DNA of 64,000 nucleotides from contig NIVC01000557.1 of the NCBI GenBank assembly GCA_002269645.1, forward strand, positions 208,109-272,108. The letters are read 5' to 3'. This document shows positions 1 to 64,000 of the stretch, one piece after another. The first letter of the stretch is position 1. Each line of letters starts with the position of its first letter. This stretch comes from Macrostomum lignano. Taxonomy: Eukaryota. A program made the position numbers and the translations under genes. Below the pieces are notes generated by a model. It was not told the DNA's origin. It saw only the letters and a list, made by a program, of their open reading frames with translations, and did no database searches.

Positions 1-958
1 CACAGAACCATAGAATTGCCCACAGAACCATAGAATTGCCCACAAAACCATAGAATCGCACACAGACCCATAGAATCGCCAACAGAACCATAGAATCGCC
101 AACAGAACCATAGAATCGCCCACAGAACCATAGAATCGCCCACAGAACGATAGAATCACCCACAAAACCATAGAATCGCCAACAGAACCATAGAATTGCC
201 CACAGAACCATAGAATCACCACAAAACCATTGAATCGCACACAGACCCATAGAATCGCCAACAGAACCATAGAATCGCCAACAGAACCATAGAATCGCCC
301 ACAGAACCATAGAATCGCCCACAGAACGATAGAATCACCCACAGAACCATAGAATCGCCAACAGAACCATAGAATCGCCCACAGAACCATAGAATCGCCA
401 ACAGAACCATAGAATCGCCCACAGAACCATATAATCGCCCACAGAACGATAGAATCACCCACAGAACCATAGAATCGCCAACAGAACCATAGAATTGCCC
501 ACAGAACTATAAAATTGCCCACATAACCATAGAATTGCCCACAGAACCATAGAATCACCACAAAACCATAGAATCGCACACAGACCCATAGAATCGCCAA
601 CAGAACCATAGAATCGCCAACAGAACCATAGAATCGCCAACAGAACCATAGAATCGCAAAACAGACCCATAGAATCGCCAACAGAACCATAGAATCGCCA
701 ACAGAACCATAGAATCACAACAGAACCATAGAATCACAACAGAACCATAGAATCGCCCACAGAACCATAGAATCGTCCACAGAACCATAGAATCGCCCAC
801 AGAACGATAGAATCGCCCACAGACCCATAGAATCACCCACAGAACCATAGAATCGCCCACAGAACCATAGAATCGCCCACAGAACGATAGAATCACCCAC
901 AGAACCATAGAATCGCCCACAGAACCATAGAATCGCCCACAGAACAATAGAATCGCCC
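1..958. repeat. ~20-bp minisatellite (CACAGAACCATAGAATCGCC)n
   Basis: Direct tandem repeats with 19-20-bp variants and no unique spacers. Confidence 0.97.
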
Positions 959-1581
959 CTGAAGCTCCATATCGGATAACCAAAACAATTATCATGGTCA
1001 CGTAGAATCATTGCTTCCGTTTCAGCGAGCGGTTGACATTTCAATTATAATTCTACAATTATATTGGAGACTTGCTTCGTTGCTAAAACACATTCACTTC
1101 CATATAGCCTGCATATGAAGATTACGTAATCCATTAGCACTTGGTGCTGCTTGAAGTTCCATGTTCAATCTTTTTAAGCACCCATCTAGCGATACAGATC
1201 TATCTCTTATTCTGCATCTTCCCTTGACATATTTCGTGCTGGTCAGTAAGGGCTATCATGTCTAGAAATTTGAAGATTTTTTCAAAGCATTAACATTTTT
1301 GTTGTCTTCTTTTGCAACATGTCAATCGGAAGATATGTTAGTGTTTGTCAGTAGAAACAAAAAACATTTGCTGCGTCTGCAAAAAACAGGAGAAGAGAGA
1401 TCAGATACAGAAATCTCCAGTGCCCCAAAGTCTTTGACCCCTGAACTGAACTGATGGGAGCTGTGTGCATGGAATATCTCACAAGCCCAAAACTTCATAT
1501 AGGCTTTGTACGGAATTTCCCATTGTCAAAAAACTCTTGCTTACTAATTCCGCTAGCTTAACAACTTAAACTAATTTGACA

Positions 1582-2558
1582 ATGTGAAGAATCGAGCTTG
1601 TGAAGAATCGAGTCTGTGACGAATCGAGCTTGTGATGAATCGAGCTTGTGAAGAATCGAGCTTGTGAAGAATCGAGCTTGTGAAGAATCGAGCTTGTGAA
1701 GAATCGAGCTTGTGAGGAATCGAGCTTGTGAAGAATGGAGCTTGTGAGGAATCGAGCTTGTGAAGAATCGAGTCTGTGAAGAATGGAGCTTGTGAAGGAT
1801 CCAGCTTGTGAAAAATCGAGCTTGTGAAGAATCAAGCTTGTGAAGGATCGAGCTTGTGAAGAATCGAGCTTGTGAAGAATGGAGCTTGTGAGGAATCGAG
1901 CTTGTGAAGAATCGAGTCTGTGAAGAAGGAGCTTGTGAAGGATCGAGCTTGTGAAGAATCGAGCTTGTGAAGAATCGAGCTTGTGAAGAATCGAGCTTGT
2001 GAAGAATCGAGCTTGTGAAGAATCGAGCTTGTGAAGAATCGAGTCTGTGAAGAATCGAGCTTGTGAAGAATCGAGCTTGTGAAGAATCGAGTCTGTGACG
2101 AATCGAGCTTGTGACGAATCGAGCTTGTTAAAAATCTAGCTTGTGAAGAATCGAGTCTGTGAAGAATGGAGCTTGTGAAGGATCGAGCTTGTGAAGAATC
2201 GAGCTTATGAAGAATCGAGCTTGTGAAGAATCGAGCTTGTGAAGAATCGAGCTTGTGAAGAATCGAGCTTGTGAAGAATCGAGTCTGTGAAGAATGGAGC
2301 TTGTGAAGGATCGAGCTTGTGAAGGATCGAGCTTATGAAGAATCGAGCTTGTGAAGAATCGAGCTTGTGAAGAATCGAGCTTGTGAAGAATCGAGCTTGT
2401 GAAGAATCGAGCTTGTGAAGAATCGAGCTTGTGAAGAATCGAGTCTGTGAAGAATCGAGCTTGTGAAGAATGGAGCTTGTGAAGATTCGAGTCTGTGAAG
2501 AATCGAGCTTGTGAAGAATCGAGCTTGTGAAGAACTGAGCTTGTGAAGTTTCGAGCTT
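1582..2558. repeat. 16-bp minisatellite (TGTGAAGAATCGAGCT)n
   Basis: Direct tandem repeats; the 16-aa periodicity of the spurious ORFs equals three units. Confidence 0.97.
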
Positions 2559-4231
2559 CGAACTTTTCTGTCTTCCTCTGAAAACAAGATCTTTCAAGAT
2601 GGCTTGGAAGAATGAAAGAAGGGTCGCATGATTCCGAAGCCATTTGAACTGAGAGGCAGAAACTTAAGGAAGCGATTTAAAAGATAAGAAGATATACATG
2701 TGTCTAACAAAAATGACTACTTTATTAAAACGCTAATAATTGTATTGTTCCAATTATTTTATACATTCTAAGACCCGGAAAATCTAGTCAATAACTCTAT
2801 TAGCAATAATTTGAATTCGATTTCTGCCGATCAATATCGATAGCTGATATTGCTAAGAGTAAGGATTGCTGGGAGCTCACACCACCTGCTGTGTTTGCCC
2901 AATTAGTGTCAATAACCAATCAGAGATGCTAAGAGTTTGCACAGTTCAGTTCAGTAAGAAGTGTCTACACTGTGTAGTTGTGTCAGTCATTTTTCTCTCA
3001 CCACGCTGTTCCTCATTTCTCCAGTTCCCCATCTTCATCTCATTATTTAATAGTGAAATTTTTGCTAGCAATTTCTGGCTATAGTTTTTAACGATCTGTT
3101 TAAACAGGTCAACTTTGACAGTGAGCAAGTATTGTTTCAAGAGCTCAACTCACTCAGGTCCATATTGTAGACAGAACGAGGAGTGGGAGAAAAGAGGGGA
3201 GAGGTCCAGAATCTCTTCTTCATCATCGTTTCAGACTCCTATTATACGGTAAATCCCATTAGAAAGCTGAATCGTTTAATCAGGTTGAGAGAAGACTTGA
3301 GTCGGCGGTATAAGCTTGGTTTACGCTGTGTCAACACGTTCTGGGGAGTTCCGAAGAGAGTCAGTCAGTCTCAAGTCTGAAAGGGTTTTTGAAGCGATAT
3401 TGAGAAAGTGACTGATGATCTCCAGTCTTTGAGTTCTGTATAAGCAATAGAAACCCCCTTGAAGCTCGCTTTACACACATATTAGTGCCTGAGTGCAGGG
3501 ATTGGCATCTTCAGTTTCATTCTTGACCCACTGCGATCGAGGCCCTATACGTATATGCGCATGGGGTTGGGAAAAATATAGCAAACAGACCAGCAACTTG
3601 GCTTTTATACTTGGCGGTGCCTGACCGTTGAAATTGGGAGGCGGCGGGCCCGAGAAAGTATGGAGAAAAGCTGGACAAACAAGGCAATCCGAGAGTTCCA
3701 AGCCAGCCGACGGTTCCCCGAAAATCCCCAAAAAACAAAGGTGTTTCGGTTTGGGGGAGGACTGCAATAATAAACACCTATAAGACAGGGATGCAGGCTT
3801 GAGGATCAAATTGTTTGCACACTCCTGCGCAGTGTGGGTGTCCGGCTAAACCTTATCGAATAGATTTTTTTCTCTTGGCAAAAAATGGCTAATTTTTTTC
3901 CTTGTGCGGAAAATAGCGGAGAATGCCGAGAGCCGCGTGAATAGGAGATGTCAGCTGTCTGTCACGATCGCTGGCCAAATGTAAAAAAGAAGAATTCGAT
4001 TCCCAAAGTCTGGCAAACTTGCAATGCGGTCTTTGAATTCCTCAGCAACTTAGGTGGCCGGTTTTCCGTCTGCTGGTCTGAGGAATGCTGCAAGAGGGTT
4101 GGACAACTCTCGATTGTTTTCTAAAATTGTGCATAATATGCATCTATTGTTTGTTTATATTGTTTTGATAACTACGAGTATTGAATTACATGTATATAGG
4201 ATGTTAAAACAGGCTGAAGACAGAAAGAGTA

Positions 4232-4690
4232 TTGAGTGAGATATGGAGAGACTACTGAGTGAGATACGGAGAGAGTGCTGAGTGAGATATGGAGAGAGTG
4301 CTGAGTGAGATATGGAGAGAGTGCTGAGTGAGATATGGAGAGAGTGCTGAGTGAGATATGGAGAGAGTGCTGAGTGAGATATGGAGAGACTACTGAGTGA
4401 GATATGGAGAGAGTGCTGAGTGAGATATGAAGAGAGCATTGAGTGAGATGGAGAGAGTGCTGAGTGAGATATGGAGAGAGTGCTGAGTGAGATATGGAGA
4501 GAGTGCTGAGTGAGATATGGAGAGAGTGCTGAGTGAGATATGGAGAGAGCATTGAGTGAGATGGAGAGAGTGCTGAGTGAGATATGGAGAGAGCATTGAG
4601 TGAGATGGAGAGAGTGCTGAGTGAGATATGGAGAGAGCGTTGAGTGAGATATGGAGAAGATATGGAGAGAGTGTTGAGTGAGATAGAGAG
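4232..4690. repeat. 23-bp minisatellite (GAGTGAGATATGGAGAGAGTGCT)n
   Basis: Direct tandem repeats immediately upstream of the ZC4H2 exons. Confidence 0.95.
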
Positions 4691-4764
4691 ATTAGTAAGT
4701 CATAATTCGTTATCCGTTGATATTACGCAATGTAATTTTAACAAGCCGTGTCCTGTCCCCACAG

Positions 4765-6265
4765 CTGGAATCCAATTTGAAGCGCTCCGAAAGCGAACAG
4801 TCCCGCGAGTTGCAACGCCTCCGCTGCCTGTTGGACACCTACGGCCTGTTGCTAGGTCAGGTGAATCGACTGCGAATGAAATGCGGCCTCGAGCCTCTGC
4901 AGGACTTTCGGAACACTGGCGGACTCAATGTCGAGTGAGTTGATGCATGCCACACTTGGGATTATCTGGAGCCCTCTAGGGGGGTTTGATTGCTAGTCTA
5001 ATAGACTAAAATATTGAAATTCAAGTAGGAACCGGTTTAAATGCAGCAATACAGTTTGAGTTCGATTTAAGTAAAGAAGTTTCAGTTTTTTACGAGCAGT
5101 AGCATTAAATAAATTTTTTATTAAGCTATTTTCTTTATTAAATGCAAAAAGTGCAACCAACGACAGTGGCGAAAAGCAAGCAAAGTTCCTAATGTACTTT
5201 TATATGTGAAGTCTTATAGCTCGAAACGTGGATATTTCTCGACCGAGTAAAAAACCCCAGTCAGATCTTTCCGAAATCCGTTTAGACAAAAAACCGTATC
5301 TTGAGCAATTCCGCTCTTCAATGATGTATTTTTAAGCTGTATTTTTAGCATAACTACGAATACTGTAGCTTCAAAAGTTCAGGGCTTACTTTGCAGAATA
5401 AAATTCCTGTCTCTCAAACATAATTCAAAGTACATGTAGTGGCAAGTCTTTAAAAATATTCCCGTACATTGACACGTGTTGTGCGAGCTTGCGAGCAGTG
5501 GAGTTGGTTATTATGTCATGATTTCAGCAAAAGTACTCCTCCGGTTCTAACCACCCCTAATCCCGAATTGCATCCAGCATCGCGAACAAATGCGGCCAGA
5601 TCCCGATGGGCAACACTGGGTCAGCCGTGGCCGCGGCAGCCGCTTTCGACTTCATGAGCCGGCACCTGCTGGGTTTCGGGGCGCCGTTCCTGCCGAATTT
5701 TGGCGGCGTTGGCGGCGGCGGCGGTGGCGGAGCATTCCTGCCGCCGCCTCCCGGATCTGCCGTCTATCATCATCTCCAGCATCAGCACCAGCAGCATCAT
5801 CAGCATCAGCATAATCAGCAGCAGCAACAGTCGCTGCCACCACCTCCACCGCCAATGTCCGCGGCAGCAGCAGCCGCTGCCGCCGCTGTAGCAGCCGCCG
5901 CCGCAGCCGCCGTCAGCTCTTCGTCGAGCAGCCTGTGCGGCCGGCTCTACCCTCCTCCTCACCCGCACTCCCTGACCCCGAGGCCGGGCAGCTCAAACGC
6001 CGCCCTGCACCAGCCGGCAGCTCTGTCAACAACTTCCTCGTCCTGCCCATCGGCTGGCGTCTCCATGCAGCAGCCGATGCCGCAAGTCTGTGCCACGGCC
6101 ACGGCCGCCGCCTTTCGTCAACAACCGCCGCCGATGAAAGCTTGCACCTCCTGCCACCAGCAGATTCACCGGAATGCGCCAATCTGCCCGCTCTGCAAAG
6201 CCAAGAGCCGGTCTAAGAATCCCAAGAAGCAGAAGCGAAAGATTGACGGCTCGCTGATTGGTTGA
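4765..6265 (+). CDS. ZC4H2: ZC4H2 (zinc finger C4H2) orthologue, copy 1. Recognisable exons are 4765-4934 and 5578-6265; the 5' exon(s) are unresolved.
   Basis: The C-terminus [39 protein letters not shown] is almost identical to vertebrate ZC4H2. Exon 4765-4934 ([11 protein letters not shown]...[13 protein letters not shown]) matches the coiled-coil end (MENTIKQSEND...LRMTLGLQRL). Splice sites are canonical (ccccacag/gtgagt, catccag) with a consistent phase-2 join. Confidence 0.92.
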
Positions 6266-7566
6266 GAGACTCTCAGTATCTCCCTGACCGAAAATTCACA
6301 AGCAGATCGAGCGTTTCACTTTTGCATGCAATCGCAGGGACTATAAAACTAACTAATAATACGGTTCCTTTAGCGATCGATATCGATGCATGCATATGCG
6401 ACCGGTTGTATTACTAGGTACTATATTTTTAATACACCGGCTGTACATGTATGTATTAATATTTCAACGGTGCTAATACTAGTAGTATACTAATGATATG
6501 TTATCCATTCCATGAAATGCTGGGGCACCATATGCAGATGAAATCGCTATAGGAATGCAGAATTAGTTGTCACATGTAAACCTGTCGTGCCGCGAAGGGA
6601 GCTACATGTACGTAACAGTAATAGTGTAGGTTGCGGGCCGACAGACCAAATTTGTTTTTAGACTGTTCATTTGGTTTACATGTACGTTTAATATGTTAAT
6701 AATGGCACTTTACATGCATGTAATTGAATAAAAATTCAACGAGGTCCACTCGATCAGGACTGTGTAACAAGAAATCATTCATATATTAGATCCTCAATCA
6801 AAGAGCGCGCCCGTGCACTGGTAGTCTTTTCATCGAAATTTCCCAACAGAATACACACAAGAGTATTTATTCTATTTCGGAATCTACGCAGGTGTATTTT
6901 TTGCACAATGGTAGAATGGGTAAAAAAATCACAGGGTTTGGCATGTTGTTTCATTGTATACTAGGCCCACACTACAGGGAGCGATTCAAAAGCAATAAAA
7001 TTTTCAAAAAATTTTATGTTCCATATACAATAATGTAATACACTAACTGTATTTAGTAAAAAAGTTTGCTATCTTAAAATTTTACCATATATTTGTTTAA
7101 ATGGTCAACGTATAAATCGCATCAATATGACGTTGAATAAGCAGACTCAACTGCTTCAGTAGTTAGTGTCAGACTGGATCATCAGGACACATATGGGCGA
7201 TATGGCTTATGTCGTATGACGTTAAACATATGTTAATTTTTCATTGACATTAGAAGGCCTATAATTTTTATAAAATATTATGTATTACCTACCTAATTTA
7301 TATTTAATTTAGATCTATATTCCTGAAAGCATTGGTAGGCCCATTAAAGTGCTATCCTAGGCTTAATTTTTGTTGAGTAGGGGCCTAAATTAAATTAAGA
7401 GTACATAGCAATGGCCTAGGCAAATTTAACAATGAGCAGAACTCAAAAAAGTTAAGCATTGGCAATATTTGTGAGAGCTAAAATTGCAGCTAGTATTGTA
7501 TAAAATATCAATAACCCAAAGGCCAAAGCTAGGCCTAATGCCGTAGGCTTAACCCATAGGCCTATA

Positions 7567-7864
7567 CATACATGTGCAACCTCCAAAATTCGGTCAGCCG
7601 TGCGACTTAGTTTTAACAAAAATGCGACGTAGTTTTTGGCCAAAAATGCGACTTACATATAAAAAAACCCGAAAGCAAAATCAACGCAACTTTGGGTAAA
7701 CGGCAGGAGTAACTATGACTGTTTTATTAAGCTAAAATGCCTCGTCAGCTACTTAGTACTACTCTTCAGGTTATTTTTTGGGTGGGCATTTTTGCGACTT
7801 CCTTGATTGGCCGCCAAATCGGTCGGCCGGATCGGCCGACTCGGCCGACTGTTGCGCATGTATG
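7567..7864. mobile_element. hAT-type MITE, ~300 bp (family A, element 1)
   Basis: 14-bp TIRs CATACATGTGCAAC / GTTGCGCATGTATG; 8-bp TSD GGCCTATA (7559-7566, 7865-7872). Confidence 0.9.
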
Positions 7865-8463
7865 GGCCTATATGGCCTTATGATAAGGCCATGGCCATCT
7901 ATAATATTTCCTTTTAGATTTGAAACAAAATAGTACAAATGAGATTGAGAATTTATAGGCCTAGGTAGTGCTGGTCTAGCCTAGCTTTTTATGTTAAGAA
8001 GTAAAGTAGTAATTATTAAAGTAGTAGGCCTAATAAATAGGCCTATTAATTAATTTGTTATAATTAGACCTAGACATTTCATATTTATACAATTATAGGC
8101 CTATTAAAAAGTTTTGGCAATAATATGCTGTGTGCACTTATAGGCTAGTAGGCCTAGCTAGGATCAAATTGTTTGTGGTTAGTTTGCTAGGATATATTGC
8201 TTTGTCTATTGTCAGTTAATTTGCTGGCAAATAAAATGAGTTTTTAGTGGTGGGTATGTTTATTGTTTGTTTAGTATAATTATGAGGTAGGGGTTAAGAA
8301 AGATAATAAAAAAAATTTGGATTTGGATTTTCCTTGTAACTGATTGGCATTGAGTTTGCACAAATGAATACAGAAATGGTGCAGACGAATCACAACAAAT
8401 TGCTTTCTCCTGTTTTATTCCAACAGCCGGGGTCCTCAAATTCTGGGGGAGGGTAGTCGTAAT

Positions 8464-8767
8464 CATACATGCGCAACTTCCAAAATTCGGTCGGCCATGC
8501 GACTTAGTTTTAACAAAAAATGCGACGCAGTTTTTGGCCAAAAATGCGACTTACGTAATAAAAACTGTAAAGCAAAATTAACGCAACTTTGGGTAAACGG
8601 CAGAAGTAACTATAACTGTCTTATTAGGGCAAAATGGCTCGTAATGGCTCTAATGGCTTAGTAATACTACTTAGGTTTTTTTGGGTGGGCATTTTTGCGA
8701 CTTCCTTGATTGGCTGCCAAATCGGTCGGCCGGATCGGCCGACTCGGCCGACTGTTGCGCATGTATG
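8464..8767. mobile_element. hAT-type MITE, ~300 bp (family A, element 2)
   Basis: Perfect 14-bp TIRs CATACATGCGCAAC; 8-bp TSD GTCGTAAT; internal sequence homologous to 7567-7864. Confidence 0.9.
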
Positions 8768-11766
8768 GTCGTAATTGTAGCGGAGCAGTCTTGTAGCGGC
8801 ATGGTTGTTCAAACAATAATACACCGGAGATTTTGGTGTCATAAAATTAATGTGTTGATTTGCTGAGCTGGTTACTTTTGGTAGGGTAGTTGCTGCCACC
8901 ACTATAATTTACATATTTTGGAACAAATTAAGTCTTAGAGCTTTCTTTGAGATGAGAACTTTGGTTTTTTTATGCCCCATAGGCAAATGACTCAAGAAAT
9001 ACTATGGCTTATGTCAATAGATAAATGTGGTGTTTATGTTTATTAAGTTTCGTTTATTATTTAGCAGGCTTAATAAAGAAAGTTACTAATGCTATTAATA
9101 ATTAGGACAATTACTGGGGTTTGCGTTTAATTTGTTACGATGACAATGATTGTGGGCGCCAGTGCACAAAACGAGTTAAGAAAGTAAAATTGAACAAAAC
9201 TTGGCAAAAGAAATCTGAAGTGGAGGAGGAGAAGAAACGCATGAACCTAAAGTGGCACATCATGGGCTATATAAATATTAATGGAGAGGCTGCAGTCAAT
9301 GAGTGTGGCTGCCACTGGTCACACTAGTAGACCAAAATCTTGGACGTGGACACAACAGATGGAACAGCTTTATTGACATGCAAATTGAGAAAATAAAACA
9401 AAAAATTTAAGCAAAATTCCAGCAGGGGAAAACTCTTTTTTTCCACAGAATGGGATGACAAAACACTTGCTAGATCTCTAATCAAAAGAACATGAGAAAA
9501 AATTATTAGCAAACAGACAGGAAAAAATTAACTCTTTTGTGAGCAGTTTGAAGGGCTATTAAAAAATAAAACAGTTAATTAAAATTCAGACCAGTGGCAC
9601 CTAACTGCCACAATTATATGACAAATATTGTATGATTAGTTAATTAATTCAGGTATAATTTAGCCATCAATATTCAAAGCAAAAAACAAATTATTATAGT
9701 TTATTTATACACTGCTTAATATAATTTAAAGAGATGACACTATGTAATTTAGCTTTCATTTTTAACTGTGATTTTAAACTTTGATTTTTATATTTTAATT
9801 ATGATTTTGTAACCTATTTCCTATGAATTTAGTTGTAGTTATCCCATCTCCTATTTTTTCACTATGAACTCTTTTTTTGACTCTAAAGAAAAAACCACAT
9901 GAGCTTTAAACTTTGTGCAAAATTTCTCCCAAAATGTAAATTGAAAACTTCCAACTGCTGATCATTCATCTGCTTATTTGCTTATTTGCTGCAAATACTG
10001 CTCTTTACACTAATATATGCTTTGCTGCTTCATTGCTAGGTATTGTTTTCATTGGACACAATAGCATAGCAGATGAACTGTCCACCTTAGCATGGATCTC
10101 CAGTAGACAAACTGATAGCAGATTAAATGACCTAGTTTGCCCCTAGTTTGTACTATAGACAACAGGAAAAATGACTATTGCTTCATGGCTACACCAATAC
10201 ATGATTAAATTGAGTGCTTATAAAATAAACTAGATTATAAAATGGTAATATTAGGGCAATGCCAACTTTGATTATAGCTACAATAAAATGTTAGTATGAA
10301 TAGATAACTTGCTATTGCAATAATTGAATGAATTATGAATACTTGATAAATATCTAAAACAATAAGATCTAATAAAATCGCTATCATTTTGCACCACTGC
10401 CAAGAAAGTGTTCAGTGTATGCCAGAGTTTTTTAGGCAAAATTGAAAGTTATATACCAATTATGCCAAAAATTAGAAATGTGACTGTCATGTATACCAAA
10501 ATTTCAAAATGATGCAACCTTACTTTGCCCTATGAGAATAAAGATAAATGATCCTTTTTACATTCCAACAATCAAGGACCTTTTCTATTGTTAGGTTTGA
10601 TGTTTACATGTACATTATAACAAAATAAGTGTTGTATCTATTACTTTATAACAACTTGCAATCACAAAGTTCTAAAACTTAAACCCTTTAAAAACACTAT
10701 CACATTCAATTAGTATATATATATATATATACATATTTATTTATTCATATATATACTTTTTAAGACTCAAACACACCAAATATGCATGTTAATGAACTTA
10801 GAACTATAAATACAAAATAGTCTCCTTTGTAGGTAGCCATTAATATCCATTTTTATATGCTTTTTGTCTAATATAAGATTTGAATAAAGATATATGATAA
10901 CTGAAATTTCACTATACATATAGTTATTATCTGCATATATCAGAATTTTATTAATTGTGCTTATACAATTCTCATACAATATAAAAATCTATTTTCATAA
11001 TTAAGCTAGTTGCTATATATAATATAGTGCTCATAGGGTTGCTTATGCATCATTGGAAAGATAATTTCATTGATTTCTTTTTCTCTTGCCTAATATAACA
11101 ATCCGTATATCTTCCAAAAATATATATTGTATATAAAGATGACATATTGAACATGTTTTATACCCTTAGTCTAACTAATTTTAGCTAAGATTAAAAATAT
11201 TTAGTCCAACATATATTGTCTCTTAGAAATTGAAAATATATAATAAAGTTCTAGCAAATGCCAATGCCTACTTGAAGCTACCAATATCTCTACCCTATCC
11301 TTTGCATTGCTAATCCTTTCTGATTAGTTGTAGAAGTTTGCAGGCTTCATGTGTATAGATTAATTCTATTTTGCAATTGGTAGGTGTCTGAAATCCTTAA
11401 GAATCCAAATAATTATGAGATTATTAATAATTCACATGAAATATAAACTATAAAAATATCAAATATGAATAGGCTTGAAACAATAGGATGTCAATGTCAT
11501 TTTTGCATCCTGGGTCCGAATCAAGGATTTCAAATTAAAGTTAATATGTCATTTGTGACATACCCTATGGGTCTATGAGCCAACAAACCTAGACTGTAAT
11601 ATGTATTATAGATATAGGCTTTAAATTTAGTTTTAAATATTGCCATTGCCAAGTGTAGTCAGTACCTGATAATCATTATTAATAAATTTCAGGTGCCTAT
11701 ATTCAACAGAGCACCACTTGTTATTATTGTATTGCCTTAGGTCACTTGCTAATCAATCAATCAATC

Positions 11767-12053
11767 ATGAAGGCACAACAACAACAACAACAGCAACCTC
11801 CCAATGCGCAACTTCAGGCATCTGTTTCGCCTAGAATAAAAATTGTGCTGGGCGAAAAGCCCTCTGTCACGCACTGTAACCCATTCTACCTCATGAGCAA
11901 GGAGCCGCCACAGGAGGCGCCATTGACTGGAGCTTCCAATTTGATCAAGCATCACGATCTTGAGCAGGCTTATTCTATGTACTGTACCAGGCGTTTGCGT
12001 GAGGAGCTGTCGTGTTTTCTGCCTGGGTTACCTGGGCAGATTGATACTAATGG
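11767..12053 (+). pseudogene. MED19: Orphan MED19 exon 1 left by the duplication (no exon 2 follows it)
   Basis: Identical to 24759-25045. Its intron is cut at the duplication junction at 12753. Confidence 0.85.
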
Positions 12054-12064
12054 GTGAGTCTTGA

Positions 12065-12753
12065 GTCAGGCTGATTGCTAACAGGTCAGGCTGATTGCTA
12101 ATAGGTCAGGCTGATTGCTAACAGATCAGGCTGATTGCTAATAGGTCAGGCTGATTGCTAACAGGTCAGGCTGATTGCTAACAGGTCAGGCTGATTGCTA
12201 ATAGGTCAGGCTGATTGCTAACAGATCAGGCTGATTGCTAATAGGTCAGGCTGATTGCTAACAGGTCAGGCTGATTGCTAATAGGTCAGGCTGATTGCTA
12301 ACAGGTCAGGCTGATTGCTAACAGGTCAGGCTGATTGCTAATAGGTCAGGCTGATTGCTAACAGGTCAGGCTGATTGCTAATAGGTCAGGCTGATTGCTA
12401 ACGGGTTAGGCTGATTGCTAATAGGTCAGGCTGATTATTAATGGGCCAGACTGATTATTGGGTCAGACTGATTATTAATGGGTCAGACTGATGATTAGTG
12501 GGTCAGACTGATTATTAATGGGCCAGACTGATTATTGGGTCAGACTGATTATTGGGTCAGACTGATGATTAGTGGGTCAGACTGATGATTAGTGGGCCAG
12601 ACTGATTATTGGGTCAGACTGATTATTAATGGGTCAGACTGATGATTAGTGGGTCAGACTGATTATTAATGGGCCAGACTGATAATTAGTGGATCAGACT
12701 GATTATTAATGGGCCAGACTGATTATTGGGTCAGACTGATTATTAATGGGCCA
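12065..12753. repeat. MED19 intron minisatellite, copy 1: 18 x 20-bp GTCAGGCTGATTGCTAAYAG, then GGGTCAGACTGATTATTAAT-type units
   Basis: Direct tandem repeats starting 11 bp after the donor. Confidence 0.95.
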
Positions 12754-12937
12754 TGATCTGAATAATGTGCAGGTTAACAGGTTGGTTCGCCGGCGGCGGA
12801 TTATTTATTTGGTTGCTGGTGGCAGTGTCATCATTGGGCTGGCCGTTAAGGTTCGCCCTCAGCGCCCCGCTCCTAGTTTGGCACGGGGTTGGGAACGGCA
12901 TTACTCGTTCCCAGAGCTATCCGAGAAACCCCATATA

Positions 12938-13948
12938 ACATAGAATCGCCCACAGAACCATGGAATTGCCCACAGAACTATAAAATTGCCCACAGAACCA
13001 TAGAATTGCCCACAGAACCATAGAATTGCCCACAAAACCATAGAATCGCACACAGACCCATAGAATCGCCAACAGAACCATAGAATCGCCAACAGAACCA
13101 TAGAATCGCCCACAGAACCATAGAATCGCCCACAGAACGATAGAATCACCCACAAAACCATAGAATCGCCAACAGAACCATAGAATTGCCCACAGAACCA
13201 TAGAATCACCACAAAACCATTGAATCGCACACAGACCCATAGAATCGCCAACAGAACCATAGAATCGCCAACAGAACCATAGAATCGCCCACAGAACCAT
13301 AGAATCGCCCACAGAACGATAGAATCACCCACAGAACCATAGAATCGCCAACAGAACCATAGAATCGCCCACAGAACCATAGAATCGCCAACAGAACCAT
13401 AGAATCGCCCACAGAACCATATAATCGCCCACAGAACGATAGAATCACCCACAGAACCATAGAATCGCCAACAGAACCATAGAATTGCCCACAGAACTAT
13501 AAAATTGCCCACATAACCATAGAATTGCCCACAGAACCATAGAATCACCACAAAACCATAGAATCGCACACAGACCCATAGAATCGCCAACAGAACCATA
13601 GAATCGCCAACAGAACCATAGAATCGCCAACAGAACCATAGAATCGCAAAACAGACCCATAGAATCGCCAACAGAACCATAGAATCGCCAACAGAACCAT
13701 AGAATCACAACAGAACCATAGAATCACAACAGAACCATAGAATCGCCCACAGAACCATAGAATCGTCCACAGAACCATAGAATCGCCCACAGAACGATAG
13801 AATCGCCCACAGACCCATAGAATCACCCACAGAACCATAGAATCGCCCACAGAACCATAGAATCGCCCACAGAACGATAGAATCACCCACAGAACCATAG
13901 AATCGCCCACAGAACCATAGAATCGCCCACAGAACAATAGAATCGCCC
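12938..13948. repeat. ~20-bp minisatellite, duplicated copy
   Basis: Same repeat as 1-958. Confidence 0.97.
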
Positions 13949-14571
13949 CTGAAGCTCCATATCGGATAACCAAAACAATTATCATGGTCACGTAGAATCA
14001 TTGCTTCCGTTTCAGCGAGCGGTTGACATTTCAATTATAATTCTACAATTATATTGGAGACTTGCTTCGTTGCTAAAACACATTCACTTCCATATAGCCT
14101 GCATATGAAGATTACGTAATCCATTAGCACTTGGTGCTGCTTGAAGTTCCATGTTCAATCTTTTTAAGCACCCATCTAGCGATACAGATCTATCTCTTAT
14201 TCTGCATCTTCCCTTGACATATTTCGTGCTGGTCAGTAAGGGCTATCATGTCTAGAAATTTGAAGATTTTTTCAAAGCATTAACATTTTTGTTGTCTTCT
14301 TTTGCAACATGTCAATCGGAAGATATGTTAGTGTTTGTCAGTAGAAACAAAAAACATTTGCTGCGTCTGCAAAAAACAGGAGAAGAGAGATCAGATACAG
14401 AAATCTCCAGTGCCCCAAAGTCTTTGACCCCTGAACTGAACTGATGGGAGCTGTGTGCATGGAATATCTCACAAGCCCAAAACTTCATATAGGCTTTGTA
14501 CGGAATTTCCCATTGTCAAAAAACTCTTGCTTACTAATTCCGCTAGCTTAACAACTTAAACTAATTTGACA

Positions 14572-15548
14572 ATGTGAAGAATCGAGCTTGTGAAGAATCG
14601 AGTCTGTGACGAATCGAGCTTGTGATGAATCGAGCTTGTGAAGAATCGAGCTTGTGAAGAATCGAGCTTGTGAAGAATCGAGCTTGTGAAGAATCGAGCT
14701 TGTGAGGAATCGAGCTTGTGAAGAATGGAGCTTGTGAGGAATCGAGCTTGTGAAGAATCGAGTCTGTGAAGAATGGAGCTTGTGAAGGATCCAGCTTGTG
14801 AAAAATCGAGCTTGTGAAGAATCAAGCTTGTGAAGGATCGAGCTTGTGAAGAATCGAGCTTGTGAAGAATGGAGCTTGTGAGGAATCGAGCTTGTGAAGA
14901 ATCGAGTCTGTGAAGAAGGAGCTTGTGAAGGATCGAGCTTGTGAAGAATCGAGCTTGTGAAGAATCGAGCTTGTGAAGAATCGAGCTTGTGAAGAATCGA
15001 GCTTGTGAAGAATCGAGCTTGTGAAGAATCGAGTCTGTGAAGAATCGAGCTTGTGAAGAATCGAGCTTGTGAAGAATCGAGTCTGTGACGAATCGAGCTT
15101 GTGACGAATCGAGCTTGTTAAAAATCTAGCTTGTGAAGAATCGAGTCTGTGAAGAATGGAGCTTGTGAAGGATCGAGCTTGTGAAGAATCGAGCTTATGA
15201 AGAATCGAGCTTGTGAAGAATCGAGCTTGTGAAGAATCGAGCTTGTGAAGAATCGAGCTTGTGAAGAATCGAGTCTGTGAAGAATGGAGCTTGTGAAGGA
15301 TCGAGCTTGTGAAGAATCGAGCTTATGAAGAATCGAGCTTGTGAAGAATCGAGCTTGTGAAGAATCGAGCTTGTGAAGAATCGAGCTTGTGAAGAATCGA
15401 GCTTGTGAAGAATCGAGCTTGTGAAGAATCGAGTCTGTGAAGAATCGAGCTTGTGAAGAATGGAGCTTGTGAAGATTCGAGTCTGTGAAGAATCGAGCTT
15501 GTGAAGAATCGAGCTTGTGAAGAACTGAGCTTGTGAAGTTTCGAGCTT
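14572..15548. repeat. 16-bp minisatellite, duplicated copy
   Basis: Same repeat as 1582-2558. Confidence 0.97.
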
Positions 15549-17222
15549 CGAACTTTTCTGTCTTCCTCTGAAAACAAGATCTTTCAAGATGGCTTGGAAG
15601 AATGAAAGAAGGGTCGCATGATTCCGAAGCCATTTGAACTGAGAGGCAGAAACTTAAGGAAGCGATTTAAAAGATAAGAAGATATACATGTGTCTAACAA
15701 AAATGACTACTTTATTAAAACGCTAATAATTGTATTGTTCCAATTATTTTATACATTCTAAGACCCGGAAAATCTAGTCAATAACTCTATTAGCAATAAT
15801 TTGAATTCGATTTCTGCCGATCAATATCGATAGCTGATATTGCTAAGAGTAAGGATTGCTGGGAGCTCACACCACCTGCTGTGTTTGCCCAATTAGTGTC
15901 AATAACCAATCAGAGATGCTAAGAGTTTGCACAGTTCAGTTCAGTAAGAAGTGTCTACACTGTGTAGTTGTGTCAGTCATTTTTCTCTCACCACGCTGTT
16001 CCTCATTTCTCCAGTTCCCCATCTTCATCTCATTATTTAATAGTGAAATTTTTGCTAGCAATTTCTGGCTATAGTTTTTAACGATCTGTTTAAACAGGTC
16101 AACTTTGACAGTGAGCAAGTATTGTTTCAAGAGCTCAACTCACTCAGGTCCATATTGTAGACAGAACGAGGAGTGGGAGAAAAGAGGGGAGAGGTCCAGA
16201 ATCTCTTCTTCATCATCGTTTCAGACTCCTATTATACGGTAAATCCCATTAGAAAGCTGAATCGTTTAATCAGGTTGAGAGAAGACTTGAGTCGGCGGTA
16301 TAAGCTTGGTTTACGCTGTGTCAACACGTTCTGGGGAGTTCCGAAGAGAGTCAGTCAGTCTCAAGTCTGAAAGGGTTTTTGAAGCGATATTGAGAAAGTG
16401 ACTGATGATCTCCAGTCTTTGAGTTCTGTATAAGCAATAGAAACCCCCTTGAAGCTCGCTTTACACACATATTAGTGCCTGAGTGCAGGGATTGGCATCT
16501 TCAGTTTCATTCTTGACCCACTGCGATCGAGGCCCTATACGTATATGCGCATGGGGGTTGGGAAAAATATAGCAAACAGACCAGCAACTTGGCTTTTATA
16601 CTTGGCGGTGCCTGACCGTTGAAATTGGGAGGCGGCGGGCCCGAGAAAGTATGGAGAAAAGCTGGACAAACAAGGCAATCCGAGAGTTCCAAGCCAGCCG
16701 ACGGTTCCCCGAAAATCCCCAAAAAACAAAGGTGTTTCGGTTTGGGGGAGGACTGCAATAATAAACACCTATAAGACAGGGATGCAGGCTTGAGGATCAA
16801 ATTGTTTGCACACTCCTGCGCAGTGTGGGTGTCCGGCTAAACCTTATCGAATAGATTTTTTTCTCTTGGCAAAAAATGGCTAATTTTTTTCCTTGTGCGG
16901 AAAATAGCGGAGAATGCCGAGAGCCGCGTGAATAGGAGATGTCAGCTGTCTGTCACGATCGCTGGCCAAATGTAAAAAAGAAGAATTCGATTCCCAAAGT
17001 CTGGCAAACTTGCAATGCGGTCTTTGAATTCCTCAGCAACTTAGGTGGCCGGTTTTCCGTCTGCTGGTCTGAGGAATGCTGCAAGAGGGTTGGACAACTC
17101 TCGATTGTTTTCTAAAATTGTGCATAATATGCATCTATTGTTTGTTTATATTGTTTTGATAACTACGAGTATTGAATTACATGTATATAGGATGTTAAAA
17201 CAGGCTGAAGACAGAAAGAGTA

Positions 17223-17681
17223 TTGAGTGAGATATGGAGAGACTACTGAGTGAGATACGGAGAGAGTGCTGAGTGAGATATGGAGAGAGTGCTGAGTGAG
17301 ATATGGAGAGAGTGCTGAGTGAGATATGGAGAGAGTGCTGAGTGAGATATGGAGAGAGTGCTGAGTGAGATATGGAGAGACTACTGAGTGAGATATGGAG
17401 AGAGTGCTGAGTGAGATATGAAGAGAGCATTGAGTGAGATGGAGAGAGTGCTGAGTGAGATATGGAGAGAGTGCTGAGTGAGATATGGAGAGAGTGCTGA
17501 GTGAGATATGGAGAGAGTGCTGAGTGAGATATGGAGAGAGCATTGAGTGAGATGGAGAGAGTGCTGAGTGAGATATGGAGAGAGCATTGAGTGAGATGGA
17601 GAGAGTGCTGAGTGAGATATGGAGAGAGCGTTGAGTGAGATATGGAGAAGATATGGAGAGAGTGTTGAGTGAGATAGAGAG
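17223..17681. repeat. 23-bp minisatellite, duplicated copy
   Basis: Same repeat as 4232-4690. Confidence 0.95.
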
Positions 17682-17755
17682 ATTAGTAAGTCATAATTCG
17701 TTATCCGTTGATATTACGCAATGTAATTTTAACAAGCCGTGTCCTGTCCCCACAG

Positions 17756-19256
17756 CTGGAATCCAATTTGAAGCGCTCCGAAAGCGAACAGTCCCGCGAG
17801 TTGCAACGCCTCCGCTGCCTGTTGGACACCTACGGCCTGTTGCTAGGTCAGGTGAATCGACTGCGAATGAAATGCGGCCTCGAGCCTCTGCAGGACTTTC
17901 GGAACACTGGCGGACTCAATGTCGAGTGAGTTGATGCATGCCACACTTGGGATTATCTGGAGCCCTCTAGGGGGGTTTGATTGCTAGTCTAATAGACTAA
18001 AATATTGAAATTCAAGTAGGAACCGGTTTAAATGCAGCAATACAGTTTGAGTTCGATTTAAGTAAAGAAGTTTCAGTTTTTTACGAGCAGTAGCATTAAA
18101 TAAATTTTTTATTAAGCTATTTTCTTTATTAAATGCAAAAAGTGCAACCAACGACAGTGGCGAAAAGCAAGCAAAGTTCCTAATGTACTTTTATATGTGA
18201 AGTCTTATAGCTCGAAACGTGGATATTTCTCGACCGAGTAAAAAACCCCAGTCAGATCTTTCCGAAATCCGTTTAGACAAAAAACCGTATCTTGAGCAAT
18301 TCCGCTCTTCAATGATGTATTTTTAAGCTGTATTTTTAGCATAACTACGAATACTGTAGCTTCAAAAGTTCAGGGCTTACTTTGCAGAATAAAATTCCTG
18401 TCTCTCAAACATAATTCAAAGTACATGTAGTGGCAAGTCTTTAAAAATATTCCCGTACATTGACACGTGTTGTGCGAGCTTGCGAGCAGTGGAGTTGGTT
18501 ATTATGTCATGATTTCAGCAAAAGTACTCCTCCGGTTCTAACCACCCCTAATCCCGAATTGCATCCAGCATCGCGAACAAATGCGGCCAGATCCCGATGG
18601 GCAACACTGGGTCAGCCGTGGCCGCGGCAGCCGCTTTCGACTTCATGAGCCGGCACCTGCTGGGTTTCGGGGCGCCGTTCCTGCCGAATTTTGGCGGCGT
18701 TGGCGGCGGCGGCGGTGGCGGAGCATTCCTGCCGCCGCCTCCCGGATCTGCCGTCTATCATCATCTCCAGCATCAGCACCAGCAGCATCATCAGCATCAG
18801 CATAATCAGCAGCAGCAACAGTCGCTGCCACCACCTCCACCGCCAATGTCCGCGGCAGCAGCAGCCGCTGCCGCCGCTGTAGCAGCCGCCGCCGCAGCCG
18901 CCGTCAGCTCTTCGTCGAGCAGCCTGTGCGGCCGGCTCTACCCTCCTCCTCACCCGCACTCCCTGACCCCGAGGCCGGGCAGCTCAAACGCCGCCCTGCA
19001 CCAGCCGGCAGCTCTGTCAACAACTTCCTCGTCCTGCCCATCGGCTGGCGTCTCCATGCAGCAGCCGATGCCGCAAGTCTGTGCCACGGCCACGGCCGCC
19101 GCCTTTCGTCAACAACCGCCGCCGATGAAAGCTTGCACCTCCTGCCACCAGCAGATTCACCGGAATGCGCCAATCTGCCCGCTCTGCAAAGCCAAGAGCC
19201 GGTCTAAGAATCCCAAGAAGCAGAAGCGAAAGATTGACGGCTCGCTGATTGGTTGA
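17756..19256 (+). CDS. ZC4H2: ZC4H2 orthologue, copy 2 (exons 17756-17925 and 18569-19256)
   Basis: Same translation as copy 1, inside the duplicated block. Confidence 0.9.
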
Positions 19257-20557
19257 GAGACTCTCAGTATCTCCCTGACCGAAAATTCACAAGCAGATCG
19301 AGCGTTTCACTTTTGCATGCAATCGCAGGGACTATAAAACTAACTAATAATACGGTTCCTTTAGCGATCGATATCGATGCATGCATATGCGACCGGTTGT
19401 ATTACTAGGTACTATATTTTTAATACACCGGCTGTACATGTATGTATTAATATTTCAACGGTGCTAATACTAGTAGTATACTAATGATATGTTATCCATT
19501 CCATGAAATGCTGGGGCACCATATGCAGATGAAATCGCTATAGGAATGCAGAATTAGTTGTCACATGTAAACCTGTCGTGCCGCGAAGGGAGCTACATGT
19601 ACGTAACAGTAATAGTGTAGGTTGCGGGCCGACAGACCAAATTTGTTTTTAGACTGTTCATTTGGTTTACATGTACGTTTAATATGTTAATAATGGCACT
19701 TTACATGCATGTAATTGAATAAAAATTCAACGAGGTCCACTCGATCAGGACTGTGTAACAAGAAATCATTCATATATTAGATCCTCAATCAAAGAGCGCG
19801 CCCGTGCACTGGTAGTCTTTTCATCGAAATTTCCCAACAGAATACACACAAGAGTATTTATTCTATTTCGGAATCTACGCAGGTGTATTTTTTGCACAAT
19901 GGTAGAATGGGTAAAAAAATCACAGGGTTTGGCATGTTGTTTCATTGTATACTAGGCCCACACTACAGGGAGCGATTCAAAAGCAATAAAATTTTCAAAA
20001 AATTTTATGTTCCATATACAATAATGTAATACACTAACTGTATTTAGTAAAAAAGTTTGCTATCTTAAAATTTTACCATATATTTGTTTAAATGGTCAAC
20101 GTATAAATCGCATCAATATGACGTTGAATAAGCAGACTCAACTGCTTCAGTAGTTAGTGTCAGACTGGATCATCAGGACACATATGGGCGATATGGCTTA
20201 TGTCGTATGACGTTAAACATATGTTAATTTTTCATTGACATTAGAAGGCCTATAATTTTTATAAAATATTATGTATTACCTACCTAATTTATATTTAATT
20301 TAGATCTATATTCCTGAAAGCATTGGTAGGCCCATTAAAGTGCTATCCTAGGCTTAATTTTTGTTGAGTAGGGGCCTAAATTAAATTAAGAGTACATAGC
20401 AATGGCCTAGGCAAATTTAACAATGAGCAGAACTCAAAAAAGTTAAGCATTGGCAATATTTGTGAGAGCTAAAATTGCAGCTAGTATTGTATAAAATATC
20501 AATAACCCAAAGGCCAAAGCTAGGCCTAATGCCGTAGGCTTAACCCATAGGCCTATA

Positions 20558-20855
20558 CATACATGTGCAACCTCCAAAATTCGGTCAGCCGTGCGACTTA
20601 GTTTTAACAAAAATGCGACGTAGTTTTTGGCCAAAAATGCGACTTACATATAAAAAAACCCGAAAGCAAAATCAACGCAACTTTGGGTAAACGGCAGGAG
20701 TAACTATGACTGTTTTATTAAGCTAAAATGCCTCGTCAGCTACTTAGTACTACTCTTCAGGTTATTTTTTGGGTGGGCATTTTTGCGACTTCCTTGATTG
20801 GCCGCCAAATCGGTCGGCCGGATCGGCCGACTCGGCCGACTGTTGCGCATGTATG
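20558..20855. mobile_element. hAT-type MITE (duplicate of 7567-7864)
   Basis: Same TIRs and GGCCTATA TSD. Confidence 0.9.
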
Positions 20856-21455
20856 GGCCTATATGGCCTTATGATAAGGCCATGGCCATCTATAATATTT
20901 CCTTTTAGATTTGAAACAAAATAGTACAAATGAGATTGAGAATTTATAGGCCTAGGTAGTGCTGGTCTAGCCTAGCTTTTTATGTTAAGAAGTAAAGTAG
21001 TAATTATTAAAGTAGTAGGCCTAATAAATAGGCCTATTAATTAATTTGTTATAATTAGACCTAGACATTTCATATTTATACAATTATAGGCCTATTAAAA
21101 AGTTTTGGCAATAATATGCTGTGTGCACTTATAGGCTAGTAGGCCTAGCTAGGATCAAATTGTTTGTGGTTAGTTTGCTAGGATATATTGCTTTGTCTAT
21201 TGTCAGTTAATTTGCTGGCAAATAAAATGAGTTTTTAGTGGTGGGTATGTTTATTGTTTGTTTAGTATAATTATGAGGTAGGGGTTAAGAAAGATAATAA
21301 AAAAAATTTGGATTTGGATTTTCCTTGTAACTGATTGGCATTGAGTTTGCACAAATGAATACAGAAATGGTGCAGACGAATCACAACAAATTGCTTTCTC
21401 CTGTTTTATTCCAACAGCCGGGGTCCTCAAATTCTGGGGGGAGGGTAGTCGTAAT

Positions 21456-21759
21456 CATACATGCGCAACTTCCAAAATTCGGTCGGCCATGCGACTTAGT
21501 TTTAACAAAAAATGCGACGCAGTTTTTGGCCAAAAATGCGACTTACGTAATAAAAACTGTAAAGCAAAATTAACGCAACTTTGGGTAAACGGCAGAAGTA
21601 ACTATAACTGTCTTATTAGGGCAAAATGGCTCGTAATGGCTCTAATGGCTTAGTAATACTACTTAGGTTTTTTTGGGTGGGCATTTTTGCGACTTCCTTG
21701 ATTGGCTGCCAAATCGGTCGGCCGGATCGGCCGACTCGGCCGACTGTTGCGCATGTATG
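21456..21759. mobile_element. hAT-type MITE (duplicate of 8464-8767)
   Basis: Same TIRs and GTCGTAAT TSD. Confidence 0.9.
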
Positions 21760-24758
21760 GTCGTAATTGTAGCGGAGCAGTCTTGTAGCGGCATGGTTGT
21801 TCAAACAATAATACACCGGAGATTTTGGTGTCATAAAATTAATGTGTTGATTTGCTGAGCTGGTTACTTTTGGTAGGGTAGTTGCTGCCACCACTATAAT
21901 TTACATATTTTGGAACAAATTAAGTCTTAGAGCTTTCTTTGAGATGAGAACTTTGGTTTTTTTATGCCCCATAGGCAAATGACTCAAGAAATACTATGGC
22001 TTATGTCAATAGATAAATGTGGTGTTTATGTTTATTAAGTTTCGTTTATTATTTAGCAGGCTTAATAAAGAAAGTTACTAATGCTATTAATAATTAGGAC
22101 AATTACTGGGGTTTGCGTTTAATTTGTTACGATGACAATGATTGTGGGCGCCAGTGCACAAAACGAGTTAAGAAAGTAAAATTGAACAAAACTTGGCAAA
22201 AGAAATCTGAAGTGGAGGAGGAGAAGAAACGCATGAACCTAAAGTGGCACATCATGGGCTATATAAATATTAATGGAGAGGCTGCAGTCAATGAGTGTGG
22301 CTGCCACTGGTCACACTAGTAGACCAAAATCTTGGACGTGGACACAACAGATGGAACAGCTTTATTGACATGCAAATTGAGAAAATAAAACAAAAAATTT
22401 AAGCAAAATTCCAGCAGGGGAAAACTCTTTTTTTCCACAGAATGGGATGACAAAACACTTGCTAGATCTCTAATCAAAAGAACATGAGAAAAAATTATTA
22501 GCAAACAGACAGGAAAAAATTAACTCTTTTGTGAGCAGTTTGAAGGGCTATTAAAAAATAAAACAGTTAATTAAAATTCAGACCAGTGGCACCTAACTGC
22601 CACAATTATATGACAAATATTGTATGATTAGTTAATTAATTCAGGTATAATTTAGCCATCAATATTCAAAGCAAAAAACAAATTATTATAGTTTATTTAT
22701 ACACTGCTTAATATAATTTAAAGAGATGACACTATGTAATTTAGCTTTCATTTTTAACTGTGATTTTAAACTTTGATTTTTATATTTTAATTATGATTTT
22801 GTAACCTATTTCCTATGAATTTAGTTGTAGTTATCCCATCTCCTATTTTTTCACTATGAACTCTTTTTTTGACTCTAAAGAAAAAACCACATGAGCTTTA
22901 AACTTTGTGCAAAATTTCTCCCAAAATGTAAATTGAAAACTTCCAACTGCTGATCATTCATCTGCTTATTTGCTTATTTGCTGCAAATACTGCTCTTTAC
23001 ACTAATATATGCTTTGCTGCTTCATTGCTAGGTATTGTTTTCATTGGACACAATAGCATAGCAGATGAACTGTCCACCTTAGCATGGATCTCCAGTAGAC
23101 AAACTGATAGCAGATTAAATGACCTAGTTTGCCCCTAGTTTGTACTATAGACAACAGGAAAAATGACTATTGCTTCATGGCTACACCAATACATGATTAA
23201 ATTGAGTGCTTATAAAATAAACTAGATTATAAAATGGTAATATTAGGGCAATGCCAACTTTGATTATAGCTACAATAAAATGTTAGTATGAATAGATAAC
23301 TTGCTATTGCAATAATTGAATGAATTATGAATACTTGATAAATATCTAAAACAATAAGATCTAATAAAATCGCTATCATTTTGCACCACTGCCAAGAAAG
23401 TGTTCAGTGTATGCCAGAGTTTTTTAGGCAAAATTGAAAGTTATATACCAATTATGCCAAAAATTAGAAATGTGACTGTCATGTATACCAAAATTTCAAA
23501 ATGATGCAACCTTACTTTGCCCTATGAGAATAAAGATAAATGATCCTTTTTACATTCCAACAATCAAGGACCTTTTCTATTGTTAGGTTTGATGTTTACA
23601 TGTACATTATAACAAAATAAGTGTTGTATCTATTACTTTATAACAACTTGCAATCACAAAGTTCTAAAACTTAAACCCTTTAAAAACACTATCACATTCA
23701 ATTAGTATATATATATATATATACATATTTATTTATTCATATATATACTTTTTAAGACTCAAACACACCAAATATGCATGTTAATGAACTTAGAACTATA
23801 AATACAAAATAGTCTCCTTTGTAGGTAGCCATTAATATCCATTTTTATATGCTTTTTGTCTAATATAAGATTTGAATAAAGATATATGATAACTGAAATT
23901 TCACTATACATATAGTTATTATCTGCATATATCAGAATTTTATTAATTGTGCTTATACAATTCTCATACAATATAAAAATCTATTTTCATAATTAAGCTA
24001 GTTGCTATATATAATATAGTGCTCATAGGGTTGCTTATGCATCATTGGAAAGATAATTTCATTGATTTCTTTTTCTCTTGCCTAATATAACAATCCGTAT
24101 ATCTTCCAAAAATATATATTGTATATAAAGATGACATATTGAACATGTTTTATACCCTTAGTCTAACTAATTTTAGCTAAGATTAAAAATATTTAGTCCA
24201 ACATATATTGTCTCTTAGAAATTGAAAATATATAATAAAGTTCTAGCAAATGCCAATGCCTACTTGAAGCTACCAATATCTCTACCCTATCCTTTGCATT
24301 GCTAATCCTTTCTGATTAGTTGTAGAAGTTTGCAGGCTTCATGTGTATAGATTAATTCTATTTTGCAATTGGTAGGTGTCTGAAATCCTTAAGAATCCAA
24401 ATAATTATGAGATTATTAATAATTCACATGAAATATAAACTATAAAAATATCAAATATGAATAGGCTTGAAACAATAGGATGTCAATGTCATTTTTGCAT
24501 CCTGGGTCCGAATCAAGGATTTCAAATTAAAGTTAATATGTCATTTGTGACATACCCTATGGGTCTATGAGCCAACAAACCTAGACTGTAATATGTATTA
24601 TAGATATAGGCTTTAAATTTAGTTTTAAATATTGCCATTGCCAAGTGTAGTCAGTACCTGATAATCATTATTAATAAATTTCAGGTGCCTATATTCAACA
24701 GAGCACCACTTGTTATTATTGTATTGCCTTAGGTCACTTGCTAATCAATCAATCAATC

Positions 24759-26631
24759 ATGAAGGCACAACAACAACAACAACAGCAACCTCCCAATGCG
24801 CAACTTCAGGCATCTGTTTCGCCTAGAATAAAAATTGTGCTGGGCGAAAAGCCCTCTGTCACGCACTGTAACCCATTCTACCTCATGAGCAAGGAGCCGC
24901 CACAGGAGGCGCCATTGACTGGAGCTTCCAATTTGATCAAGCATCACGATCTTGAGCAGGCTTATTCTATGTACTGTACCAGGCGTTTGCGTGAGGAGCT
25001 GTCGTGTTTTCTGCCTGGGTTACCTGGGCAGATTGATACTAATGGGTGAGTCTTGAGTCAGGCTGATTGCTAACAGGTCAGGCTGATTGCTAATAGGTCA
25101 GGCTGATTGCTAACAGATCAGGCTGATTGCTAATAGGTCAGGCTGATTGCTAACAGGTCAGGCTGATTGCTAACAGGTCAGGCTGATTGCTAATAGGTCA
25201 GGCTGATTGCTAACAGATCAGGCTGATTGCTAATAGGTCAGGCTGATTGCTAACAGGTCAGGCTGATTGCTAATAGGTCAGGCTGATTGCTAACAGGTCA
25301 GGCTGATTGCTAACAGGTCAGGCTGATTGCTAATAGGTCAGGCTGATTGCTAACAGGTCAGGCTGATTGCTAATAGGTCAGGCTGATTGCTAACAGGTTA
25401 GGCTGATTGCTAATAGGTCAGGCTGATTATTAATGGGCCAGACTGATTATTGGGTCAGACTGATTATTAATGGGTCAGACTGATGATTAGTGGGTCAGAC
25501 TGATTATTAATGGGCCAGACTGATTATTGGGTCAGACTGATTATTGGGTCAGACTGATGATTAGTGGGTCAGACTGATGATTAGTGGGCCAGACTGATTA
25601 TTGGGTCAGACTGATTATTAATGGGTCAGACTGATGATTAGTGGGTCAGACTGATTATTAATGGGCCAGACTGATAATTAGTGGATCAGACTGATTATTA
25701 ATGGGCCAGACTGATTATTGGGTCAGACTGATTATTAATGGGCCAGACTGATGATTAGTGGGTCAGACTGATTATTAATGGGCCAGACTGATAATTAATG
25801 GGTCAAACTAATTATTAATGGGTCCAACTGGTTGCTAATGCATGTGTCTAATGACTTATGGGTGTTGGACTGTCAACTCAATATATTATATTTGCATTAA
25901 AATCTCTCTTCAGATTCGAAGACGGCTCATCCCTGTCCGAGATGATCGAGCGACCGCCAGTTACTGGCAAAGATTTGGCCCCACTATCGGCCAATGCCAT
26001 GTCCGCTTTTCGTCTACACGAGGGTCCCGTGCCGCCTGAGCTGGCTCAGTTGTTTAACAAGCCGCCGCCCCAGCAGCAGCAACAGCAGCAGCCGCAGCCA
26101 CCTACTCCCCAATCGTCTCAGCAGTCTCAGCAGCCTCCAGGTCGAACTAGGAAGCGTCGTCACGAAGCCGTCATCACAGATTTGATTGGCAGCAGTCATA
26201 ACGAATCTAATCCAGGCGATAATACCAGTGCCAGCTCTAATACTATTGTTGCTTCTCAATCAACTTCTGCTTCTAGTAGCGTTGGCGTGACCAGTGCTCA
26301 GCCAGTTTCTGCTCCTAGCGCTGCTGCTCACGTGAGCGTCGCTTCTGGCGCTCCGGCTATCAGCAGGTTTGCCGCCGGCGTTCCACCGCTGCCGCCTCCG
26401 CAGCCTTTGCCATCGGCCAGCTCTGCCGCCGCTTCTGTTGCTGCTGCTGCTTCCGCTGCTTCGGCGTCTTCAGCCATGCCGACAGCAGCATTTTCCTCGT
26501 CACCAGCGGCCGCTGGACAGTGCTTGAACTCTGCTTCCGCCGCCGCCGCCGCTAAATTTGATAAAGCCGAACGGAAAGCCGAAAGGAAACGAAAAAAGGA
26601 GAAGAAACGAAAGACAAAAGAGAGGACTTGA
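24759..26631 (+). CDS. MED19: Mediator subunit 19; exons 24759-25045 and 25914-26631
   Basis: PFYLM...LTGASNLIKHHDLEQAY...LSCFLPGLPGQID joined to GSSLSEMIERPP...MSAFRLHEGPVP is the Med19 domain, with a Lys-rich C-tail. GT/AG sites give a phase-2 join (GG|A). AATAAA lies at 26665. The start ATG is inferred. Confidence 0.93.
25057..25830. repeat. MED19 intron minisatellite (complete copy)
   Basis: As 12065-12753 but continuing toward the intron 3' end. Confidence 0.95.
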
Positions 26632-26982
26632 AAATCGATCAATGACTCTCGTTTTTTTAATCCTAATAAATTGAATTAGCGACTGCTAATCTGAGTACTG
26701 TACATATTGAAAGTATAAAATTGTTATTAATAAACCTTGCACCGTTGGTACCTATTATTGCTGGTGATAATATAGTTTTCAAGTTTTTTATATCATTTAA
26801 ATTGAAGCTACTAATGATTGACATATCCTGGTAAATGTGTCTGATTCTCGCAACAGATCAAGTGGGTTCGATTCCCATGTGTAGCCGCATTCATTTGGGG
26901 AACTGCTCCCAAAAAAGTCAACCCTCCCCCCCCAGTCAAGAAAGTCATCAAGGAAAAAAGTTTACTTCGAGTAGTCAATAAA

Positions 26983-27530
26983 TATCACTTCCGGTAGCCA
27001 ATGGATATATCACTTCCGGTAGTCAGTGGATATCACTTCTGGTATTCAGTAGATATCACATCTGGTAGGCAGTAGATATCACTTCTGGTAGTCAGTAGAT
27101 ATCACTTTTGGTAGTCAGTAGATATTACTTCTGCTAGTCAATGGATATATCACTACCGGTCGTCAGTGGACATCACATCCGGTAATCAGTAGATATCACT
27201 TCCGGTAGTCAGTGGATATATCTCATCCGGTAGTCAGTAGATATCACTTCCGGTAGTCACGATATATCACTTCTGGTAGTCACTGGATATATCACTTCCG
27301 GTAGTCAGTGGATATATCTCATCCGGTAGTCAGTAGATATCACTTCCGGTAGTCGCAGGATATATCAATTCCGGTAGTCGCAGGATATATCACTTCCGGT
27401 AGTCACTAGGTATGTCATTTCCGGTAGTTAGTAGATATCACTTCCGGTAGTCGGTGGATGTATCACATCCGGTACTCAGTAGATATCACTTCCGGTAGTC
27501 AGCGAATATATCACATCCGGTAGTCAGTAG
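26983..27530. repeat. 23-25-bp minisatellite (GTAGTCAGTAGATATCACTTCCG)n upstream of SCFD1
   Basis: Diverged tandem units, many containing CACTTCCGGT. Confidence 0.9.
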
Positions 27531-27629
27531 CTAACAGTGTAAATATTTCTGTGTTTGATACTTATTAAAATTATTCGTGTCATTTTTCAGTCTGCAATCA
27601 GGCTCCGTGGTCCCGACTAGACTAATAAA

Positions 27630-30600
27630 ATGATGAAGCAATCTCAGAATCCCGGGACCGGTCCCGGCAACAGTTTGCGGTCTAGAAAGATTGAATCAAT
27701 GCGCAGAATGCTGAATTTGAATGCGCCGACAGCTAGGCTGACATCGGCGGGCTTGTCCTCGGCAGCTGGCGGACCCGCCGACTCTGAGGAGCCGCAGTGG
27801 AAGGTGATTTCTTATCCAGCGAATCTCTGTCTTCCTAAAAGACTAGAGACTTTGAGAACCTGCTCTGGACTCTTATTTCAACAAAAATCGACTCATTGGA
27901 TTTACTGATGAGGTTTATATTTAGGACGCACCTTGAGGCTTGAGAATCGCCACTCGAGGCACTCTAGTCTCACCTTGAGAATCGCTTCTCGAGACTCTCC
28001 TCACATTGAGAATCGCTTCTCGAGACTCTCCTCACATTGAGAATCGCTTCTCGAGACTCGCATTGAGAATCGCTTCTCGAGACTCTTTACTTGAGAATCT
28101 CTTCTCGAGACTCTTTACTTGAGAATCTCTTCTCGAGACTTTCACCTTGAGAATCGCTTCTCGAGACTCTCCTCACATTGAGAATCGCTTCTCGAGACTC
28201 TCGCATTGAGAATCGCTTCTCGAGACTCTCACATTGAGAATCGCTTCTCGAGACTCTCACATTGAGAATCGCTTCTCGAGACTCTCACATTGAGAATCGC
28301 TTCTCGAGACTCTCACATTGAGAATCGCTTCTCGAGACTCTCACATTGAGAATCGCTTCTCGAGACTCTCACATTGAGAATCGCTTCTCGAGACTCTCAC
28401 ATTGAGAATCGCTTCTCGAGACTCTCACATTGAGAATCGCTTCTCGAGACTCTCACATTGAGAATCGCTTCTCGAGACTCTCACATTGAGAATCGCTTCT
28501 CGAGACTCTCACATTGAGAATCGCCTCTCGAGACACTCGCTTTAAGAATCGCCTTTAATCGGTCCCAAAAATTTTTTTTTATTACCTGTCTTCCAGTAAT
28601 TCCAGTAATGTACTTGTTGATCATTTCCCCCGCAAACCTGTCAGGTGTTGATTTACGATCGCAGCGGTCAAGACATGATCTCTCCGCTGCTCACGGTGAA
28701 AGATCTACGCGACCTGGGCGTCACGTTGCACCTGCCGTTGCACTCAGATCGCGAGCCGCTATCCGACGTTGCCGCCGTGTATTTTATGAATCCTAGCGAG
28801 GAGAATTTGCAACGCTTGGGACGCGATCTGGCTGCCGGATTATACGAGTCCTATCATTTGAATTTCATATCGCCAATATCCAGGAGCAAGCTGGAGGATC
28901 TGGCTCAGGTTGGTGGTCTCATACACTGAATTGGGATCTAGGGGATAAGGGAAGAGGACCTAAGGGATACTGGTAAGGAGATCTATGGGATACGGGTAAG
29001 GGGATCTATGGGATACGGGTAAGGAGATCTATGGGATACGAGTAAGGAGATCTATGGGATACGGGTAAGGGGATCTATGGAATTCGCGAAGAGGATCTAA
29101 GGGATATGGGAAGGGGATCTAGGGGATACAGGAAAGGGATCTAGGAGAAATACAGGAAGGAATCTAGGGAATACAGGAGAGAATCTAGGGGATACAGGAA
29201 GTGGATCTAGGAGAAATACAGGAAGGGATCTAGGGGATACAGGAGAGAATCTAGGGGATACAGGAAGTGGATCTAGGAGAAATACAGGAAGGGATCTAGG
29301 GGATACAGGAAAGGGATCCAAGGGATACAGGAAAGGGATCTAGGAGAAATACAGGAAGGGATCTAGGGGATACAGGAGAGAATCTAGGGGATACAGGAGA
29401 GAATCTAGGGGATACAGGAAAGGGATCCAAGGGATACAGGAAAGGGATCCAAGGGATACAGGAAAGGGATCCAAGGGATACAGGAAAGGGATCTAGGAGA
29501 AATACAGGAAGGGATCTAGGGGATACAGGAGAGAATCTAGGGGATACAGGAAGTGGATCTAAGGGATACACGAAAGGGATCTAGGGGATACAGGAAAGGG
29601 ATCCAAGGGATACAGGAAAGGGATCTAGGAGAAATACAGGAAGGGATCTAGGGGATACAGGAGAGAATCTAGGGGATACAGGAAGTGGATCTAAGGGATA
29701 CACGAAAGGGATCTAGGGGATACAGGAAGGGGATCGAGGGGATACAGGAAAGGGATCTAGGGGATACAGGAAGGGGATCGAGGGGATACAGGAAGGGATC
29801 TAGAGGATACAGGAAGGGATCTAGGGGATACAGGTAGGGATCTAGGGGATACAGGAAATGGATCTAGGGGATACAGGAAAGGGATCTAGGGGATACAGGA
29901 AATGGATCTAGAGGATACAGAAAGGGACCCAGGGGATACAGGAAAGGGATCTAGGAGAAATTCAGGAAGGGATCTAGGGGATACAGGAGGGAATCTAGGG
30001 GATACAGGAAGTGGATCTAAGGGATACACGAAAGGGATCTAGGGGATACAGGAAGGGGATCGAGGGGATACAGGAAAGGGATCTAGGGGATACAGGAAGG
30101 GGATCGAGGGGATACAGGAAGGGATCTAGAGGATACAGGTAGGGATCTAGGGGATACAGGAAATGGATCTAGGGGATACAGGAAATGGATCTAGAGGATA
30201 CAGGAAATGGATCTAGAGGATACAGAAAGGGACCCAGGGGATACAGGAAAGGGATCTAGGAGAAATTCAGGAAGGGATCTAGGGGATACAGGAGGGAATC
30301 TAGGGGATACAGGAAGTGGATCTAAGGGATACAGGAGTGAATCTAGGTGATACAGGAAGGGGATCTATGGAATTCGTGAAAAGGATCTATTGAATACGGG
30401 AAGAGGATCCAATGAATTCGTGAAAAGGATCTATTGAATACGGAAGAGGATCCAATGAATTCGTGAAAAGGATCTATTGAATACGGAAGAGGATCCAATG
30501 AATTCGTGAAAAGGATCTATTGAATGCGGAAGAGGATCCAATGAATTCGTGAAAAGGATCTATTGAATACGGGAAGAGGATCCAATGAATTCGTGAAAAG

Positions 30601-33600
30601 GATCTATTGAATACGGAAGAGGATCCAATGAATTCGTGAAAAGGATCTATTGAATACGGGAAGAGGATCCAATGAATTCGTGAAAAGGATCTATTGAATA
30701 CGGAAGAGGATCCAATGAATGCGCGAAGGGGTTCTATGGGAAATAAGTTGAATCTATGTGAAGGAAACCCAACAATAATTTATCGTCTTTCGTCAAGGCG
30801 GCAATCGGCGGCAACGCTGTCGGTCAAATCAGCCGGGTAGTGGACCAGTACACGGATTTCATTTGCCTAGAAGAGGATCTATTCGTATTGCGTCACCACT
30901 CGGCCGATAGCCTCTCCTACAAAGCTTTAAATCGGCCAGACAGCAGCGACGAAGCAATGGAAGCCATGCTCAACGAGATCGCTGGTGGCCTGTTCTCCGT
31001 TTGCGTCACCCTGGGCGCCGTGCCGGTGATCCGCTGTCCTGCCGGCAACGCGGCCGAAGCTGTCGCGGCGAAGTTGGACAAAAAATTGCGCGACAATCTG
31101 CGTGACGCTCGAAACAGTTTGTTCACTGGTGGCGGCGATTCCGCTGCTCAGTATTCGTTTCAACGGCCGCTGCTGCTGCTGCTTGATCGCAGTTTAGATT
31201 TGGCTACTATGCTGCATCATCCGTGGACTTATCAGGTTTGCGATTGGTAGATAAGTAGATTTCACTTCCGGTAGTCAGTAGTTATCAACTTCCGGTAGTC
31301 AGTAGTTATCAACTTCCGGTAGTCAGTAGTTATCAACTTCCGATAGTCAGTAGGTATCAACTTCCGGTAGTTAGTAGTTATCAACTTCCGGTAGTCAGTA
31401 GTTATCAACTTCCGGTAGTCAGTAGTTATCAACTTCCGGTAGTCAGTAGTTATCAACTTCCGGTAGTCAGTAGTTATCAACTTCCGGTAGTCAGTAGTTA
31501 TCAACTTCCGGTAGTCAGTAGTTATCGATTTCCGGTAGTCAGTAGTTATCAACTTCCGGTATTCAGTAGTTATCAACTTCCGGTAGTAAGTAGTTATCAA
31601 CTTCCGGTAGTTAGTAGTTATCAACTTCCGGTAGTTAGTAGTTATCAACTTCCGGTAGTCAGTAGGTATCAACTTCAGGTAGTCAGTAGTTATCAACTTC
31701 CGGTAGTCAGTAGTTATCAACTTCAGGTAGTCAGTAAATATCACTTCCTTTGATTGGTATATTTCACTTCCGGTGCTCAGTAGATAACACTTTCGGTAGT
31801 CAGTGGGTATATCACTTCCGGTAGTCAGTGGGTATATCAGTTCCGGTAGTCAGTGGGTATATCAGTTCCGGTAGTCAGTGGGTATATCACTTCCGGTAGT
31901 CAGTGGGTATATCACTTCCGGTAGACAGAAGATATCACTTCCGGTGGTCAGTATATATCACTTCTGGTAGTCAGTAGATTTCACATCCGATCGTCAGTAC
32001 GAGTAGATTTCACTTGCTGTAGTCAGTAGATTAATCTCATTGTTTAATTTACTACTTCAATAGAAGTCACTTGAATATCTGGTAAATATTGCATACTTCC
32101 GGTCTGCTATCCCCATCTACCATCTCATCCCCCAGGCTTTAGTACACGATGTACTTGGCTCCCGCCTCAATCGAGTCGAACTACCCCAGTCTGGGCCGCC
32201 GTCTCACCAGCAGCAACAACAGAAACGAACAACAGCCTACGATCTTCTTGCAGAAGAAGACAATTTCTGGTCCGCCCAACGCGGCGCCCCATTCCCCGAG
32301 GTGGCTGACGCTGTCAAGCGCAATTTAGAAAAGTACAAACAAGAGGAAGAGAAAGTTGGCCGATTAAAACGCAGTATGGGTTTCGACGCCGAACTAGATG
32401 ACAAAACAGTGACGGACACAATGTCCGTGTTAAACAGCGCAATGTCCGACCTGCCAGCCCTGCTAGCAATGAAACGCAGTTTAGACATGCACACTAATGT
32501 TGCCACCTGTCTAGCAGAGAAAATCAAAGCTCGCCAATTGGATCTGCTATTCGAATTAGAAGAGAAACTATTGGCTAAGCAGAGTCTAGATCGGCCCCTA
32601 GTTGACGTGCTGGCCGATCCAGAGGCTGGCAGTTTTGAAGACAAGCTGCGCCTACTATTAGTAGCAGTATTGAGCGACTGTCCGCAGGCCTCAGGCGCTG
32701 AATTGGATGAATTATTAAGCCAATTAAATCGTTTAGCCAGCGAGCCTTCTGCCGCACTGAGCAGCGAATCTGGCGGATTAGTGGACTGCGCCGGTCTGTT
32801 GAAAGCGGCCGCTTATCTAAGAAAATGGCGCGCTCTCAGCGGCGGCGGCAGTTATTACGTTGGCGGCGGAAGTGGCGGCAGCGGCGCTTCCGGCAGCGGC
32901 AGCGGCTGGCTAGGCGGCCTATCAAAGGGCGGCTCATTCCTGATGGAGGGCGTAAGGAATCTGGTGCTGAGGAAGCACAACCTGCCGGCCGCTCGCATTG
33001 CCGACTGTTTGATGGAGAACCGGGCCGGCCAGGCCGAAGTTGAAGAGTATCGCTACTTCGATCCGAAACTGCACCGGGTGACCGATCCGTCTCAGATTCC
33101 TAGGCAGAAGCAGCCGTTTCAGGTTTGTCGTGCTCGGGTGTCTGCTTTGTAAGAAATTTACCCCCCCCCCTCTTCACTTCCCGCTCCCTTCTTTTTGGCT
33201 AATTTCCGTCTGCATCTCTCCTCTTCTCCTAGTTCTTTCACTCTTCATCTCATCTCCTCTCTTCATCTCTCTCTTTTTGTCTCTTTTGCTTCCTGTCTCC
33301 CAACTCCCTCCCAATATTCTGCTTGGTTCCCTCTCTCCCCCTCCCTCCCTCCCATCTCCCTCTCTCTCTCCAACTGCCTCTCTCCATCTCCCTCTCTCCA
33401 ACTCCCTCTCTCTCTCCATCTCCCTCTCTCCATCTCCCTCTCTCCAACTCCATCTCTCTCTCCATCTCCCTCTCTGCATCTCCCTCTCTCTCTCCAACTG
33501 CCTCTCTCCATCTCCCTCTCTCCAACTCCATCTCTCTCTCCATCTCCCTCCCTCTCTCCATCTGCCTCTCTCCATCTCCTCTCTCCAACTCCCTCTCTCT

Positions 33601-34173
33601 CCATCTCCCTCTCTCCATCTCCCTCTCTCCAACTCCATCTCTCTCCATCTCCTCTCTCCAACTCCATCTCTCTCCCTCTCTCTCTCCATCTCCCTCTCTC
33701 CATCTGCCTCTCTCCATCTCCCTCTCTCCAACTCCATCTCTCTCCATCTCCTCTCTCCAACTCCCTCTCTCTCTCCATCTCCCTCTCTCCATCTCCCTCT
33801 CTCCACCTCTCTCTCTCCATCCCTCTGTCTCCATCTCTCTCTCCGTCTCTCTCTCCATATCCCTCTCTCTCTAAGTCCCTCTCTCCATCTTCAACACCGC
33901 CGCTGTTCTAATATCGTTGGTATCATATTTTGTCACCCACGAAACAAAACCAAACAGGAGGCGATCGTATTCGTAGTTGGCGGCGGCAACTATATTGAAT
34001 ATCAGAATCTGGTTGATTTGCGTCGAACTTCAAAATCATCCGGCGTTACGGGCGCCGGCGGAGGCGGCGGCGGCAGCGGCGGCGGTGGCAGGCGGATCAC
34101 CTACGGCAGCACCCAGCTGGTGACCGGGTGTCAGTTTCTGCTACAGCTGGCTGAATTGGGTCAGCTCACCTGA
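27630..34173 (+). CDS. SCFD1: Sec1-family protein Sly1/SCFD1, ~692 aa; exons 27630-27803, 28645-28908, 30798-31235, 32136-33122, 33958-34173
   Basis: Motifs WK|VLIYDRSGQD, FQRPLLLLLDRSLDLAT, LDMHTNVAT, YRYFDPK and EAIVFVVGGGNYIEYQNL match Sly1/SCFD1. All four introns are GT-AG, phase 0. AATAAA lies at 34227. Confidence 0.96.
27950..28555. repeat. 28-bp minisatellite (ATTGAGAATCGCTTCTCGAGACTCTCAC)n, SCFD1 intron 1
   Basis: Head-to-tail units with an internal GAGAA-tcgc-TTCTC hairpin and no spacers. Confidence 0.95.
28940..30360. repeat. ~21-22-bp purine-rich minisatellite (AGGGGATACAGGAAAGGGATCT)n, SCFD1 intron 2
   Basis: Variable tandem units. Confidence 0.92.
30361..30720. repeat. ~43-bp dimeric higher-order repeat, SCFD1 intron 2
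   Basis: AGGATCCAATGAATTCGTGAAA plus AGGATCTATTGAATACGGAAG, repeated about 8 times. Confidence 0.9.
31260..32030. repeat. 24-25-bp minisatellite (GTAGTCAGTAGTTATCAACTTCCG)n, SCFD1 intron 3
   Basis: Same family as 26983-27530. Confidence 0.93.
33290..33890. repeat. CT-rich (polypyrimidine) low-complexity repeat, SCFD1 intron 4
   Basis: CTCCATCTCCCTCTCT-type units; the overlapping ORFs are artefacts. Confidence 0.93.
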
Positions 34174-35121
34174 GCTTATTATTGGCTAATTATTGTTCTT
34201 ATAGTTTCTGACAAGTCAATGACAATAATAAAATCAACTGTTGGATCTAAATATAATTCACAAGCTCCTGATTTGCTAGCAGATTTTTATTTGATGCGAT
34301 TATAAGTTCTATGTAAAAATTATATTAAAATGAAATGATAATACAGTTTATTTCAAAATTTTATTTCACTTCTTTGTCTGGTTAATAAGGTGGATTGTGT
34401 CATCTGTCTCGTTGTTTTTTCTCGTTTTTTTCATATTATTGCATGCTCCAACTATGCTACTTATGTCTTAGTTCGGAGAGATAGTAGTAAGTGATGCTTT
34501 TCCGCATTCGGACTAGGTGGGGAAATATTAAGTTATTTGTAATTGCTTTCAATTTTGTGACTCATTTCGTTTGTAGTACTTTATGTCTGTGTCTGTCCCT
34601 CATATCCATGTGTGTTATTTATTTGTGCATATAACAGCAAATCCTTTAATCGTCCCGTGTGTTTTCATTTCTGACAAATAATTGCTTAATTGCTGCTGCT
34701 ATGCTGACTACAGTATACTCGTGGGTCAGCAATTTCGTCTTGTTTATTTTGCAGCTAATGATAATAAGAGTATATTCATACGTATTGTAAGAGAAATTTC
34801 ATAAAAAGTACATAAGTGAAATTCGGTGCACGGGTAGCTACAAAAAACAAGTTTAAAAAATATTTTTGCCTTTATTCATTAAAATGAACCTCAATGCATT
34901 CAGATGCAAATTGAATGCTTAAATATTTTGTCTCCATACCAAAATATCTTTATAATTAAACGGAATCTTCTGACAATACGTGTTTAAAAATCTTTGAACG
35001 TCATTCAAACTTGGATGACAAAGTGACGAAGTCTCTATCGCTCCGCATTGCAGCTCAAGGCAGAGACGGGCTTCGAGCATCGGCATCTCAGCACGGATTG
35101 TAGCCCCACAGTTTCTCAGAG

Positions 35122-36396
35122 ATGCGCCGGGGCTCTGTCGCCTGCCCGTTTTGTCCCAGGCGGTTCTGCCGCACCCGACCGGCAGCGGCGCAATACTTGC
35201 GTCATGTGCGGTCACACGGAATTGGCTACGACTCGGAGCCTGAGGAGACGGCTGCGACCAACTCAGAAGCTGGCAGAGCGGCGGCGGTCGAGCAGGTCGC
35301 GTCTCGCAATGAGTCAGCGATGAAGCCGTGTACAGATGGCAGTCGTGCAGTGACAAATCGTGCTCAGGGTCTCCAGAAGCCGTTCCAGTGCGACACTTGT
35401 CAAAAGAAGTTCTCCAGGAGAAGCTATCTCAATGCTCACATTAGTGTGGTGCACAGGAAGGCAACACCGCACAAATGCAAGCGGTGTGAAAAGTCCTTCT
35501 CAGCGAAACCCGATCTGCACTTGCACAGCCGGTCTCACACTGGTGAGAGACCGTTTGAGTGCAAGGTGTGCGGCAAGAGATTCAGTGACAGCAGCAGCCT
35601 TACTACACACTCCAGGCAGCACACAGGAGAAAAGCCATTTGAGTGCAAAGTGTGTGGCAAGAGATTCAGTGACAGCAGCAGCCTTACTACACACTCCAGG
35701 CTGCACACGGGAGAAAAGTCATTTGAGTGCAAAGTGTGCGGCAAGAGATTCAGTGTCAGCAGCAGCCTTACTACACACTCCAGGCTGCATACAGGAGAAA
35801 AGCCATTTGAGTGCAAAGTGTGCGGCAAGAGATTCAGTGTCAGCAGCAGCCTTACTACACACTCCAGGCAGCACACAGGAGAAAAGCCGTTTGAGTGCAA
35901 AGTGTGCGGCAAGAGATTCAGTGTCAGCAGCCATCTCACTAGGCACTCAAGGCTGCACACAGGAGAAAAGCCATTTGAGTGCAAAGTGTGCGGCAAGAGA
36001 TTCAGTGTCAGCAGCAGCCTTACTACACACTCCAGGCTGCACACAGGAGAAAAGCCGTTTGAGTGCAAAGTATGCGGCAAGAGATTCAGTGACAGCAGCA
36101 ATCTCACAACGCACTCAAGGCTGCACACAGGAGAAAAGCCATTTGAGTGCAAAGTGTGCGGCAAGAGATTCAGTGACAGCAGCCATCTTACTGGGCACTT
36201 AAGGCAGCACACAGGAGAAAAGCCATTTGAGTGCAAAGTGTGCAGCAAGAGATTCAGTGTCAGCAGCCATCTCACTAGGCACTCAAGGCTGCACACAGGA
36301 GAAAAGCCATTTGAGTGCAAAGTGTGCGGCAAGAGATTCAGTGACAGCAGCCATCTTACCAGGCACTCAAGGCTCCACACAAGAAAAGCCATTTGA
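35122..36396 (+). CDS. Tandem C2H2 zinc-finger protein, paralogue 1 (atypical N-terminal finger, 2 unique fingers, 10 homogenised fingers)
   Basis: Canonical CxxC-x12-HxxxH fingers with TGEKP linkers; a single 424-aa ORF with an in-frame stop upstream of the ATG; ends in TRKAI* through a 2-bp deletion. Confidence 0.88.
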
Positions 36397-36634
36397 GTGC
36401 AAAGTGTGCGGCAAGAAATTCAATCAAGTCAACAATCTTAAGTGGCACTCCGACTGCACTTTCTGTAGCGAATATTCACCCTTGCGGCGCTCCGTCATTG
36501 CTGACGTGCACAATCGGTCTTGGTCGTTAGTGTGCTCGGAATCCTTTAGCAGCTTTTTTGTTGTTTTATTCATGATCTTTGAACTTTATTGAATTCTCTT
36601 AAAGTGATGCATTCGGAAGCTAATCCAATATCCA

Positions 36635-36822
36635 ATTAGTGACAGAACTTAATGGCCAGTTAGTGACAGCACTTAATGACCAGTTAGTTACAGCACTCAA
36701 TGACTAGTTTGTGACAGCACTTAATGACCAGTTAGTTACAGCACTCAATGACTAGTTTGTGACAGCACTTAATGACCAGTTATAGACAGCACTCAATGAC
36801 TAGTTAGTGGCAGCACTCAATG
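36635..36822. repeat. 24-bp VNTR (GTGACAGCACTCAATGACCAGTTA)n after ZF paralogue 1
   Basis: Tandem units, interrupted by a foreign segment at ~36823. Confidence 0.92.
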
Positions 36823-37629
36823 CAGAACACGGGATCTATTTTTCTCTAGCACTGCAGTCGGCAGAACTCCATTAAAGTCCCTTTGTTCGCAGTCAACAGC
36901 AGATACTTTTAGGTTGCCACGCTCAACGCTAAAACTAGGCGATTGAAGTGGGACATCGCTTGATCGTGACTCGTTTAACGATTGGATTAGGCTTTTTGCT
37001 TCGGTAGAGATGACGCGTGAGGCATTCTCCACATCCAAAATGGCGCTCACTTCATCACTTGTTAGCTTCCGGGGTTGATTGTCGCTGCTCACTTCAGCAG
37101 AAGATCGTTTACTAGAGCATCCAACAGGCCGTTTTCGAGCGCCTTGCTGAATCCAATTCCAGGCACAGGCAAGTGTACCGATTGAACATTCGCCCACGGC
37201 CACGGAGTTGGCATACAAAGTCGATTTCTTCGCGCTGCAACCCAGAAATCTCTCGTCCTTCTATACAGGAGTAGTCTATCATTTTCTCAGAACGTTCGGG
37301 TCAGGAGTCAATTGAATAAATTTTAATAAAAAGTTAGACCAATTAATACTTTGTCAGTCGCTCTTTTAGGCTCGGAACTACAAGCTAAAATGAAATACAG
37401 TTTGCATTTTGTACCATAGACAAATTCCATTTTCTTGCGGGCCGAGAATCAGGACTTGCACTGAACTTAGACTGAAGCGAATGCAGTTTGACTTGACTTG
37501 CGGGCCGAAGAATGTCGTTTCTCGGCCCGCCCGCAAAATCAAGAAGGAATACAAATCCAGCAGGCCAGCTTCGCGGCCCTCGGATTCTCCTCCTTTCTGC
37601 CCTAGAAAGCCTGAAAGATTTATACATTC

Positions 37630-37866
37630 TAGTGCAAAATGTGTGGCAAGAGATTCAATCAAATCAGCAATCTTAAAAAGCACTCCGAGCAGCACTTTCT
37701 GTCGCGAATATTCACCTTTGCGGCGCTCCGTCATTGCCGACGTGAGCAATCTGTCTTGGTCCTTATTGTGCGCCAAGTGTTTGCTCGCAATCCCTTAGCA
37801 GCTTTTTGTCGTTTTATTCATGATCTTCGGACTTTGTTGAATTCTCTTAAAGTGATGCATTCGTAA
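37630..37866 (+). pseudogene. 5'-truncated, diverged relic of the ZF gene 3' end
   Basis: CGKRFNQISNLKKHSEQH and the downstream tail are homologous to the ends of the four ZF genes; followed by the 24-bp VNTR. Confidence 0.85.
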
Positions 37867-37884
37867 GCTAATCCAATAACCATA

Positions 37885-38357
37885 TAGTGACAGCACCTAA
37901 TGACCAGTTAGTGACAGCACTTACTAAGTGCAAAGTAACAGCATTTAGTGACAGCACTCGACCAGTTAGTGACAGCACTCAATTACTAGTTAGTGACAGC
38001 ACTTGATGACCAGTTAGTGAAAGCACTTAATGACCAGTTAGTGACAGCACTTAATGACCAGTTAGTGAGAGCACTTGATGACCAGTTAGTGACAGCACTT
38101 AATGTCCAGTTAGTGACAGCACTTGATGACCAGTTAGTGACAGCACTTAATGTCCAGTTAGTGAGAGCACTTGATGACCAGTTAGTGACAGCACTCAATG
38201 ACCAGTTAGTGACAGCAATTAATGACCAGTTAGTGACAGCACTCAATGACCAGTTAGTGACAGCACTCAATGACCAGTTAGTGACAGCACTCAATGACCA
38301 GTTAGTGACAGCACTCAATGACCAGTTAGTGACACTGACAGCAATCAATGACCAGTA
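37885..38357. repeat. 24-bp VNTR after the ZF relic
   Basis: Same unit as 36635-36822. Confidence 0.93.
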
Positions 38358-39194
38358 GGCACTGCATATACTATACTGCACTGTAATGCTAGACCAGCTT
38401 TTTACTTTGTTTTCCTGCCAAAGGTATCCAATTGTTTTCCAATCATTTCATTACTTACTGTAGAATTACTTAGCACTTAAACTTTTTCTTTGACTCCCTA
38501 ACTTGCGTTTCAATTTTGTGCAATCAAGCGTTATTATCGAACCTTTTCTCCCCTGTATTTATAAATTACACCGGTGGCATTCAAATTTTACTTGTTTTCT
38601 TTACTAATTGGTTTGTTTAAATGTTTGCCAGGATATTTTAATTGCTTTTTAATGACTTAATAGGCAACGTAAACTCATCCATGTGTGTTATTTATTTGTG
38701 CATATAACAGCAAATCGTTGAATCGCCCCGTGTGTTTTCATTTCTGACAAATGATTGCTTAATTGCTGCTGCTATGCTGACTACAGTATACTCGTGGGTC
38801 AGCAATTTCGTCTTGTTAATTTTGCAGCAAATGATAATAAGAGTATATTCATATGTATTGTAGGAGAAATTTCATAAAAAGTACATAAGTGAAATTCGGT
38901 GCACGGGTAGCAACAAAAAAACCAGTTTAAAAATATTTTGCCTTTATTCTTTCAATATGAACCTCAATGCATTCAGATGCAAATTGAATGCTTAAATATT
39001 TTGTCTCCATACTAAAATATCTTTATCATTAAACTGAATCTTCTGACAATACGTGTTTAAAAATCTTTGAACGTCATTCAAACTTGGATGACAAAGTGAC
39101 GAAGTCTCTATCGCTCCGCATTGCAGCTCAAGGCAGAGACGGGCTTCGAGCATCGGCATCTCAGCACGGATTGTAGCCCCACAGTTTCTCAGAG

Positions 39195-40499
39195 ATGCGC
39201 CGGGGCTCTGTCGCCTGCCCGTTTTGTCCCAGGCGGTTCTGCCGCACCCGACCGGCAGCGGCGCAATACTTGCGTCATGTGCGGTCACACGGAATTGGCT
39301 ACGACTCGGAGCCTGAGGAGACGGCTGCGACCAACTCAGAAGCTGGCAGAGCGGCGGCGGTCGAGCAGGTCGCGTCTCGCAATGAGTCAGCGATGAAGCC
39401 GTGTACAGATGGCAGTCGTGCAGTGACAAATCGTGCTCAGGGTCTCCAGAAGCCGTTCCAGTGCGACACTTGTCAAAAGAAGTTCTCCAGGAGAAGCTAT
39501 CTCAATGCTCACATTAGTGTGGTGCACAGGAAGGCAACACCGCACAAATGCAAGCGGTGTGGGAAGTCCTTCTCAGCGAAACCTGATCTGCACGTGCACA
39601 GCCGGTCTCACACTGGTGAGAGACCGTTTGAGTGCAAGGTGTGCGGCAAGAGATTCAGTGACAGCAGCAGCCTTACTACACACTCCAGGCTGCACATAGG
39701 AGAAAAGCCATTTGAGTGCAAAGTGTGCGGCAAGAGATTCAGTGTCAGCAGCCATCTTACTACACACTCCAGGCAGCACACAGGAGAAAAGCCATTTGAG
39801 TGCAAAGTGTGCGGCAAGAGATTCAGTGTCAGCAGCAGCCTTACTACACACTCCAGGCAGCACACAGGAGAAAAGCCGTTTGAGTGCAAAGTATGCGGCA
39901 AGAGATTCAGTGACAGCAGCAATCTCACAACGCACTCAAGGCTGCACACAGGAGAAAAGCCATTTGAGTGCAAAGTGTGCGGCAAGAGATTCAGTGTCAG
40001 CAGCAGCCTTACTACACACTCCAGGCAGCACACAGGAGAAAAGCCATTTGAGTGCAAGGTGTGCGGCAAGAGATTCAGTGTCAACAGCTGTCTCACTAGG
40101 CACTTAAGGCTGCATACAGGAGAAAAGCCATTTGAGTGCAAGGTGTGCGGCAAGAGATTCAGTGACAGCAGCTGTCTCACTAAACACTTAAGGCTGCATA
40201 CAGGAGAAAAGCCATTTGAGTGCAAAGTGTGCAGCAAGAGATTCAGTGTCAGCAGCCATCTCACTAGGCACTCAAGGCTGCACACAGGAGAAAAGCCATT
40301 TGAGTGCAAAGTGTGCGGCAAGAGATTCAATCAAGTCAGCAATCTTAAGTGGCACTCCGACTGCACTTTCTGTAGCGAATATTCACCCTTGCGGCGCTCC
40401 GTCATTGCCGACGTGCACAATCGATCTTGGTCTTTAGTGTGCTCGGAATCCTTTAGCAGCTTTTTAGTTGTTTTATTCATGATCTTTAGACTTTGTTGA
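39195..40499 (+). CDS. Tandem C2H2 zinc-finger protein, paralogue 2 (8 homogenised fingers plus a frameshifted tail)
   Basis: 434-aa ORF with the same N-terminus as paralogue 1. Confidence 0.88.
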
Positions 40500-40544
40500 A
40501 TTCTCTTAAAGTGATGCATTCGGAAGCTAATCCAATATCCAATT

Positions 40545-41000
40545 AGTGACAGAACCTAATGGCCAGTTAGTGACAGCACTTAATGACCAGTTAATGACAA
40601 CACTCAATGACCAGTTAGTGACAGCACTCAATGACCAGTTAGTGACAGCACTCAATGACCAGTTAGGACAGCAATCAATGTCCAGTTAGTGACAGCACTC
40701 AATGACCAGTTAGTGACAGCACTCAATGACTAGTTTGTGACAGCACTCAATGAGCAGTTAGTGACAGCACTCAATGACCAGTTAGTGACAGCACTCAATG
40801 ACCAGTTAGTGACAGCACTCAATGAGCAGTTAGTGACAGCACTCAATGACCAGTTAGTGACAGCACTCAATGACCAGTTAGTGACAGCACTCAATGACCA
40901 GTTAGTGACAGCACTGAATGACCAGTTAGTGACAGCACTCAATGACCAGTTAGGACAGCAATCAATGTCCAATTCGTGACAGCACTCAATGACCAGTTAG
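40545..41000. repeat. 24-bp VNTR after ZF paralogue 2
   Basis: Same unit. Confidence 0.93.
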
Positions 41001-41406
41001 TGGCATTCAAATTTTACTTGTTTTCTTTTTAATTGGTTTGTTTAAATGTTTGCCAGGATATTTTAATTGCTTTTTTAATGACTTAATAGGCAACGTAAAC
41101 TCATCCATGTGTGTTATTTATTTGTGCATATAACAGCAAATCCTTTAATCGTCCCGTGTGTTTTCATTTCTGACAAATAATTGCTTAATTGCTGCTGCTA
41201 TGCTGACTACAGTATACTCGTGGGTCAGCAATTTCGTCTTGTTTATTTTGCAGCAAATGATAATACGAATATATTCATATGTATTGTAGGAGAAATTTCG
41301 CATGCTAATGTCTTAAAAAAGTAAATTGGTGAAATTCGGTGCATGGGTAGAAAAAAATTGAAAAAAAATTTTGCCTTTGTTTTTTCAATATGAACCTCAA
41401 TGTATT

Positions 41407-41812
41407 TGTAGCGTAAAGCGTATTCGCATTTAGAAAGTACATGTACGCTAGATTTATTTTTAGAATTAGAAAATCTTCCAGAAAATATGTTTTTAGTGCG
41501 AAGTTAAAGTTCATTTTAGAAATTTCCTTAAATTTAATTAAATGTTAATTTTACTATAAAATCCTAAATATAGAAGTTGTAATAATCGAATTTATTAATG
41601 CATTTTTACTGTAGAATTACGCATGAGTATTGAACGCAATTAACTTTGTTTTAATTAATGAAATTTCCAGAATTTTCCGGTTATATACAATACATCACTA
41701 TATAAAAAACTTAGACCAAATACTCAACTCGTTAAGTTTTCTTTTTCTTCTGAAAAGCTCAGAACCATCGCCTTTGCTCTCTCTATCTTTTGTTGACATC
41801 AACGTAGTTACA
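41407..41812 (+). repeat. 5' LTR (406 bp)
   Basis: TGTAGCGTAAAG...ACGTAGTTACA; both ends are repeated at 46057-46676. Confidence 0.95.
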
Positions 41813-41814
41813 AT

Positions 41815-41830
41815 TGGTCCGGTGAGGCGA
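41815..41830 (+). promoter_or_regulatory. Putative primer-binding site (TGGTCCGGTGAGGCGA); cognate tRNA not identified
   Basis: TGG begins after a 2-nt spacer behind the 5' LTR. Confidence 0.6.
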
Positions 41831-41838
41831 CACCAAAG

Positions 41839-42644
41839 ATGTCCAACGAAGACTCAATTCAACCCGAAGCCGACGCACTCCAGGGTCAGGACGCCGCGAA
41901 CGACGACGCTGCGCCAACTGGTCACCCAGCAGTGGCAGCTGTGGCTGTCAAGCCACCACCCTTCTATTGGACAAATCCAGAAACGTGGTTCTGCACTGGA
42001 GGCGCCGTTTAACTTAGCGCACATCACCTCTGAGAAAACTAAGTTTTTTCATCTGGTCGCTCATTTACCCAAGGACATCGGCTCGGTCTTCCTGTCCAGA
42101 GATTCGCTATCGTCAGCTAATGCGCAGAGCTACACCAACCTGAAGAAAGGCGTCTGCAACATGCTGCAGAAGAGCCAACAAGAAAAAATCAATGAAATCC
42201 TGGCAACCTCAGACCTGTCGGGTCGCACTGTCGGGCTTCCAAGGCCAATCCCCTACGGAGATCGCCACCATCGCCGACGCGATGTTCAGCTTCAGCGTCC
42301 AGAGTAACGACGGGAAGATCAACGCAATAGGGCAGCTCGGAGCAGCGCAGCCTGTCGCTGCCATCCCAGCTCAGCACACCCAAGGCTCATCTGCGACGCG
42401 GAGACCACCTCGCAACGACATGCCGCCGTTCCGACCTGGTCAACGTCCAGTCGTCTGCCGCGTGCATGTCTTCTACGGCCTGCAGGCGCGCACATGCCGC
42501 CGGTGGTGTCAGTTTCCGAAGTTTCCGGGACACCAGCCACGCGTCCTTAGCAACCGCGAGTCAACGCCCGCCCAGTCTTGCTCTAACTCGCCTGTGCGTC
42601 GCGGTCCGGAAAACTGGGCGGCGCTGCCCAACACGCCGCAGTAA
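41839..42644 (+). pseudogene. gag: Gypsy gag, frameshifted near 41995 and apparently internally deleted near 42225
   Basis: KPPPFYWTNPETWF in one frame continues as LEAPFNLAHITSEKTKFFHLV in another. A C-terminal CRVHVFYGLQARTCRRWCQF Cys/His motif is present, and the direct repeat CTGTCGGG flanks the apparent deletion. Confidence 0.82.
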
Positions 42645-45600
42645 GCAGCGCCATCAGCGATAGAGTGGCGAACCAAGCCTTCCTGGTGGTAGATCTGACC
42701 TTCAACAGCCAAGTCCTTGCCTTCCTCGTCGACACTGGTGCCGCAGCATCCATCATCCCATCGAAGTATCTACACCAGGCCCTCCAAGCGACCGGATTCC
42801 GCTTAACCACAGGTGCTCCAATCCCGGTTGCTGGAGAAGTTACGCTCGATGTCGCCATTCGAGGCCTGCACCGCTCGTTCCGCTGGACCTTCTTGATCGT
42901 CGCCGTGGTTCAGCCCATACTGGGCTATGACTTCCTATCGCACTATGGGTTGCTAGTCGACTGCAAGACGCGCCAACTGGTCGATCCTGAAACAAAGCTG
43001 CGCACGCAGACACTGCCGGTTGCCGCGATGCAGCTCGACACCTTCAGCGTTTCCTTGGCGTACCCACACAACTGCGATCAGCGGATCCGTCAGCTCATCG
43101 ATCGCTTCACAGACACCTTCACATACGTGGAGGGAAGTCGCCTGCCACCAACCGAAGAGGTGAAGCACGACACGCGTCACGTCATCGTTACCGGCGAGCA
43201 TCGACCGACTCACGCCAAGGCCAGGCAGCTACGCCCCGAGAAACTAGCCATTGCGAAGAATGAGTTCCAGCAGCTGATTGATGCCGGATACCTGCGACCT
43301 TCGTCCAGCAGCTGGGCATCACCGCTGCACATGGTGCCAAAGAAGGACGACGGTGTTCCGAATGGCAAGTGGAGACCCTGCGGGGATTATCGGCAGCTCA
43401 ACAGGTTGACCAAGCCCGACAAGTATCCGATTCCTCACATCCAGTGCTTCACGAGGAGCCTGCACGGGGCGAAAGTCTTTTCGAAACTCGACCTGGTGAG
43501 AGCGTACCATCAGATCCCGATCGCCGAAGAAGATATTCACAAGACCGCCATAGTCACGCCATTCGGGTTGTACAAGTGGACCCGCATGCCATTCGGCCTG
43601 AGGAACGCTGCGCAAACCTTTCAGCGGTTCATCGACGGTGTGCTCCGCGGACTCCCTTTCGCCATCTCCTATATCGACGACCTGCTGGTGGCATCTGCGA
43701 GCGAAGAGGAGCACCTGCAACACCTGGAAGCTGTCCTGTCACGATTGGATCACTACGGACTCAAAGTGCAGCTGGCCAAATGCGTTTTCATGCAACCGGA
43801 AGTCACGTTCCTAGGGCATCACGTCTCAGCCAACGGTATCCGCCCGCTTGCCTCCAAGGTAGACGCCATTCAACAGTGGCCGGCGCCCAAGGACGCGAAC
43901 GTTTTACGGCGATTCCTCGGGGTCATCGGCTTTTATCGGCGTTTCATTCCGCACTTTGCTGACATCGCCGCGCCACTGCAAGACCTCGTTGCATCGGCAC
44001 GACGTTCACCGCGAGCCTACACCTGGGGACAAGTCCAAGAAGAGGCATTCAGGCGACTCAAGGAGAGCCTGGCTGAGCGACTGCTGCTTTAGCACCCGGA
44101 CCCGAACTGCGAGTCCTACAGCTTGGTGACAGACGCTTCATCCACCAGCATCGGCGCTGCGCTTCATCAAGCGTCAAGCGAGACCGCGACACCGATTGGC
44201 CTATTCAGCAAGAAGTTGACGGCTGCGCAGCAGAAATACTTCGCGTTCGATCGAGAGCTTCTCGCCGTATATCTCGCGGTGCTGCACTTCCGGAGCTTGA
44301 TTGAGGGACGCAACGTGACGGTCTTCACGGACCACAAGCCCTTAGTTCAAGCGTTTCACAGCAGCAGAGACAGCACATCGGACAGGGACCAGCGATACCT
44401 CAGCGTCATCACGGAGTACGTCACGGACGTCAGCTACATCCGAGGCGCCGACAACGTCGTCGCAGACGCTCTCTCTAGACTCGACGCCGACAACAGGGCG
44501 AGCATCGGGCATGTCGACGCCGGCCAGCCACCACCAGCGCCGATCGATATCCCAGCCATCGCAGACCAGCAGCAACTGGAAGACATGCAACCATCCGACA
44601 ACTGCCGCGTCTTCCCGGTGGACGGCAACAGGTCACTGCTCTGCGAGACGTCGGCAAGCTACCCGCGACCGGTGATTCCAAAGGCGATGCAACAGTCGCT
44701 GATCAGACACTTCCATGACTTGGGTCACTTCGGCCTCCGCAAGACAGCCCGCCTCATCACATCGCGCTACTACTGGCCCAACATGCGCTTCGATATCAAG
44801 AGCTACTGCCGAGCCTGTGAGACTTGTCAACGCACCAAGATCAGCCGGCACACCATCTCCGGCAGCACATCGTTTGACCTGCCTTCTAACCGACTGGAGA
44901 CGGTCCATATCGACATCGTCGGCCCCTTGCCTGTTCCGGAGCGCAAGTACGACATCTCCTGCGGCCTGACCCCAAGGTATCTGCTTACGATGATCGACCG
45001 GGGCACTGGTTGGTTCGAGGCTGCTCCGCTTGAGTCCATCACAGCTTCCAGCGTCGCCGCCGCCTTCCTGGCTACTTGGATTTCCCGATACGGAGTGCCG
45101 CTCTACATCCTTACGGATCGAGGAGCCCAATTCGAGGCGGACCTCTTCAAGTACCTCGCCAGCCGGGTCGGTTTCTTTCGCCTGAGGACAACGGCGTATC
45201 ACCCGCAGGCAAACGGGAAGGTCGAGCGGGCGCACCGGACGCTGAAGAACATCCTGAAGGCTCATGGACCTTCATGGCTGGACAGTCTGCCGCTCGCGTT
45301 GCTCGCCATGCACATCACTCCGGACGAGAACGGCGTCAGCCCGTTTACGCGCCTCACAGGTGAGCATCCCATGATTCCGCGAGTCCTGGCGACAGACGAC
45401 ATTGAACCTCAGACGCTCCAGCTTCGGATGGACAACATCATCGACGATGAACAACGCCCAGGCACGACAGCACCAGCGCGGCAGTACATCCCGGCTGACC
45501 TGTGGAGCGCCGAGAAAGTCTGGCTGAGGGTGGACTGCGTGCGCAAGCCCCTTGAAGCGCCCTATCAAGGCCCCTTCCAAGTCATCCAAAAGACGGCAAA

Positions 45601-45931
45601 GTTTTTCGTCATCGAGACGCGTCCAGGTCACCAGGAAACCGTTTCTATCGACCGTCTGAAGCCGCTTCGAGGACCCCGAAGAGCCAACGGCGCACGGCAA
45701 ACTAAGCAGCACCGACCGGAGAATCTGCCATCGTCGCAACAGCTATCTGACACACCGACATCGGCAGCCGAGTCGAGCTTACCAACGCCGACAGCAGTGG
45801 CATCCGACCTGCCAGCAGCGTCACCGAATCCGGACCCACCCGCTGCGCCCGCCGCGACAGAGCCGGAACGGGTGACCAGGAGCGGTCGCCGCATGAGATT
45901 CACCAAAGACAATAATTTTCATTACTATTGA
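42608..45931 (+). pseudogene. pol: Gypsy pol (protease, RT, RNase H, integrase), -1 relative to gag, with one in-frame TAG at 44090-44092
   Basis: FLVDTGA protease; [11 protein letters not shown] and YIDD in RT; VTDAS/DRELLA/TDHKPL in RNase H; HHCC, HIDIVGP, TDRGAQF and VERAHR integrase core; PYQGPF motif. ORFs 42665-44092 and 44123-45931 share one frame. Confidence 0.95.
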
Positions 45932-46038
45932 CATCGCGCTTTTCCAATTTTTCAATTTTCTTTCATCGCGTTTCAGTTGAACTGTACCGTACCGTTTTCA
46001 TTGCTTCTTGCTTAAGACCTGGGGACTCCGTCTTCCGT

Positions 46039-46052
46039 GGGGGGGGGGGGAA
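46039..46052 (+). promoter_or_regulatory. Polypurine tract
   Basis: A G12-AA run ending 4 nt before the 3' LTR. Confidence 0.85.
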
Positions 46053-46056
46053 CTAT

Positions 46057-46676
46057 TGTAGCGTAAAGCGTATTCGCATTTAGAAAGTACATGTACGCTA
46101 GATTTATTTTTAGAATTAGAATCAGTGGCGTATCATGGATTTTGAAATGGGGGGGATAACTTTTAGGGACAAAATTTTTGACTGATAAAAAAGTTTTTTT
46201 GCATTTTTTGCTTACGAGTACAATATGCGTTTAAAAAGTACCAAAACTGCGTTTATTGGGCTCAAAAAACTTTACTTTGTTAAAATCAGAATAAAGCCGG
46301 CAGACTTATGTACTAAATACGACATTTTAGGAACTAGAGATTCGCCGAGATAATCATTTAAAACATTTTAATAGTAACTACTGGTAAAATAGGCCGATTT
46401 TGGCAATTTTTCTACGTCTATGCTGCTGCATATTGCATTTTTTTCGAAAAAAAACTCATTTTTGTTTCCTATAAATCATAAAAATGAGGGGGGGATATAT
46501 CCCCGTATTCCCCCCCAGCATACGCCCTTGATTAGAATTTTCCGGTTATATACAATACATCACTATAAATAAACTTAGACCAAATACTCAACTCGTTAAG
46601 TTTTCTTTTTCTTCTGAAAAGCTCAGAACCATCGCCTTTGCTCTCTCTATCTTTTGTTGACATCAACGTAGTTACA
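46057..46676 (+). repeat. 3' LTR (lacks 201 bp present in the 5' LTR and carries a 408-bp insertion)
   Basis: Its first ~65 bp and last ~140 bp match the 5' LTR. Confidence 0.93.
46123..46530. mobile_element. hAT-type MITE (family B) nested in the 3' LTR
   Basis: Imperfect TIRs CAGTGGCGTA / TACGCCCTTG; perfect 8-bp TSD ATTAGAAT. Confidence 0.9.
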
Positions 46677-46901
46677 CATTCAGATGCAAATCGAATGCTT
46701 GAATATTTTGTCTCCATACCAAAATATCTTTATCATTAAACTGAATCTTCTGACAATACGTGATTAAAAATCTTTGAACGTCATTCAAACTTGCATGACA
46801 AAGTGACGAAGTCTCTTTCGCTCCGCATTGCAGCTCAAGGCAGAGACGGGCTTCGAGCATCGGCATCTCAGCACGGATTGTAGCCCCACAGTTTCTCAGA
46901 G

Positions 46902-47924
46902 ATGCGCCGGGGCTCTGTCGCCTGCCCGTTTTGTCCCAGGCGGTTCTGCCGCACCCGACCGGCAGCGGCGCAGTACTTGCGTCATGTGCGGTCACACGGA
47001 ATTGGCCGCGACTCGGAGCCTGAGGAGGCGGCTGCGACCAACTCAGAAGCTGGCAGAGCGGCGGCGGTCGAGCAGGTCGCGTCTCGCAATGGGTCAGCGA
47101 TGCAGCCGTGTGCAGATGGCAGTCGTGCAGTGACAAATAGTGCTCAGGGTCTCCAGAAGCCGTTCCAGTGCGACACTTGTCAAAAGAAGTTCTCCAGGAG
47201 AAGCTATCTCAATGCTCACATTAGTGTGGTGCACAGGAAGGCAAAACCGCACAAATGCAAGCGGTGTGGGAAGTCCTTCTCAGCAAAACACGATCTGCAC
47301 GTGCACAGCCGGTCTCACACTGGTGAGAGACCGTTTGAGTGCAAGTTGTGCGGCAAGAGATTCAGTGTCAGCAGCAGCCTTACTACACACTCCAGGCTGC
47401 ACACAGGAGAAAAGCCATTTGAGTGCAAAGTGTGCGGCAAGAGATTCAGTGTCAGCAGCCATCTCACTAAGCACGCAAGGCTGCACACAGGAGAAAAGCC
47501 ATTTGAGTGCAAAGTATGCGGCAAGAGATTCAGTGTCAGCAGCAGCCTTACTACACACTCCAGGCAGCACACAGGAGAAAAGCCATTTGAGTGCAAAGTG
47601 TGCGGCAAGAGATTCAGTTTCAGCAGCAGCCTTACTACACACTCCAGGCAGCATACAGGAGAAAAGCCATTTGAGTGCAAGGTGTGCGGCAAGAGATTCA
47701 GTGACAGCAGCAATCTCACAACGCACTCAAGGCTGCACACAGGAGAAAAGCCATTTGAGTGCAAAGTGTGCGGCAAGAAATTCAGTGTCAGCAGCAGCCT
47801 TACTACACACTCCAGGATGCACACAGGAGAAAAGCCATTTGAGTGCAAAGTGTGCGGCAAGAGATTCAGTGACAGCAGCCATCTTACTAGGCACTCAAGG
47901 CTCCACACAAGAAAAGCCATTTGA
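46902..47924 (+). CDS. Tandem C2H2 zinc-finger protein, paralogue 3 (7 homogenised fingers)
   Basis: 340-aa ORF with the same TRKAI* 2-bp deletion as paralogue 1. Confidence 0.87.
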
Positions 47925-48159
47925 GTGCAAAGTGTGCGGCAAGAAATTCAATCAAGTCAAGAATCTTAAGTGGCACTCCGACTGCACTTTCTGTAGCGAA
48001 TATTCACCCTTGCGGCGCTCCGTCATTGCCGACGTGCACAATCGGTCTTGGTCTTTAGTGTGCTCGCATTCCTTTAGCAGCTGTTTTGTCGTTTTATTCA
48101 TGATCTTCGGACTTTGTTGAATTCTCTTAAGGCATTCGGAAGCTAATCCAATATCCAAT

Positions 48160-48525
48160 TAAGGGCAGCACCTAATGGCCAGTTAGTGACAGCACTTAAT
48201 GACCAGTCAGTGAGAGCACTCAATGACCAGTTAGTGACAGCACTCAATGAGCAGCCAGTGACAGCACTCAATGACCAGTTAGTGACAGCACTCAATGACC
48301 AGTTAGTGACAGCACTCAAAGACCAGCTAGTGACAGCACTCAAAGACCAGTTAGTGACAGCACTCAAAGACCAGTTAGTGACAGCACTCAAAGACCAGCT
48401 AGTGACAGCACTCAATGACCAGTTATTGAGAGCACTCAATGACCAGTTATTGACAGCACTCAACGACCAGTTAGTGACAGCACTTAACGACCAGTTAGTG
48501 ACACTGACAGCAATCAATGACCAGT
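48160..48525. repeat. 24-bp VNTR after ZF paralogue 3
   Basis: Same unit. Confidence 0.93.
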
Positions 48526-49375
48526 AGGCACTGAATACACTATACTGCACTGTACTGCTAGACCAGCTTTTTACTTTGTTTTCCTGCTAAAGGTTTCCAA
48601 TTGTTTCCGAATCATTTCCTTACTTACTGTAGAAGTACTTAGCACTTCAACTTTTTCTTTGACCCCCTAACTTGCGTTTCAATTTTGTGCAATTAAGCGT
48701 TATTATCGAACCTTTTCTCCCCTGTATTTATAAATTACACCGGTGGCATTCAAATTTTACTTGTTTTCTTTACTAATTGGTTTGTTTAAATGTTTGCCAG
48801 GATATTTTAATTGCTTTTTTAATGACTTAATAGGCAACGTAAACCCATCCACCTGTGCTTTTTATTTGTGCATATAACAGCAAATCGTTGAATCGCCCCG
48901 TGTGTTTTCATTTCTGACAAATAATTGCGTAATTGCTGCTGCTATGCTGACTACTACAGTTATATAATCGTGGGTCAGCAATTTCGTCTTGTTAATTTTG
49001 CAGCAAATGATAATAAGAGTATATTCATACGTATTGTAAGAGAAATTTCATAAAAAGTACATAAGTGAAATTCGGTGCACGGGTAGCAACAAAAAACAAG
49101 TTTAAAAAATAGTTATGCCTTTATTCTTTAAATATGAACCTCAATGCGTTCAGATGCAAATTGAATGCTTGAATCTTTTGTCTCCATACTAAAATATCTT
49201 TATCATTAAACGGAATCTAGTTTCTGACAATACGTGTTTAAAAATCTTTGAACGTCATTCAAACTTGCATGACAAAGTGACGAAGTCTCTATCGCTCCGC
49301 ATTGCAGCTCAAGGCAGAGACGGGCTTCGAGCATCGGCATCTCAGCACGGATTGTAGCCCCACAGTTTTTCAGAG

Positions 49376-50533
49376 ATGCGCCGGGGCTCTGTCGCCTGCC
49401 CGTTTTGTCCCAGGCGGTTCTGCCGCACCCGACCAGCAGCGGCGCAGTACTTGCGTCATGTGCGGTCACACGGAATTGGCCGCGACTCGGAGTCTGAGGA
49501 GGCGGCTGCGACCAACTCAGAAGCTGGCAGAGCGGCGGCGGTCGAGCAGGTCGCGTCTCGCAATGGGTCAGCGATGCAGCCGTGTGCAGATGGCAGTCGT
49601 GCAGTGACAAATAGTGCTCAGGGTCTCCAGAAGCCGTTCCAGTGCGACACTTGTCAAAAGAAGTTCTCCTGGAGAAGCTATCTCAATGCTCACATTAGTG
49701 TGGTGCACAGGAAGGCAAAACCGCACAAATGCAAGCGGTGTGGGAAGTCCTTCTCAGCAAAACACGATCTGCACGTGCACAGCCGGTCTCACACTGGTGA
49801 GAGACCGTTTGAGTGCAAGTTGTGCGGCAAGAGATTCAGTGTCAGCAGCAGCCTTACTACACACTCCAGGCTGCATACAGGAGAAAAGCCGTTTGAGTGC
49901 AAAGTGTGCGGCAAGAGATTCAGTGTCAGCAGCAGCCTTACTACACACTCCAGGCTGCACACAGGAGAAAAGCCATTTGAGTGCAAAGTGTGCGGCAAGA
50001 GATTCAGTGTCAGCAGCCATCTCACTAAGCACGCAAGGCTGCACACAGGAGAAAAGCCATTTGAGTGCAAAGTATGCGGCAAGAGATTCAGTGTCAGCAG
50101 CAGCCTTACTACACACTCCAGGCAGCACACAGGAGAAAAGCCATTTGAATGCAAAGTGTGCGGCAAGAGATTCAGTGTCAGCAGCAGCCTTACTACACAC
50201 TCCAGGCTGCATACAGGAGAAAAGCCATTTGAGTGCAAAGTGTGCGGCAAGAGATTCAGTGACAGCAGCCATCTTACTACACACTCGAGGCTGCACACAG
50301 GAGAAAAGCCATTTGAGTGCAAAGTGTGCGGCAAGAGATTCAGTGACAGCAGCCATCTTACTAGGCACTCAGGGCTGCACACAGGAGAAAAGCCATTTGA
50401 GTGCAAAGTGTGCGGCAAGAGATTCAGGGTCAGCAGCCATCTCACTAAGCACTCAAGGCTGCACACAGGAGAAAAGCCATTTGAGTGCAAAGTGTGCGGC
50501 AAGAAATTCAATCAAGTCAAGAATCTTAAGTAG
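49376..50533 (+). CDS. Tandem C2H2 zinc-finger protein, paralogue 4 (8 homogenised fingers)
   Basis: 385-aa ORF ending at TAG where the other copies have TGG. Confidence 0.87.
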
Positions 50534-50719
50534 CACTCCGACTGCACTTTCTGTAGCGAATATTCACCCTTGCGGCGCTCCGTCATTGCCGACGTGCACA
50601 ATCGGTCTTGGTCTTTAGTGTGCTCGCAATCCTTTAGCAGCTGTTTTGTCGTTTTATTCATGATCTTCGGACTTTGTTGAATTCTCTTAAAGCATTCGGA
50701 AGCTAATCCAATATCCAAT

Positions 50720-52437
50720 TAAAGACAGCACCTAATGGCCAGTTAGTGACAGCACTTAATGACCAGTCAGTGAGAGCACTCAATGACCAGTTAGTGACAG
50801 CACTCAATAAGCAGCCAGTGAGAGCACTTAATGACCAGTCAGTGAGAGCACTCAATGACCAGTTAGTGACAGCACTCAATGAGCAGCCAGTGAGAGCACT
50901 CAATGACCAGTTAGTGACAGCACTCAACGACCAGTTAGTGACAGCACTCAATGACCAGTTAGAGACAGCACTCAATGACTAGTTAGTGACAGCACTCAAC
51001 GACCAGTTAGTGACTGCACTCAATGACCAGTTAGTGACAGCACTCAATGACCAGTTAGTGACAGCACTCAATAAGCAGCCAGTGAGAGCACTTAATGACC
51101 AGTCAGTGAGAGCACTCAATGACCAGTTAGTTACAGCACTCAATGAGCAGCCAGTGAGAGCACTCAATGACCAGTTAGTGACAGCACTCAATGACCAGTT
51201 AGTGACAGCACTCAATGACCAGTTAGTGACATCACTCAATGACCAGTTAGTGACAGCACTCAACGACCAGTTAGTGACAGCACTCAATGACCAGTTAGTG
51301 ACAGCACTCAATGAGCAGTTAGTGACAGCACTCAATGACCAGTTAGTGACAGCACTCAATGACCAGTTAGTGACAGCACTCAATGACCAGTTAGTGACAG
51401 CACTCAACGACCAGTTAGTGACAGCACTCAATGACCAGTTAGGAGTTAGGACAGCAATCAATGACCAGTTAGTGACAGCACTCAATGAACAGTTAGTGAC
51501 AGCACTCACTGACCAGTTAGTGACAGCACTCAATGACCAGTTATTGACAGCACTCAATGATTAGTTAGTGACAGCACTCAATGACTAGTTGGTGACAGCA
51601 CTTAATGACCACTTAGTGACAGCACTTAATGACCACTTAGTGACAGCACTTAATGACCACTTAGTGACAGCACTTAATGACCAGTTAGGACAGCAATCAA
51701 TGACCAGTTAGTGACATCACTCAATGACCAGTTAGTGACAGCACTAAATGAATAGTTAGTGAGAGCACCTAATGACTAGTTAGTGACAGCACTCAATGAC
51801 CAGTTAGTGACAGCACTTAATGACTAGTTAGTGACAGCACTCAACGACCAGTTAGTGACATCACTCAATGACCAGTTAGTGACAGCACTCAATGACTAGT
51901 TAGTGACAGCACTCAATGACCAGTTAGTGACAGCACTCAATGACCAGTTAGTGACAGCACTCAATGACCATTTAGTGACAGCCCTCAATGGCCCGTTAGG
52001 ACAGCAATCAATTACCAGTTAGTAACAGCACTCAATGATTACTTAGTGACAGCACTCAATGACCAGTTTGTGACAGCAATCAATGACCAGTTATTGAGAG
52101 CACTCAATGACCAGTTAGTGACAGCACTCAATGATTAGTTAGTGACAGCACTCAATGACCAGTTTGTGACAGCAATCAATGACCAGTTATTGAGAGCACT
52201 CAATGACCAGTTAGTGACAGCACTCAATGACCAGTTAGTGACAGTATTTAATGACAGTTATTGAGAGCACTCAACGACCAGTTAGTGACAGCACTCAAAG
52301 ACTAGTTAGTGACAGCACTCAATGACTAGTTAATGACAGCACTTAATGACTAGTTAATGACAGCACTTAATGACCAGTTAGTGACAGCACTCAACGACCA
52401 GTTAGTGACAGCACTCAACGACCAGCTAGTGACACTA
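50720..52437. repeat. 24-bp VNTR after ZF paralogue 4 (~1.7 kb)
   Basis: Same unit; the longest array in the cluster. Confidence 0.95.
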
Positions 52438-52908
52438 GCTACACTATACTGCACTGTACTGCTAGACCAGCTTTTTACTTTGTGTTCCTGCCTAAGGTTT
52501 CCAATTGTTTCCCAATCATTTTATTGCTTACTGTAAAAGTACTCAGCAGTTAAACTTTTTCTTTGACTCCTTAACTTGCGTTGTAATTTTTTGCAATCAA
52601 GCGTTCTCTCGAAACTTTACTCCCCTGTATTTATAAATTACACTGGTGACATTGCGAACTTTAGTTGTTTTCTTTACTAATTGGTTTGTTTAAATGTTTT
52701 TTGTCTTGTTTTGACACTGCTTTTTTATTGGCTTAATAGGCCACGTAAACTGTTGAATGCAGAGCTCTGTTGTCGTAAGGCATTTGCTCAGGACATGGGC
52801 CTCTGTCATTAAATATTCAGTAAGTTCAGCAAGTTGGTCGAGTTTTTTTCAGCTGCAGCAGTTTTCGAAAAATTCGAAAGCGTGAGAAATTCGAAAAACC
52901 ACTAGGTA

Positions 52909-53611
52909 CGAGGGGTGTATGGAAAGTTCTGACGCTTTTACGCTCATAATCCCAAATCAAAAAACAGTGGCAGCTGCAGGCGCAACTTTGGTGTCATTTT
53001 AAAGCGGCACGTACATCTTTTGTTTCAATGAATTCAGTCGCGTGTATTTTATTCATTTCATTCAAAAGTTATGCGTGAAAAGCCATCACAATGCCACTGA
53101 GTCTTAAGTAAAAGGTGAAGTACGAGTGGCCAAAAGGGACGGAATTTTACGCTTTGGAGAATCAGAAAGACGAGGCAGAGCAGAGCAAAATTCTCATTTG
53201 ACATCGATTCATGGGTCAGATGTAGTGAGCCGGTGTACCGTCTACCGATGGGATCATTTGGAAGACAATTGTTCGGCGCATTCTCTCCCATGATGTTTCA
53301 GGACAATGCTACGAGCGTATCCTGATGCGATTGACGGAATGCTCAAGCGATGGGGAAAGTGTGTTGCTACAGGTAGAGACTATGTTGAGAAGGCTGACTT
53401 GAAGGTTGGTGATCATGATGAATGACTACAATTCGTTTCTTTGAGGACTTTTTCACGCATGACTTTTTAATGAAATGAATAAAATAAAAGCAACTAAATT
53501 CATTGGAAAGAAGAGATGTACCGCCTTATATTGACACCAAAGTTGTGCTTGCAGCTGCTACTGTTTTTGCTCTGGGATTAAAAGTGTCCAGAACTTCCCG
53601 GACACCCCACG
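52909..53611 (+). mobile_element. Internally deleted mariner (Tc1/mariner) element
   Basis: TA-flanked imperfect TIRs CGAGGGGTGTATGGAAAGTTCTG / CAGAACTTCCCGGACACCCCACG; transposase C-terminus AIDGMLKRWGKCVATGRDYVEK at ~53320-53395. Confidence 0.85.
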
Positions 53612-54059
53612 TAGTTCAAGAGCGTCTCATCGTCAAAATTTGTTGCTAGCCCACTTCCTCCAGCTCACAATTGCTCACTTTGAAATTCCAAAATTACGCG
53701 CCAAAATGACGTCATATTGCAGAAGTGCCAGGCACGCCATCGTTCGTCGAAAATTCCATTTTTATTATTGGCTTCTGATCACGGGACTAACCGCTATTGT
53801 ACCTAAAACAATTACGATTTTACACCATCTTGAGACTCCATTCAGTCCAAGTTCACGAAAAGCACCTCGATTCTAATCCGGGACGTACATGTACGCTCGT
53901 ACGTAAACTACTTTTGGTAACTATAAGTTGTGACTCCGTAGATAAAGCCTATCAGCTCCATTAGGAAGCTAAATATGATTTTCCCGTCTGCAGGAATGAA
54001 TCTGCGACAATATTAGCAAACGAGCTCCCAGCAGTTTCATCTCAACTACCTACCAATTA

Positions 54060-54453
54060 AAGCGATCAATCCTAGGATTTCTTGCGAGGCTATATGATCC
54101 TTTTGGCTTACTTTCACGGGTTCTCACACGCTAGCAAAATGTTTCCTACAGTAGTTTTATATTTGTAAGTGTCGTCGTCATGGGATGCGGAGGTCCCCGC
54201 CGACATTCTTCAAATATAGAATCAGTGGCTAATTCAACCACTTCGTGTACATTTGAAGTACTGCGCTTCCTCTTTCGATCTAAGCCGCTTCAAATCATTT
54301 TGCATGGATTCTGGGATGCCAGTGAAAAGGCTTGAAATGTCACAAAGCAACTATTTGTGCAAACACAGAGTTAGTGAAATTCCGCCGTCTCTCTCATCAC
54401 CTTCCGAATGGTTTCATGTGTCTGGGGAACACAACCCTATAGCTGCTGCATGA
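54060..54453 (+). mobile_element. Degenerate BEL/Pao LTR-retrotransposon pol fragment
   Basis: KRSILGFLARLYDPFG, WDAEVP and HRVSEI...EWFHVSGEHNP are BEL/Pao RNase H-region motifs, interrupted by stops and frameshifts. Confidence 0.78.
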
Positions 54454-55536
54454 TTTACCATAACCATCACTGGAGAAGATGGTTGACAACAATCTCTGGT
54501 TGCACGGGCTGTCCTGCTCGTCAACTGAGCTATAGCTAGTTGCAGAAGTTCATGCAGTCAGCTGCATGTCCGGACGAAGCTGTTCTCGACGGGAATACTA
54601 CTTCAGACGATCTTATCAAGCCAGCATAAAGCCAGCCGTCAGACAGCAGTGACTTCGAGCTTCCAGCTCCGAAATGAATTCTAAACAACGCGGGATTCAT
54701 CAATCAGGGACTATACTCTACTAAGACGGCGAAACTATGTTTCATAGAAAATGTTAGGGAGGCTGATTTTCGCCGAAAAATACACTATGGGGATATATAT
54801 ACACTACGTGTATTAACTCTCACTTTTTTATAATAAATTAATTGTCATCGCTTTCGATAGCTGAGGCAGACCATTTAATTGTTCATATTTTGAAATGTTT
54901 TGCCATGCAAATACCATATTTTGATATTTGTAACACAAGTTAGCTAAGAATGGTAAACTGATTCATAAAACTCATGAGTTGAGCCCTGTCATTTGAATGG
55001 TTTTTTACGCATAGAACATGTACGATTGCGCGTAGAATAAAATATCAAATGCTCGAAAATTAAAGTGCTAACTTAAAAATAATGCTTATTTTTCTGTTTA
55101 TTAATGAAAAAAATCAATTTTTAAAAAAAACGTGCTATAAAAACTCTTCTTTTAGTTGTAAATATGTTGGGTTGCAATAATTATACACTTGTTTTATTTT
55201 TACAAAAGCGTATATTCCTTTTTTAAGTTATCAATTTTGAACCATTTTTTTCTAATGTTAATGATATCTGAACCTAGCCTATAAAATCTGCACAGTTTTT
55301 CCAACTAATCAGCTCAAAATAATAACCTACTATGCTAATTTATTAAATGATTTATCTGCTTCTTTAAAGTGTACAGTATTTTATTGCAGCATACTGCCTG
55401 AACGATAGAAACAATGGATTGCTCCACTACTAGAGCCTACTAGTAATAGTACTGGGGGTAACTGGGCCAGTGATCCTATAAGTTATAACAACAGCACGAC
55501 AGTAAAAAACGCTAAAAACATAAACCAGACTGAGAA

Positions 55537-58500
55537 ATGGCGAGTTCAGCTGTTGTCACCAAAACAGCTAAATCTCCACGCATAAAGCGTAACAAACAAG
55601 AGACGGAATTTGAAAAATATCGACTGGAAGAAAAGTGGTCAACTATTCTTGATGTACTTAAAACTGCCAAAGTACCAAAATGTAAGCAGCTGTATCGAAT
55701 TTTTGTGTATATTTGTTCAAATTTTTATACTTAGACCAGAGGTAATGCCAAGATTTCTATTCTATATTAGCTACTTAGTTAAGGTTCCTGAATTCCTAGT
55801 TAAAAACAGTATTTTATAATAAAACTATAAATAGACATATTTTTATTCCTATACCATAAACATAGTCTAAGCCTCATTCTAGCGGACTAGCTTAAAGATA
55901 GGTGAAAGCATAGTGTTCTTAATACAATCTAGTCACTTTGCTTTAGTTTTAATAAAAAATTAATTTTGAAAATATATAATGGCAAAATGGTCTTATGACT
56001 ATGATATGCATATGCCTGATATTATACTTTTTTTCAATAAACTTTTGATATTTTATTAAGTTTCCTTGAAAATTGAAACATTAATAATTATATATTATAC
56101 TGGTATAACTAGTCACAATAGTATAACTAGTTATACTGTTCATATTACACTAGTAATATATGAGGGGTATCCAGAAAATAGTGTTACTTTTACCTGATGC
56201 AGACATTTTGTTAGCTGCACTGACATAAATTTGGTGTATATAAAAATGGCAAGTCTCTTCTTTAAAATGATTTTAACCATGATTGATTTGGACTTATATT
56301 ATAAAAATTGCACTTAAGTAGAGGGAGATCAGTCATAGACTTACAGAAGATCAAATATGAGTGGAACTGCTAAAATTAGCATTCTGCTCAATGGCAATCA
56401 ATATTTTTGGCATACATAAGTTGTTTTATAGTCAAATGTGGCACATTGAAAAGAAAATTGCTGAACTAGTTATATTGAAAAATCTTCACTGTTGCTCAAT
56501 TTTGATCCATCAATTGTCAAATAGATGTGCATTCAAAGACTAGGAAACAACATGGCATCTTTATACTTTGGAGCTCCAGGTATAAAGTAGCTGATCTTTA
56601 TAGGCAACATGGTAACCATTCCATCAGCACAATAACAGTGAACAAGTGGATGAACAAGTTTAGAGGTGAAAGAACTGATGTGAACTGGAACTAAACTGAT
56701 TAAAAGTCAGGATACCCTGAGATCCATGCCAGGGACGGCCTTGTCTTGCATCCATTCTTGATTTCATTGATAAAGACTGCTAAAGACTGATAAAGACCAA
56801 CAAAGCATCCACACAAAGCTAATAGACTAGATTGCTTAAAGTCCACAGTTTACAAGTGTCTACAGAAGATAATTCATATCAAGCTGAGTGCCTGTTGGGT
56901 TCCCTGGTGGCTCACTAAGGACTAGACATGAAGCTGGATCATCTGTACAAAAGACTTGTATCTAGGTTCTGTAAGTCTATGACTAATCTCCCTCTACTTA
57001 AGTGCACATATCTCTTAAAATACAAACCTAAATCGATTGCAGTTTAAGTCATTTTAAAAAAGAGACCTGCCATTTTAAAACAATGCCAAACTTGTGTCAA
57101 TGCAACTTACAAAATATCTGCTACAAGTAAAATTAAAGTAAAACCATTTTCTGGACATCCCTCATATAATTGATATACCCATTGTAAGTTAATTTAGCAA
57201 TTAGATCAATAAATAACCCTAAAAAAGCTGGAATTTTTTTGCAAATTGCAGTTGCTAAAAGTTAAATTTCAGTATCTGAGGGAAATAAATCTAAAGATCA
57301 GACAATCGTGGCACAAAAACTAAATGCACTTATTACTAAGTTACTAGAATTTAATAATAAGTAAACATTGGTAGCTAAATTTTTGAAGAATCATGCATGC
57401 AAGTATATAAAGTAGCCTATCTATCAGATATATAATCTATGGGGTGCACGTAGCCCTTGTCTCTATGGCAACTAAACAAAATCATGTCAAATGGCATTTA
57501 ATATAGAGCCAAAATAGGATTGCTAGGGTAGCACTCTTTTTGTTACTATTATGATAGGCATATTCTAAGCACTGAAGTTATATAAGCTATAATCTTAATT
57601 GTCTAGGGTAGTTGGTAGAAATTTTTGCTATTTGTAAATAACCCCCTAAGTTTCTGTGCTAAGGCTTTGTAAGTTTCTGTTTGCCAGGATCAATTGATCA
57701 ATATTATAATTTATCAAGTTAATAATCAATTAATGAGGGCTTTCACTACCCGCATCCTGTTTCTCAAGCTGACTTCATCCGCCTATGCGAAGTGGAAGCC
57801 CAACTAGAGAACTTCCTACTCAATGACTATGCTGGAGCAGATAGTGTCGTACCAACCGCCTATCAGGAGACTCTTCGATCAATATTTAACAGCGGCAGCG
57901 ATGATTTGGTTGTACACATCGACTCTGGATTGTTGCTAGCCAAAGCTTTGTACTATTCCAATCTGTACCAGAAGGCTCTGTCTGTGCTGGATGATTTGGC
58001 TCTGGATAGCCAGTCTGGCTGGTCAGCCGCTAGTAGAACAAGCCGCCTGCTCAGTGAGGGTTACGCTGTTCGAGGCATCTGCTTGGAGAAGGTGAGCTAT
58101 GTGGATGTTATTCTTGTTATATTGCGTATCTTGTTAGTTGAGTTTTTTGTAGTTTTTTAAACTATTGTTTTGTCTGTTACAGAACTGTCTGTAATTAAGC
58201 TGTCTGTTACAGAACTGTCTGTAATTAAGCTGTCTGTTACAGAACTGTCTGTAATTAAGCTGTCTGCTACAGAACTGTCTGTAATTAAGCTGTCTGTTAC
58301 AGAACTGTCTGTAATTAAGCTGTCTGTTACAGAACTGTCTGTAATTAAGCTGTCTGTTACAGAACTGTCTGTAATTTAACAGCGTGTTACAGAAGTGTCT
58401 GTTATTAAGCCTGTCTGTTACAGAACTCTGTCTGTTACAGAAGTGTCTGTTATTAAGTCTGTCTGTTACAGAACTCTGTCTGTAATTAAGCTGTCTGTTA

Positions 58501-61500
58501 CAGAACTGTCTGGATGCAATTAAGCTGTCTGTTAAAGAACTGTCTGTAATTAATCTGTCTGTTACAGAACCCTGTCTGTAATTAAACTGTCTGTAATTTA
58601 ACAGCGTGTTACAGAAGTGTCTGTTATTAAGCCTGTCTGTTACAGAACTCTGTCTGTAATTAAGCTGTCTGTTACAGAACTGTCTGTAATTTAACAGCGT
58701 GTTACAGAAGTGTCTGTAATTAAGCTGTCTGTTACAGAGCTCTCTCTGCAATTAAGCTCTCTGTTACAGAACTGTCTGTAATTAAGCTGTTTTTTACAGA
58801 ACTGTCTGCTATTAGGATGTATGTTACAGAGATCTCTTGCTCAATTGCCTATAACGGAACTGTGACCAGACTGTCCTGTCCCAATGCGTTAACTTAGGAC
58901 TAAAATCCGTTATAAATCCCTTCAATAATTACGCTTCCCATTCCCCAGGTGAGCCAGTCCCAGTCGCACGTTGTTCGCATCGGCCGACACGAGGAGGTGA
59001 TCGAATGCTACGAGCGGGCAGGCGACCTCTACATCCAGCACCTGCAGGAGTCCCAGGCTCAGGTGCTGGATAAGCGGACTGTCACCGTTAGCGAAGAGGT
59101 CGGGCACGCTCTACAGCAGTCGCCTATATTGCGGATGTCGCATGGCGATTTAACTGGAGCTATTCACCGGTTGAGACAGGTGCGCCGCTGTAGGCTTGGT
59201 TAATCGGGTTTAGGGTTGTCGCCTACAGCTTGATGTTGAAGTTACAGCCTCCAGCCAGCCTCCCAGATTACCCAGAATAAGCTACCAGTCTCCCAGATCC
59301 TCAGAGGAGCTACCAGCCTCCCAGATCCCCCAGATTAGGCTAACAGATCCCCCAGATTAAGCTACCAGCCTCTCAAATCCCCCTGATTAAGCTACCAGCC
59401 TAGCTCCCCGATTACCCAGAATAAGCTACCAGCCTCCCAGATCCTCAGAGGAGCTACCAGCCTCCCAGATCCCCCAGATTAAGCTACCAGATCCCCCAGA
59501 TTAAGCTACCAGCCTTCCAGATCCCCCAGGCCCCAAATTAAGCCACCAGCCTCCCAGATCTCCCAGATTAAGCTACCAGCCTCCGCAGCTCCCTCAGATT
59601 AAGCTACCAGCCTCCCCAGCTCCCCCAGATCCTCCAAATTAAGCTACCAGCCTCCCAGATCCCCCAGATTAAGCTATCAGCCTCCCAGATCTCCCATACG
59701 AAGCTACCAGCCTCCCATATCTCTCAGATTTGAGTTTGTACTTTTAAATTCGTTTTTGAATCGTTCCTCGAAGTGTCTCTTGATTAGGCGCTCTATCTGG
59801 CCACCCCTTGGCTCCCCCAGGTGCTCCGCTGTCACGAGACCAAGTGCAGCCGGTCGATCCGGCAGACGCTTTCCCGGCAGCTGGCGGAAATCTTGCTCCG
59901 CGGTGTCTCGCCAGAAACCTACCGCAAGCCGGAGCTGTCCAGAGCTCGCACAATCGGCGTCTATCAGCACTCAGGCGACGACCTGCTGGTGCCGGACTCG
60001 CCGCTGCAGGAGGCCATCCTGCTGCTGATGATCTCGGAGCTCATTGCCTTCCAACAGGCTGTGCTGTCACGTGACCAGGACACTCGCCTAGAAAGGAAAA
60101 TTGCTTTTGAAAACACTGTGGCGGTGTACGATTTACTCTGCGTAGCCCTGTCTAGGGTGGGGGCCTACGCTCAGTTGACTGAGATTCTTGAGCACGCTAT
60201 GAAATTTTCGTTTGGCGAATCGCACATCTGGCTGCAGTTCGGCTTGGCTTTGATCTCGGCTGGCAATTTGAGCAGGGGCTTGGCCGTGTTTCAGGTGAGC
60301 TTGCTGTAGTGTGATTGATTACTACTGCTAGTAATAGTAGTAGTAATAGTAGTAGTAGTCAGTATTCAGTAGTAGTAGTAGAAGGGGGTTGTAGCCTAGT
60401 GGTCAGAGCGTCGGACTCACGACTAAAAGGTCGGGGATTCGATTCTCGACCTACTCGGAACGATTTGTGTCCTTGAGCAAGACACTTAACTCTGCATTGC
60501 TTCAGTTCACCCAGCTGTAAAAGGGTGCCAGCATTAGCTGGGGGTAATTGAGGCTGTGTGTGGCGACCCCGAGTCCTTGGACTGAACAGCCGTACGCAGC
60601 CTTCAGATGCGCCGCGCAATAGCTGCGGCTGAGCTGTCGGTTGCACATCTGGCCCATTTGGGCCAGGTGTAGTCAATTATTAGTAGTAGTAGTAACTAAT
60701 ATTACATAGTACTTATACTACTATGAATGTTTGACTTCTGTGTTAACTCATATACTACTACCATGACGATTCGTACCAGTAGTTCAATGGGAATTTTAAA
60801 GGGAAACATTGAATTCCACAATAACCATGACTACTTACATCCGCTCGCTGTCGCTGCGCAGGAATGCTACCGCCTGGAAACCATGGACGGTCACTATTGC
60901 CTGCTGGCCGCGAAAGCCGCCTTTGAACTGCAACGCCTCGGCGAAGGCCTTCGCTGGGTTGAACGGGCCGGCAGCGTGCACCGGGCCGCGCTGTTTCGCG
61001 GAGTCGGCTGCCTACTAAAGGCGGCCGACAGTCGCAGCTTGGAAGAGCGTCGGGGTCACCTTGACGAAGGCGAGAAAGCTCTCCGGCTGGCGTGCGCCGA
61101 GGATCCAGCTGACTATTTGGCCTTCTATCACCTGGCTCTCTGTCTAGCCGAGCAGCGCAATCTTCAGGAGGCTCGGGCCACCGTTCTGCAAGCGTTGGAA
61201 TTGAATCCCGACCACACCGACTCGGCGCACCTGCTGGCTTTGGTGTATACCGGTCTGCGGCAGTGGGATGTGGCTCAGAAGGTTTGTCAATGCTTTTTGG
61301 TGTGTCGCCTAGCAACTTAATATTATCTCCTAGTCACCTAGCAACTGATGTGTTTTCTCTAGCTACCGATCTGTTTAGCCTAGCAACCGATCTATTTTAG
61401 CCTAACAACCAATCTGTTCTGCCTAGCAACCGATCTGTATTGCCTATCAACCAATCTGTTCTGCCTAGCAACCGATCTGTATTGCCTATCAACCGATTTG

Positions 61501-63764
61501 TTTAGCCTAGCAACCGATCTGTTTAGCCTATCAACCGATCTGTTTAGCCTGGCAACCGATCTGTATTAGCCTATCAACCGATTTGTTTAGCCCAGCAACC
61601 GATCTGTATTAGTCTAGCAACCGATCTGTATTGCCTATCAACCGATCTTTATTAGTCTAGCAACCGATTTGTATTGCCTAGCAACCGATCTGTTTATCCT
61701 AGCAACCTATCTACTTAATCAAATTCATTCGCCAGGTGCTGTCAGCCGCCTCCCGCGCCCATCCCTACCATTCGAGCATCTTGATCACCCGAGCCTCCTT
61801 GGCCGCCTTCCTGCACGGCCTCCGCCGCGCTGTTAACGTCTATCGCGCCCTCATCCAGTCCTGGACGGACCGGTTCGGCGACAGCGGTCGTCAGGAGGGC
61901 TCGGTGTTGGACCGCTGGCTGGGCCGACTGGACTCGGAGCTGATGGAGCGGGACCAGTCTGTGAAGCGGGAGTCTGCAGCCGCTAGCAGGATTGAGCACG
62001 CTTTCACCGAGCTGGTCACCGGCACCAGCGACTGCTCGCTTAGCGCCAGTGGCGGGCAGGCGTCCGGCCAGTCTGAGGCGCAGAGGTCTGTTGTGTCTGT
62101 CTGTTGTGTCTGTTGTCTATTGTATCAGTCTGTTGTGTCTGTCTGTTGTATCGGTCTGTTGTGTCTGTCTGTTGTGTCTGTCTGTTTTGTCTGTCTGTTG
62201 TGTCTGTCTGTTGTGTATGTTGTGTCTGTCTGTTGTGTCTGTCTGTTGTGTGTGTCTGTTGTGTCTGTCTGTTGTGTCTGTTGTGTCTGTCTGTTGTGTG
62301 TGTCTGTTGTGTCTGTCTGTTGTGTCTGTCTGTTGTGTCTGTTGTCTGTTCTTTTTCTGCCTGTGTGTTTAAGTTCGTTTGTTGGGCCTGCCTGCCTGTA
62401 TTTGTTCACCCTATAAATAAATGTATCCTAGATTTCCATTCTCACTAGTACTAGCTGGATAGTTCTCCTTACCCAACCCGAACCTTCAGGCTGCAGGTTC
62501 GAATCCTGCTGGAGCTGGCCGAGCTGTACGTGGATCACGGCATGCTGCAGGAGGCGGGCGACGCGGTGCGGGAATGCGAGCAGCTGGTGCGCCTCAGCCA
62601 TCACGTGCTGTATTTGCGCGGCAGAATTTTAGAGGCCTGCGATCAGCCGGCTAGAGCCAGGGAGGCCTATCAGGTGAGGCTTTTCATACTACTGATTCGG
62701 AGAAGTAGCAATTATTGAAATTTAATTTAAACCTTTTGATTAAGATTTAAAATAAAACTTCTAAGAAAAAACTGACTGACTGACTGACTGACTGACTGAC
62801 TGACTGACTGACTGACTGACTGACTGACTGACTGACTGACTGACTGACTGACTGACTGACTGACTGACTGACTGACTGACTGACTGACTGACTGACTGAC
62901 TGACTGACTGACTGACTGACTGACTGACTGACTGACTGACTGACTGACTGACTGACTGACTGACTGACTGACTGACTGACTGACTGACTGACTGACTGAC
63001 TGACTGACTGACTGACTGACTGACTGACTGACTGACTGACTGACTGACTGACTGACTGACTGACTGACTGACTGACTGACTGACTGACTGACTGACTGAC
63101 TGACCTGTCAGAGATACTGACTGACTGACTGACTGACCTGTCAGAGATGCTGACTGACTGACTGACTGACTGACTGACTGACTGACTGACTGACTGACTG
63201 ACTGACTGACTGACTGACTGACTGACTGACCTGTCAGAGATACTGACTGACTGACTGACTGACCTGTCAGAGATGCTGACTGACTGACTGACTGACTGAC
63301 CTGTCAGAGATGCTGACTGACTGACTGACTGACTGACCTGTCAGAGATGCTGACTGACTGACTGACTGACTGACCTGTCAGAGATGCTGACTGACTGACT
63401 GACTGACTGACTGACTGACTGACTGACTGACTGACCGACTGACTGAGAAACTAACTAACAGTTGGATAAAAATAATCATTTCCGCACCGCAGGACGCCGT
63501 GTCCATCAATCCCGGTCACGTGCGCTCTCTGCAACGCCTCGGACTGCTACTGATTCGTCAGGGCAATCTGCAGTTAGCTGAGAAAATCCTCACCGATGCC
63601 GTGAACTACCAGCCTACTAGCAGTAGGAGTTGGACTCTGCTAGGCCAGGCTCTGTCGCTCACTGGTCAGGAAGCGGAGGCGCCCAGTGCCTGTTGACGGC
63701 GGCTGAACTTGAGCAAACGGAACCGTTTGTGCCCTTCTACTTTCTGCCGAAAGGTGTGCCGTGA
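55537..63764 (+). CDS. TTC7: TPR protein TTC7 (PI4KA complex scaffold, Ypp1-like); exons 55537-55681, 57769-58091, 58949-59179, 59821-60294, 60862-61281, 61736-62085, 62490-62673, 63493-63764; 1-nt frameshift near 63682
   Basis: ETEFEKYRLEEKW, CYERAGD, LSRQLAEILLRG, LEHAMKFSF, AHLLAL, LYLRGRILE and LAEKILTDAV match TTC7A/B. All introns are GT-AG with compatible phases. Confidence 0.92.
56161..57164 (+). mobile_element. Degenerate mariner element in TTC7 intron 1
   Basis: TA-flanked TIRs TGAGGGGTATCCAGAAAAT / ATTTTCTGGACATCCCTCA; HTH-like ISTITVNKWMNKFRGE and LSACWVP (WVPHEL-type) remnants. Confidence 0.82.
58171..58812. repeat. 30-bp minisatellite (TGTCTGTTACAGAACTGTCTGTAATTAAGC)n, TTC7 intron 2
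   Basis: Direct tandem repeats. Confidence 0.94.
59250..59712. repeat. ~30-bp minisatellite (ATTAAGCTACCAGCCTCCCAGATCCCCCAG)n, TTC7 intron 3
   Basis: Diverged tandem repeats. Confidence 0.9.
60384..60693 (+). mobile_element. tRNA-derived SINE with a CORE-like central domain, TTC7 intron 4
   Basis: A box TAGCCTAGTGG; B-box-like GGATTCGATTC; central GTGTCCTTGAGCAAGACACTTAACTC...CAGCTGTAAAAGGG resembling the CORE domain; (TAG)n tail. Confidence 0.78.
61330..61712. repeat. ~21-bp minisatellite (CCTAGCAACCGATCTGTTTAG)n, TTC7 intron 5
   Basis: Direct tandem repeats. Confidence 0.92.
62086..62345. repeat. ~13-bp TG-rich minisatellite (TCTGTTGTGTCTG)n, TTC7 intron 6
   Basis: Begins at the splice donor; the overlapping V/S/C-rich ORFs are artefacts. 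Confidence 0.92.
62771..63446. repeat. (TGAC)n microsatellite, ~670 bp, with periodic CTGTCAGAGA interruptions, TTC7 intron 7
   Basis: Seen directly in the sequence. Confidence 0.98.
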
Positions 63765-63849
63765 CCTGTTAGCGGTATATATTTCTCTCTGGTTCGGCAA
63801 ATTGTGCCTCTGGAGTCGGAGTTAATTTTCTATTTGAATTATTCTGTTA

Positions 63850-63852
<3 letters not shown>

Positions 63853-63892
<40 letters not shown>
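63853..63892. repeat. (GT)n microsatellite
   Basis: About 20 dinucleotide units downstream of TTC7. Confidence 0.97.
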
Positions 63893-63894
<2 letters not shown>

Positions 63895-64000
63895 ATATTG
63901 TGTTTTGTTTTTATTCACTGAAAGCTTTTTCTTTCGACCCTAAAAAAACAAAATTTACTAATGCAAACTTATTGACTTGATGCAATTCTTATTGTAAGAA

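Follow-up and report, generated by a model that had tools for sequence, protein, structure and literature searches.

The window analysed here is a 64,000-nt stretch of Macrostomum lignano contig NIVC01000557.1 (positions 208,109 to 272,108, forward strand; assembly GCA_002269645.1), and all coordinates refer to it unless another locus is named. Self-BLAST homology blocks delimit a tandem cluster on the plus strand (34604..52751), in which four gene units are accompanied by a gene remnant and an LTR retrotransposon, with a Sec1-family gene on one side and a TTC7-like gene on the other (Pfam). Each unit consists of a ~520-bp 5' flank, a single ORF and a 24-bp minisatellite. The four ORFs, established from the ORF list and by codon dissection, all lie on the plus strand and are named g1 (35122..36396, 424 aa), g2 (39195..40499, 434 aa), g3 (46902..47924, 340 aa) and g4 (49376..50533, 385 aa). 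They carry 10, 8, 7 and 8 array fingers, respectively, and both g1 and g3 end in HTRKAI followed by a stop codon.

The flank common to all units was traced by self-BLAST and precedes g1 at 34604..35121 (+), where an in-frame TAG lies six codons upstream of the ATG. It recurs before g2 (38677..39194, +) and g4 (48847..49375, +), while that of g3 is severed by the retrotransposon into a distal (41103..41406, +) and a proximal part (46677..46901, +). This element (41407..46676, +) was identified by Pfam and by its LTR ends as a Ty3/gypsy-type retrotransposon with the domain order PR-RT-RNaseH-INT, and it has LTRs at 41407-41812 and 46056-46676, TG..CA ends and a (T/C)ATT target duplication. It is inserted 225 bp ahead of the g3 start codon, a position that we count against the explanation favoured below. 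The 24-bp minisatellite (CCAGTTAGTGACAGCACTCAATGA) was located by TRF 3' of g1 (36632..36822, 8 copies), g2 (40539..41002), g3 (48166..48503) and g4 (50724..52434, 71 copies), and also at the remnant (37885..38334). Between g1 and the remnant is an insert unrelated by self-BLAST to the rest of the cluster (36823..37624), whose 133-aa minus-strand ORF gave no match in a Pfam search. The remnant itself (37625..37880, +; self-BLAST) retains, ahead of the 3' tail, a terminal finger that can still be read in frame (..NLKKHSEQH), and therefore reveals the ancestral C-terminus.

All four ORFs have the same anatomy: a degenerate N-terminal C2H2-like knuckle (CPFC-x16-HVRSH), an acidic, Ala-rich linker of ~55 aa, a pair of divergent fingers, an array of 7-10 nearly identical ones and, last, a broken terminal finger. 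They are Krueppel-type C2H2 proteins, with tandem C-x2-C-x12-H-x3-H fingers joined by TGEKP linkers. Pfam assigns them to C2H2-type families only (PF00096, E 1e-50 to 3e-66; PF13465, E 3e-66 to 8e-90), and residues 7-32 yield a weak, sub-threshold zf-C2H2_4 match (E 0.007). As the initial annotation had proposed from the ORFs, Pfam detects no KRAB (PF01352), SCAN, ZAD (PF07776), BTB or SET domain in g1-g4; PR/SET was searched as PF00856 and PF21549, and SSXRD likewise gave no match. Identification as PRDM9 was rejected because SET, KRAB and SSXRD domains are lacking by Pfam, and identification as a KRAB-ZFP or a ZAD-ZNF because PF01352 and PF07776, respectively, are unmatched. The label "effector-less" given to these genes holds for known effector domains, but is not established beyond them: the Cys/His knuckle, which is the sole conserved non-array part of the family, could serve as a partner-binding module.

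The terminal finger is damaged in every window copy by a 1-bp deletion that shifts the reading frame, with loss of the second His pair. Three of the copies (g1, g3 and g4) are shortened beyond this lesion. In the last linker, g1 and g3 share a deletion of 2 bp that frameshifts these ORFs and causes them to end at 36396 and 47924, whereas g4 ends at 50533 because of a TGG>TAG change inside the terminal finger. The terminal finger and tail of g1 (36394..36592, +), which carry the 1-bp deletion, lie out of frame with the g1 ORF. Only g2 reads through the broken finger, into a 45-aa out-of-frame tail.

The 87-aa N-terminus has confident matches only in M. lignano proteins in a search of 1.84 billion representatives. 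Its first ~80 residues are about 84-94% identical to these proteins, the best match being A0A1I8HQT3 (94% identity), which has the same HTRKAI end. Two further M. lignano loci carry tandem clusters of the family, on NIVC01001847.1 (L001) and NIVC01000975.1 (L002), and the 24-bp minisatellite is present in L002 as well. These clusters resemble the window copies in their N-terminal region, FQCDTC first finger, finger framework and tandem arrangement. The family signature of an N-terminal M(R/P)... knuckle, an acidic/Ala linker and an FQCDTC finger is found in the window copies too; the other family trait, an intronless ORF ending with a ..FNQxSxLxxHSEQH finger, is lost from them in that the finger is present but frameshifted. 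In contrast, the terminal finger is intact in the remnant and in the copy at L002:15384-16292, which ends ...HSEQHNV*. This intact ORF stops three codons after the last His of the finger, and therefore leaves no C-terminal effector exon. An HKCKRC-type second finger precedes the array in most family copies and is kept in L002, whereas L001 copies have an array-type finger instead. A 21-aa linker block of the L001 and L002 paralogues is absent from the window copies. BOX15_Mlig009848g4/g6 (in L001) and Mlig019357g1 are annotated family paralogues, and the BOX15 gene models were built from RNA-seq transcriptional units. Exact annotated products were looked up for g2 and g3 and none matched; a search with the full-length g2 protein gave no near-identical protein.

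The finger arrays are coding minisatellites, as the initial annotation had recognised, of 10 x 84 bp in g1 (35554..36393, +), 8 x 84 bp in g2 (39627..40298, +), 7 x 84 bp in g3 (47334..47921, +) and 8 x 84 bp in g4 (49808..50479, +). TRF reports 10.4, 8.4, 7.4 and 8.4 copies (matches 89-93%, indels 0%, scores 982-1346), and codon dissection lists all 33 fingers (10+8+7+8), in accord with the counts first given for these four paralogues. Helix position -1 is occupied by D (12), V (20) or F (1), position +3 by S (16), H (12), N (3) or C (2), and position +6 by T (21), R (7), K (4) or G (1), which gives 12 distinct -1/+3/+6 triplets among the 33 fingers. These residue sets, the triplet count and the concentration of diversity on these positions all agree with the earlier reading. 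Most amino-acid diversity falls at +3, +6 and -1, then at +10 (L in 23 fingers, Q in 9, M in 1) and +8 (S, L or A), and the zinc-binding framework and linker rarely change. Codons +3, +6 and -1 are precisely the three that vary most (P = 1/3276). The "some variation" previously conceded to +8 and +10 is real at both, but understates +10, where diversity (0.44) is nearly that of -1 (0.50). The share of array amino-acid diversity at -1/+3/+6 (hereafter the Baker-type P) is 0.53-0.63 per window gene versus 0.26-0.34 in the L001/L002 paralogues, and in 115 other ZNF arrays this statistic has a median of 0.28 and reaches at most 0.56. Finger-to-finger DNA identity is 0.88-0.92 in the window arrays versus 0.64-0.84 in the L001/L002 paralogues.

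Gain, loss and replacement of 84-bp units far outpace point substitution in the flanks. The flanks of g3 and g4 differ by 1.3-1.5%, and their arrays are 3 unit indels and 2 replaced units apart. Between g1 and g2, divergence is 1.1% over the 5' flank plus N-terminus and 3.9% over the 3' tail, and their arrays are separated by at least 6 unit indels. Identical 84-bp units occupy different array positions in different genes, units are nearer to units of other genes than to those of their own gene, and edge units are steadier than internal ones. These data bear out the proposal that units are shuffled in number and order in each gene. The accompanying suggestion that shuffling generates new specificities fares less well: turnover is fast, but most of the 12 triplets were inherited rather than made in each paralogue, since most finger types are common to paralogues and are therefore older than the gene duplication. 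Such unit changes would result from unequal exchange and gene conversion, both inside each paralogue and among them, and DNA specificity may thereby be re-dealt.

The site-wise dN/dS comparison proposed with the initial annotation reveals an excess at the contact codons but no value above 1. Nucleotide diversity gives piN/piS = 0.58 at -1/+3/+6 (~0.7 by event counting) versus 0.14 over all non-contact codons, and 0.08 outside the helix. Synonymous diversity is likewise elevated in the helix, and positive selection is therefore not demonstrated; a hand-worked Fisher test on event counts (8N:3S at contact codons vs 12N:13S) is not significant. Dissimilarity in the N-terminus corresponds to dN/dS of 0.40-0.46 against distant paralogues, and of 0.85-1.13 between (g1,g2) and (g3,g4), the latter from 9-13 non-synonymous versus 3-4 synonymous changes. 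At synonymous sites, too, divergence is lower in the coding sequence than in its flanks, which points to gene conversion rather than protein-level selection. Purifying selection would hold the finger framework, with variation at the contact residues tolerated or favoured.

We propose that the cluster probably arose by recent tandem amplification of a single member of a Krueppel-type poly-ZF family that is intronless and known only from Macrostomum. Its products would be sequence-specific DNA-binding proteins, and any recruitment of partners would run via the conserved N-terminal knuckle or linker. A rather unlikely alternative is that the four copies are decaying or dead, without current function or selection, that their arrays vary by neutral minisatellite instability, and that the focus on contact sites was inherited from an ancestral functional array. 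The terminal finger broken in 4/4 copies, the further truncation of three, the N-terminal dN/dS of ~1 among window copies, the unit types that predate duplication and the missing annotated products for g2 and g3 are all consistent with decay, as are the frameshifts in many family copies at L001 and L002. However, loss of the terminal finger does not disable the 7-10 fingers upstream, the paralogues are transcribed, and framework piN/piS is 0.08. Neither frameshift nor stop occurs in the 33 x 84 bp of array or the 4 x 432 bp of N-terminus, where the 432-bp coding sequence has 0 indels, whereas non-coding flank and spacer show 9 indels in 889 columns and the non-coding parts 9-10 such events in all. 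Other reading frames of the arrays are open as well, so that an open frame by itself is weak evidence against decay. Changes private to single units, counted by hand, amount to about 9N:5.5S (omega ~0.4), which also argues against neutral drift of the arrays.

A stronger functional claim is that this flatworm-specific ZNF family, having no known effector domain, uses hypermutable finger minisatellites of PRDM9 grade in tandem paralogues as an adaptive recognition repertoire against LTR elements or satellites, with the knuckle recruiting partners. We regard this as doubtful. If true, this reading would mean that Platyhelminthes independently evolved an arms-race system like that of KZFPs. Within the window, a crude recognition-code pattern for the arrays matched only (GCN)n runs, an uninformative result.

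It is improbable that assembly has inflated the copy number and array differences by laying in tandem the allelic or homeologous copies of a partly duplicated karyotype. Such an artefact would fit a 12.76-kb tandem duplicate in the same window that is 99.95% identical, the 180 Mb of duplicated blocks (>=95% identity) and extra chromosomes of the published M. lignano assembly, and the UniProt model A0A1I8HQT3, which mixes g1/g2-type with g3/g4-type residues. However, the units differ in their spacers, and alongside them lie the remnant, an LTR element flanked by a target-site duplication and the 0.8-kb unrelated insert; the four units are therefore structurally distinct loci. That the genes encode a PRDM9-like recombination-hotspot determinant or meiotic targeting factor is very hard to credit: P and the DNA identity between fingers (88-92%) both lie in the range tabulated for PRDM9 (PMC5519329), but SET, KRAB and SSXRD domains are lacking, the ORFs of intact family members stop right behind the terminal finger, there are several paralogues and clusters rather than a single copy, and no tie to meiosis is known.

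If the amplified genes are active, they would offer a tractable invertebrate system for studying how minisatellite-encoded arrays give rise to novel DNA specificities in the absence of any KRAB or SET partner. M. lignano is amenable to transgenesis, which would allow target mapping with tagged proteins. Should the copies instead be decaying duplicates, they remain an illustration of the speed at which coding minisatellites are restructured relative to point mutation. Full-text literature searches found no description of a comparable system in flatworms.

Among known systems, the arrays resemble that of PRDM9 in their 84-bp units of ~90% DNA identity, in the gain, loss and reshuffling of these units, and in edge units that are more stable than internal ones. 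Their P of 0.53-0.63 also lies inside the range of 0.41-0.68 covered by the rows taken from a published table for complete PRDM9 orthologues (PMC5519329). Unlike PRDM9, which is a single gene with KRAB, SSXRD and PR/SET domains, the window family consists of four tandem, intronless paralogues plus other clusters without these domains, and its contact codons have a piN/piS below 1. Expansions of poly-ZF genes that are lineage-specific and co-evolve with TEs are described for the KRAB type in tetrapods, the ZAD type in insects and the FiNZ type in cyprinid fish, and base-contacting residues are the most variable positions in such expansions (Wells et al. 2023, PMC10547256; Emerson & Thomas 2009, PMC2604467). 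The M. lignano genes share with KRAB-ZFPs, ZAD-ZNFs and FiNZ-ZNFs the tandem duplication of poly-ZF genes, a lineage-restricted N-terminal module and a host genome rich in LTR elements and repeats (more than half of the M. lignano genome is repetitive). However, their N-terminal module is a degenerate C2H2-like knuckle with an acidic linker that matches none of KRAB, ZAD, SCAN or BTB, and their arrays are far more homogenised than those of typical KZFPs (total diversity 2.5-3.2 vs a median of 9.6). The genes are an addition to the known class of lineage-specific, tandemly expanding poly-ZF genes.

Each of the four C2H2 zinc-finger genes on the + strand of the window consists of an ORF (g1, 35122–36396; g2, 39195–40499; g3, 46902–47924; g4, 49376–50533) whose parts, from N- to C-terminus, are a knuckle, a linker, two divergent fingers, a homogenised array and a terminal finger. 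The 84-bp tandem arrays delimited by TRF comprise 10.4, 8.4, 7.4 and 8.4 copies in g1 through g4 (matches 89–93%, indels 0%, scores 982–1346), and translation yields 10, 8, 7 and 8 array fingers of a 28-residue form. With helix positions numbered such that the first His is +7, the 33 fingers carry D (12), V (20) or F (1) at -1; S (16), H (12), N (3) or C (2) at +3; T (21), R (7), K (4) or G (1) at +6; S, L or A at +8; and L (23), Q (9) or M (1) at +10. Twelve distinct -1/+3/+6 triplets are present, and the finger counts, variable residues and triplets of the initial annotation are thereby confirmed. Only C2H2-type families are matched by Pfam in the four ORFs, which likewise bears out the claim that no KRAB, SCAN, ZAD, BTB or SET domain is visible in them. 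Long ORFs in other frames (35360–36202, 47140–48120 and 49614–50618) and minus-strand ORFs also span this region; such ORFs, in other frames or on the opposite strand of arrays and minisatellites, exist because the repeat units contain no stops, and they are not genes.

Amino-acid diversity in the arrays is concentrated at the DNA-contact residues. Heterozygosity among the 28 codons is highest at +3 (0.62), +6 (0.53) and -1 (0.50), followed by +10 (0.44) and +8 (0.27), and the ranking is identical whether all 33 units or the 28 distinct units are used. The chance that the three pre-named codons would occupy the top three ranks is 1/3276, or ~1/560 if limited to the ~16 non-structural codons. 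Together these codons carry 56% of the total diversity. Diversity at +10, an addition to the original description, almost equals that at -1. The statistic P of Baker et al. is 0.63, 0.53, 0.55 and 0.56 for g1 through g4, with finger-to-finger DNA identity of 0.88–0.92. For complete PRDM9 orthologues, the rows consulted in the published table give P values of 0.41–0.68 and ranks of 1st to 11th among 235–344 ZF genes (PMC5519329). Among 115 other ZNF arrays collected for comparison the median P is 0.28 and the maximum 0.56, and family paralogues on two further M. lignano contigs (L001, NIVC01001847.1; L002, NIVC01000975.1) have values of 0.26–0.34. Given their high P (0.53–0.63), their top codons (+3, +6 and -1) and their finger identity, judged against the published PRDM9 rows, the arrays are PRDM9-like in descriptive terms, as had been proposed.

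Nei-Gojobori estimates for contact codons (piN 0.31, piS 0.53, ratio 0.58) exceed those for non-contact codons (piN 0.024, piS 0.17, ratio 0.14; ratio outside the helix 0.08). Tallied by hand from the codon table, minimal mutational events number 8N:3S at contact codons versus 12N:13S elsewhere, which corresponds to an event-count omega of ~0.7 versus 0.23, a difference that is not significant by Fisher test. The expected contact excess is therefore present in the site-wise comparison, but the ratio is below 1 and formal positive selection is not demonstrated. Synonymous diversity is likewise elevated in the helix (+4, +5, +6 and +8), and finger types therefore act as old haplotype blocks within a homogenised framework. 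The data are compatible with diversifying selection on the specificity residues, and also with a relaxation of constraint there. Under both readings, the substitution pattern argues clearly for purifying selection on the framework.

On average, the nearest unit in another gene differs at 1.42 positions per 72 nt, versus 3.09 for the nearest unit in the same gene, and identical units occur at different array positions across genes (g1.7 = g2.4, g1.9 = g2.8, g3.2 = g4.3 and g3.3 = g4.4). Most of the twelve triplets are therefore older than the gene duplications. Three unit indels and two replaced units distinguish the g3 array from that of g4, against a flank divergence of 1.3–1.5%. Between g1 and g2, divergence is 1.1% over the 5' flank and N-terminus together and 3.9% over the 3' tail, yet at least six unit indels set their arrays apart. 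Array restructuring is thus the fast component. The proposal that unit shuffling generates new specificities holds for the rapid change in unit number and order, but not for most triplets, which were already present before the genes duplicated. All four combinations of the residue pairs -1 with +3 and -1 with +10 occur, implying sub-unit exchange or recurrent mutation. By N-terminus and 3' tail, g1 pairs with g2 and g3 with g4, whereas the frameshifted last unit is common to g1 and g3. This conflict, and the structure of the M. lignano protein A0A1I8HQT3, a mosaic of g1/g2 and g3/g4 types with extra contact variants (I at -1 and a V-S-R triplet), point to exchange between paralogues.

Self-comparison reveals a repeated unit in which ~520 bp of 5' flank precede the ORF, and a tail of ~240 bp, a 24-bp minisatellite and a spacer follow it. 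The N-terminal knuckle (CPFC-x16-HVRSH) is degenerate and C2H2-like, with a sub-cutoff Pfam match of residues 7–32 to zf-C2H2_4 (E 0.007). It is followed by an acidic, Ala-rich linker of ~55 aa, and two divergent fingers (FQCDTC... and HKCKRC...) precede the array. The AlphaFold2 model of the N-terminal 144 aa is unusable (mean pLDDT 43.7). A search with the N-terminal 138 aa matched only two proteins, both from M. lignano (63–69% identity), and when 1.84 billion representatives were scanned exhaustively with HMMER, using residues 1–87, confident matches were confined to M. lignano proteins. These are A0A1I8HQT3, which is 94% identical to the first 87 aa, contains four tandem N-termini and has an HTRKAI end like that of g1 and g3, along with P0005, BOX15_Mlig009848g6, BOX15_Mlig019357g1 and two more proteins; the remaining matches are weak and involve proteins with BED- or C2H2-like fingers. 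Exact look-ups of the g2 and g3 products found no annotated counterpart, and a full-length g2 homology search, swamped by generic ZNFs, returned no near-identical protein.

Additional tandem clusters of the family reside on L001 and L002, where many copies carry frameshifts; the L002 cluster has the same 24-bp minisatellite as the window genes. An intact single-exon copy (L002:15384–16292) closes with the terminal finger (...HSEQHNV, then stop) and, judged by its sequence, shows the ancestral architecture of the family; because it ends after this finger, the family has no C-terminal effector exon. BOX15 gene models represent segments of transcriptional units built from RNA-seq data (Wudarski et al. 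2017, PMC5730564), and g4 and g6 of one such unit, Mlig009848, both map to L001. It follows that the paralogues are transcribed, apparently within a precursor spanning several genes. Searches for their gene IDs in the literature and supplementary files found nothing.

In all four window genes, a 1-bp deletion in the terminal finger takes away the second His pair, whereas the remnant at 37625–37880 and paralogues elsewhere keep NLKKHSEQH in frame. This remnant comprises only a terminal finger and tail, and is the sole window copy in which that finger is in frame. In g1 and g3 the last linker has lost the same 2 bp, which produces the HTRKAI end followed by a stop; g4 carries TGG>TAG, and g2 alone reads on, adding 45 out-of-frame residues. 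The paralogue at L001:11252–12550 has an independent 1-bp frameshift (HTRKS...; L001:12416–12590) in the same linker as the g1/g3 deletion, and this shared site means either that ACAGGAGAAAAG is a mutational hot spot hit more than once, or that loss of the terminal finger has been selected repeatedly.

Terminal-finger damage and truncations of this kind, along with the LTR element in front of g3, would fit a cluster that is mostly dead, a reading that we consider unlikely yet weighty enough to set out. It also draws on dN/dS values of 0.85–1.13 between the two gene pairs (from only 9–13 non-synonymous and 3–4 synonymous changes), and on the fact that the lower proportion of variable columns in coding regions (4.2% versus 10.7–13.9% in flanks) extends to synonymous sites, which points to gene conversion rather than selection on the protein. 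However, the arrays (33 x 84 bp) and N-termini (4 x 432 bp) contain neither stops nor frameshifts; from the 9 indel events in 889 non-coding columns, ~4.4 indels would be predicted per 432 bp (chance of zero ~0.012). The framework piN/piS ratio of 0.08, the N-terminal dN/dS of 0.40–0.46 against distant paralogues (knuckle 0.2–0.5; linker ~0.7 to >1) and the transcription of paralogues reflected in RNA-seq-derived gene models also count against it.

The 24-bp minisatellite (CCAGTTAGTGACAGCACTCAATGA) lies 3' of every window gene copy (36632–36822, 37885–38334, 40539–41002, 48166–48503 and 50724–52434) and of one copy from a different M. lignano cluster (L002:2406–3094), in tracts of 8 to 71 copies. 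Since eight fingers reading 3 bp each would span 24 bp, equal to its period, the array might target its own minisatellite. We tentatively reject this idea, as a crude, GGNGGC-like textbook recognition-code pattern has no match there and its matches are limited to (GCN)n runs. The case for an origin of the minisatellite from the finger unit is weak, in that AGTGACAGCA is the only 10-mer common to it and the helix-coding part of the unit (shuffle P ~0.01). High simple and tandem repeat content is a reported feature of the M. lignano genome, in agreement with the ~30% of the 64 kb occupied by tandem repeats (summed TRF intervals), mostly 13–30-bp minisatellites of ~90% identity.

A Ty3/gypsy-type LTR retrotransposon (41407–46676) encoding PR-RT-RNaseH-INT, its LTRs bounded by TG..CA and its target duplication reading (T/C)ATT, is inserted 225 bp 5' of the g3 start codon. 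Its LTR ends are near-identical (100% over 66 nt, 99% over 109 nt), its LTRs differ in length by an internal block (406 versus 621 bp), and a DUF7041 gag-like ORF occupies 41630–42307. An unrelated 0.8-kb insert (36823–37624) separates the g1 minisatellite from the remnant, and its 133-aa minus-strand ORF (36817–37218) has no Pfam match. A TE-borne origin of the genes is rejected, as the units are tandem, lack terminal repeats and lie between conserved single-copy genes, a Sec1-family gene on one side and a TTC7-like gene on the other. We likewise reject further coding sequence or an effector exon 5' of the ORF, for which the initial annotation had suggested a check, since each copy has an in-frame TAG six codons before its start codon and the family members are single-exon. 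The Sec1-family exon (PF00995; region 32301–34173), followed by a CT-rich low-complexity tract (33328–33890), has a best database match of 37% identity, though M. lignano proteomes are present in the database; this reflects a gap in annotation or else hints at a sibling species as the source of the window. It is the ZF family alone that places the window in Macrostomum, as M. lignano or a sibling species. Further away, a 12.76-kb direct tandem duplication (1–12761 and 12991–25751; 99.95% identical, 4 gap columns) contains a ZC4H2-like exon (PF10146, 5606–6265 and its copy) and several 16–23-bp minisatellites, and is either a very recent event or an assembly artefact.

The feature is real and was accurately observed, and its earlier interpretation is partly supported. 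With the gene anatomy, family, unit turnover, framework constraint and contact-residue diversity described here, the cluster is best read as the probable outcome of recent tandem amplification, the amplified gene being a poly-ZF gene known from Macrostomum alone whose finger array is a coding minisatellite. The gene products may bind DNA sequence-specifically, with specificity re-dealt as units are shuffled, and the sole candidate interaction module would be the N-terminal knuckle or the linker. The roles suggested in the initial annotation, namely TE or satellite surveillance and recombination targeting, are speculative. The window ORFs lack the defining domains of PRDM9, KZFP and ZAD-ZNF proteins and so fall outside these classes. 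Base-contacting residues vary most in KZFP, ZAD and FiNZ expansions (Wells et al. 2023, PMC10547256), and the window arrays resemble both these expansions and the PRDM9 array in that the same residues are their most variable positions.
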